The notes under the pieces were generated by a model that saw only the letters and a list, made by a program, of their open reading frames with translations, made no database searches and had not been told where the DNA came from. Below are positions 1 to 64,000 of a DNA stretch of 64,000 nt, in pieces. The DNA comes from Monocercomonoides exilis PA203 (lineage: Eukaryota > Protista > Preaxostyla). Positions within the stretch are counted from its first letter, which is position 1; the number at the start of each line of letters is the position of its first letter. Location: NCBI GenBank assembly GCA_001643675.2, contig LSRY02000045.1, positions 248,001 through 312,000 of the forward strand, in the 5' to 3' direction. The translations under genes were made by a program, and so were the position numbers.

Positions 1-375
1 TCCCCCTTCGTCTTTTTCGGCAACACATCCATTGAATGAGCTGTTTTCGATTTTGATAGAATTGATTGAAACACACAAAATTCCTCCACCATCATAATGC
101 GCATAGCAGTTGTTGAACGAACAAAACTTCACTGAAAGTGTTCCTGATGATAGACTATACATATTAATGGCCCCTCCATTCGAAGCCTTATCTGAATAAT
201 CATAATTTGTCCCAGTTGTATTTGAGCCATTCCACTCGCACCAAGTGAATGAATTTGCCCCATTTTCTGTAATCTGCTGTCTCGTTGGCTTCGACGGATT
301 CCCTTCACTTCCATTGACTGCAACATTCTCAGACCGATAGCACCTGACAAACGAGGTGTTCGAGGCAGCCAATGA
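1..375 (-). pseudogene. Inverted copy of the 5' part of the receptor-family fragment at 7828-8202 (runs off the window)
   Basis: Reverse complement of 7828-8202. Confidence 0.85.
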
Positions 376-1198
376 CTGAGATATTAGAAAAGACAAAAAG
401 ATAGCGATACAAGGGATATGAAGGACAACGGATGAATGGATCTGAAAAAATGCAAAAAGAAGAGAAATGTGTCTCACCAGCCAAAAGCGCTGCCTCCTTC
501 TTCTCTTTTTATTTTTATCATTGTTGTTGAATGAATTGTTATATTTCTCAAATTTTTATTGTTAAAATAATAAGACAGTTGATGTTATTGAAACGCATTA
601 GTGGTATTTTTTTTTTAATTCTTTTAATTCAAAGCAAATTTTGAGAGTTTCAAAAGCTAAATGCCAATGGCCAAAACGTTCTTCCACTTTTCTTGAAAGA
701 CTCGTTTTGGAATTAAAGTTTATTGTTTCTTTTTTATTTTATTTATTGAATATGAAAGTGAATGATATGATGGAGATATTTTGGATAAACAACAATTGTT
801 TTTTTGTTCTTTTTTGTTTTGCTTTTATCGAAATATTTGAAATATGCATTGGTTGAATATTTGCAGCAACTCGGAGTGAATAATTTTCATTGATTCGTTT
901 CATTTTCACTTGATATTTTTTGAAAAATGCATTTGTAAATAGGATATTATTATTATTATTTTAATATTCAATATTTCCATAAAAAGGAAATAACTTTGAA
1001 CAAATTTTGTTTTTTTTGTTTTTTATTTATTTTCGAAAAAGATAGTTATTTAAATAGCAACGGAATGTTTGTATCACTTGGCCAGAATATCGATTCTTCA
1101 AACAGTTCTATTTTTTTTCACAATATTCAAATACTCATAATTTCACAGATGAGCCTTTTCACCATTTATTATTCAGAAGAAATACAAATGAAATATTA

Positions 1199-1447
1199 GA
1201 GATATGGTATACCCGCTATGGATCCATCTCGATGAGGTCTATCAGTATTATCTATTTATGTATATCTGGTGGTTGTTATCATCTAGTGTAATAAGTTGGA
1301 TAGGCAATGATAATTAGATAGAGATCATGAGGAGATTGCTGATACTCTTAGAAGTTTCTCATGATTAGATATTCAGTGATGTTCTATAAAGATGGAGTTG
1401 TTGATAGGTGTAATCGAGATATATCCATAGCGGGTATACCATATCTC
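1199..1447 (+). other. Terminal branched hairpin (left copy)
   Basis: Perfect 25-bp stem 1199-1223/1423-1447, extended by ATCTCGAT/ATCGAGAT (1226-1233/1413-1420) and CTATCA/TGATAG. Inner arms at ~1262-1320 and 1324-1365. Confidence 0.85.
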
Positions 1448-1480
1448 CAAGAAGGAGAATTAACTAAAACATTAACCAGT

Positions 1481-1711
1481 GTGTCGAAGTTTGTAAATTA
1501 GTGGTGAATTTGTGTGAAAATTGATGTTTTCGTTGATGAAATACATGAGTTGAACATGTTTGTTATGTAATAACAGGTATATGTGTTGAATCTGTTGATG
1601 TGATCGTTGATGTTATCGTTGATGGTAATAACAGGTGTATGTGTCGAAGGTGGTAAATTAATGGTGAATTTGTGTGAAAATTGATGTTTTCGTTGATGAA
1701 ATACATGAGTT
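1481..1711 (+). repeat. ~70 bp direct repeat pair (1481-1551, 1641-1711); only one copy in the right TIR
   Basis: GTGTCGAAG..GTAAATTA.TGGTGAATTTGTGTGAAAATTGATGTTTTCGTTGATGAAATACATGAGTT occurs twice, 160 bp apart; single copy at ~6652-6722. Confidence 0.9.
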
Positions 1712-1815
1712 CGCGACGAAGTTGCTCAGGAGACTTTGTCTCCGTTGAACATGTGTCGAACGTTGGTGATATCGCAAATAAAAATAATCGATTTTGTTTT
1801 TTTGTTTTATCGTAA

Positions 1816-2058
1816 ATGGGTCGGAAGAAGATATACGCAACTGTGGAAGAAGCGAAAGAGGCTCAACAGAAACAAATTAAACAGTTTCAGGAAAAACGTA
1901 AAGAAGAAACTAAGTATTACAACGAACATGTAACTGAGAAACAGAAGAAGTTGATTAAGATATTGAGGAGAAAGGTTATCGAAAGTGATGAGCTGTTAGA
2001 TGAGTTGATGGAAAAAGTTAGTGGTCATTTGACTGCACAGGGTGGACTGGGCAGTTAA
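1816..2058 (+). CDS. 80-aa small basic/coiled-coil protein in the left TIR, putative DNA-binding
   Basis: True ATG after a T-rich tract; MGRKKIYATVEEAKEA N-terminus then a charged helical segment; intact in both TIRs. Confidence 0.65.
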   Translation: MGRKKIYATVEEAKEAQQKQIKQFQEKRKEETKYYNEHVTEKQKKLIKILRRKVIESDELLDELMEKVSGHLTAQGGLGS

Positions 2059-2194
2059 TGTGTTAATTAATGAAACATAACTAACTGAACACGTTTGTTG
2101 TATCGTTGATTGTTAAAAACAGTGTTCATGTTGATGTTATTGTTGATTGCCAACATCTATATTTTTACTTGAAAAAGTGGTAAATCGGTAAACC

Positions 2195-2701
2195 GGATAC
2201 CGGGTTGTGGCAATGTCGAGATGCTTGGGGATGGGAAATGTTGAGTTAAATCTCCGAGCTTATCACCTGCACTGGGTGCATCGGGTGCACCGGGTCAAAT
2301 ATATTCTATAAATTATGTGGGCAAACGGGCAAACTGAGCAAAGTGGGCAAAATGAACAAATTAACGAAACATAACTGGTGGTTCACGTTCGTTGTACCGT
2401 TGATGTATCGCAACGAAGTTGCTCAGGAGACTTTGTCTCCGTATCAAACAGTGTCCACAATGGCGTTAGAGTTGATTGCCAACACCTATATTTTTTTGAA
2501 CAAATGGCAGGATGGTGGATTGCCACACTGATGTTTTTCACTTGATTTGGTGTTTATTTTGGTGTAATTGGCTTGAAAATGTATCAACCCGTGTCCAGGA
2601 TACCGGGTTGTGGCAATGTCGAGATGCTTGGGGAAGGGAAATGTTGAGTTAAATCTCCGTGCTGGAAGCGTGTCCAGGTGTCCAGGTGTCCAGGTGTCCA
2701 G
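2195..2701 (+). repeat. Iteron-like repeat cluster in the inner TIR (mirrored at ~5662-6168)
   Basis: ~62 bp direct repeat GGATACCGGGTTGTGGCAATGTCGAGATGCTTGGGGA(T/A)GGGAAATGTTGAGTTAAATCTCCG at ~2195 and ~2598; GGGTGCA-like x3 at ~2275; GGGCAAA-like x5 at ~2318-2351; GTGTCCAG x4 at ~2670-2701. Confidence 0.85.
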
Positions 2702-2961
2702 GATAGTTTAAGTTCATCTGAAAAGAGCTGCCAACATGCCATTTCTGCCAACATGAGCAATTTACCCCTAATTTACCATGATTTTGAGGGTTTTTATTTG
2801 TTTTCGACAGTGTTGTTATTTTGCCACATTGCCCATGATATCGTCAGTGGCATTTTTCATGTGGTGCACACTTTTTGCATTGTTTGTATATTAATGATTT
2901 CTAAAAAAACGATGGAGTTTCGGTTAATTTCCACCGAGTTGTCCACATTATCATCTTCTCT

Positions 2962-5346
2962 TCATTTGAGGAGTTGTTCACACTCCGGCTTGAGTTCAGA
3001 ACGTTGGATTTTATTTCCTCTTCCACCAACTCGTATTCTCTTTCATCTGACTTTGAATGCAAATTGGAATAAGTGATAGTTCTTGAATTCAACTAGTCTG
3101 TAACTGAGTGCTTCGGAACATCTTCACACTTCTTTGAGTTTATTGCAATGCTCCTGACAGAACACATCGATGACATATAGTGATGATGCAATGATATCTT
3201 TTTTTGCCTCTGTTGTTGGAATCGCGCTTGTGTTGAAATTGGAGAGATCTTTGCTGAGGAAATAACAGAGAAGTTGTTCAAAGAATTCATTGTTGAAAGA
3301 GTTTGTGAAATCCTTGAAGATTGTGAGATTGTTCTTATATTTTGAGTAACAATCACAAACAACTTATCTTCTGTCACCAATCTCAACATTGACTTTGAAT
3401 AAGTGATTTGTCACAAATATGAAGTTAGCTACGTTCTCAGCTGTTCTTCTCGGCTGATTCTTCTCATTGATTCTGATTGTTGAATCTGTGATTATACTCT
3501 TCAACGCATCAAAGTTAGCTGTTCGATCATCTCCAACATTCTTCAATTCATTAAGTGCAATCAGCATTTTCCCTTCAACGATGGAGTTAAACTGTCCTGT
3601 CAGTTCTGCAATCTCTGTGACATTCGGACATGAATACCCTGCCAACAGTTCAGCAAGAACATTTGTCCAAACATTCTTTCCAATACCTTGCAAACCTTTG
3701 AGAACAAGTGATGTTTCTGCTTTTTTACCAGGATTTTGGACAATTGACGAAATCCAACAGAGGATGTATTGATAGAGTTCTTCGTTGTTGTTGGCAATTA
3801 CTTCTCGTGTGAAATCAAGGAATGGTTTGATGATTTCGTCATTTTGTTCGTTTGCCATTTGGTATTTGAACACATGGAACAGGGAGAATATTCGAGGGTT
3901 ATCTGAGAAGAACTTCACCCCATCAATCGATAGAACATGTGAGTATTGTTCGAAAGCTGTCTCAACTGTGAGAGTCTTTTTGTCATCATGCCAGAGTTTA
4001 ATTGTTTTGAACAGTTCGTACATTGCTGATTTTGTCTTGAATGTAATTGAATGACAAGAGGTGTGAATGTCAAACTTTTTCACAATGAATTCCATCCTTG
4101 CTTCCACAAACCTCAGAACTTTTGTGAGATCTTCTGCGACTTCCGACAGTGTGGAGTATTGTTTTCGACAAGCTTTATCCCTGATTTCAGAGAACGAGAA
4201 CGATGAGTTGAGATCAATTTCATGAACAGTAATCTCTCGTGGAGGTTCTTCCTTTTGCTCATTCTCTTTTCTGAGGAGTGGAATGATCACATCGTTGTAA
4301 TATGTTGGATTCCATCTCTTGACAATCTTTTGAAGAACAAATGGATGTGACTTGTTGTCTCTGTGCCTGATTCGTTTCTCTTCAAAGTGAGTGATTGCGT
4401 TTGCTGTTAGAGCAGCTGTCTCTCTGATCTGATTGAAAAGAAAATCTATTGATTGATTGTCGAAACCGTTAATGTTGACGAGAGAGTTGAGAGCTGCAAA
4501 TAACGGCATAAGAGTTAACTCAGAATCAAGTGACAAAGAACCTGTATCGTTATGTATTTCAATATCTTTGAGTCCTTTGACAAGAGCATGAGCGACAGTT
4601 GGTGACATATCAACTACACCATCTTGTGTGAAAAGATTGTGCGGTTCAGCTGCAATTGTCGCTGATGTATTCTCTGTTTTGAGGTCAATACCGAATACGT
4701 CAAGAACACTTTCGAGTGATGAAAGATCTGTGAGCTCTCTGTAATTGTTGAGGGGAATGTATTTGGTGATGATTCTCTTGCCATCTTTCATTTCTCTGTA
4801 TGAAGAGTCAGCTTGAACAACAAGCCTCTGTTTTCCATCTCCAATACCTGCAAAAATGTCGATATCGTACTCTGGACTCGTGAACACTTTGGTTTGTGAT
4901 GAACATTTGTGGGGATAACCACACAGCTCACAATAAATAAGAAGACCACCATGAGCTGTTTGCACAAGTCAGACGTTTCGGTGGAGTTTTTCGAGAATGG
5001 AATTCTTGATGGTTTTCGTTTGTTCAGCTTGATGGGATTTGTTAATGTCAACATCAACGACACAGAGATCCAGACATTTGCTGATATCGACAGCTGTTCC
5101 AGTGTGGCGTTGACCTTGCTTCTTGTCAGAGTATTTCTTGTAGTCGAACAAGTCAACAAGGTAATCTTTCATTCGTTCTCCCACCGTTATCTGTTCTATT
5201 TCTATTGAATCAAGCAGTCGTTTGATTTCGTCTTCGGTGGCTGTTTCAATTGAGCTAATCAGTTTGATTTCGTCGTCAGTGTCTGTTTCAAATGAATCAA
5301 CCAGTTGTTGGATTACGTTGTCAGTGTCTGTTTGGGGGGTTGTCAT
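2962..5346 (-). pseudogene. Fused AEP (Prim-Pol) primase / SF3 (D5/NrS-1-like) helicase with in-frame stops
   Basis: ORFs 4969..5346 and 3364..4965 are in frame across a TGA (4969-4971). Motifs: DLCVVDVD (AEP motif I), TAHGGL-L-IY (motif II, expected His is Leu), Walker A GLQGIGKN, Walker B LIALNE, LKSIITD, FIFVTN, DRR. The same frame continues past TAA 3364-3366 with plausible sequence (FFEQLLCYFLSKDLSNFNTSAIPTTEAKKDII); more TGAs at 3124, 3043, 2962. True 3' end uncertain. Confidence 0.85.
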
Positions 5347-6304
5347 TTTATAAAAATTAAAAAAACAAATTTTTTTTGAAACAGATTTATTTTTGAGACG
5401 AAATTTACAGGTAAGATGATGTTGAGGTCAGTGTCGAACATTTACGGGGAACAGTTAATTTTCACAACTGACGATACAACTTATGTGCCACCAACGAATA
5501 AATAATGTGTACAGTGGACGATGTCATGTGGCAATGTGGCAAAATGACAACATAATCGAAAATAAATAAAAACCCTCAAAATCATGGTAAATTAGGGGTA
5601 AATTGCTCATGTTGGCAGAAATGGCATGTTGGCAGCTCTTTTCAGATGAACTTAAACTATCCTGGACACCTGGACACCTGGACACCTGGACACGCTTCCA
5701 GCACGGAGATTTAACTCAACATTTCCCTTCCCCAAGCATCTCGACATTGCCACAACCCGGTATCCTGGACACGGGTTGATACATTTTCAAGCCAATTACA
5801 CCAAAATAAACACCAAATCAAGTGAAAAACATCAGTGTGGCAATCCACCATCCTGCCATTTGTTCAAAAAAATATAGGTGTTGGCAATCAACTCTAACGC
5901 CATTGTGGACACTGTTTGATACGGAGACAAAGTCTCCTGAGCAACTTCGTTGCGATACATCAACGGTACAACGAACGTGAACCACCAGTTATGTTTCGTT
6001 AATTTGTTCATTTTGCCCACTTTGCTCAGTTTGCCCGTTTGCCCACATAATTTATAGAATATATTTGACCCGGTGCACCCGATGCACCCAGTGCAGGTGA
6101 TAAGCTCGGAGATTTAACTCAACATTTCCCATCCCCAAGCATCTCGACATTGCCACAACCCGGTATCCGGTTTACCGATTTACCACTTTTTCAAGTAAAA
6201 ATATAGATGTTGGCAATCAACAATAACATCAACATGAACACTGTTTTTAACAATCAACGATACAACAAACGTGTTCAGTTAGTTATGTTTCATTAATTAA
6301 CACA

Positions 6305-6547
6305 TTAACTGCCCAGTCCACCCTGTGCAGTCAAATGACCACTAACTTTTTCCATCAACTCATCTAACAGCTCATCACTTTCGATAACCTTTCTCCTCAA
6401 TATCTTAATCAACTTCTTCTGTTTCTCAGTTACATGTTCGTTGTAATACTTAGTTTCTTCTTTACGTTTTTCCTGAAACTGTTTAATTTGTTTCTGTTGA
6501 GCCTCTTTCGCTTCTTCCACAGTTGCGTATATCTTCTTCCGACCCAT
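6305..6547 (-). CDS. Second identical copy of the 80-aa protein in the right TIR
   Basis: Identical translation to 1816..2058. Confidence 0.65.
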   Translation of the reverse strand: MGRKKIYATVEEAKEAQQKQIKQFQEKRKEETKYYNEHVTEKQKKLIKILRRKVIESDELLDELMEKVSGHLTAQGGLGS

Positions 6548-6755
6548 TTACGATAAAACAAAAAAACAAAATCGATTATTTTTATTTGCGATATCACCAA
6601 CGTTCGACACATGTTCAACGGAGACAAAGTCTCCTGAGCAACTTCGTCGCGAACTCATGTATTTCATCAACGAAAACATCAATTTTCACACAAATTCACC
6701 ACTAATTTACCAACTTCGACACACTGGTTAATGTTTTAGTTAATTCTCCTTCTTG

Positions 6756-7004
6756 GAGATATGGTATACCCGCTATGGATATATCTCGATTACACCTATC
6801 AACAACTCCATCTTTATAGAACATCACTGAATATCTAATCATGAGAAACTTCTAAGAGTATCAGCAATCTCCTCATGATCTCTATCTAATTATCATTGCC
6901 TATCCAACTTATTACACTAGATGATAACAACCACCAGATATACATAAATAGATAATACTGATAGACCTCATCGAGATGGATCCATAGCGGGTATACCATA
7001 TCTC
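6756..7004 (-). other. Terminal branched hairpin (right copy)
   Basis: Reverse complement of 1199-1447. Confidence 0.85.
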
Positions 7005-7827
7005 TAATATTTCATTTGTATTTCTTCTGAATAATAAATGGTGAAAAGGCTCATCTGTGAAATTATGAGTATTTGAATATTGTGAAAAAAAATAGAACTG
7101 TTTGAAGAATCGATATTCTGGCCAAGTGATACAAACATTCCGTTGCTATTTAAATAACTATCTTTTTCGAAAATAAATAAAAAACAAAAAAAACAAAATT
7201 TGTTCAAAGTTATTTCCTTTTTATGGAAATATTGAATATTAAAATAATAATAATAATATCCTATTTACAAATGCATTTTTCAAAAAATATCAAGTGAAAA
7301 TGAAACGAATCAATGAAAATTATTCACTCCGAGTTGCTGCAAATATTCAACCAATGCATATTTCAAATATTTCGATAAAAGCAAAACAAAAAAGAACAAA
7401 AAAACAATTGTTGTTTATCCAAAATATCTCCATCATATCATTCACTTTCATATTCAATAAATAAAATAAAAAAGAAACAATAAACTTTAATTCCAAAACG
7501 AGTCTTTCAAGAAAAGTGGAAGAACGTTTTGGCCATTGGCATTTAGCTTTTGAAACTCTCAAAATTTGCTTTGAATTAAAAGAATTAAAAAAAAAATACC
7601 ACTAATGCGTTTCAATAACATCAACTGTCTTATTATTTTAACAATAAAAATTTGAGAAATATAACAATTCATTCAACAACAATGATAAAAATAAAAAGAG
7701 AAGAAGGAGGCAGCGCTTTTGGCTGGTGAGACACATTTCTCTTCTTTTTGCATTTTTTCAGATCCATTCATCCGTTGTCCTTCATATCCCTTGTATCGCT
7801 ATCTTTTTGTCTTTTCTAATATCTCAG

Positions 7828-9060
7828 TCATTGGCTGCCTCGAACACCTCGTTTGTCAGGTGCTATCGGTCTGAGAATGTTGCAGTCAATGGAAGTGAAG
7901 GGAATCCGTCGAAGCCAACGAGACAGCAGATTACAGAAAATGGGGCAAATTCATTCACTTGGTGCGAGTGGAATGGCTCAAATACAACTGGGACAAATTA
8001 TGATTATTCAGATAAGGCTTCGAATGGAGGGGCCATTAATATGTATAGTCTATCATCAGGAACACTTTCAGTGAAGTTTTGTTCGTTCAACAACTGCTAT
8101 GCGCATTATGATGGTGGAGGAATTTTGTGTGTTTCAATCAATTCTATCAAAATCGAAAACAGCTCATTCAATGGATGTGTTGCCGAAAAAGACGAAGGGG
8201 GAGGAATTATGGCTTATTCGATAACCTCGTGCGTTAGGATCAGTGGGTGCGAATTCCAGAAATGTTCTGCTTATGGCTGGGGAGGAGGACTTTATTTTTC
8301 AACTTTTCAGGTTTCTGGATCTTCCTGCATTGGAACGGAAAGCAGCAATGGAGAGAGCGCTTGTGTGTTTGAGTGCTCATTCACTTCGTGCTCGCTCACA
8401 AGTTATAATGGCGGAGGGATGTATTGCTCATATGTTCCATCTGCATTCAAAATGAGGGGCCTCCAGTTTATTTCGTGCAGTGCATTATCATATGGCGGAG
8501 GATTGGATTTCAGGCCAGTTCAATCAACACCTCCAAGCAACAACCTTTATTGCTATTTCTTCTTCTTCCACGATTGCAGTTGCAACGCTTCCACTCCATA
8601 TGGCCACGATGTGTATTTTCAAGATTATTACAATCTTTTTTCATCGGCTAACCCGTTCTTTGAATCATATACAACGAATAGCAATGATTATAGAGTGTGC
8701 CATAGATATTATAATGGAAGCAGTTGGACATATCTGCATACAGAAAAGAAGGATTGGTTGAAGGAAGGGATGAAGGATCGGTATGTTGGGGTGAGTGGAG
8801 ATGACACAAATAATCTGTGTGGGATGAGTGAGGCAGCACCTTGCAAGACAGTGGGGCATGCAGTGGGGTCGAGCATGGCGCAGCTGAGCTCGACAATCAC
8901 GTTGCTGGATGGGAAGCATGTGAGTGAAGGGGCGACAATCATTGTTGGGGAAAAGGAGATTTCTGTTGTTGGGAGAGGGAAGACAGTGAGTGTGATTGGG
9001 ACAAATTCTCTTTCTTCAATTTCAACGATGCTGTTCAGTGTGGCAAGTGGACAGTTGGAG
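7828..9060 (+). pseudogene. Truncated internal fragment of the Cys/Gly-rich beta-solenoid receptor family (variable domain)
   Basis: Within ORF 7726..9087. Homology to the 48081 gene starts abruptly at SLAASNTSFV and ends at SGQLE; unrelated sequence on both sides. Confidence 0.8.
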
Positions 9061-12000
9061 TCGAAATATTTTTGCTGGATGAAATAACGGCAAATCCCAG
9101 GTCTGAAGGAGAGCATCCAATAAAATCATCCGTATTTGTGCTGGCACTGCCACAACAGCCAATAACTGCCTTTGAGGTGAAAAAACAAAATTCTGCCACA
9201 GCCCATCGTCTCTCCTTACACCCCTCCCAATCGCTGTTTCCATTGCTCCCATCCCCTTCCCCGCTGTATTGGTTCACCCAGGTGCCCGGATCATCGAAAA
9301 ATTCTTCTGTTGCAAAACATCCCCAGCTGCGCCCTGCTGAGAAATAAAATCCGAAAAAATAGAAATAAAAAAGGTGCAACACGTCAACGGCTCCCTCGAG
9401 AGGCAAACAAAATGGCACACTTCCATCAGCATTGCAGAAAAGATAACATAGTAAAAGGAAACAACGCCACTCACCGACACCAAGCTGCCCCACAAGCCCA
9501 CTCATACCGCCAACTCACAACATTTTGCAGGCACAGCGCATAGAAAGAGGCATCACAAACATGCTCCATGCACAGGCACAGCCATCTGGCCGATAAATCG
9601 CTGCCTCATTTCCCAGGCACCCCAGAGGCTCGGCACCCGTACCACCTCAAGGATCGAATCACACCCCTCAGGGTATGCCATGTGCTATGTCTGTTCCTGG
9701 CTGCAAAACTTCTCTCAACACGCTTTCAGCTTTTTCTGTTTTCATTTGATCTGATTGCATAAACCAATTCATCAATCTATTTGAAAAAAATATTTTTTTT
9801 TTTTGAAATTAAAAATATATTTTTAATAATATTTGTAAAGAAGAAAAATGCCATTTCCCCTGATTTCTGTGTGTCCAGACTCCTCCAAATCCATTTTCTC
9901 AGCCATTTCTAAAGAATTCATTTGCCCTGGCTCCTTTTTAAAGGCAATAACGTGTGTTCATTCCCTTATATTTTTTCACACAGGGGAATGTCATTCAAAC
10001 AGACAGATAAATAAATATGTTTTGAGTGGAACTGAGCGAAAAAGAAATCAACAATGCGAATGAGAACAAAACAGAGAATACAGAGATTGAAATCTCTCTG
10101 AAAAAATACAAAATATTTTTTTGTGAATTTTGAAAGACATTTTCAATCCCTTCATGCACATCACAATTCAAATGCCTCCCTTTCCTTCATCTTCCTTCTC
10201 TTGTTTCAGCAAGCTCCACACCCTCCCAATGTTCTCCATTTCCCTCTTCTTTCCTCTCCCTTCCAAAAATACAACTGCCCCTCAACCTCACTCAACAAAC
10301 ACATCTGCTCCATGGGGCATATGCCCATCCAGCATCCTTTCCTCCGCTTCATCTTCACCCCCCTCCAACAACTGCCTGCCACTCACCATCCTCTCTCATT
10401 TCTTCTGTCTGCTTTCCCCATCCTTTCGGCTCCGAAACACACAGCATCTGTCGCCTCCATCAACATTGCCAACAACCTTGCTGAGCGTGGAATCATCACA
10501 CCCACAAACACTCCTCACCCCATTTCATTTGCCCAGCCACACCATCTTCCTCTTCACCTTCCTTCTTCCTCCTCCTTCTCCCTTTCCATTCCATCCCAAT
10601 CCCCTGCCCCTCTGCTTTTCTTCTTTCCAACTCCCTTCCAAAGACACCTCCAAGCAGGCTGCCAACTTCCCCTTCCATCACCTTCCTCATCCTCATCCTT
10701 TTTGCAAAACAGACACATCTCAATCACTCCCAACAACATCCAGCCCCTCCCTTCTGCTCATTCACAAACACATTCCCCCAAAGACACAAATGTCAAAAGG
10801 GAATGCCAAAGGCAATGCAACCTCCTCCACACACACTTTCCAATGTTATCAATGATGAGCAGCCACACCACAAGGCTGGCAATAACTCACAAAAGAAGGA
10901 TAAACAACACAACTGATTCTTTTTTCTTTTCCCCCACGAACTGAGTTTCATCCACCATTCCACCTTGCTCTTTCATCTTCATTTCCCTCTGCTCCCTTCT
11001 CCCAACTCGTTCTGGACGAGACATCTCATTCCTCCACCAACCTCTCAAAAATCACTAACTACTCCATTCTCCACAAATGCATCCTTCTCGTTTTCCCAGA
11101 TATCTGATTGCAAAAGAAAACAAACTGCATGAACCAGCCCCACCGTTTCTATCAAAAAATTCATCTTTCCATATCCTCAAATACAGTTTAAAAAAACCAT
11201 CACTCATTCGATATGGAACACATATGAATTGAAACTTATGAGATGGCCAAAGAATGTGCATCCTGCTCAAAATTCACTCAGACACACCAATTGATAATTC
11301 AATCCTTGCTCAGTTCACAGAACTTTTTTGACAATCCCAATCAAAAAATGTCCATCTTGTTGTCTTTCCTTTTGCTTCATGCAAGGCTTCATTCACAAAC
11401 AGATTCAAAATTATTCCTCTTCTCATTTCTAACCTTTTGCATTCTTTCTTTTTCACTTCCCTTTCCATGAACTCATAACACTGATGATCGCCAAAGTGCT
11501 TGCGTTTCTGGCCTTGATGACTCCAATTCAAAAACCAAGCGCTTTGTCATATTTCCTTCCACAAGCAAAAAATCAAAGACGGATAAACAATCCTTGTTTC
11601 TTCTGATTGATTGATTCACACACTGGGCTCAGATGGATTTTCTAAATAATGTTGATGAAGATAACAAATCGAAACAGGGGATGGCGATGAAGAATGGCTG
11701 AAAAAGAGACGCTCCAAGTGGTAATCAAATGGCATTTCAGTCGAAGACAAATGCCTTTCTAACACAAGAAAATCATATTGTTTTGTCTCTTTGGGTGGTT
11801 GAGGGATGTTGATCCAATTTCCCAGATCGAGTGTTGGCGAATATGAAGAAGAAGAAAAAACGTTTGAGAACATGGAAAGAGAATATGACTCACGAGGGAA
11901 AGAGAAAATTAGGATAAATGAAAATTATCCATTTGTATCTATGTTGGATTTCACAATGAAGTTGAAAGATGGTCCCAGACGTTGTCCAACATGAGAAGAT

Positions 12001-13273
12001 TGAAAGAATTGTTCAAAAGTGCAACAAGGATGAAACATGACAAGAACAAGATTTGGCATTGTCTTTCCTTTTCCTTCCCTTTATTAAAAAAAAACCATTT
12101 ATTCAGGAGAAAAGAAGGATATGAAGCAATCCAGGTGCTGAATGATAAATAAATACATTGTCGATATTTTCTCCCTCTTATTATCTCATGCTCATCACGA
12201 GCACCAAACTTCAGAAAGAAAGACTAAAATTCTCATCTTTTCTGCTCATTTGGCACTCAAACAGCAAGAATTGGCAAGGTTGTTGAGCTGCCCCACAAAC
12301 AATCCCCTGTCCCCATTTCTCTTCCAGCCTCTGCCCTTTCAACCAAAATACTTCAAATTGAGCCATCGTTCATTCATCAATCTCTCCAATCTGTTATGGA
12401 AAATGATCAAATGAAGTTAAATGATAAAAAAACTGCACAACAGAATGAGAAATCAAGACGTCAAACATTCCAGCTGGGATGAGTGAATTATTTCCAGTGA
12501 AAAGGTTGGGTATTGCAAAAGAATATCTGTTTGATGGAAGATGAAATTGTTCATTTTGATTGATGGAATGCTGTGGGGCTATGACATTTTCAATGTGAAT
12601 GTGAAATTTTCAATGTATGTATTTTTTATTGTTCTGTTGATTGTGAAAATGTTATCATCTGTATCCTCTCCAAAGTCGTGATTCAGACGATTTATTTAAA
12701 ATGGACAATTTATTCTTTGCAGAGCAGAACAGCGAGGAAGCGAGACAAATGCTATCTTACAAATATATTGGAGCCTGAATGTATTTTATCATAAATATTT
12801 ATGTGACTTATTTTGGACTCAACATGCGCGATGGATAGAAATGCGATGAAAAATGAATTTTAATGGAGCGGATATTAACAGGGTTGGAAGATATTCAAGG
12901 ACAAAAGGAAGAATGATCGATGCATCTGAAAAGGGAGTTTTTTAAAAAGATGGTGGGGACATTTTCAGAAAAAGCATTGTAGGAAAGATTGGTGTAAATG
13001 AGAGAAACAGGAGATTGAAATCAGTTTAAGCAGAGCAAGGCGCATTTCTTGGGATGAGAAGGGCAAGACATTGATTTTATGGAATGAGGGGAGGGATAGA
13101 ATGGAACTTTATTGCTTGGCTTGAGAGCCGTAAATACGAGAAAATCTGTTGATTTAGCGTTATACAGGTATCTTGGGGTGGATAACAGGCAAAATGGACT
13201 TTGATCGTTTGACCTTTATCTCTAGCCTTGTGTCATTGAAGCAATATCCACAAGAGTAGAGAACAAGGTTTTT

Positions 13274-14430
13274 TTGAAGCCATCTTCGACCAGAAAATAT
13301 CCGTTATTTGAGATTTCGATAACATCGACTTCATCTACTTCATCGACTTCATTGTCTTTTTCGACTTTTTCGTCTATTCTCCCCCTTCTTCTTCATTCTC
13401 ATTGTTTTTGTCAGCCTTATCTGTCTCATTGCCATCATGTTTTCGTATGCACCTCCAAATGATATGAAATTGTGTATTTTTTCCCCCACTTTTGATTATC
13501 ACCTTCACCATCACCTTCACCATTACCTTCTTCTTCTTCTCTTTCCTTTTCTTCCTTTTCTTCTCCGCCTTCATCACCTTCATCACCTTCTGCAAGTGTT
13601 TTTTCTTCATCGTATTCAACTAATTTTTATATTTCTTCGTCTTCTTCTTTGTCTTCACTTCTTTTCCCCGCACCATGAATTCATCCTCCTCCATTTTCTG
13701 CTTCCTCTTCAGTCGAAACGCCAAATGCATTTGATCCGCATTGTCCTGCTGCTGAGTCTTCTCCTTCTCGAAACAATTGTCAAACGAAGAATATTTCTGG
13801 CTGGTTGTCATCTGTGTGAAACAGCCTGTTTGCCGTTTTTGACTTTGTGTCAGAGCATGCCAAGAGAGAAACGACGAATTTCGTTTTGAAATGATTCTCT
13901 GAAGACTATAATTCTATTGATGCTGTTAATTCCTCTTTTTCCTCTTCTCCTTTTTTTTTCCTCTTCCTCTTCTTCTCCTCCTTCTTATTCTTCTTCCTCT
14001 TCTCGTTTTCTTCTTCTTCCAACAACATCACTTCTTCACCGTCTTTTTCTTCTTCTCAAGCAGACTTCCCTTTTTTCAATGTGAAGCACACCATATCACC
14101 CTGCTGTGCCATCACTGCCTCAACTGACTTTGGATCAATTCTCTCATGTTGTGTGCAACCTGCCACCAGAAAATGAATCACAGTCATGGACGAAGGATGA
14201 TGCAGCCTCCCTGTCCAACATTCACTCCAGTCAAATAGCATTACGCACTGAGGATGCGCAAGAACAATATGCAGCGATTACTCCTCGAGAACACTCACTT
14301 CCTCTTCGTCTTTTTTTCTTTCTTTCACTTCAGCATTGGCAGCTCCTTTTTTTTCTTTTTTCTTTTTCTTTTTCTTTTTCTGGGACATTTCCAATCCCAA
14401 ACAAGGTTCTAACTTTTCCTTCATAATAGT
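13274..14430 (-). pseudogene. Decayed low-complexity (Glu/Lys/Asp-rich) hypothetical gene
   Basis: Broken minus-strand ORFs with coding-like purine bias; a short motif near 13432 resembles motifs near 61797 and 63543. Boundaries approximate. Confidence 0.3.
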
Positions 14431-16859
14431 CCTCAAGCTGAACGCATTTCAACCATCGAGCTCGGCTTTGAGCCTTATCAAAGAAAGAGAGTTGCAACAA
14501 ACAATCGTTGCTGCTCTTTGGAAACAACATCATCTTGCTCTGCCTGTTCAGCCACCTGTTGCACTCCCTTGTCCATTTCGAATGTTTCATCTGTGTCGAG
14601 CGATGGACGAAGTGCTCTGTCAACGGCAGAAAGGTTTTGAAACAGCATCAACTGCACAACCTTTCTGTTCCACTGTGGGTTGTGCTATTTTGAAAGGGAA
14701 AGAGGAGGGAAAGAAACATGAGGCCGAGCGAGGGGTGGGAAGCTGGAGGAGGAAGCGAGCAGATTTGACTGGCATTCGAGATGATTTTGCGCATTGCAGA
14801 GAACAATCACAACAGAGCAAGAAGGAATTTGAAGGGGAAAGAGAGAGATAGAGAAAGAGAAAGAGAGAGAGAAGCTAATGAAGCATATGCTGATGTTCAA
14901 GCAGGTGGCAAAGCAGCTGCAAGGTTTGGTGAGCAGCAAGATGAATGCGCGTGCACATTGCGAGAAGCTGCTGATGATTCACACATGCAAAGCAATGCCA
15001 TTGCAGCTGTGTGGCCGGCTGTTTCCGGAAATACAGAGAAACGAAAAGAGGGATGAGATGCTGTTTATGAGAACGTATGAGATGGAAGAGGAGGTGTTGC
15101 CTATGGGTCCGTTTGGCTCGACTGGATTGCAGACAGCAGAAAGAGAGACAAGAATGGGAGTGATTTGAGAGATAGAAATGGGGCTGATAAAGCGATTGCT
15201 GCAATTTCTTCTTCTTCTTCTTCTTCTTCATCGTCATCTTCTTCTTCTACTCCTCCTTCCACTTCTTCTTCTTCATATAAACTCCTTTTTGTTTAGTCTT
15301 TTTTCACAAACAGGCGATTGTCCTGCCCTTCTCCAGCGCCATTGCCCTCGAAACTCTGATTCATCGAGCTCTCTCCTCACTTTCATTCTTCCTCCTCTCA
15401 GCAAACAGACACCTCTTTTGTCCATTTCAGACAACATCATCACACCCAGACAGGCAGCAAAAGAGAAGAATAACATTAATATTGAAATTCTTCAACGAAC
15501 ACACACAAACAATAAAGTTCATTTCATTCACCCCATTTCCAGTTATTTTGACAAAACCATTCATCATCTATATCATCATCATCATCATCATCATTTCCAA
15601 CAATCAAAAATGAATGACCCTCACTTCCTTCAAAAATGATATTGCTTTTGTCTTCATTCTGCTTCAGGGCTGTATTCAACTCATCTGCTCCATCTGCCGT
15701 CTTTTTTGAATGCAAGCCTTTCATTCTTCGTGTGGCCAAGTCAAATCTTCTGTCATAAGATTCTATTTGATCGTGCTCACGACAGATTTGGGATGATAAA
15801 AGAAAAGAAAGCCCAACTGGATTTATTGTGGCTGAATGGGCATATGGACAAGTCAGAAAAGAGGGAGGATGGATATATGGAGTTTGGAGAGAAGATATGC
15901 TTTTTGAGGAGAAAGCAGGATGTCTTGAAGGGGAAAGGAACGACAAAAGGATGTTTTTTGGGGGGAGAAAGAGGTATTTTTGTGAGGTTTAAGAGGCAAA
16001 ATGGATGTGTGGGAGATGGATTGGGATGAGGTTGGGAGGGGTTGTTGTTGAGATTTTTGTGAATTGGGAAGGAGTGGGAATTGTGTTAATTATTGGAGAA
16101 AAGGAATTTGTTGTGTTGAAGGTGGGATAAGAGGAAAGATAAGAAGGGTGGAGTGAATGGAACATATTTATTGGAGGAGAGGACAAGAGTTAGATGGGAA
16201 ATGGAGAGATATGGAAAAGGGATTATTTTTTTTTTTATGTATCGAGAGAGGGAGGGTTCATATGAAGCGGAGCAAGAGGGAGAATTTTTGCTGATGTATG
16301 TTTGATAAGAAAGAGAAGTGGGGTTGAAGAAAAAAAAGTGAAGAAAAATTTTTTTCATATTTTTATATAAATTATTGGATGGACCCTTTGGCCGCGCCAG
16401 GCGATTGCGGGGCAAGGGATGGAAGCTGAGGCGGAGGAAGGCAGGAAGAAGGAACATCAGTGTTGGCGCTTTGCATTGGGGGTGTGGAGACAGGGGTGCG
16501 ACAGGGATGGAGCGAGATGAGGGGTTTACCATGAGAGAGTGTCTTGCACCAAAGAGAGGCAAAATATTGGAGGCATTTATATTTTTGATTGGGAAAAGGA
16601 TATTTGGAGAAGGGGATGTTGGAAGTGAAGGAGAAGGGATTTTGCAATCGTTTGTTATGAAAGTTGGGGAAAGTGGATTGTGGGCAGAGTTGCTTGGTTT
16701 TTGTGGAGAGGGAGCATGGATGGACTGGGATGTGGGTGAGATGGTGTGATGTTGTTGCTTTGAGGGGAAATGTGGAGAAGAAGAAGGCAATGCAGAGAAA
16801 AGGGGTGAGACGTGTTAATCAGATGGAACATTCTTCTATACCAGTTTTTTTTATAGAAT

Positions 16860-17150
16860 GGAGCTGGTTGAGTTATTTGAGCGAAAGAATAATGAAAAGT
16901 TGGGCTTTGGCTGATTTTTTTTGAGGAAGCAGAAGGGAAGCGAAGAAGGGGCAGATGGGTTTTGTTGGCAAAACGGAGAAATATTTGGAGGAGGAGAAGA
17001 AAGTTTGAAAAGAATGAACATCATAAAAGATATAGGTTTGCTTATTATGATTATTTTTAATTTCATCATTTATTATTATTTTTGTTGAAATTAGAATATT
17101 TTTTCAGGTATATTTACTGCGAATAATAAGCCTATAGAATATGGAAAGAG
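16860..17150 (+). repeat. Conserved upstream segment of the receptor family; paralogous copy at ~63725-64000
   Basis: TTTTTGAGGAAGCAGAAGGGAAGCGAAG...AAAAGATATAGGTTTGC...GAAATTAGAATATTT...TATATTTACTGCGAAT...GCCTATAGAATATGGAAAGAGAGG at both sites. Confidence 0.8.
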
Positions 17151-17519
17151 AGGATGTAAAATGCATTAAAGAAGTCAGAAAATAATAATTGAAGGGTGTA
17201 TGAAAGAATGAGCAGTTGCAAAAAATAAATGAAATAAAATGAAATGAAGATATATTTTTTTTTTCCCTTTTTTGAAGGTTTTGGAAGACATATACGATGA
17301 ATCTTGTTAAAAGCAAAAAGAGGGAAACAGAAATTGATGATAAGACAGAAGAAGAAATTTGGCAAATAATTGAGAAGAAAAATATGTTTATAAGAAATTT
17401 GAATGAAAGAGAAAATATGAATAAGGCGAAGAAAGAAGGGAGGGGAAAATCAGAGATATGATTTTTTAGAGATATTTGAAGAAAAGTTGGAAAAAGGAAG
17501 AAGATGAGATATTTTTTTT

Positions 17520-19700
17520 GTGAGGGAGTTATTGAACACGTCGGTTGAGTTAAATCAAATTTTATTGGAGAATTATGATAATTGTTGTTCAGTGTGTGGA
17601 ATGAAGGGAAGTGTGGTTGTGGTGAGGGGATGTGGTGTGGAGATGGGGAGAGGCAAGGAGGCAGGGGTGTTTGAGCTGGGTGGGTGCAGAGGGGTGTTTT
17701 GGAACATCACGCTGAGAGGGATTGGAAGGGGAGGAAATGTGTGTGGGAGACTGTTTGGAGGAGAGGGGAGGATGGGGCAGACGAGGAGTGAGAGAGAAGG
17801 TGGGGGAGGAGGAGGAGGAGGATGGGGAAGAGGAAGCGGAAGAGATGAAGTAGGAGAGAGAGGAGAACAACGAGGAGGTGGTGAAGGAAGAAGAGGTGGA
17901 GAAGGAAGAGAAGAAGGAAGAGAAGAAGAAAGCGAAGGAGGAGGGAGTGTATTGGTGAGTGAGTCGCACTTCTCATCTTTTTGTGTGTCTTCAGCCCCGT
18001 TTCTGGCACCTCCCCTGATACGCCTTGTATCTCTCACCCAGCTGACCTTCTTCAACATCTCCACAAATCCATCGAAAACAACACATCTGGGTGAAGGGCT
18101 GAGCCAAACCTCGTTTCTGATGAGTGGGTGCACATTTTCATCGGTGTTGGATGTTTGTGACGGGGGCATTGTCCCTTCACTGAACAGCCCCTCATCATCC
18201 TTGGCTGCCTCGAACACCTCGTTTGTCGGATGCTATCGCTCTCAGAATGTTGTAGTCAGCGGGAGTGAAGGGAATCCATCGAAACCAGCGAGACAGAATC
18301 AGACAGACAATGGGGCAAATTCATTCACTTGGTGCGAGTGGAATGGCTCAAATACAACCGGGACAAGTAATTCTTATACAGATGGAGTTTCGAGTGGAGG
18401 GGCGATTAATATGTATAATCTGGGATCTGGTACACTTTCAGTGAAATTTTGTTCTTTCAACAACTGCTATGCATATTATGCTGGGGGAGGTATTTTTTGC
18501 TATTCAATCAATTCCATCAAGATTGAGAACAATTCGTTCAATGCATGTACCGCAAAAAATAATGCAGGAGGAGGGATAAATGTTGGCTATATTTCAGAAT
18601 GTGTCAGGATCGGAGGTTGCGAGTTCCAGAATTGTAAGGCAAGTGGTACAGGAGGGGGGCTTGATCTTTATAACTTTAATGTTTCTGGATCTTCATGTAT
18701 TGGAACGGAAAGCGACAATGGAGAGAGCGCTTGTGTGTTTGAGTGTTTCTTCACTTCGTGTTCTCTTACAGGTTCAAGTGGCGGAGGGTTGCTTTGTGAA
18801 AGCGTTCCAGCTGCATTCAAAATGAGGAGCCTCCAATTTATTTCGTGCTCGGCAGTGTCATATGGTGGAGGATTTTGGTTTAATCCAAGTCGATCAACAG
18901 CTCCAAGCAACAACATTTATTGTTATTTCTTCTTCTTCCATGATTGCAGTTGCAGTAATTCCACTCCATATGGGCACGATGTGTATTTTCGAGATGCTAA
19001 CAATCTCTTTTCGTCATACAACCCGTTCTATGAATCGTACACAACGAATAGCAATGATAAGAGAGTGTGCTATAATGGTAATAGTCTTCAACATACAGAA
19101 AAGAAGGATTGGCTGAAGGAAGGGATGAAAGATCGATATGTTGGGGCGAGTGGGGATGACGCAAACAATCTGTGTGGGATGAGTGAGGCAGCACCTTGCA
19201 AGACAGTGGGGCATGCAGTGGGGTCGAGCATGGCGCAGCTGAGCTCGACAATCACAGTGCTGAGTGGGAAGCATGTGAGTGAAGAGGCGACGATCAGTGT
19301 TGGGGATAAGAAGATTTCTGTTTTGGGGAGAGGGAAGGCAGTGAGTGTGATTGGGACAAATTCTCTTTCTTCGACTTCGCCAACGCTGTTTAGCATATCT
19401 TCTGGCCAACTGGAGGTGGGGCATGTGGGGATCGATCACAATGCAACAAGAAGCCCATCGCCGAGTGTGTTTGTGGTGTCTGTGGGGAGCGGGACTCTTT
19501 CACTGGAGGATGTTTTGATCAACTCTTCGACATCAGGAGGGAGTGGAATGACGAAGTGCGTGTTTGAAGTGGAGCTGAGGCAGCTGAAAACGATTGATGT
19601 GGAGATAGAAAATATGAAAGTGAGCCAACTTCTGTTTGTCGAACCATCATCAGTAGGATTGGCATTGGGAGAAAATTGGTTGTTGTTTATTTTGTTCTGA
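17520..19700 (+). pseudogene. 3'-truncated copy of the beta-solenoid receptor gene (726 aa ORF; real start probably upstream)
   Basis: Colinear with 48120-50250; homology stops near 19660, where AT-rich DNA begins; no TM segment or kinase tail. Confidence 0.8.
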
Positions 19701-20822
19701 CTGCACAACACGCAAACTGAAGAGAGAAAAAAAAATAGAAATTATGAAGTTTTATTTTTATTATCTTTTTTATTAAAGTATCAGGTGGTGAAGTGTTATT
19801 TTTTTATTGAGCATACGTATGCTTCACGAAAAAGAATTTTTTTTATGAATATGATTTGTTAATAAAACTTTTGTGGATGCATGAAAAGATGAAATAAATG
19901 AAAAAAGCCACAAAAAAACAATGATTTTATCATAAATAATGAATGAATTAAAATATCTATTTCTCTGAACAAAACGGGCAAGATGCTACTTTAAGGGAAC
20001 CTGCTTTTTTCGTTAAATCCATGAATAAATTGCAAAAAAACGCGATGTTAAAATATTATAAATGAGTTTGGTTAACAATAACCAATTGATCAAAACACAA
20101 AATGATTGAGTAGTTTTTTATTCAAATCTTTCGTTTTACGAGACTTTTTTCAAACTTCCTTTAAATTTTTAAATTGCGTAATTATAAACCCTGACATTAA
20201 CAAATTGCCCTTTCAAACTAATTATAAAACATAAAAAATGTCTTTTAATTGTTATTTAAATAATTCAACAAATATATTTTTTCAAAATTTCTTTTAGGGA
20301 ACATTTGTTTTTGAGAAAGAAAACCCAAAAAAAGTCAAATGATAAAAAAACATTTAATCGTCACCAAAGAATGTTGATGATAGTCCACTTGAAAACATTT
20401 AGCCTTTTCATAATGCTTATTTTTAATATTTCAGGCACCCTTTAAGTGACCTGTGTGACATAAAGAAAGTAAAAAGTTCATCACGTCCGCCATCAATTAT
20501 CCACGGCAAATTCGCGTTTTATTGGACATCGAAAAATTGATTTAATTGTTGATAGAAATGTTTATTAATCAAATATATTCATGTTTCGGTTATATAAAAA
20601 GCGCGGAAGTTAGTCAAAATCAGGTTAAAAAATTTTCTTTTCCAAAATATATATGATTGTGGGTTTATGAAAAAAGTTGAAAAATCGAAAAAATTGTCAA
20701 CTGTAATGATTCATCTTCTCATTCTGATGAATCTGCTCCATCAGACAATCCCAAGCCATCACTTTTGGGATAAATTTAACAAATGTGATGTTAAAAAAAT
20801 TAAAAAAATGAAAAAAAGGAAA

Positions 20823-20894
20823 TGTGCAGTAGGATTTGAACCATTGACCATATTATTAATACAAGAAAAATCCTAACAACATGACCATTGCTTC
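20823..20894 (-). pseudogene. Degenerate tRNA-like relic
   Basis: B-box GGTTCAAATCC on the minus strand with a weak A-box (TGGTCATGTTGTTAGG) at tRNA-like spacing; stems pair poorly. Confidence 0.3.
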
Positions 20895-21740
20895 ACTCAA
20901 AAGGATTCTATTCAAAATTATTCTTTTATTTTTTTCCCTAACCCTAAAACAAAACAAAATTCAAAAATGTTGATTAAAATTCAAACCCTAACCCTAAAGC
21001 CACAATTGAAACGAATATTGATAGAGAAATGAAAACCTAAAAAGAAAACAATAGGTTTGTCAAAATTTTCCGAAAACTGTTCCAGTGAACCCTCTTCATT
21101 AATAAATGCAAAAATTCAATAAAAAACTGAAATTTACATTTGTCTTGAAAAAGCTATTAAAGAACTTTATCTGTTTTTCAATAACACTAATTAGGAATTG
21201 ACCCAAAATTGTAATATTTTCGAAATATTTTTTGTTTTTTTAGAAAATGTTTTCCGCGCATAAAAACTATTTTTAAATTGAACGAAATACATATTAAAGT
21301 ATGTTAGAAGCAAAAAAACAAGAATTTTCGTTGTCCGATATAACGCAATTATGCCTTATCCACTACCAAAAAAAGGAAAAAAAGGTGTAATAAATTGAAA
21401 TAAATTGAAAAAAAAAAAAAAAAATAGAAAAATTTGACAAAAAATCATAATTAATTTGAAAGAAATATGGAAAAAAATGTTAAATTTTTTTTGAAAAGTC
21501 CATTTTGTTTAATTTTCAAATAAAATAAAAATTACAAACTTCGATCAAAATTCTGTTAACACTTACGTAACTTTTCTGAAATGGAAATAATTACATTGCT
21601 AAGATTTTGTTTTTATGACAGCCAAAATTGGAGAATGAAAACAGAAATTTGATCAAAATATGAAATATTCTTTTGTTTGAAAATTAAACAAAAGGAACTA
21701 TTAAAAATATATTTTTAACATATTTGTAAATGCTATCTTT

Positions 21741-23143
21741 GGAAGAGGGTAACAATACACCACAATCCAAAATATATATATTTTTGCAGATAATTACTAG
21801 TTACACATTTGCAGGAAAGAATTATCATATCAAACCTCCGGGTTTATGATAGATAATATTTTTAAATTTTGGAAAAATATCTTCTTTTTATGGGATGGAT
21901 TAAATTTGACGCATTTATGTCTCACATTCTGGATCGCAAATCAAATATTTTTCAAAAAACAAAATTGTTCCAAGATAATGAGGCAATGTGGAATAGGATA
22001 ATGAGATTTATGCCATTAGCAGTGAACAGAAGATGCCCAAAGTGCAGGAAAAATTACTCCATAGAAGCTCGAGATAATTGCAGAAATTAGAGGTGTAACA
22101 AATGTGGAAAATATTGCTAATTGTTAGGATTGACTCCTTTGAAAAATTCAAAAATACCAATAGAGAAAATTATGATGATATTTCTGTGTTTCTGGATCAA
22201 CATAGAAATATATCAGTGGCGCTTATTGACTGATGTTTCAAGACAAACTGTTGGTGGTTTTTATTCCATTGGAAGAGCATGCATAGCTGATAACTGTTAT
22301 CCATCTTTCGAAAAGCTTGATTATCAATTATTATTCCCAGACGTAGATGAGTCAATTCAACGAAAAAGATAGTTTCGAAAAGGAAGAAGAAAGAAACAGA
22401 TATGGTTATTTGGAATAATAGAAAGAAAACATGATGGAAAAAAAGGGAAATGTTTGATTGTGAGAGTGAAAAACAGAAAAGAGAAATTTTCATAACAATA
22501 ATCGAAAAAAACACAATTCCAGGATCAACTATTTACTCAGATGAGGTGAAAGCCTTCAGCTCTATATCATCTTTAGGTTATGATCATCACTCTATTTGTC
22601 ACAAATACAATTTTGTAGATCCAGAAAGTGGCATTTGCACATTATTGATTGAAAGTACTTGGTCAAGCTTTCGAAAATCTCTTCCTCGAAATGGAATTAT
22701 AGAAAAATATATTGATGGCTTTGTGACGAGCTTTCTTGGAAAACGATCAGAAACACTTTAATTTGAAGATTTCATTCAAAAATTACTCGTTTATAATCCC
22801 TTAAATGTTGAAAAAGAAATTGATGAAACAGAAGAAGATGAAACCGAAGAATCTGATGAAAGTGATGTGCCAGTTTTAAATGATAATGATGAAGAAACTG
22901 AAGATGAAATTGATTCTTTAGGAGCGGGCAATGGAACAGATGCATTCGAGTACGAATTGTGACAATTATATTTTTTTAATTCGCATGTTGACCCTAAATA
23001 ATATATTTTCTATGAAAATTCATTTTTGTATTTCTTCAAAACTCGGAGTTGGAAGTAACAGAAAATATTATAAAACTATGAATATTGACATGCAGAACAC
23101 AATATCAATGAATTTGGGTTGTGGTGTATTATTTCCTTCTGCC
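21741..23143 (+). mobile_element. Merlin (IS1595/ISXO2-like) DNA transposon, decayed
   Basis: Imperfect ~33 bp TIRs: GGAAGAGGGTAACAATACACCACAATCCAAAAT vs revcomp GGCAGAAGGAAATAATACACCACAACCCAAATT. 8-bp TSD CTATCTTT/ATATCTTT. Transposase remnants inside. Confidence 0.85.
21890..22962 (+). pseudogene. IS1595-family DDE transposase with stops/frameshifts
   Basis: CPKC zinc ribbon, DVDES, then PGSTIYSDE...GYDHHSICHKYNFVDPESGICTLLIESTW; acidic C-tail. Confidence 0.85.
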
Positions 23144-24000
23144 ATATCTTTTGTTGAACAGAATATACAATACAAAACTTATATTAATTGATATATAAAG
23201 TGTTATGAATGCTGCATCGCGAAAAGAGGATAACAAATAGTTTCAAAAAGAAACGGAAATAACTTTATAGCCTGCGATCAAGATCGGTAAATGTAATGTT
23301 ATTTTTTTTTAACTTTTTTTTATTGATGTTTTTGAATTTCTTTTATTAATAGGAAATAGATATAGAACCGAATTTAAATGAACTCAGAAAGATTATCCTA
23401 AGTCGAGAAAAATGCAACAATCAGAAACAACTGACTTGTCTTTCTGCTTGGCGGTTTTTAATTAACAGATTTTTTTGCGGCAAATGAATAATCCTTGTTA
23501 TTGCATCTGAGCAATATTTCGCGAAAACTCAGCAAGAGAACTTGAAGATCTGACTGGATTTTTTGACTGTCAAAGAAAAGAAGAGAAAAAAAGAGAAAAG
23601 AAAAAAAGAGAAAAGAAAAAAAGAGGAAAAGAAAATAAAAGGAGGAAGAACAGGAAGATTATTTTGAAGAAATGACTCAACTTATTTGACAATTTCTTAT
23701 AACTGACAGTGGTGCTGAAGAATCGAAATGAAAATGACCCAAAAGGACAGTATTTGGAGAAGATGGAGGAATAAGAATATGGAGATTTTATTGCAAGCCC
23801 TTTTGAAACTTTCGTTTTTTTAAAGACGAAAGTTATTCAATAAGATTGTCATTGAGAATTTCTGATTGTTTTGTTAAAACTTGAAATGAAAAAAGTTATA
23901 TATCGAATCTCTTAAATTTTGAATTTCTCTTCTTTTTTTATTTCACAAAATTGAAAACATGTACTTGAAACTTCAATAACGTTTTATAATATATATATAT

Positions 24001-24205
24001 GGCTGATTCTTTTTGGAATAACACTTTTATTCAAGTTTTGATCTAAATTTTTTCTCAATAGGATTTTGATAAAAACGAGTTGAAATAGGGAACACTAATT
24101 GTTTATTACATTGCAACTGCATCAACAAATTTTTATACAAATCCCATTGAGATTGAATATTTGATCAAAACTCTCACGAAAGAATAATTTCAAAAAGGAT
24201 CACAC
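24001..24205. mobile_element. ~205 bp MITE, copy 1 (degenerate)
   Basis: GGCTGATTCTTTTTGGAAT...ATTTCAAAAAGGATCACAC flanked by ATAT/ATAT. Confidence 0.7.
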
Positions 24206-25000
24206 ATATATATGAGTGATTATTTTTTAATTCATATTTTTTCGTTCAAAAATTTCTGTTCAAAAGTTTTTCTTGAATATCAACAAATGAACTATGAAAA
24301 ATGAAAATGCTTATAATAAACTTTTTTTTTCATAATTCGGTTTCAATATTTTTTTCAGAAAACAGTTATCATGCTTTTTCTTTTTTGAATTCATAAAATT
24401 TCTCTTCAAATAAACAATATTTGAAAAAACGACAAACCAAAAATAGTTATGATTTCGAAAATAATCACCCATATATATATATATTTATATATATATATAT
24501 ATTGAAAAAAATGAAGTGAAACAAGTCAAAAAACATTGATAAATTAACATTTTGATTTCATGATTTTTTTTTTCTTCCGTAACCTTCTTCAAAAGTTTTT
24601 CAGCTAAAAATTTCTCATATTATTCATCTTGAATTCATTATTTTTATTTTCGTTCTTTCCAGCTTTCATTCACCATTCTTTTCATTAGCATTTCTTTCAG
24701 TTTTTCCTCTGTTTTTTCAGGTCATCGTATTTTTGATAGAATAATTGGATAAAACAACACAGAGAAGAAAACTGTCATTCATATCAATTAACTGGAGCTC
24801 CATGAGAAAATAAGATCATTTATTGCCATGAAAACAGATAATAATGATACAGTCACAAATGAAACAAAACAAATGAAAGTTAACAAAGCAGACCTTAACA
24901 AGAATAACCACTTCATGCTACATAAAGAAGTCTCATTATAAGCAGAAATTGAACAAATTATATCTAAGCAATGAGTTGAATAAGTGATTATATACCAATA

Positions 25001-27111
25001 GAGTCGTAATTTTTGAAAAGTCGCTGAAGATCAAAAATTTGTCCCATCGCAGTTAATTATTTTTAATTCCTTTACCATTATTATTATGAATTATATCAAC
25101 TTTCACAATGAAGTTTGATTTTTCATTTCAAACCTCTTTGTGAGAAAAAACAATTTGAAACAAAAAATTATATTTCAGTTGTTTGATCAAAATAAAAATT
25201 GAGAATTATTGATGAATATGTGATAGCGTTTTTCAGTTTGTCTTGTAATTGCTGATTCATGAAATTTTTATAATGTGCTTCGATTCTTTTTTGTGAATTA
25301 GCAAGAATTCTAATTATTGTTAATGTTTGAATTCATTTGGATATTCTTCAAACTCAGAATGAATATCTGTATTTGTGGAATCAAATATGGCTTTTACAAG
25401 TTCAAATAAACATAATAATTATATTAACCGATGGTTTGCAACTTGTTTTTTCTTTTATATTTATTTTTATTTAAGATTTTTCATATTCACATTTTTGGCA
25501 CTCTTTCCCTTACACAAAAGTCCGCACGTTGATAAACGGGCAACACTGAAGGACACACACCTCTGCTTTCGTCGCAGGCTTCTTAACGCACACTGGCAAC
25601 ATCACGCAATCACACTCTCAAACGTACTCTTCTCCTCCAGCTACTAAAAAATTTTCAAGTCCACATCTGCTCGGTAGTAATTTTCCTTCTCCAGAAACTC
25701 GAGTAACACTTCTTTCTCCACCTCCTGAGGCACATGCGCTAAATCTCTTCGCTCTGGCTGTGCAGTAGCGCGCTCTGCCACAAGTATCTTATGTCCTTCT
25801 CGGCTGCAGTACATCAAATGCCCTCGCATTGCCATTTGTGCTGGTTAGTGAACAAAAGCACCGCTTCGTGGGAAGGAGAACACATATGAAAGCGTCTTCG
25901 TACCATATACTCCCAGAACAATGCTCAGTGTCTTCGACAAACTTCCTTTCAACAACGGAATTGAACAGACTTGCACTTGCATCAGCACCTCCACACGCCT
26001 CGACTGCGGCGATCACCATATCCGCAGTGAAGGGTCAAACTGATCGTCGATTGACGGGAAAGCATTCACATCTGCCTCTGAAAAGATCTTCTTGCTCCCC
26101 GATTTCGTGCCAACTAACACTGCATGCTACGGAAGCGGCACCACCAGCGGAACCGAAAGCATTGTCGAAAGCATTACATCGTATGCACACATAACACCCC
26201 CGTACAGCACCCCCTGCCGCTCCACATCATATTTCCCCAGCGTCTGATGCACACTCAGGAACGACTTTTTGTGATTTGCATTGATGCAATTTCTTCAGAT
26301 CCAACAATTTTCAGCCACATCTCGATGTATTTCATCGCTGCTGCTAAAATGCATGACGCTGATGAAGCAGAAGCGTCCGAAGGATCAATTGCAGGTGCTG
26401 ATGATGAAGATGAAGATGAAGAGTGCACTGGCTGCTTGTCCCATCCAGCCTTCTTCTCTTCTCTTCTCCACTTCCAAACTGTGAAATAGACGAAGAAAAC
26501 AACTCGTACTGAGATGAAAGAAACTTGTTTGATTCAAACTGTTTGAATATTTATATTTGAAGAGATTACATTTTTGAGTTTGTAATAAATAGAGATTTTT
26601 TTGAAAATTAAAATATCTCACTTCAATATTTTATAATAACATAAATAATTGCTAAATGTTTAAAACTTTTCGAATATCTTTCGATTGTTACGAGCGTTGT
26701 TTTAATAAAAATCTCCTGTTTGATAATTTCTCATGAAAAAAATCCAGAATTCAAACTAAAAAAATTGTATTTATCTTTCAACAAAAATATCATTAAAAAC
26801 AAAGTTATTATCCATAAATTCATAATGAATATTCGAACAGATGAAATGAAAATGAAGAAATAAAAACATTTAATTCATTTTATTCAAATGGCTGGAATGC
26901 ATTGTTGACATAAGTGTATCACAAAATAAGGTTAAAAATCTATCTAATTTCAACAAATTAGTATCTTGTTTTTCTTTTAAAAGCGAAATAAATAACAAAA
27001 TATAACATTTTCAACACAATAACGGGAGCGGAATGATCAACATTTTTTGATCATTTTTGATCCAATTTTCAGATCAGTTAAACGTTTGCGACTTTTCAAA
27101 AATTACAACCC
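25001..27111. mobile_element. 2.1 kb non-autonomous TIR element (GRG termini, 4-bp TSD) enclosing a host-like gene fragment
   Basis: GAGTCGTAATTTTTGAAAAGTCGC (25001-25024) vs revcomp GGGTTGTAATTTTTGAAAAGTCGC (27088-27111), 22/24 identity; AATA directly outside both ends. Confidence 0.6.
25644..26470 (-). pseudogene. Decayed TBC/Rab-GAP-like gene fragment
   Basis: Motifs spread across frames: EIHRDV, RQGVLYGVLC(AY), P-AQMAMRAFDV...EGHKILVA, resembling TBC IxxDxxR, LxxvLxAY and RxwDxfxxeGxkil. GC higher than flanks. Confidence 0.4.
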
Positions 27112-27997
27112 AATAAAAGAAATGACATATTATTTTTTTCCTTGTATGTGCATTTGTGACATGTTTTTCAATTGAAAATATTCTTCATTTGGATATTGCA
27201 TGGATTGACTTCATCGCTTTTTGGTATTTGTTTTTCATCAATAACAGAATGGAACATCAATAATGGCACCTTTAAAAGATCTATAAATTAAATGGCTTGA
27301 TATTCAACTATCTATAAATAATAATTGCTCACTTCAAATCGTTAAAATAGAAAGAATTGAAATAATTTAAAAATGAAAGAAAATAAGTGAAACCAAGTTC
27401 CAAATTCGGTTTAATATAGAATAATATTTAAGCTAAAAGATATTTTGCTTGAATTTTCTTCTTTTTTGTTTTCAACAAACTTGTATTCATGAAAACAAAG
27501 AAATTATTAATGACAATCGATAGATAATGAGCGAAAGTCAGAATGAAAAGCAAGGAAAAAATGCCTGTTATATTTTGTAATATTGATGGTTGCAAAACTT
27601 CTTCTGAATGTTTCAAATATCTGACATGGAATGACGTCACTAACTTGTGACGTCAGCGATGTTTCAAAATTCCGATTCCAGCTTTTGCATCAGTGAAAAA
27701 TGCATTTTAGAAATTTCAATATAAAGAATTTTTGTATTTTTTAGATATTAAAATGATTTATAATAATGTTTTTTTATGAAAATATGATTTTTATGAAACT
27801 ATTAAAAAAAACTTGTTATTTTTGTCTAGTGACGTGGAAGTCTATCACGTCCGTCAAAAATCGAAATAGTCACGTCAGAAGTCACCACGTCACCCAGGAT
27901 TACTTTAAAGAAGCCTTATGCTTTTTTAATATAAATTCAAAAGAAAACATTTTGATTTTTGAAAATCACAAAAAAGATCAAAAATGAAAATATAAAT

Positions 27998-28202
27998 GGC
28001 TGATCCTTTTTGAAATCATACTTTCGTTCGAGTTTTGATCAAAAAATTTTCTTAAAGGGATTTGAAAAAATTGAACAAAAACTGATAATACATATTGTTC
28101 ATGATGTTATTATTTTTAAAACAAAATTATTACCAAAATCCCATTGAGATAGAAATTTTGATCAAAACTCGAACGAAAGCATGATTTCAAAAAGGATCAG
28201 CC
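27998..28202. mobile_element. ~205 bp MITE, copy 2 (best preserved)
   Basis: ~47 bp near-perfect TIR GGCTGATCCTTTTTGAAATCAT.CTTTCGTTCGAGTTTTGATCAAAA; AAAT/AAAT flanks. Confidence 0.85.
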
Positions 28203-29539
28203 AAATTCTATTGTGGTATTAATTGATCAAATAGTTGAATTGTTTTTTTTGCAAGTACTTAGCTTTTATTTCTGTAATATATATTTGATTTATTTTTAAA
28301 TTCAAAAAACACACCTTTTTTATGTTTTTGGTGAAAAAGATTTATTGATCAAATTCATTTTTAAAAGAGCAAAAAATTTAGAAATCTATCTTTAAAAGGG
28401 AAATAGAAATTTCATAATTGGTAAAACAAAATATTGCAAAGAAAAAGTTTACAAAGAAGAATACAAAAGAGAAAAAAGAAAACAAAATTGTTGATTTTTA
28501 TTGATCAAAAACAGTTAATTTTCTTTTTTTTTTCCCCTCACCTTTGTATAGCCAACAAATCTCCATTCCTTTTATTCAATTCATCTGGTTCATCAAACGT
28601 TAAACGAAATCGTGGAACATTGGATAAAGCCAAGTTCAACAGCTAACTTTCCCTCATCGCCCAGAACAAAATCGTTGCCAGCAATGGAACTGATTCTGAT
28701 GCCTGTGGCAGACCCCAACAGACCCCATGTACCACCGTCGAGTATGCCCTCTACAGCTTCATTTCCCTCCTCCAAGACGCCTCTCTCACCCTCCTCACTT
28801 CAATATTTGTTCCTCTTCAAACACTCACATTCAGCGCAGTTGATACAAAAATAACAGAAAATAATGACTTTTTTCTGACTTCTTAAGAATTTCTTTCATC
28901 TTCAAATTTTCACCATTTTCCATATCATAGAAAACTCCTTTAGCTTTCATTGTTTTTTCAACAAGAGCATATATCATCACTTATTTTTCGAGAAGTTTAA
29001 CTAAGTTCCGAAAAAAATATAACTTTGCCATTTTCCATTTGATTTGGCTTCTTCATAGAAAGAAAATTTTGATCTTTGCAAAATGGAATCTTCCGTTTTC
29101 CTTTCTTCGATCATATCAGAAAGTTTTTCAAAAACATTTATTTCCTCAACTTTCCGATTTCAACTTGTTCGTATCCAATTAGAGCAAGTGTCTTATATAA
29201 TTTCTCTTCAAATATGTCTTTTCCTCTCAATTCCTTTTCTTCCTCGTTTCATTTGCAACAATTCGCTGTTGCTTCATACCTGCGAAATCTGTCGGAGGCT
29301 ATTTAGGAACCCATCCATTTCATAAAACAATAGCTTCAACGTTCTTTCTGTTTTCACTGCAAATGCTTCAGCTTCCAAATAAAAATGGCAAAATCTTCCT
29401 CCTTTTCTGATTGTACTCCATCAGATACGCTTTTCTTGGCTCAACGAAACACTGTCTTCTTTATCACATAATTTCAGCTTATATTCTGTGTTAGAATAAA
29501 TAATTATCTGTGCTTCTGAATAGAAATGAAAAATGATGT

Positions 29540-32346
29540 CTAACGCTGAATTTGACGGGAGCTGAATGAAAGAGAAGGAGAAGAAGTTACGGAAGACAGT
29601 AAAAGTTGAGGAAGTGAGCCAGGAGCAGCAGAATTAGCAGAAGATAGCAGTTTAGCTTTGGATTGCAGTGAAGGAGATAAAGATGTTCTGAGAGAAGGAG
29701 AAGATTGCTGTTGGGGGTTCATTAACAATGAAGAATTGACAAGTGATGAAGTGCAGTGAGAAAGAGGATGAAGAGAAATATTTGCATTTGCGTCAAATTC
29801 TGCAGTTGAATCAAAATGCGCAACAAAATTGAGCACAGGGTGTTTCTGCATCAGATCCATCACCATTGAATTCTGCTACGCGGAGAAAGACGCTAATTAT
29901 GAGAACGACAGCGAATAAAACATCTTCGACAGAGCATCTCTTCTTCCAGGCACACTGCTCTGACTGAATGTTCTCATCCCTTTCTCCTTCTGCAACAGCA
30001 GCGGTGATCATTTCCCTGCTCCTTTCCTTCCCTTTCTGTGTGTCGTCTCTGCTTCCTCTTTGAACGGCCACCAGCCCCGCCACTTCATCCACCTTCCTCT
30101 TCTCAACTCTGCCAGGCTCTGCCTCAGCTCACTCTTCAGCGCACTCATCAGATCCAACCGCGTTCTTGTCTGCCTCGTATCGACAACTGAAAACACAGGC
30201 ACTTTTCGCATCTTCCACGCAAATTGCCCGTTTTCCTCGCTTTTGATACGCACACAACGGAAGGGCATATCCAATTCATCGCTCAAATCTTCAAAGACAG
30301 AATTAGCTACATCATTCAGCATGCAGTCCAATTTCCGCTCTCTTGTCAAAAATGGCGTTTGGCTTTCTTTCGCCTCTTGTTGCGCATCACTTGCCATTTT
30401 ATTCTCCTTCTGGTTAATCGGCGTGCCAGTCTCACGGTGTGGTTGTAGTATTCCTTGGATGCTGCTAAACAGATTCTTGTCTTTTTCTTCTTTCTCAATT
30501 TTCCTGCGCTCCCGCTCTTCTTTCTTCTTCCGTATTTCCTGCAGTTTTATCAACCGAAGCAGTTTTTCTCTCTGTTTGTGTCCATCTTTCTTCTCCTTTC
30601 TTCATGGCTGAAGATGGAGCTGTCACAAAAGGCATTCACTTTCTTCATTTTACTTCGGTTCCTTCAAAGAATTTCTTCTAATCAATGATATACTCTCGTT
30701 TTCTTCTGCTTTCACTTTATTTTCTTTTTCATCATCATTGTTATTTTCATCATTTTCAGGCTTCAACGCCTTCCACATCTTTATCAGTTCTCTTATTCTT
30801 CTTTCCTCTCTTCTCTCGTTCCTTGCTTCTCTCTCTCTCTCCTTCGCTCTCTCTCTTTCTCTCTTCCTCTTCTCCAGATTCTCCGCATACCGCTCCACCA
30901 TCCGAAACTCCGCAAACAGCGGCAGCGCCTCAAACACATCTGATGGGAGAAAAAAAATATTGTCTTTTCCTTCTTCTTCCGAACTGCTGTCCTCGTCCTC
31001 CTCATCTGCTGCTCTTCGCCTGTCAGAATCTGTTTCTATAAGAGCGAAGCAACGAGGAAGAAGGAGAAGAAGAAGAAGAGGAGGAGGAAGAGGATGAACG
31101 TGAAGCGCCAGAAGCAGCAGCCACTTGTGCACAGCAGTTGAAATAGCGTCGGAGGAGGTGAGGATGCATAGCTCTTATGCGGAGCGTCTGGTAATCTCAG
31201 AACGATGAGGTGGTTTGGGTGCAGAGAGTGGCAGTTACTGCAGTAACAGAAGAAGAAGAAGAAGAGGAGGAGGAGGAAGAAGATGAAGGAGAGGGAGAAG
31301 GAGATGACTGAGGAAGAGAAAGAAAAGATTCATTCGGCAATGAAGAAGGAGATGTGCCTGTTGATGTGCCAACGCCAGCAAATGAATGAGAAAAAAAGGT
31401 TTGTGTTGAATTTTGATTGCTTTTACTCAGTCTTTGTCTTTGAGGCACATAAGATGGATTCTGAAGAGTTGCTTCTTGTGGCGGAAGGATCACAGGAAGA
31501 GGCAGACGCAGCGCATGTTTTCTTTTGCAGTCTTCGATGATTTCATTAATATCTGCTTTTTCTGCTCTTTCTTGAGATGAATTCACATCTGACAGTTCGG
31601 ATGAAGAGGAAGATGAAGATGAATCGTTTTCTATGTTTTCTTTCTTGTAGAATTTGATTGTTGCTGTTTTTGATAACGATGTTGAACAAGAAGAAGAAGA
31701 AGAAGAAGAAGAAGAAGAAGAAGAAGAAGAAGAAGAAGAAGAAGAAGAAGAGAAATACGTTGTTATAAACTTGAAGAAAGTTGATGATCTGTCAGAATCT
31801 ACGTGTTGATGGCTCGTGGCAGCTCTGGTTGTGCTTGTGATGTTGCACAAAGAAGATGAACCATCCATTGAGAATATCAGAGGCAAGAGATCTTTTCTGT
31901 GGAAGCTGATGAAGATAAAGAGGACAAGTGGTGCAGTAGAGAGGCGGAGGAGAAGGAAATCTGGAGGGTGATGGAGAAGAAATATATTCAGATGATAATA
32001 GGAGGTGGAGGAAAAAGAGATGTCTTTTGTGAGAAATATGAAAGGATGTTTGCTTTGGATGAAGTGCGCTTGACTGACTCGAACAAAGTGGAGATGAAGC
32101 TATCGGTGGATAGCTGATCTGAGAAAGAAGAAGATGAGGAAGGCGATGGGGATGAAGAGAAGAAATATCGAGTAGCCGATGAGGTGAGGAATCCTGGCCG
32201 TGTGGAGAGGAGGCAGTCAGCGGCATCACAGGGACAGCAAAGGCAATAGCAAGGGTGGGGAAGACGGTTCCCAGTTCAGTCTTTTTCATCAGCTCTGACT
32301 TCAATGCTGACACAAACGGTGGTAGGTGATCGTGAAGGAGACCCAT
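29540..32346 (-). CDS. Hypothetical low-complexity protein gene or pseudogene in several fragments (poly-Ser, charged coiled-coil segments)
   Basis: Chain of minus-strand ORFs (31792..32346, 31197..31886, 30650..31132, 30008..30553, 29540..29866) with coding-like composition; no domain recognised; exon structure unresolved. Confidence 0.4.
31688..31752. repeat. (GAA)n microsatellite, ~21 units
   Basis: Direct reading; poly-Ser on the minus strand. Confidence 0.9.
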
Positions 32347-33722
32347 TGCCCACGCTAAGAAGAAGAAACTGAATGAAATTATAGCAAAAAAAGAGATGGT
32401 TCATATCTTTTTGCACAAATTGAATGAAGAAATAAAAAATAGAGTTTGAAAAAGTTAAAAAAGAAAAACAGGAAATATGATAAAACAACGAAAACAATAA
32501 GAGATAAATATGACAAAACTTATTCATTCAGAAACTGCGCCTTTATCTCTTCTTGATCAGAGCATATTGGTTATTGATTGCTCCAATACAATCAGACTGG
32601 AAAGATAAAGCGTCTCAATGATTTCCATGTAGAGGCAGTTCAGACAGGCAATGCGCTGCAGATTGCCAATGCACACACTCAGAAAATGACTGATGCGATC
32701 AACTCACAAGAAAAAGACGAAGTTCAAGATAAATAATGAAAATTAGTTCTAAAAATAACAAAAATTGAAAAAAAATATATTTAAAAATAAATACACAATA
32801 ATTCTTTGTTATTATTAAAAGAAAATTTCAACTCACACCACATCGCTTCAAATCTTCGTCATTGCCAAAGTCGATCTGTTTGGAATTCTTTTCTTTTCTT
32901 CAACCAAGCTCGGAATCTCCTCCATCTCCTTGACAATCTTCGCCTTCCTAAAATCCCTCTTCTTCTAAAAATCTGGCAATATAGAATGGAAAAACTCAAT
33001 TTCCCCGATAATTGCTGTATTCACCTGCTGTTCTCGCAAAGCTTGCTGCTCTGGGCGCGTCCAACTTCGCCTCTTCTCCATACTCATTCTCCTGCGATAT
33101 AAATTGTGTCTGCTTCCCAATCACAATCCCTTTCGGCTGTGTTATCTTCTTTCTCGCCTGCGTTTCTGTTCCGCTCGATGCAGAAAGAGACGAATCCCAA
33201 TGCTTCCATCCCTCGCCCCTCTTTCTTCTTCTTCTTCAGCTGCGTCGGCAGGATGCAGATGTCCTCGATTTCTGACTCCTTCGGAAACTCTAACTGCACC
33301 CACTCCAGCTGAATTCTCCTTGTGACTGGAATTTGTCACAAGTCCATCAGCTCCATCTGCATTTGCTCCTGTTGCGACTGCCACGCGACTTCCATTGCTC
33401 TCAAACTTGCTCCCATTTGGCCCGTGCTGTCCAGTGTCGAAGATAATTCTTTAGAAGTCAAGTCATTCCCTTATCCTTCTCCATTCCTTTTATTTCTTTG
33501 ACTCGAAAGCAAGCCATCTTCCATCTTTCCCATTTCTCCCTTGTTGCATCCACAGCCAGCTGTGCCGATGAGCATCTTTTCTGCTATTTTTCGCTTGTCT
33601 TTCTCTCTAGTTGATATCTTCTCATTTAAACAAGCCAGTTTGCTGTGTGAATTCTGCAGTGCATCAACACGCTTCGCTTTCTCTTTTTCATCTTCTTTAT
33701 TCAAAATCTCTCTTTTTGTTAT

Positions 33723-34160
33723 TCCTTCTTCTTCCTTTTCTCCTTCTTCTTCTTCTTCTTCTCCTCCTCCTCCTCCTCCTCCTCCTCCTCCTCCTCCTCC
33801 TCCTTCTTCTTCTTCTTCTTCTTCTTCTTCTTCTTCTTCTTCTTCTTCTTCTTCTTCTTCTTCTTCTTCTTCTTCTTCTTCTCCTTCTTCTTCTTCTTCT
33901 CCTCCTCCTCCTCCTCCTCCTCCTCCTTCTTCTTCTTCTTCTTCTTCTTCTTCTTCTTCTTCTTCTTCTTCTTCTTCTTCTTCTTCTTCCTTTTCTCCTT
34001 CTTCTTCTTCTTCTTCTTCTTCTTCTTCTTCTTCTTCTTCTTCTTCTTCTTCTTCTTCTTCTTCTTCTTCTTCTTCTTCTTCTTCTTCTTCTTCTTCTTC
34101 TTCTTCTTCTTCTTCTTCTTCTTCTTCTTTCTTCTTCTTTCTTCTTCTTTCTTCTTCTTC
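33723..34160. repeat. Compound (TCT)n/(CCT)n trinucleotide tract, pure pyrimidine on the + strand
   Basis: Direct reading; encodes poly-Glu/Gly in one minus frame. Confidence 0.95.
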
Positions 34161-34495
34161 GTTCTCTCTATTCTCTCTCTTCTTCTCATCAGCATTTCTT
34201 TCATTCTGTCTATTTCATTCATCCTTCTGAATATTCTGTTTATTTCTCTCAATTTCTTCTTTCTATTCATTTTATTCTTCTTCTTCTTATTTCTTCTTCT
34301 TCTTCTTCTTCTTCCTTTTATTTTATTTATTTCTTTTATTTTATTCATTTTCTTCATATTCTTCATCATTTCTTCGATCTCTTTTATTTCTTTTATTTTC
34401 TTCTTCTTCCTCAAAATCGAGTGAAAAGAATGAAAGAGAAATGAATAGAAGAATTGTGGGTGGAAGAAAAGAGATTTGAAAAGGGGAATATTCAA

Positions 34496-35075
34496 CGAGG
34501 ATGATGAAGAGGAAGAGGGAGATGATGAAGAGGGAGAAAGAGAATGAGAAAGAGGAGAAGAAGAAGAAGAGGAAGAAGGAGAAAGAGAAGAAGAAGAGGA
34601 GGAAAAAGAAGAGGAAGAGGAAGAAGAAGAAGAGGAAAAAGACGATGAAGATGATGAAGAAGATTGTACAGATGGTGTTGATGATGATGATGAAGGTAAT
34701 GTTAATGATTGAGAAGATGAATTAAAAGAAGGAGGAGGAGGAAGAAGACGAGAAAGAGATAAAGAAAGAGAACTTAAAGATGATGTTAAAGAAGAAGATG
34801 AAGAAATAGAAGAGGAAGAAGAAGAAGAAGAAGATGTTGTTGTTGTTGAAGATCAAAGAGAAGACGAGGAAGATGAAAAAGAAGAAGAAGAAGAAGTAGA
34901 AGAAGAAGAAGACGAAGAAGAAGAAAAAGAAAAAGAAGAAGAAGAAGAAGAAGATGATGATGATGGCAGAGGAGAGAAAGAGGAGTGGAAGAAAAGCGGA
35001 ACTGGTATTTGAAGCGGTGAGGAATAAGAAGCATCCGAAGAAGCAGAAAAAGGTGTTACAGAAGAAGAAGATCAT
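34496..35075 (+). repeat. GAA/GAG/GAT-rich low-complexity tract (decayed acidic coding sequence)
   Basis: Purine-rich triplets reading Glu/Asp with in-frame stops. Confidence 0.7.
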
Positions 35076-35922
35076 AAAACCAATGATGAAGTCACTGCAG
35101 GAGACAACTACGCAACCAGAAATTCTGGTATGACTTCCTTCACAGACTCGTTGCTGTACTTATTTCTTCATTCATTTTACTTTCTTCCTCTGAAATTACC
35201 ACTTTATTTTTTATTCTCATTCTCCTTCCCCTTCGCATTGAAATCACCACTAGCATTTTCTCCTGACTTTTTCAAAATCGACTTTTGCTCTTCAAACTTC
35301 AATATCTGCAACTTCTTCTCCTCATCCACAGGGCACCTGTCCTTCTTTTTATCGGTCTCGATCTCTTTGATTTGCTTCTAAACTTCCCGCTTCTCCGCCT
35401 CCGCATTGCTCACCTTTCCTTTCAGCTCTCATAACTTATCTTTAGATATCCGCTTTTTCTGCTCGACCTCTCTAAATATCCCTGCGAATTCGCTTAATAT
35501 GCGGCCATTCAAAGGCGTTTGACAAAGAAGAAATCGGAGCCAAGAAACGCGGTCGGTGCAGCTGAGGCTGAAGAATTCAGTGTTCTGAAAGAGCATGAAG
35601 ATGGTAGGCGTGTTTGGGGAAGGTGGATAATGGAGACAGGTGCAGAGAAAAAAAAGAACTGAGGTGGAAAAGGGGAAAAAAACATATAATCATGATGTTA
35701 ATAGATTTTTTTTTCAAAAAAATGTTGAAATATATTGAACTTCGTTTCGCGAATGAAGAATGAACTAACATGTGTTGAAATGTCAGATCAGAAGATGAAT
35801 GAAATAAAGAAGCTTCGTTAGAGGTAATTTTGTAAAAATTGAATTTCCGTAGAAGAAGAATAAGGAAGAAGAAGAGAATGATAACATAAATTCCATCTGA
35901 CATTTAACGTCTGCCTTCTGTA

Positions 35923-36851
35923 TCAAATATCCCGCAATTGAACATGATTCTGATTGAATCAACAAAAATAGAGTGTCACTATCAAAGTGTAATGATGAAT
36001 CTCAAAGAAATACTTAAATAAAAAATGAACAGTACCAGATATATATTTGAAAGATGATATTTTACTCTTAATAATTGTACTGATAAACTATAAGCGGAAT
36101 TGCACATTCTCAAATGGATATTTTTTTATTAGTTGAAAATTTTTCTTGGCTTTATTCAATGGAAAAAAATAATGTAAATATGGTTATAATTTTCATAAAT
36201 TGCATTGTTCTTTAATCATAAATATATATATATTAAAAAAATAAATATATATTTTTTATAACGCAATAAAATACAAAAGATAAGAAAAATATTGGATTTT
36301 CCCGAAAATTTGTCCAATTGAAAATCTCGATCACAAAAGTGGTAACAATTCTTTCTTCGTATTTCGTAACAGAAAAACATATAAAGATGTGGGAAAGCGG
36401 TTTGTGTGGAAATACGAAGAAAGAATTGTTACCACTTTTGTGATCGAGATTTTCAATTGGACAAATTTTCGGGAAAATCCAATATTTTTCTTATCTTTTG
36501 TATTTTATTGCGTTATAAAAAATATATATTTATTTTTTTAATATATATATATTTATGATTAAAGAACAATGCAATTTATGAAAATTATAACCATATTTAC
36601 ATTATTTTTTTCCATTGAATAAAGCCAAGAAAAATTTTCAACTAATAAAAAAATATCCATTTGAGAATGTGCAATTCCGCTTATAGTTTATCAGTACAAT
36701 TATTAAGAGTAAAATATCATCTTTCAAATATATATCTGGTACTGTTCATTTTTTATTTAAGTATTTCTTTGAGATTCATCATTACACTTTGATAGTGACA
36801 CTCTATTTTTGTTGATTCAATCAGAATCATGTTCAATTGCGGGATATTTGA
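35923..36851. repeat. 929 bp palindrome: 443 bp arms (35923-36365 / 36409-36851), 43 bp spacer
   Basis: TCAAATATCCCGCAATTGAAC...TTCTTCGTATTTC / GAAATACGAAGAA...GTTCAATTGCGGGATATTTGA; coordinate sum 72774 at both ends; no mismatch noticed by eye. Confidence 0.95.
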
Positions 36852-39800
36852 GGCAAAAAACGTAGTTGCTTTTCAAATAGCTCTATTTCATCATCACCAT
36901 CTGCATCTTTTGTTTTATGAGACACACCTCTTTCTACTCTCTTTCAATGCTTCTCATTCATCTTTTAATTTTTTAAATGCCTCATCTTCCTTTTCATCTT
37001 GAACTGCATCTATTTTTTGTTCTTTTTCTATTCGTACTTCATTCACACACGAAAAGAGTTCAATCAAATCTGTTTTCATCAACAAAGCAATCGATTCATA
37101 TTTAAGCATCTTTATTGAGCATTCCAGGCTTCAATTGAATAATCTTTTTTAAACCAACCAATTTCGCACAGTGAATTGAAGCATGCAAAATAAATGCTTC
37201 TTCTTCTGCTGCTGCGATTGTCTCAGTTGAAAAGGTTAAAAAAAAAAGGAGGGTGAAAGAGAAAGAGAAAGCAAGGATGAGAGAGAAATTTCGAATGCAG
37301 ATGAGCAGATTATTTCTGCCAGACTTTTGCTGAAAGATGCTTGTTTGAATCATCATCTGCCGATTCATTTTCTGTTCAATCACTCAAAGAATCTTCACGG
37401 TTATATTCTGCTTCTTCCACTTCTGCTCCAACGTCAATAACAGCTTCAAAAATTTCTTCATTTACCTCATCTTCCTCTTCTTCAACAACTTCTTCCTTTT
37501 TATCCTCCTCTCATCTTTTCTCTCAGCCCTCAGACAATTATCTCCTAAAGCCTGCAAAATTCAAATTTATCTTTTGAGTTTCTCATTTCTTTAACTATTC
37601 TCCTTCTCATTCTGTTTGTTTACCGTTTGATTCTCAGTCTTCCCAGAAAATAGATAAAAAACCTCTGCTTCCATCGTTTTTGAGTTCTTCTTCTTCTTTT
37701 CCTCCTTCTCCTTCTGTTTTGAGTGAGTTTCCCTCAAGTCTTCAGTCAGCACCTCCTCCTTTTCTGAATTCGATCGATGAATCCACTCCATCTCCTTCAT
37801 CGTCGTCTTCCTCCTTTCCTTTGCTCCTTCAACTCCTCCTCATTCTTCTCATTCTTCTTCTTCCTCCTCTGAATTGGTTCTTCTGAAGAATCTCACCTTT
37901 AAAAGAAGCCAACTCTGCTTCCCCTGCCTCTATTTGGTGGAATTTCAAGCATGCATCGATGTATCTTTTTTTTTTAGGTACTATCAAATGTGCATAGAAA
38001 TGTTGCAAATAATGGGCAGAGCGCTGTGATTAGCGTGTGGACAGCAAAGGATGCACTGATGGAGCAGATGAATGGTGAATTGAATGGGCTTGGAGGAGAA
38101 ACGAAGGTGGAGGAGAAAGGACGAGCAAAAGGAGACAGGGAGAAGAAGGAAGAAGCATTTTGCACAGATGAAGAATGATGCTGAGTTATTCGAAGAAATG
38201 GATGACAGAAAAGACTACTACGATGTGATGATTGAAATGTTGCTGATTCTGAATGCAAAGCAGTTACTGAATGAAGCATAGGAAGAAGCGAAGAGCAATT
38301 TCAAGATGGAGAAGAATAAAGGAAGGGATATATTAAATAAAAGCCGAAATCGATCATGTCTGTTGTGCAGGAGATAGACGAGAAGATAAAGAAGTTCAGG
38401 GAGCAGCTGAAGATGTTTTATAAAGGAGAAAGAAGAGGAAGAACTACACAAAATATCAGCGAAAAAGAAATTGGATGAAGAAAGTCTTTGGAGGTCTCAT
38501 GTATCAGTGCATTGGATGCAATCATTACTTCAAAAGAAGTGGAAACAAATGGGGCGGAACGTCAGATAAAACAGAGTTAACGACATAGTGAATAAAGAAG
38601 CAAGATAAAAACGAATCGAAGTTCACCGATGCAAAAAGAGGTGAAGACGACGAGATTACAGCAAATGACAATGAGGTGAAAGCGAAAGAAATACCGAATA
38701 AGGAACATGATAGCTGAACCAGGATGGCATGACAATTTGTCTCAGATACCAGAGTGGTGAAGGCAAAATAACTGTGATGATGAAGGAAAGCTCTTCGATG
38801 TTTGTTATGCCCGTTCCAACATCAGATGAAGAGTTTTCCCTGTTCTTTAAGTGCCTGTTCAAAATATTAGTGAAGCGAACGGAGTTGGAACAGAAACAGT
38901 GAAAGAAGACGCTTCGAGGGGAAAAAGAGAAGGAAAATAAGAGCGCGAGGTATTCACCAAGGAAAAAAAAACTCGGCAGGCATTCAGCTGATATCATGTG
39001 GATGAGAGAAGTGTATCAGATGTGGAATCAGGAGCTGATGAAGCAGTAGCACCCGGAGCCAATTACACGACAACAATTAGCTCTTTTCAATTTTTTTACC
39101 CCTTCTTTTGATAGAATCTCTTGTTAGGGTATAACAGAGAGCAGGAGAAAGTCGCTGAGCTTCACAAGGAAGACACGAAGCTATGGGGAAAAGGCTAATG
39201 AGGCTTCATGCAGGAAGGAAAGATAGATGAGGAGAAGATGATGGATATCTCAGTGATTATTGAGTAACCAGTTGAAGTTATGAAAGATTCTTTCGAGAAA
39301 ATCATTTTCAGAGAAGGATAGAAAGCCATGAAGAATTGGCAAACTTTAATAAAAAAGAAAAATCCTTTAAGAACATTAGCAGGAATTCGTTTCAAGATCG
39401 AGAATGAAAATAAAAGAGGCAGAAAGAAGAATATGAAAAAGTTGGGCAAAGGAAATTGCATCAGGATATAATCCTTGAGCGCAGAATTTGGAAGAGGAGA
39501 GAAAGAGGAAATAGGAGGAAACAAGGTCAATTCAGGTTGAAAAAGAAGACAAAACAAAAATTCGTCAAAGAAACAACGTTATATCAAAGAGATACGATTC
39601 TGTGTTTGAGCTTGGAGAGAATGCAATTATGAACCGCACAACTCAAAAGAAATGAAATTTATTCGAGCTTGGCAATTGCGTTGAAGGAGAGGAAAGAATG
39701 CGAATAAGAGGAAAAAGAGAAAGAGAAAGAGGTAATATTGAGAGAGGAGAGGCATCCAGCAACTGGATACTAAGTTGAAATGCTTCAAAACGTCTGGAGA

Positions 39801-41019
39801 AATATAAGGAGTGTTAGAAAAAGAAGATGAATACAAGAAGAAACCATCTTTGGAGTTTCGGAGGTTTTGCATTTTGATCATTGCGGCAGCCCGACACTGA
39901 ATTTGATGGAGAGAGAATTCATTTGGAGCTTTCAGGAAAGGAAGGCGATAATGACGATACGGACTAGTGCCATTTGCGATTCACTGATTGTAGAGATTGG
40001 ATTCGACATGACAGAAGAGAGGGAATACGAAGAGAACTGCAAAAACAATGAAATCAAAGATTTTTCATTCATTTTTTGGAAGACCAGAATTCATCATCAG
40101 GCAAACAGAATTAGAAGGAGATGAAGAAAATAAGATGAGACGAATCATGTTTGTCTTTGAAATTTCTGGGCTTAGCAGTCTATTTGCGGATGAATTGACA
40201 ATACGAGAATAAGAGATGGAAAAGGGAGAAGAAGCGATTTTAGCAAAGAATGAAAGAAATATTGAAAAATTCACTCAGAGCAACAAAAATGGCAGAGAGA
40301 CAGAAAGATATACAGAAAACAAAAGAAGCGACAGAGAATCCATTGAACATAGATATTTGACATCTCTATCTGAAGCAGAAGAGACAGATAATCAGATAAG
40401 AAATGGGTTGATTGTTGAAGTTGACTGTGTGAAAGTTTCGCTAAAAAAGGATTATTTACAAATCGACTTGCAAAAAAGTTGAATGTGATAGGAATGAGTG
40501 AAAATGATGAACGTTTAAAGTTGCATTTGGAAAATAATCATTACATATGATGAAAATCCTGAGAATTGATTTTGAACATACTCTGAAGGTTTGTAATTAT
40601 TATTTAATTCTATGACATGTTCTTTTCCTCCATTCAGCATGTTCAAGGAACAAGGCTCTACATGATTTTGAAGAAGAGAAATGGAAAACAATAGAAGAGA
40701 ATAAAGAAAAAGAAAGAACATTTATCTGAGAAAAAGCTTCGTCATTGGATAAGTTACAAAAAGCTTTGGAAGAAAGAAACAGCTGATGATGAACAATTTC
40801 CATCTTCGAACAATGAATAAGTTTACACCTCTATCTCGTCTCAACAGCTGCTGAAGAAGTGTTTTGCTACACTCACTTCAACTTCTCTTTCAAATAAAAA
40901 TCCATTTAAATCAAAATCAAGTTTATCAATCTCATTCTCTTCTCCCTTCCTCTTTGTGCAAAGAATGACATACAACATGAAGCTTTATTCCATGTGATTC
41001 TTTCATTTAACTATCGCCT

Positions 41020-42790
41020 TTAAGACAGATTCAAAAAGCAGAGAAGAGAGTTGATAAGAAACACCGCATCGAGCATATAAGCAATTGAGGAGCTATATGA
41101 AGGAAACCGGGGGCATGCCGATGCATCCTCAGAGTGCGATGACGATGAACATTCATGTGAATGAGCATGCGACGTTTCCGCAAATGGAACAATAATTCTA
41201 AATGGCAGATTTATTAAATATAAACTCGCAGCGGTTGACGAGCACATTGTTTGTTGCTGCGAAGGTTGATCGAGTCTGTGTTGCTCTTGTGAAGAATTTA
41301 AGAAGCATCCCATTCGCATGAGCACTCTTGTGCACAGCCGCTTTGTTCCTGTTTGATGGGTTGCTGACTGAGCCTTATGGATGCTGAGGAGCTTCACAAT
41401 TAATTGAGCATTCCTTGAATACCACTGAGAATCTATGGAGGAACGCGGCTGCGCTCCCAAGAATTGAGGGAGACCAGCTCCTGTCTATTGTGAAGTTGGA
41501 AAGATACGCAAGCTGTGCTGCTATTCCGCTCATAAATGTTGCGGCTGAGCTGGTCAAATGAAATGGCATTGAAGAAGGAGTGCATCAAGTTGAAGTAACA
41601 TTCTGCCATATTCGACCCCGAAGAATAAGAAGAATAGCGCGATCAGTTTCAGTTGCTAGATATGTAGCTATGAGGTGTTTGAAGGAGCTGAAGCCAACGT
41701 CAAACGCGAACAAAACTGTAAAGTTCGGGGAGGAGACGTTTATGTGAGAGAGAAAAGCGCGGGAAAATCAAAGACCAAGAAGAGCAGGCTGGGAGAAGTG
41801 GTTGTGCTAGTCTGCAAGAGAAAAGATTCAGTGGGGTGAAACGACAAGTCCATCGAGAAGGCAAAAAACTGTAGAGATGGTGGAAGCAAAGGGGGAATGG
41901 AAGGAGATATAGCAGCAAGTGAAGAAGCAGCTGTTGCGAAATGCAACATCAGCGAGCTGGTGAAGGCAAAGTGAACAGGAACTAGACTTTACAAAAAAGA
42001 CCCGACTTAAATTTGGAAAGGCAACTTAGGAGGAAGATGTGGAAGAATGCTGTGGAGATGAAGGCACAGGAAGCAGGAGGTGAGCCACCATGGTTGGCAG
42101 AGGAGCCAGTGTTTTGCTCGATTAATATTTGCTGAGCACGGAAGAAGGTTTTGAAGGAGATGAGATCGGCGTCGGGATCGGCATCGAGGTAGGGATAGGT
42201 GTGGGAGGAGTCGGAGCTGCGGATGGAGGTGATTGTAGCAAGAGAAGGATCGGTGAAGTCGAGAAAAAAGATGAACTCATTGACTTGGCCGGGGATGTTG
42301 GTGAACAGGAGAAAGATATCCATGCTCACAAAACAGTTCAAACAACAGCCTTCAAAAATAGCGCCAGAGACGAAACAACAGATTCACCTTGCTTTGTTCA
42401 ATTTTCTGGAGAATAAGAAAAAAATGCATTGATAGAGGTGGAACATACAATGTTGCCGGTTCGATGCTCAGTTACGGAGGATAATACTCTGGCTGACTCA
42501 ACATTTGCGTCAAGAGCAAGAAGTGTTGGAAGAGGAAGGAGAAAAGCATTCTGCTGAAGATTCGTTGTTGCGCCACAAACTTGCTAACTTCTTTCTAGAC
42601 TGAAAAGCAGAAGGATCTCTGTCAGGAATCTCAACTGAGTAGGCAAAGATAAAGGAAGGAGAAGAAACATAGAAGAACAGAGAACATAGAGAATGTGAGA
42701 TCTTTGGAGTCGTTAAAGCAATAGAATGCGATTCCAAAAAGAAAAAGATGAAAAATGAGAAAAATCGAGGTTGATGATGATGATGAAGAA
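41020..42790 (+). pseudogene. Decayed hypothetical gene
   Basis: Coding-like GC and GAA bias on + with many in-frame stops; no domain recognised. Confidence 0.3.
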
Positions 42791-43865
42791 GAACGGATAG
42801 AAATGAGGAAGAATTTTTTGATTTGTCAGAAGAGAAACTTCACTAATTTACGAAAAGATGAAACAAATTGGGTTCCAATTTTTGCTGTGAAATAATATAA
42901 TTGCTTTATCAAATTTGACACACTCAAATGAAAACATTCTTCGAATGATGTTTTTTGTTTTGAAAAATACACAAAAAATTATACAAAATGAAAATTTTTT
43001 CAATTAAAATAACAATTTTGCATCCAAATTAAAAACTTTTGCGTTCGAAAAGAAAAATTTTTCAAACGAAATTAAAATATCCTTTTTTTTCACAGGAATA
43101 ATATTACTTGAAAATTTCAAAATTTCCAGGAAAAAACAGTTTTTTTCAAGAATATATCTTTCAAGCGAGAAAAATAATAATTACACAAAACAATTTCCGA
43201 TTCAAAAGTGTAAATTTGATTTTTCAAAATTTCGTAAGAAAATGAAAAAAATTGTGAAAGGTTTTAAACAATTGGATGAAAATACGGACTTTCAAGCTTT
43301 TTTAACACAAAGCATTGAAAAATTGTATAACTCATAACTTTATTTCACTTTTTCAGATTTTGCAATAATTTTGTTGTTCACAACTGAAAACATGCATTGT
43401 TGAAATAAAAATATAAAGTTTTGTTACATTTCACGAATGTCAAAAAATCGACCCATTTTTATTGTGTCTTTTGAATTCAAAATGTTAATCAAAAGGACAT
43501 TATTTTTCAATGAAAATGCCTGAAGTTAAATATTTTGTCCCAAATGATAATTACAAAATGAAGTGCGAAATTTTTCTTTTTTCTGGTTAACTGTTAAACG
43601 AAATATAGGTCAGTCATTAAACGATGTCATTGTGTAATAAGTGTTTTATTCTGTTCATGTCGATTTTAATATTTGATAATTTTATTTAATATTATTTAAT
43701 ATTAGTTGATGAAAAAACATTTTGTTACCAATTAATATCATCAAATGAATAATAACTATACTATTTGAAGCAATATATTTGCATGATCATCGATTTCATT
43801 TTTCTTGTTATCCTTCACTTAAATATAAATTTATTATTATCAAACATCCGAATTATCCAGGATAT

Positions 43866-44072
43866 GGCTGATTCTTTTCTATATCAAACCTTCGTTAAAG
43901 TTTTGACAAAAGTTTTAATCTCAATAGGATTTACGGAAAAATGTTATTTCTTTCAAATCAATGTCATCAGTTGCTTGTATTTTCCGATGAAATTCATTTT
44001 TTCGAAAAATCCATTGTGATTAAAATTTTGATCAAAACTCGAATGAAAGTTTGATTTCAAAAAAAACCTGCC
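43866..44072. mobile_element. ~205 bp MITE, copy 3 (nested)
   Basis: GGCTGATTCTTTTC...TTTTGATCAAAACTCGAATGAAAGTTTGATTTCAAAAAAAACCTGCC; flanks ATAT/AAAT. Confidence 0.7.
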
Positions 44073-44419
44073 AAATCAAAAATCATCACACATATCAACA
44101 TTTGTAATGTGGTGTTAAAATATTTATATCACTTATTCAAATTTTCCAATTAATATCACTTATCACTCATTTCAGGAAGGAAATTATTTGTGTGTTATAA
44201 TAAAGTTTTATCATTCAAACATTCGAATTTTGATTTTTTGTAGAAAACCAAAATTTTTCTTTAGAAACATTGAGTGGGTGGATTATTTTTTTGGTAATTT
44301 TCATTAATAGGTGTATCTCATTAAATAAAAGCAAAAAACAGAAAGAGATCATTGTTTCAGATTTGACTTCCTCGTTTGTATTTATTTGAAACATTTTTAA
44401 TAACAATTTTTGATTCTGA

Positions 44420-45160
44420 TTCACCAAAAATAATTCTAAAATAAAAAATTAACAATTCAAATTCAAAAATTAATAATTCAATTTCGTAATTTTTTAATTC
44501 GATTTCGAAAAAGAATAAATCAATTTCGAAATAAGTTTTAATTTGATATGAGGAATAAATAACTTGTGTTTCAGTGTTTGCATTCTCTAAATTATAATCT
44601 CATCTATTCACTTAGTTTATAAATATTTCTAAAATGACGATATTTCATAAAAAAAACTAATTCCTTTTTAACTAAAATTTTTATTAAATTCAAATAAATA
44701 AGAAAAGAAAATGAATTCATTTTCATTAAAAAACGATGTTTTTCTCCTTCACTCCAAAAAATCAGAAAAATTATTGGATAAAAATTCTTGAATCCAGTTA
44801 TTCAATAAATATGATTGAAAATTCACTATTTCCATGAGGGGGTTCATAAGTGTGAATTTTTTCACTTTCTATTTTGATCATCAGAGTGATGTTTTCTATT
44901 GTGAATAAATCATCAAAATATTTTTTTGTCATTTGTTGCAATTCAAAAAACACTTTTCTTTGAGTTATAATATTTGATTGGTTTAAAAAAAACTTGAAAT
45001 TATTTGAAATCTATTCTCGAGATAAATTAATAATTTCTGCAATTAACAAATTTCGAAATTCAAATATTCTTTTTTGAAATCGAATTAATTCATTATGAAA
45101 TAGAATCATTAATTTTCGTATGTTAATTATTATATTTCGAATTTGTATTACTTTTGGTGT
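44420..45160. mobile_element. Nested degenerate foldback/MITE-like element
   Basis: CACCAAAA.TAAT...TAATTCGATTTC.AAAAAGAATA...AATTTCGAAAT (44420-44540) is inverted at ~45040-45160. Confidence 0.55.
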
Positions 45161-48080
45161 TATAATTTTAATAATTTTGAACTTTTATTTGATCATTTGT
45201 CATACATGTTTTCACCAAACTTTCTTTTTCTATCAGTTTTTTGCTATAAGGTTATGAAACATCCATGATGATCTTTTTGAATATCAAATGTTTTTTTATA
45301 AAATTAAATTTTTTTTGTTTTTGTTTTTGTTTTTCACATTTTGTAGTTTTTGATAAATAATTCAACAGAATGAATATGGGGCAAAATATGGAAAATGCAG
45401 AAAATAGGGGAACCAAAACTTTTTCGTTGTTTTGTGATAAATTACAATAAAAATCCAATTCACATTCATTCATGTGTTGCATATAAATGACACATCAAAT
45501 ATGAAAATTATTTTTTAAAAATGGTACAAAAAATTTCATATTCCAATTCATTTAAAAAGTTTTTAATATTTTGTTCCATTTTATAATATTGATATGAAAA
45601 GGAAAAATCAAATTATTACCGTGAAATACCTTGAAACAGGAAGTAATATCATGCTTGTCAATGGTGTTACATTTAAAGAAGATTTTGAAGTTGCGGATAA
45701 CCGTGATGCTACAAAATTATTTATTTAGTTAATATTTTGGGTTTCTTTTTTTCATGATTTATTTATTGATTCACACTAATTTTTCTCCAAACCCTAAAAA
45801 TTGTTATTATTTACCTTTTAAATAGCATGTGGCTCGATTATTATGCAGGATGAATGATTAGCTTTATGATTTTTAGGTTCCCCCATCATCTTCTCTTCCC
45901 CAAAATATATAACTTCAGGCATTTTCATTGAAAAATTATGCACATTTCATTGATTTTCTGAGTACAAAAAACACAATAAAAATGGGTCCATTTTTTGATA
46001 TACGCGGAATGACACAAAACTTCATGTTATGATTTCACTGATGCCTGTTTGCAGATATGAAAATCTTATTTATTCTGAAATCTGAAAAAGCGAAATAAAG
46101 TTATGAGTAAAACAATTTTTCAACACCTTGAACATTAAAAGCTTGAAAGTCCATATTATCATCCAATACTCAAATTTACTGAATTTATTTGCAATGTCAT
46201 GAAAATTTTGTAATGAAATAATTGCAGATAAAGTTTGGAACAAACTATTGTTTGTTTCATAATTACAAAAATTCCGTCCCATGAAATTAATGGCATAACA
46301 TTTATTTGATGTTTTTGAAAATGAACATGAAAAGAAAACCAGTTGCATGATGTATTCATCTTGATAAAACTTTGAGGAATATTACCGCTTTCGTTAATCA
46401 AATAAATATTTAATTATTTCAAATTTTCTCATTTCGCTATATGTTTTATTAAATATGACAAATAAATAGGAACAGTAATTTGTTTTTATCTTATTCACAG
46501 TATGACAAAATTTTCAAATCGTTATTGGTAATAATTTTTGAAATCATTTTTTATTTCCAAAAATTTTGGTTTGAAATTTGTTTTGAATGTTTCAAAATGT
46601 TCACTGAAAGGATATCATAAACTTAACAGAAAAATTTGTCGTGAATTCATTTCAAACATTGATTTTTCAAGCAATTGAATTCAATTCAACACTTGGAAGA
46701 AAACTTTTTGGTCAATTAACAAAAAGTCCAGGAATATTTAACACACCGAAAATAGTTATGATTTCAAATATAATTACCCTTATATGAAATAAAAGTACAG
46801 AAAACTACAGTTTTGAAAAAAATTTTTTTTTCAAAAAAATGAAATGCAAAAAACTCCTGAAAAAACAGAAAGAAACAAAAAATTTGAGTTTTTATTTTAA
46901 AAAAGTCACAAATATTCAATTTTCATAATAAAAAAATATTCATTTCATGATCAAATTATTGTTTCTGCTCACGAATTATCACAAGAGAGTATGCAATAGC
47001 ATTGGCAAGCAATAGATACCATATCAGTGAAATTTGGAGTGTGTCAACAAAATTATAATCAAAACATGAATATTTCAAAGAATTTGAAAATTTAACATTG
47101 GCAACTTTTCAAAAAGAATAGCACGTCTTTTGGAATATTAAAACGTCTCTATGGATGCTTAACAGAGCTTAACTTTAAAATCAACAAAAATTGAAATATT
47201 GTTTTTTATCAGAAAAACAATTTATCAATCATAAATAAAAATACCAAAAATCATGAAAAACAAAAACTATCGAAAGAGTGTAATTTATTAAAAATCAATT
47301 AGTTTGTAAATATGGCACAATATTCTTTTTCTATGTTTAATAATTATTTAATGACGTTCACTCAATGCAAAAAAGTTCTGATTAAAAAAAATGCACGGAT
47401 TAATTATTGCACGATTTTTCAAATGAACAGTTAGTGAAGTTGTTTTAAAATAGAAATTTTATGACATTAAACATATGTATTCATTTCTATTTAAAAATAT
47501 TAAACAAGCAATTGGAACTCATTCAAAAACATGTGAAAATTATAAATGCAAAAACAAAAAAAAAATTGTAATTTATTTAGAAATGATTATAGTTGTGTTA
47601 ATGTTGTTTCGCATTCATTGGAAAAACTTTAAATTAATTATTGTTGCAAATATTGCATCGGAAAAATATCATTTTTATTCCATCTTGAACCATAAGTTCA
47701 TTTTATTTTTATTTGTTTTTTATTTTTGCTCGTATAACGGATAATATGTGCGTGATTCCTTTGATTGTTTTTACAGCAATTACCATTATTAAAGGCGATG
47801 GGAAATGCCAGAAGGTGATAACCGATCCATCGCATGACGCCTTCTGTGAACAATGCGATGAAAATTGTCTTATTGAAGGATGTATTTCGAAAACGAGTAT
47901 GAAACGGCTTGTATATATATAAATATATATTTTATAACTGATTTTTTGCTTTGTTGAGTTTATGCCTCTGATAGTGAAGAGCTGCTCGATTATAATCATA
48001 ATTACAAAAATTGCGAAAAAGGAAAAGCCAACAAATATCAAATACGTGACTCTTCAATTCCTTTAAGTGCGTCTACACAT

Positions 48081-51000
48081 ATGGGGAGTATTTGCAAAGA
48101 AAGTCAACTTAAAGGAAATATGAGATTAATTAATTCATCAATTGAGTTAAATCAAATTTCATTGGAGAATTATGAAAATTGTTGTTTGGTGTGTGGAATG
48201 AGGGGGAGTGTGGTTGTGGTGAGGGGATGTGGTGTGGAGATGGGGAGAGGCAAGGAGGCGGGGGTGTTTGAGCTGGGCGGGTGCAGAGGGGTGTTTTGGA
48301 ACATCACGCTGAGAGGGGTTGGAAGGGGAGGAAATGTGTGTGGGAGACTGTTTGGAGGAGAGGGGAGGATGGGGCAGAAGATGAGCGAGAGAGAAGGTGG
48401 AGGAGGAATAGGAGGATGGGGAAGAGGAGGAGGTAGAGGTAAAGGAGGAGAGAGAGGAAGACAACGAGGAGGCGGAGGAAGAAGAGGTGGAGAAGGAAGA
48501 GGAGAAGGAAGTGAAGAAGAAAGCGAAGGAGGTGGGAGTGTATTGGTGAGTGAGTCTGATTTCTCATCTTTTTGTGTTTCATCAGCCCCGTTTCTGGCAC
48601 CACCCTTGACACCCCTTGTATCTCTCACCCAGCTGACCTTCTTCAACATCTCCACAAATCCATCGAAAACAACACATCTGGGTGAAGGGCTGAGCCAAAC
48701 CTCGTTTCTGATGAGTGGGTGCACATTTTCATCGGTGTTGGATGTTTGTGACGGGGGCATTGTCCCTTCACTGAACAGCCCCTCATCATCCTTGGCTGCC
48801 TCGAACACCTCGTTTGTCGGATGCTATCGCTCTCAGAATGTTGTAGTCAGCGGGAGTGAAGGGAATCCATCGAAACCAGCGAGACAGAATCAGACAGACA
48901 ATGGGGCAAATTCATTCACTTGGTGCGAGTGGAATGGCTCAAATACAACCGGGACAAGTAATTCTTATACAGATGGAGTTTCGAGTGGAGGGGCGATTAA
49001 TATGTATAATCTGGGATCTGGTACACTTTCAGTGAAATTTTGTTTGTTTAACGACTGCTACGCGCATTATGGCGGTGGTGGTATTATGTGCCGTGAGATC
49101 AGTTCTATCAAGATCGAGAACAACTCGTTCAATGCTTGCACTGCTCAAAATCGTTATGGAGGAGGGATATATGCTTATTATATAACTTCGTGTGTCAGGA
49201 TCAGTGGCTGCGAGTTCCAGAAATGCAAAGCGAATAGCGTCGGAGGAGGTCTTTATCTCGAAAATTTTAATGTTTCTGGATCTTCATGTATTGGAACGGA
49301 AAGTGGGAAAGGGGAGAGTGCTTGTGTGTTTGAGTGCTCATTCACTTCGTGTTCTCTAACAAGTCAATATGGCGGAGGGATGTATTGCTCATATGTTCCG
49401 GCTGCTTTCAAAATGAGGAGCCTCCAGTTCATTTCGTGCTCAGCAGTGTCATATGGCGGAGGATTGTGTTTAGATCCAAGACAGTCAACAGCTCCAAGCA
49501 ACAACCTTTATTGCTATTTCTTCTTCTTCCACGATTGCAGTTGCAATGCCTCCACTCCATATGGCCATGATGTGTATTTTCAAGATTATTACAATCTCTT
49601 TTCATCAAATAACCCGTTCTATGAATCGTACACAACAAATACTGATGAGAAGAGAGTGTGCTATTATTATAATGGTTATCAGCATACAGAAAAGAAGGAA
49701 TGGTTGAAGGAAGGGATGAAGGATCGGTATGTTGGGGTGGGTGGAGATGATTCGAGCAATCTGTGTGGGATGAGTGAGGCAACACCGTGCAAGACAGTGG
49801 GGCATGCGGTGGGGTCGAGCATGGCTCAGCTGAGCTCGACAATCACGTTGCTGGGTGGGAGGCATGTGAGCGAAGGGACAACGATCAGTGTTGGGGAAAA
49901 GAAGATTTCTGTTTTGGGGAAAGGGAAGACAGTGAGTGTGATTGGGACGAGTGCGCTTTCGACCTCTTCGACAACGTTGTTTAGCATATCATCTGGTCAA
50001 CTGGAGGTGGGGCATGTGGGGATCGACCACAACGCGACAAGAAGCCCATCGCCGAGTGTGTTTGTGGTGTCACTGGGGAGCGGGACTCTTTCACTGGAGG
50101 ATGTGGTGATCTCAGGTACAACTGGAGGAAGTGTTATATCAGCATCTGTGTTAGATGTTGCGCTGAATCAGCTGAAGATGATTGATATTGAGATCAAAAA
50201 TATAAAAATGAGTCAGCCTCTTTTCGCTGAACCATCATCAGCCGGATCATCATCAGGAGAGAGTTTGCTGGGTAATGTTACAATTCGGAATGTGAATCGG
50301 ACAACAGGGGATGGAGTGGTGATGGCAAAAAGCGTGAAGGGTGGGGAGACATTTGTGGTGTGGAATACAACAATAGAAGGATGTGAGTGTGTGAATGGGA
50401 ATGGAGGAGGGATAAAGGTTGAGTTGGCGTCTTCTTCAAGTCAAGTTAGAATTGGATCATCAGCATCGCACAGCGGAGGAACAACAAAATTCAACAAAAC
50501 GAAGTGCAGTGGATATGGAGGAGGGGTGATGCTATGGCTGGCAGATAGCTCATTTGGTTTTGAGATTTCATCGGTGAGTTTTGTTGGTTGCAGTGCAACA
50601 TTGGGAGGGAAAGATGTGTTTGTGAATGGGAGCAGGTTGGTGAGTGGGACAATAACAAGTTCAAAGCTGGATTTCTCACGAAATGTTTCTGTTTATGATG
50701 AGCTGATGGGATATGACCGGAATGAGGGAGGGATGGGAATATTCCCATTGAATGTGTTTTTGACACATTTTCAGGAGCAGCACATGTGGGGAATAAGGTG
50801 AATGGGTATGGAGGATATGACTCGTGGTTTTGTGGGTTTGGGTATTTTCCATGCAAAACGATCGCGTTTGCTTCACAGAACAGATTCAGTTCGTCAAAGA
50901 AGAACATTGTGTTGGATTCAGGGTTTGAGCTGGGAGAGGTTGTGTCGATGGCCGGGTCATATGAATGGGAGGTGTATTGTGGGATTAACAAGACAAATGT

Positions 51001-54000
51001 GAATGTGAGGGTGCCGAGTGGAATGACATCTTCGTGTTTGATAAATGTTCAGAGTGCAAGCTCAATAAAGAACATTGCATTCCAAATTCCATTTCTGTTG
51101 TCAAGTGCAACATCGCTCATTGTTTTGACAAGCTCATCACTCACACTCACAGACTGCTCAGTTGCTCATATATCAGAGAGCACATCGAGTGTGGCCTTTG
51201 GATACAGCATTGTGAATGCGCAGGGTGGGAGTCTGAAAATGGAACGATTTGTGATTGGTGGAGCACTTGTGTTTGGAGCTCATTCAGCGATTGAATTTTC
51301 TGAAGGAATGACGAGTGTGATATGTTCAGGATGCAATATCAGCGGAATCAAAAGGAATGAGGGAGATGGAGGATGGATGAAAGGAACAGTTGGGTCGAGT
51401 GGAACGTTGACAGTTGAAGGATGCAATGTGAATGGGTGCAGTTGTGGTGGTGGAAAAGGAGGAGGAATCTATGTTGGATTGAAGGGAAGCGGAAAAGTGG
51501 TTGTGAGTGGAACGAGTGTGATTGATGGGAATAAGGCAGAGAATAATGGAGGGAATGGAGGGAGAGGAGGAGGGATGTTTGTATTGATGGAGAGTGGAGG
51601 ATGTGGATTGACAATTGGGCAGGATGTGAAGTTTTCGAAAGTGAATGGGAATGTTGCAACATATGGAAAGGATGTGTTTGTTCGTTGTGGGAGTGGAGTG
51701 TTTTTGGATTCAAAAGTGAATGCACAATCATTTGCATTTTTGACGCAAGCACCATTCCATCAGATGTGTTGAAATTGAGTGGATGCGAAAATGGGGAAGA
51801 AAATGGTGTGATTCCACTGTTTGTGTATTTGTGCACAATGGGGTCAAAAGTGCTTGTTGATGGGAGTGGAGGAAATGGGAAGGACCACAGTCATTGTGGA
51901 TTTGATGGATTCAGGTGTTTGACAGTTGATTATTGTGCGAACTCAAGAATGAGCAGCACTGTGAATGAAATTGAAATTGTCTCATCTTCTTCAATTGCCA
52001 AGGAAATAACAGGACCATCATCATTTGGTGTGATAATTTCAGGCAGAATAGCGTTATCCGATGGAGAGAGGATGGGGGTGAATGTGAGTGATGGAGGATC
52101 AGCCACACAAGATTGGCTTGTTGGATGTTCGAGTTCAGTGACAATGAGCCGACTTTCATTTGTTGTGAAAGGTCAGTTGAAATCAAGGAGAAGTGCATTC
52201 ATCCATTCAACATCAACACTCAGTATGACGAACTGTTCAGTCTCATTTGAGAGTGGGGCATTGACCAATGGAAAGATCGGATACAGCATCATTGGCATGG
52301 CAGGAGGGAATCTGATTGTTGATGGATTTGTGATGGAAAGTTCATTGAAGACGAATGGGAAATCTCCAATAACGATGACAAGTGGAGTTCAATTGGAATT
52401 GAAGAACAGCAGAGTGAGTGGAGTGGAGGTGGAAGTTGCAGGTGGAAATGGAGGAGGGGGATGTTTGAATGTTGGGATGGGGGATAATGGGAATGTGAAA
52501 ATTGAAGAAAGCAATTTTTCATCAAGATGCACAGGTGGAAGTGGAATGAAAGGGGGAGGGATGATGATATCAGTTGGAAGCGGAGGAACATTGAGGGTGA
52601 AAGGAGTGAAATTATCAGGATGTGAAGTTCCATCAGAGGATATTGAGAATGGAGGGAGAGGAATTGGGGGAGGGATGTTTGCTGAATTTGTCAATCAAAT
52701 GGGAACATTTTCATTGGAAAGCATGACATTTAGTGGGTGCAATGCATGGAAAGGGAAGAATTTGTTTGTAGAAGCGTCGGATTTATCGGCTGCCATCAAC
52801 AGCACATCAATAGGATTCAATCCAGAAATTGGAATTAATGTTGCAGACTTGAATGAACTTTGTGGAAGAGAAAGAGACAAGGCAGAGCTGATTGTTCCAC
52901 TTGTTGTGTTTCTTCGAACATTTTCATCTCCAGCATATGTGAGTGGGAGAGAATTAGGAAGTGAATTCAGGCTGTGTGGATATGAAGATTTCCCATGCAT
53001 AGGAATTGGGAATGTTGGAGAAGTTCAGTTTCCGAGTTCAAAGAGAGTGATCAGACTGACAAGCACATTTTCATTTGTTGAAGAAGTGAAGTTGGATGAA
53101 CAATCATATGAGATTGATTCGAGCAACAAAGATGTTGGATTGAAAGTTGGAGGAACAGGAACAAAAACACAAGAAGCATTGGTGATGAACAGTGTTTCAT
53201 CAACATTGACAGGGATATTATTTGAATTGGGAGAATCGATTTGGGAACATACATCATTTGTTCATTCTTCAGGAGGGACATTGAGGTTTGCTGATTGTGG
53301 GATAAAGATGGGTAATGGAGTGGATGCAGTGAATTATGAGTTTGCGAGTGCAAGTGGAGGGAATGTGGAGATTATCCGGATGAGTTGTGGAGGGAGTGAG
53401 AGAAAAGTGAAATTTGGAATGAAGGCATTCATTGTTATTAATGGAAATGGGGGTGCTTCGATTGAGGATTCGTTGCTTGAGAGTGTGGAAACAACAAATA
53501 TGAAGGGATTGATTGATTATTCATCATCATCGAGTTCATTGACGATTGTGAATGTGACAGCACAAGAATGTGTGATGGGAGGAAAAGGACTGATATGGGA
53601 TGATAATGGAAAGAAGCTGGGGATGAGGAATTGCACGATTATGAAGATGAGCAGTTTGGAGGGAAATGGGAGTGTTGTGAGTGGAGAAGTTGGAAATGGA
53701 TGTGCTGTTGAGGTGAATGATGTTGTGATTGAAGGATGTGGAACATTGAAGGGATGTGGAGGAGGGATGAGTGTGATATTGAGGGGAACAGGAGAAATGC
53801 GTTTGGGGAAGAGTGGAGTGGTAACATCATTTGAGAAATGTTCGGCTGGAGGTGAGGGATCAATTGGGGGATATGGAGGAGGAGTGTTGCTGAGATGCGA
53901 AGAAGGAGGAAGCGACTTTGTGATGAGTGGATTGACATTTGGAAGAGGTGAGGGAGCAAACACAGCGGCACATGGAGGAAACAATATGTTTGTTGAAGGA

Positions 54001-57000
54001 ACATATTTGTATCAATTGGTGAATAATGTTTCATTCGACTTCTCATTTGAGACTGAAGGAGATGGATTCAACATAAAAGATCTTATGGGAGCAGAAGATG
54101 GAAATGAGTTGAAATTGATCCCCGTTGTGGTGTTCTTTCGAGAGAAGCCGAGTGTTGGGTATGTGAATGGGGGAAATGGAGGGATGGACTATCATAAATG
54201 CGGATATGCTGACTTTGCATGCTCCACATTGACATATGCAGGAACAAGTGTTTTTGACACGTCGCCAGCAACACTGAAACTTGTCGATGGAAGTTTTATT
54301 TTCGATGAAATGACACTCAACACTCAAGAAATGAACATTGATGGAGATATTGAAAAGGCAAAGATTGGAATAAGCGAAGGAGGAGAGGAAGGAAATGAAT
54401 TTTTGATAAAGAGCGAACAAACAATATCATTTTCATCATTGGCATTATCGATATCAACATTTGCCGAATCAAGAAAGGAGTATGTATTTCTGTGCAGTTC
54501 AAGCACATTGAGATTTGAAGGATGTTCATTTGGAGCAGAATCAGAAAGTATTGGAGTGGGATTGATTTGCGGGAAAGGAGGGAAAGTGGAGTTGGCAAAT
54601 TGTGAATTTGAAAATATCCGAATGACCAAATTAGGGATGGTGACTTTTGATGGAGCAGGGGTTGGAGGATTGATTGATGAGGTGATTGTGAGGAATGTGA
54701 CAAGAGAATATGAGGGAAGAAGCTTATTTGAGCTGAGAACTGGAGGAGATATTGAGATTAAGAACACGACGATGAATGAATCTCATTTTGATGATGGAAA
54801 TGAGATTGAGATTGGAGAAGGGATTAATGCGAAAATCTGGAACTGCACATTCAAATCAATTCAGAGAGTGAATGGGAATGGAGGGGTGTTGAATGGGAGA
54901 GTGGGGAGCGGGAAGTGTGTGGATATTAACAAATGCGTGTTTGAGGAATGCGGATGCGAGTCAATGAGCGCAATTGGGGGAGGGGTTGTTCTGATTGTGG
55001 GAGATGGAGGAAAACTGTTGTTTGATGATAACAAGATGAATGGATGCACAGTTTCAGAGAGAACCGGAAAAGGAGGAGGGTTGCATCTGACATTTGAAAC
55101 AACGAATGCAGAATATTCTATGAAGAATGACACTTTCACGAACAATGTGGCAGAAAAAGGAGAAGATGTGTATTTGGTGTGCGGATCACCATGGACGATG
55201 CTTCTTCCAGCGTTGTGGGAAGGGACAGCCACAAGAGTCACAGCAGAAAATAAGATGTGGGTGCTTGAGTCATCTGAAGCAAGAAAAGAAGACTCACTGA
55301 TCAATTATCTGTTTCCAAGGTTGGGAACGGATTTGTTTGTGAGCAATACTGGAAACGGATTATCAAGTTGTGGAGCGAAAGAAAATCCTTGCTCGTCTGT
55401 TGATATTGGGTTTGATCGGTTGAACGATGAGATAGAGAGGATTATGCTTGTTGGTGCTGCTTCAGTGAGCAAGACTATCAACAGAGGTGGGAAAGGACTG
55501 ACAATCAAAGGGAATGAAGTTACAAAAAAACTGGTTGTTGAAGAGGGAGGGAAATTTGAATTGATAGAAGGAGATGGGCAAACACATTTGACTTTGTCAC
55601 TTCTTCAGATTTCGCTTCCATGCTCCTCCTCTGCAAGTGCAAGTGGTGATGAATCGATTGTGGAAGTGAGGATTGGTGAATGCTTCATTTTGGATTGTTT
55701 GTTTTCAAAAGGAGGTGGGAATTCAAATGTGAATGAGTGTGGGAAGTGGATAGTGATTGGGAATGGAGGAGTCATTCGAATAGAGAGAACAGAAATGAAT
55801 GGGATAACATTTGAAGGATGTGGAATTGCAAGATTTGGAGGAGGGAATGTGATATTTGAGAACTGTTCATTGGATGGGATTGAGACCAGCGGAGAAGGAG
55901 TGATAGTGGGAAATGGTGGATCTGAAGTGACATTGAGGAACATGACAGCATTGGGGTGTGTTGTGGGAGCAGGATCGCTGATAACGTCGAATGGAGGATC
56001 GAGTTTGATGGTTGATGGAGAAAGCAGATTTGAGAATATCGAGACAGAAAGTGTGAGTGGAGGGTGTTTGAAGAGTGAGATGAAGCTGAATGATTTGCTT
56101 GAAATTGGACCATCATCCATATTGAAATGCTCTGCGAATGGAAATGGAGGAAGAGGAGGAGGAATATATCTGGATTTGAGTGATGATTGTGTGAATAACT
56201 TTTCACTTTCAACATTGACATTCGAAGGCAATGTTGCAACTGAGGGAAGGGATTTGTTCATTTCGTGCAAGAAACTGAATGAAACAGTGACGAAGGAGAG
56301 GTTTGGATTTGAATACAAATATGAAAATGGAGAAGGAGAATGGATGGCAGTTGATATGAAAGGGATTGACAGAGACTATTTTGCAGAGAGTGTTGATCTT
56401 GGGCTGTTTCTTGTTGAAATGAAGGGAATGGAGGTGTGTGTGTCGAAGGATGGATATGACACATTGGGATGTGGGAGCGATGGATATCCATGTGAATCAA
56501 TGTGGAGTGGAATAAGCCACATTGACAGAAGTGGAACGGAAGGAGAAAGGAAAGTGAAAGTGAGGGATGAAGGGACAATTGAAGATATTTATTCTTTCAC
56601 AGATGCACTTGCGATTGATGGGTGTGTGAATGAAGGAGATGATGATAAACACAGGACAATTCATTTTGAAGGGACAATCAATGGGGATTCTGCATCATCC
56701 TCATCTGTTATTTCATCAACTGTATCATTAAGCTTGTTTTCTTTGAAGCTGCAGATTCCAAGTCAATTTGTACCAAGTATGAATTCCTTGATCTCTTCTA
56801 GTGGGGTTCTTAAACTCGAAAGCTGTTTATTTAGCATCCAATCATCAACGACCATTCAATACTCATTGATATCCACAATAAGTGGAAGTTGCATATTGAA
56901 AGGATGTAGTCTGACAGATTTTTCATTTTCCATTTCACCACTGGTAATGGCTTCTTCTGTTTTGTTCGAAAACAGCAACTTTTCAAACATTAGGAACACT

Positions 57001-60000
57001 GGAAGTGGTGAAGAAGGAGGCGTTGCAAAAGTGATATTGCAAGGGAATGAAAAACTGGAAATAAAATCAACAAATGCATCATCGTGTTCACTTTCATCAG
57101 GCAATGGAAAAGGAGGATTTCTGTATTTGGATTGCCAAAATTGTTTGAATGAGAAGCCATTTGTTTTTGATGCTGACGTAACTTTTAAGAATAACAATGC
57201 AGCCATTGGAAAGAATGCGTTCATTTTTGCATCTGATCTGAACAAGACCGTGACAAATGATTCATTCCACTTCAATTACTTGCCCATGATAAATGACAGC
57301 AATTTGTTTGTTGGGAGTGACAACTTTCATTCAAACAATGATTTGTTCATGTTTCTGATTCCATACAGCTCAACTGAGATATTTATCTCATCAGAAGGAT
57401 TTGATGTGGCACGTTGTGGAAGTGAAGAAGAGCCATGCTTCACAATGTGGAAAGGGATGGAAAACATGAAAAAGGAGATTGGAAAGAAAACAATTCAGAT
57501 TAAAGGATCAACAATCATTCGAGATTCATTCAATGTGTCCAATTATCAGATCAAAAGAGTGTGAAGATGGGAGAAGAGAATGTGAAAGCGATATTGAATT
57601 TTGAAAAGGCAATTGGAAATCAATTGGAATATTTCATGGAAAACGATGTTCGTCTTGAATTTTTCAACATCCAACTTCAACTAACATCTGGATTTGACAA
57701 CTCAGCCAAAACAATTATTTCCAACAAAAATGGAGAATTGGTGATAAGTGAATGTTCATTCCATTCAGAAGCAAGAGTGAACAATGGATTTGATTGTGTG
57801 TTTGTGGATGTGATTGGAGGCAATGTGGAAGTGAATGATCTGTCGATGGAATCATGCAATGTTGGAAACAGTATTTTTGTCATTCATGATTCTGGAATTA
57901 CTTGCCATTTTGTGAATGTTCGAGTGGAATCGTTGAATGAAAGCAGAGAATGTCTTCTTCTGATCAAAGGAACTGAATTAACAACAAAGATAAATGAAGG
58001 AGTCGAGGAAATGAGTCTCAACATTGATAATTCGTCATTTTCAGGAGTGAAGAGAAGTGACAATGGAGCAAGCATTTTGGAGTCAAAGAGTGAGAATAAG
58101 ATTTGTTTGGTTGTGAATTCGAGCAACATCACAGAAGACAAAGCTGAATCAAGTGAAAAAGGAGGGGCGATATTCTTCACATTGGGTGCATCTGGATCAA
58201 TGAAGATGATTAAGTCCGAAGTCAGTCAATGCAGCTGCACCAATGGGAAAGGAGGAGGGGTGTATCTGGCAACAAAAGAACGAGGGGAATTGAATTTCAC
58301 ATTTGTTGGAATGAAATTCAGTTCAAACACAGCAAGAGTGGGGAATGACATTTTCATTGAATGTTTCAACATCTCTTCTCAGATCAATGAAAGTCAATTT
58401 CAGTTTGATCTTCGAGAGAATCATTACTCACGAATTAATGCAATCTATGGAATTGATAGTTGTGAACACAAAGAAGATGCAAATCTGATTGGATTTGTGA
58501 CTATCCATCAGAGTGACACAATTGTTGTGAGCAGTGAGGTTGGATCGAATGACAGACAATGTGGAACAAACACACTTCCATGTGATTCAATTGAGCATGG
58601 GCTGGTGCATTTGACATCTGAATATGTGAGTCTATTGTATGTTGACGCTGAGAGTGTGATTGGAAGAGAAATTAATCTGGAGGAGATGAGTCTGAGTTCG
58701 AAGAGCAGAGAAAATTGTAAAGTTGAAGTGAAATCAAACATTGAAAAAACAAGAGAGACATTGATAACAACAAGAGAAACAGTCTCGTTGGTGAGAGTCA
58801 GCTTTGTGTTTGATTCGTATTTCATCTCTTCACATGAATCATTGATGTCACCCGAAAGAGGAATTCTTGAGATAATAAATTGCTCATTTGACTCAAAACA
58901 ATCGGCTGGAGAAGGAAGTATAGAATTAGCAAACATTCCATTTCACATTTTCAACATGGCAAAAGGAGAATTACAACTCGATGGATGCACAATATCAAAT
59001 CTCATTCTTCATAAATCTGCATTGTCTCTTTCATCACCACTTCCATCAGTGATTTATTTGTTTGAGATCAGCAATTCAACAGCTAAAACTTCTCTGATAG
59101 ATATTAATGAATGTGGACAATTAAACATGGAAAAGTTTCATTCAGAAAATATCACAGTTGAGGGAAATGAAGAATTATTGATATCTTGCTTGTCAATGAA
59201 AAAGACAATTCAATTTTCAAATTGCACAATTGGTGGAGTCGGTTCAAAGACAACAAAAGGGAAATTGATGAAATTGGAGGATTGTTTGGATGTGAAAATG
59301 GACAGTTGCATTTTTAATGGAAATTCAAAGGAAAGAAACGAGAAGAATTTGAATGAAGGGGAAGAGATGTGCAGATGGTCAGGATCTCTTATGGATATTG
59401 TGAAAAGTTCTGTGATGATGAAAGTTTCAACAATATCGAATACATCAGATGGAGGAATAACAATGAGGGGAGGAAATGTGAATATTGAGAAAGGAGAATT
59501 TTTGAGTAATAATCCATCAATTGAAGGATATCCATCATTGAGAAGAAATATCATCTGCTCAGATTCAGGAACATTGAATGTGATGAGTTTGAAAGGAGGA
59601 GATGGAGTAAAAGATAGCTCCTCACTTTGGATGTTGAATGAAGGGTGCAGTTTTGAAGGGATTGTTTCTGAGAGAGATTCATCATTCTTCATTCCTGTTC
59701 TGGAGAGTGTGGAAGCAAAAGAAGAAGCAAACAGAATGAAGCTGACATTCAAAGGAATGCTTCTTGTTCCATGCAATTTGTCATTCTCAGTTGTGAAGAA
59801 GAAGGGAGAAGAGAAAGAGATTGAACATTATGATTTTGATTCAAATGGATTCTTGTCAGAAAATGAAGCAGAAGGAAGTGTTGCAAAAGATCTCATCAGC
59901 AATTGTGGAAATGATGTTGAGGTGAGTGTGTGTATTTTGTTTGGGAATGAAGAATCTCCGTCATCAACAAATTCATTCGTTCTGAAGAACAAAAGTGAGA

Positions 60001-61055
60001 TTGAATCAAAGGGGGATGAAATAATCTCAAAAGGAGAGGATAATATTGAATGGAGTTTGTTTGCGTTTATTGGGTGCATTGTTGTTCTGGTGCTTTTTGT
60101 TGGTTTGTTTGTTGTGGTGGTTGTGTTTCTGCGAAAGAAACTGAGAGAATCAGAAAAGAAAGTTGAGAAAGAGAGATTGGAAAACGAGGAGATAATGGGG
60201 AAGATAGAGAGGCGAAGAAGGGGAAACAATGGAGGAAGTTTTGAGATGAGTGAAATGCCATCGACATTACTGGAAGGGATGACAAGCCAAATTCCGCTAC
60301 TCATTGACAACGATGAAGAAGATCTTCCAGAGCCTCCTTCGGTGAGCAGTGAAGAATTTCTGAATGAAAATGATTTGCCAGATTTGGAATTTCCATTGTC
60401 ATTTTCCGGGAATGCTTCTGTTTCTGGGGTGTTGCAACCGCATTCATTCAATGTGATATCAGCAAAGAAGCCATTTCGAGAGAAGGAGAAAAATAACATC
60501 AAAACATTGCACTCAGTGATTCATTCAGTACAAGGTAATTTCACCCTGGGAACAAGAGCGATGGATGTTATTGATGGGAAGGAAGTGGTTTTGGCGGTGG
60601 CAGAGCTGTTTGAGCATTTGATTTCAGTTGGAGATGAAAGGGTGGAAATGATGGGGAAACAATTGAGCCCATATTCGATCTTTGTTGAGGAAGGAATTGA
60701 AAATGAAATATTTGTTTTGACAGAGGAATTGAAAGATGAAAAGCAGAAGGAAGAAATGAAGCGATGGAAGGCGCCTGAAGCGGGAGATGAAGAAGAGGAT
60801 ATGGAAAAGGCAGTCGTTTTCACACTTGGACTGATTCTGCATGAGATGACAACTGGGGAAGTGCCATTGAGTGAATGTGAGGCGGAGGAAGCTCAGAAGA
60901 TGATGAGAGATGGAGTGCGACCGCTGACAGAAGGAATTGAAGGAGAAGATCTGGTTGAGCTGATGGAGAAGATGTGGGCAGATGAGCCGAAGGAAAGACC
61001 CACCTTGGTAGAGGTGAAAGAATCATTGAGAGAATTGATAGAAAACGATGCGTAG
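48081..61055 (+). CDS. Giant (~4300 aa) Cys/Gly-rich beta-solenoid single-pass receptor with a C-terminal TKL-like pseudokinase; split by three 1-bp deletions
   Basis: ORFs 48081..50801, 50786..51772, 51601..57564 and 57561..61055 join by restoring one base at ~50762, ~51741 and ~57556. Repeated GGA(I/V)/GGG..FxxN motifs and CG-x4-PC-x-T/S units; TM WSLFAFIGCIVVLVLFVGLFVVVVVFL-RKK (~60051-60131); kinase C-lobe motifs RWKAPE, VFTLGLILHEMTTGEVP, PKERPT. No signal peptide at the ORF start, so the 5' end is uncertain. Confidence 0.85.
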
Positions 61056-61379
61056 CCACAATGAACAAAAGAAATTAGATGCATTCTGATCAGGATTGCA
61101 CGTTTTCCATTCACTTCAAATTCTTAACATTTCACATTCATCTATTTTAAAAAAACAAACAACTTTACAAATTAATGGAAACTGCTTATTACAGAATTAC
61201 AATTCCAAGAATCACTTCACTTTCTTTCACTTACTTATTCTAACGTTCCATTACGTCAAATTCAATTTATTCTTCCTGCTTCTTTCTTTTCTACTCTGCC
61301 TTCATCTCCTTCAACTCCTTCATTTTTTTCATCATCATCTTCTTCTTATAGTTCTGCGACTTCTTTTTCGAATTTATTT

Positions 61380-62965
61380 TTGCCAATGTTGTTGTCAGAT
61401 ATTCATTTTGCATGTATTTTTAGCGCAGACAGGGCAGTGTCGTTTTCTGTTTCCGAAGGCAAAGGCGGGGCGGCCACTCAGAGACAGTCGCTGACGTTCC
61501 TATTTCAGTCTTTGTCAATTAATTTCAGCCAGCCTGCCACAAATGTTGTGATTGCGATTATTCGCTCTGACTCAAATCAACTCACCGAAAAATAGATTTT
61601 TACCCGTCGACATCACACAATTCATTTTCAACTTCTTTTTTGAAAGGATCGAGTTCATTTCACAATTCTCCATTATCTTTCCCTCTTCCTCATCTTCCCC
61701 ATCTTCCCCATCTTCTCCCTCTTCGCCCACTTCATCACCTTCATCACCTTCATCACCTTCCTCCTCATCATCTTCTTCTTCGTCGTCTTCTTCTTTGTTT
61801 CCGTCTTCACCACCTGGAAATATGAAATTAATTTTCCCTCTATTTTTTGTTCATCATTTTCTTCTCCTTCTTCGCCATATTCAGTCTTGTCTTCTTCATC
61901 CACTTCTATATCATATTTTCCATCATCATCTTCATCTTCCATTTCTTCTTTACCCAGCACCTTCACCAACACCACCACATCCTTCTCCTTCTCCTTCTCC
62001 TTTGGCGAGCTGACTGAGCGACATGTTCATCTGAATGAGGGTGTCAGTTCTGGGAGTGTTTGCAGGGCTGGTTCACAGGCAGTTGATTTGGGGTTGAATG
62101 TGGAGCATGTTTCATTTGGTGTCAGCAGCCGTTCACAGCCGCTTTTTGGGAAGAGAGGAGGAAATGAATGAGATGGCGAGGATGTGGGAGGGATAAGGCA
62201 AGAGACCGATTGCATTCGAATCATCGCTTTCCTTTTTGTCAGCTGTTCAACCATCTTCATCGTCATCGTGATCTTCTTCTTCTTTTGCTTCTGTCTGCAG
62301 CCTGTGGGCAATGAGACATTTTTGAGGAATGGAGATGAAAGAGGTGGGCAATGCAGGGCATTGGTGGAGCCAGAGATGGAAATGGCAGTTTGTGTTGCTT
62401 GGAGCAGAGAGCGAGATGAATGAGAGAGAAGAGAAGAAAGAGAAGGAAGAGAAGAAAAAGAAGAGGAAGAAGCAAAGGGGAAAGAAGTGATGTTCATTTC
62501 TGTCTTCTCTTTTCCGATGAGGTCAGCCACCCGCTGTGCAGCATCTGCCTTCCTCGTTCAGCATTGAGCACTCAGCAAATCGAGTGAAGATACACATCAT
62601 CTCTTCTCTTCTCCTCTGCCACACCGACGCCACACCGACGCCACACCGACACCACTGCAACGCTGCAGTCACATCCATCGGGTGGTGTCTGAAGAACACG
62701 GGCAGCTCCCCTTTGCCAAGTGATGACAGCACAGCAGCAACAGCGGCAGCAGCAACAACAGCAGCAGATTGTGCATGGGGTAGCTGTGGAGCGGTTTCCG
62801 CAGGAGCGACTGGCCAAGCATCTCCGGCACGATGTTCGCCTCCTCCGCGGAGTTATCTCTTGTCAGGATGGTCTCGCGCAGCTGGTCATTGCCCTCGATC
62901 TTGTCGGAAGATGGAACATCGGGCTGTGTGCTGGCAGCACAGCCACTTTGTTTGATGTGTTTTGA
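61380..62965 (-). pseudogene. Decayed hypothetical gene with acidic and Ser-rich tracts
   Basis: Broken minus-strand ORFs (62027..62530, 61673..61978); no domain recognised. Confidence 0.3.
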
Positions 62966-63724
62966 AAGGGCGAGAGGACTTTCAGAAGAAGACTGCTGCG
63001 ATGGGAGAAGTCATTCACCAGAGAGGAGATGGAGCGGAGAAGCGATGGGAAGGGGAATGGTGAGGACAGGCTGTGTGGAGGATGAGAAGGGAAAGAGAAG
63101 GGGAAGGAATTTCTGGAAGAGGGCGAGAAAGATGAATGAAAGGAGAGGGGTGTTGTTTTCGGAGAATATTGTGAGGTGGATGGAGGAGGAGAATAACAAA
63201 GACAAGAAACTGAGAGCAGCCATCGCTCTGGAATTGTGAGGGGAAAGGGGAGGACGATGGCGAAGAAAAGGCAGAGGAATGAGCAGTGGATGGCCGGGCG
63301 TGGTGATTTGGATGGAAGGATCAGGCACAACATTTGGGAATGAGATTTTGTGAAGAGTTTTAAGTGAGCTGTGGAAATGGGATGTTTTGGGGGATGTTCA
63401 AGATCTTATGAAATATGATTGAATTGCGAAAAGAATTGTTTGTCACATGATTTATTCGCCTTCTTCAATTTGAACTTCCTCATCTTCCTCATTTTCTTCA
63501 TCTTCCTCATTTTCTTCTTCACTGTCATTATCTCCATTGTCACCATCATGTTTTCATTTGCACCACCGCAACAAATGAAAGTGTTTTTATGTGAAATCTT
63601 CTTCTTGGTTATTATCATTTTTGTCTTCATAGCCTTCGACAAGTCTGAGCTTTCCCTCTAATTCGTCTGCTTCTTCATCTTCATCTTCCCCTTCGATATT
63701 TTTAAGATTAGGGTTTGTGGAGGT

Positions 63725-64000
63725 TATTTGAGAAGAAGCAACAAGAAGTTGGACTTTGGATGTTTATTTTTTTTGAGGAAGCAGAAGGGAAGCGAAGATG
63801 AGGCAGAAGTGTTTTGTTGGTAAAAAGGAACGATATTTGGAGGAGAAGAAGAAAGTTTGAGAAGAATGATCATTATAAAAGATATAGGTTTGCCACTTTT
63901 TTCAATGTTCTTTTTCATCAATTATTATTGTTGTTGAAATTAGAATATTTTGCGGGTATATTTACTGCGAATATATGCCTATAGAATATGGAAAGAGAGG
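63725..64000 (+). repeat. Paralog of 16860-17150; predicts another receptor-family copy just beyond the window
   Basis: Clear nucleotide similarity to the segment ~400-650 bp upstream of ORF 17520. Confidence 0.75.

Follow-up and report, generated by a model that had tools for sequence, protein, structure and literature searches.

A decayed primase-helicase element with long inverted arms and fold-back ends belongs to a dispersed family in Monocercomonoides exilis

Introduction

Mobile insertion sequences built on AEP-SF3 replicase genes have been proposed in polisuviruses and in Bodo saltans virus (BsV) (bioRxiv 10.64898/2026.10.13.758929; PMC11296320), and the replicase modules of Polinton-like viruses (PLVs) are described as frequently exchanged and perhaps mobile by themselves. 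As those sources present them, the published mobile-replicase cases comprise single contigs or genes, and their ends are undefined. Among larger elements, Mavericks/Polintons are described as having terminal inverted repeats (TIRs) of 100–1500 bp (PMC10748475), target-site duplications of 5–8 bp and the end motifs (AG)3//(CT)3 or (AGT)2//(ACT)2, and in the T. vaginalis Mavericks described a primase-domain gene adjoins the c-integrase.

Here we analyze a 64,000-nucleotide stretch of the M. exilis PA203 genome (contig LSRY02000045.1, positions 248,001 to 312,000; hereafter, the window), which contains a small element organized around one such replicase gene. The genome paper of this species leaves 35% of the assembly as unclassified repeats, and the words virus, Polinton, helicase and inverted never occur in its main text. 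No description of the family was found in the open-access papers and preprint texts surveyed.

Results

A single gene between kilobase-long inverted arms

The original prediction, made from the letters alone, described a 5.8 kb unit with a fold-back module, an 80-aa ORF, a repeat cluster, one AEP-SF3 gene and the same arm inverted. Our analysis confirms this layout, with the corrections given below; its features are as follows.

1198..7005, strand not assigned: whole element, 5808 nt, termini 5'-AGAGAT...ATCTCT-3'; the terminal sequence is also represented as the end AGAGATATGG
1198..2845, + strand: left inverted-repeat arm, 1648 nt, with an additional 160 nt at 1491–1650
5517..7005, - strand: right inverted-repeat arm, 1489 nt
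1198..1449, + strand: left terminal fold-back (panhandle) module, with a 25-nt perfect stem pairing 1199–1223 with 1424–1448
6754..7005, - strand: right terminal fold-back module, mirror of 1198..1449
1816..2058, + strand: 80-aa ORF, left copy, basic and helical
6305..6547, - strand: 80-aa ORF, right copy, identical
2059..2845, + strand: repeat cluster with a 66-nt direct repeat (twice), GTGTCCAG (five times, four of them in tandem) and GGGCAAA (three times)
5517..6304, - strand: repeat cluster, mirror copy
2923..5346, - strand: pseudogene of a fusion between a primase-polymerase (pRN1/NrS-1 type) and an SF3 helicase
1..1197, - strand: host DNA outside the element, mirroring 7006–8202; either truly duplicated or misassembled
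7006..7011, + strand: AATATT adjoining the right end, a candidate 6-bp target-site duplication; palindromic, and the left flank is the mirror

The arms are of the kilobase length foreseen and 99% alike (99.3% identity between 1640–2845 and 6723–5517), yet unequal, differing by the 160-nt indel on the left and by substitutions near their inner ends. Between them lies a single gene, of the PrimPol-SF3 helicase type. Outside this gene, stop-to-stop frames in the arms and spacer reach at most 142 aa and ATG-started frames at most 80 aa; besides the 80-aa ORF, the arms and spacer of this copy hold no further ATG-started ORF longer than 60 aa. This copy has no pPolB gene, its only long frame being the AEP-SF3 gene, and, judged by frame size, no rve integrase gene (the Pfam scan of small frames covered the 80-aa ORF). 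Nor is any frame in it large enough for a capsid, packaging ATPase or protease module, so that the predicted absence of integrase and capsid genes holds for this copy.

The mirror image continues into host DNA

The ends had been placed at 1199 and 7004. The right end is sharp and lies one base further out, at 7005, where other copies halt, and empty sites join at 7006; the left end, 1198, is assigned by symmetry only. The terminal repeat is inverted as predicted, but the mirror does not stop at these ends: it runs on to window position 1 (1–1551 against 8202–6652, 99.9% identity), and the 1197 nt of host DNA that it takes in contain the beginning of a gene for a surface protein of the host. 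Because the mirror continues through host DNA, the window alone cannot define the element's ends or its target-site duplication. The mirrored flank also means that the locus has been rearranged or misassembled. A second near-perfect palindrome occurs in the window at 35923–36851.

Sequencing depth of the flank, from runs X1–X4 of one sample assembled as short contigs, gives conflicting answers: it is about double in X2 (216 and 190 vs 103) and about single-copy in X3 (4.4) and X4 (3.6 vs 6.3). We consider the chances about evenly divided on whether the host-flank mirror by itself is an artefact. It is very improbable that the inverted repeat as a whole is a fold-back artefact or local palindromic duplication and no terminal repeat of the element. 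The reach of the mirror to the window start, the further palindrome and the single-copy depth in X3 and X4 speak for such an origin; against it, the arms differ from each other, the doubled flank depth in X2 points the other way, and an arm-derived tail occurs in another gene model (P0010, below). Moreover, the inner junction of the left arm is spanned by a short-read contig (2770–3087) with 0 differences in both X2 and X4.

Terminal fold-back modules

The ends had been called hairpins. Folding back is far beyond chance, but each module forms a panhandle, with a short stem around a loop of about 160–180 nt, rather than a long palindrome. The 25-nt perfect stem compares with a maximum of 14 among 200 shuffles of the module 1198–1449, for which the folding z is -7.1 with 0/200 shuffles equally stable; an additional 8-bp stem and a long loop complete the left module. 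At least one other copy connects the right module with the subterminal region (X2 record 15; joint 6657–6727; X2 record 9), the joint leading from 6657 to 6727–6954. We considered whether the 250-nt module might be a MITE in its own right and set this aside, since no loose ends fall at the inner stem among the matches listed and another copy links the module to the subterminal region. AGAGAT//ATCTCT agrees with the published Maverick motif (AG)3//(CT)3 at 5/6 letters, a weak match by itself.

A dead gene for a predicted primase-helicase

An AEP-SF3 gene is present where predicted (5346–2962), but its frame continues to about 2923, the natural end in paralogues, and we therefore count five stops, at codons 126, 661, 741, 768 and 795. 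In AEP motif II, Leu136 replaces the catalytic His. Read from its sequence, with five stops and the catalytic His lost, the gene of this copy is dead.

The predicted structure (pLDDT 90.7) resembles known replicases along both halves. For residues 25–196 of the model the matches are the pRN1 primase-polymerase, with 149 residues aligned (Z 10.0, rmsd 3.4), and the NrS-1 PrimPol (Z 8.1); for residues 367–757 the match is the NrS-1 helicase, with 367 residues aligned (Z 27.6, rmsd 4.6). The closest Atlas structure cluster is mostly from Parabasalia (TM 0.57). The intact protein is thus predicted to combine, in one fusion, a polymerase that makes primers with a ring helicase, the latter of NrS-1-like SF3 type rather than SF1. 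A HUH endonuclease fused to an SF3 helicase is absent: the N-terminal domain has AEP motifs and a predicted PrimPol-type fold.

The second proposed component, a small DNA-binding protein, fared less well. The 80-aa ORF has one homologue in M. exilis (P0018, 88%) and matches no protein family above the cut-off, with Atlas scores of 0.87 or less, so DNA binding by its product is only a guess. A motif upstream of this ORF is also found upstream of the helicase gene. The adjoining repeat cluster (2059..2845) holds a small hairpin, present at 1729 too, and may be a replication origin.

A dispersed family with a common end

The species has 28 gene models of this family, spread over 16 contigs; 23 of them overlap at one position, which sets the number of paralogues at no fewer than 23. 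P0010 is the only one of the 28 that is full-length without large gaps, and nearly all others are truncated. In a quick tree the family forms a star, with gut-type relatives and a Streblomastix protein as its sister group. The tree includes no named Maverick protein and hence cannot reveal a donor.

Other copies were examined through contigs that match the element and then part from it (loose ends), with 24 of 127 listed as evidence on the ends. Among these, contigs pass 7005 into unrelated sequence in three of the four runs (at least five in X1, six in X2 and five in X4), and the loose letters behind 7005 agree between contigs at only 0.55–0.57, which indicates that the flanks differ. Empty sites are also represented: host-flank paralogues have different DNA upstream of them, the junction falling at 7006 (at least two contigs in X1, three in X2 and two in X3). 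Such exact common ends would suit insertion by an enzyme. Summed contig depth climbs over the element and drops in the flank, a pointer only and not a copy number. Consistent with the prediction of an integrated, decayed relic, the locus is thus one member of a dispersed family, and the common end, differing flanks, empty sites and models on 16 contigs record past mobility. The family likely expanded in a burst and then decayed.

The arms are tied to the gene in other copies as well. Upstream of the gene, joints 5447 to 6021 and 5518–5644 to 6010–6129 to 6316 connect it to the arm. Downstream, the read-through tail of P0010 follows the downstream spacer of the window first and then ends in VPPTNK-stop, a string that occurs once in the window's six frames, at 5485, just within the opposite arm; this link consists of six residues of one protein. 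The contigs are short, and the two links never occur together in one second copy, nor is any second copy seen whole. Given these joins, upstream and in one copy downstream, the minimal arm-gene-arm layout probably occurs at more than this one locus and is probably not a one-off deletion. Loose ends at the gene borders, among the 24 of 1473 listed, look like altered forms of this spacer rather than additional genes.

Relatives in other sequence collections

Context searches elsewhere recovered few close relatives. Viral contigs yielded no close relative by alignment A2 and none by two clade-specific DNA patterns; alignment A4 recovered at least 80 distant loci (21–34% identity, helicase part only, 31 of 64 parts scanned). 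Metagenome contigs gave nothing by alignment A2 and two short contigs by pattern (L081 and L082), genome contigs gave one carrying the gene only (L083), and plasmids gave only 12 distant matches, to the helicase. Inverted ends are absent from L081, L082 and L083. The related helicase of L081 has several genes around it in a virus-like arrangement; a DUF4108 gene and other small genes adjoin it, and the small genes have a common upstream motif. That 15 of 20 relatives lie on contigs shorter than 5 kb might be taken as a sign of a gene between collapsed repeats; we give it no weight, since short contigs are the norm.

Discussion

Origin of the family

We favor, with moderate confidence, the view that the locus holds one dead member of a dispersed family of small elements. 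In this view the elements likely descend, in pared-down form, from a Maverick or Polinton-like virus, and would replicate themselves and borrow an integrase from a related element. A linear unit would be excised or copied and then unwound from the arm repeat clusters, after which the PrimPol would prime and copy it. Each 3' end would fold back onto its inner 25-nt copy, which may help to finish the ends without a terminal protein, and a DDE (rve-type) integrase acting in trans would insert the AG...CT ends into AT-rich sites. The six virus capsid-gene (MCP) matches reported for M. exilis (PMC10120064) could mark such helper elements. Several points count against this explanation: no helper sharing the element's ends was found, the Maverick literature surveyed has no description of a 250-nt fold-back end, the 5/6 end match is weak by itself, the downstream link consists of six residues, no second copy is seen whole, and the locus has been rearranged or misassembled.

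Alternatively, various deletions could have turned an ordinary Maverick or PLV with capsid genes into a mixed set of relics, with the minimal layout in few copies and never mobile itself. The truncation of nearly all gene models, the varied internal arm deletions revealed by the joints, the MCP genes in the species, the DUF4108 and small genes beside the L081 helicase, and the 5 of 20 checked relatives on contigs of 5–12 kb, with room for more genes, all fit such an origin. We nonetheless think it unlikely: arm-to-gene joins on either side are found among other copies, the listed loose ends at gene borders resemble spacer variants, and random deletion would rarely leave a gene snug between both arms repeatedly.

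Conversely, the element could be autonomous and integrase-free, with the PrimPol-helicase and fold-back ends sufficing and entry by templated synthesis or break repair. This lies close to the idea in the original prediction. This copy lacks an integrase, its fold-back ends recur in other copies, at least 23 gene models stand against six MCP matches in the species, and a preprint argues that AEP-SF3 genes may mobilize without integration genes. Base-exact ends in several copies would better suit an integrase than repair, however, the ends resemble those of Mavericks, and hairpin resolution would have to proceed without a HUH nickase, the N-terminal fold being that of a PrimPol. On balance we regard autonomy as doubtful.

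The proposal of a new linear replicon class is not supported: the ends resemble Maverick ends, the MCP matches could mark helpers in the same species, and a related helicase has a virus-like context (L081). As mobile elements with only AEP-SF3 have already been proposed, the family is better seen as a variant than as a new class. A bolder conjecture, which we rate as improbable, is a new class of eukaryotic DNA transposon without transposase or integrase, in which a primase-polymerase-helicase copies a linear unit with self-folding ends into AT-rich sites, with a lasting presence in oxymonads and other gut protists, where it would form a large, unrecognized family.

The M. exilis family offers defined ends, empty sites, more than 20 gene copies and one full-length protein (P0010); with the long-read genome of the species, these make the question of self-mobility directly testable. 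The family would also put a name to part of the unclassified repeat fraction.

Comparison with known systems

Transpovirons are, like the element, small, capsid-less replication modules bounded by TIRs. They have an SF1 helicase, where the element has SF3, and travel with a giant virus as free linear DNA. The pPolB and DDE pair described for them is missing from the element.

Mavericks/Polintons (T. vaginalis, Metamonada MCP group; PMC8097293, PMC10748475, PMC7845603, PMC10120064) share with it long TIRs and have AG...CT-type ends that its own resemble; those of metamonads also share a primase-domain gene and a metamonad host. At 5808 nt the element falls below their 13–25 kb range, while its TIRs of 1489 and 1648 nt are at or just above theirs; unlike them, it lacks genes for pPolB, an rve integrase, an ATPase, a protease and a capsid, and has fold-back end modules.

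In Polinton-like viruses and mid-GC EMALE virophages (10.64898/2026.06.19.733378, PMC8547959), a primase-helicase is described as replacing pPolB. They resemble the element in replicating with an AEP-SF3 or long primase/helicase ORF, in their TIRs and in integrating into protist genomes, and differ from this copy in encoding a capsid as well as either an rve integrase or a tyrosine recombinase. The AEP-SF3 fusion as replicase is the feature in which the element fits this group. Phage NrS-1 polymerase and plasmid pRN1 ORF904 (PDB 6k9c, 6a9w, 3m1m) have the same two-part fold, as predicted for the element, and the same motifs, with only 11–19% identity in structural alignments; they belong to prokaryotic replicons without such arms.

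Like the proposed insertion sequences of polisuviruses and BsV, the element pairs an AEP-SF3 replicase gene with bracketing repeats, has neither capsid nor integrase gene and is multi-copy. The published examples are single contigs, or genes that lie within viral genomes, the BsV copies without flanking repeats, whereas the M. exilis element has arms of 1.5 kb with fold-back ends, carries an accessory ORF, ends exactly to the base and has empty sites in a eukaryotic chromosome. With a gene lacking integrase and capsid, bracketing repeats and past mobility, the element fits the proposed mobile AEP-SF3 type.

Inverted arms and mirrored host flank

Compared with itself, the window contains two pairs of inverted blocks, 1-1551 versus 8202-6652 (99.9% identity) and 1640-2845 versus 6723-5517 (99.3% identity), and these frame a unique core:

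1198-2845, left arm
2846-5516, unique core between the arms, by self-comparison of the window
5346, minus strand, start of the primase-helicase gene
5517-7005, right arm

The left arm is longer by 160 nt, at 1491-1650, the gap separating the two blocks; the few remaining differences between the arms are concentrated at their inner ends. A 250-nt module opens each arm, and its two ends pair with each other in a perfect 25-nt stem (maximum of 14 among 200 shuffles; folding z-score -7.1), bearing out the fold-back ends of the original prediction. As also anticipated there, each arm holds a cluster of short repeats and an identical copy of an 80-aa ORF, whose closest relative (88%), the sole near homologue, is again from M. 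exilis. A T-rich upstream motif is common to this ORF and the primase-helicase gene.

The kb-long terminal inverted repeats of that prediction hold in part: the mirror symmetry, as the prediction overlooked, extends beyond the arms and takes in a further 1197 nt of host DNA, as far as position 1 of the window. Such a flank is what either arm-to-arm recombination or a misjoin at the repeat might be expected to produce. In X2, one of four sequencing runs (X1-X4) of a single sample, zero-difference flank contigs have depths of 216 and 190 versus 103 at the unique junction; in X4 the flank has a depth of 3.6 and the unique junction 6.3, and in X3 the flank has 4.4, the depths of other single pieces there spanning 2.6 to 9.4.

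Element ends and empty sites

Since the mirrored flank alone could make the terminal repeat accidental, we checked the ends against data from outside the window, namely contigs of the four runs aligned over 6700-7690 (24 of 127 loose-end rows listed). Behind 7005, at least five contigs of X1, six of X2 and five of X4 pass into unrelated sequence, and agreement of the loose letters is only 0.55-0.57, so the flanks differ between copies. One 968-nt contig of X4 matches 6877-7005 and then diverges. In at least two contigs of X1, three of X2 and two of X3, the host flank is matched from 7006 and preceded by other DNA; contigs of this kind represent empty sites at host loci paralogous to this one. 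Together, the breaks at 7005 and the empty sites at 7006 set the right end at 7005 (...ATCTCT), and symmetry places the start at 1198 (AGAGAT). Purely artefactual arms, a reading that the mirrored flank invites, seem very improbable. The hexamer adjoining the right end, AATATT, is a candidate target-site duplication; it is palindromic, and the left flank mirrors the right. Vertebrate Mavericks commonly end in (AG)3//(CT)3 with 6-bp target duplications, according to the accessible part of PMC8097293.

A wider alignment of contigs recovers, in other copies, the joints 5447 to 6021 and 5518-5644 to 6010-6129 to 6316, which connect the arm and its ORF with the upstream side of the gene; another joint, 6657 to 6727-6954, links the subterminal region with the end module. 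Downstream, the paralogous protein P0010 extends beyond the usual stop, its tail tracking the window's downstream spacer and then reading VPPTNK-stop. Across all six frames of the 64 kb this string has a single occurrence, at 5485, just within the opposite arm; in the P0010 copy an inverted arm thus lies no more than about 60 nt from where the gene ends. The layout outside the window is known from separate pieces among the matches listed, with no second copy seen whole.

A decayed primase-helicase and its family

The predicted primase and SF3-type helicase gene was confirmed by matches to DUF5906 (Pfam, E 5e-21) and the NrS-1 helicase (PDB sequences, E 1.8e-14) and by the fold of P0010, modeled at full length from a 100-sequence alignment (pLDDT 90.7). 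Residues 25-196 of the model resemble the pRN1 primase-polymerase (Z 10.0, rmsd 3.4, 149 residues aligned) and NrS-1 PrimPol (Z 8.1), and residues 367-757 the NrS-1 helicase region (Z 27.6, rmsd 4.6, 367 residues aligned); Prim-Pol clusters of the Atlas score 0.95 over residues 20-340. Relatives widely retain the AEP DxD, motif II His, Walker A and DRR motifs. The window copy, annotated as 'putative Poxvirus D5 protein' of M. exilis (P0014), is dead twice over: it has four stops within 794 codons and a fifth at 2964-2962, before the natural end of its paralogues near 2923, and its motif II His is changed to Leu.

Of 29 M. exilis models listed, 28 remain once P0002, a duplicate of P0010, is left out. 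They are spread over contigs of 16 different lengths, 23 of the 28 have one position in common, and P0010 alone is full length without large gaps. These models suggest about 22 copies besides the window's own, among which one older-annotation model may repeat another. A quick tree with 36 rows groups the M. exilis rows as a shallow star (support 100); two relatives are its sisters, and a protein of Streblomastix strix branches next (support 99). With an E cut-off of 1e-30, a profile search yielded 1248 representatives; of 20 inspected, 18 lack informative annotation, one is a 'hypothetical protein' and one comes from S. strix. The best Atlas structural cluster is 94% eukaryotic, for the most part Parabasalia. 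Contig L083 (1-2558, 24% GC), filed in a bacterial MAG, contains only a related primase-helicase frame (48% to P0094) and is possibly a mis-binned protist element.

Other features of the window

The element sits ~650 nt upstream of one of several paralogues (7648-9087, 17508-19700, 47958-61055; DNA 82-88% alike) of a large Cys/Gly-rich host protein family. Further repeats and fragments are:

22435-22761, plus strand, ISXO2/IS1595-like transposase fragment (PF12762, Pfam E 2.9e-9)
23993-24213, 27990-28209 and 43859-44076, three related ~215-nt repeats with inverted ends starting TGGCTGAT, which look like a MITE family
33680-35071, low-complexity purine/pyrimidine tracts forming a loose inverted repeat
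35923-36851, near-perfect AT-rich palindrome (arms ~443 nt, 0 mismatches, loop ~43 nt) with no match to the element, which is either a fold-back element or a product of misassembly
43271-43537 versus 45901-46167, 267-nt inverted repeat (80% identity) enclosing 2.4 kb at ~24% GC that lacks any long ORF; this may be an old DNA transposon

Replication and mobility

Judged by fold and layout, the parts fit a self-copying linear unit. The ring helicase and PrimPol would copy it, the repeat clusters would be the likely origin, and 3' ends could fold back on the inner 25-nt copy. The base-exact, Maverick-like ends point to a DDE integrase as their maker, and because the window copy has none, we favour its provision in trans, a route to which we give about even credence. 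An integrase-free route, which the gene content of this copy would suit and its base-exact ends would not, is doubtful, and the boldest reading, a class of integrase-free transposons, is improbable. Some findings count against a minimal element. An SF3 helicase relative without a primase domain, on metagenome contig L081 (107-2945), is surrounded by small genes that have an AT-rich upstream motif in common; one carries DUF4108 (E 2.4e-12), which we take to be a family typical of T. vaginalis repeats (a literature search on this term found no paper). The locus resembles a fragment of a virus-like element with several genes, which implies that multi-gene elements occur in the wider clade. In addition, tables S1 and S4 of PMC10120064, as far as available, give six MCP hits for M. 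exilis, all in one cluster. That the copies are deletion relics of a larger, capsid-bearing element is possible on these grounds but unlikely.

Relationship to known elements

Our literature searches found no account of this element family. Related systems appear in the accessible parts of several sources: PLVs often carry AEP-SF3 fusions instead of pPolB, and Metamonada elements are still without placement (10.64898/2026.06.19.733378); mid-GC EMALEs are without pPolB and retain integrase and capsid (PMC8547959); T. vaginalis Mavericks contain a primase-domain gene (PMC7845603); and both repeat-flanked mobile helicases (PMC11296320) and AEP-gene-only elements (10.64898/2026.10.13.758929) have already been proposed. 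Gene content places the element outside Mavericks, PLVs, transpovirons and parvoviruses. We regard the family as real, decayed and multi-copy, with defined ends, and as a variant of Maverick/PLV-derived replicase elements; its fold and layout suggest that it would work like the replication end of a Maverick or PLV.
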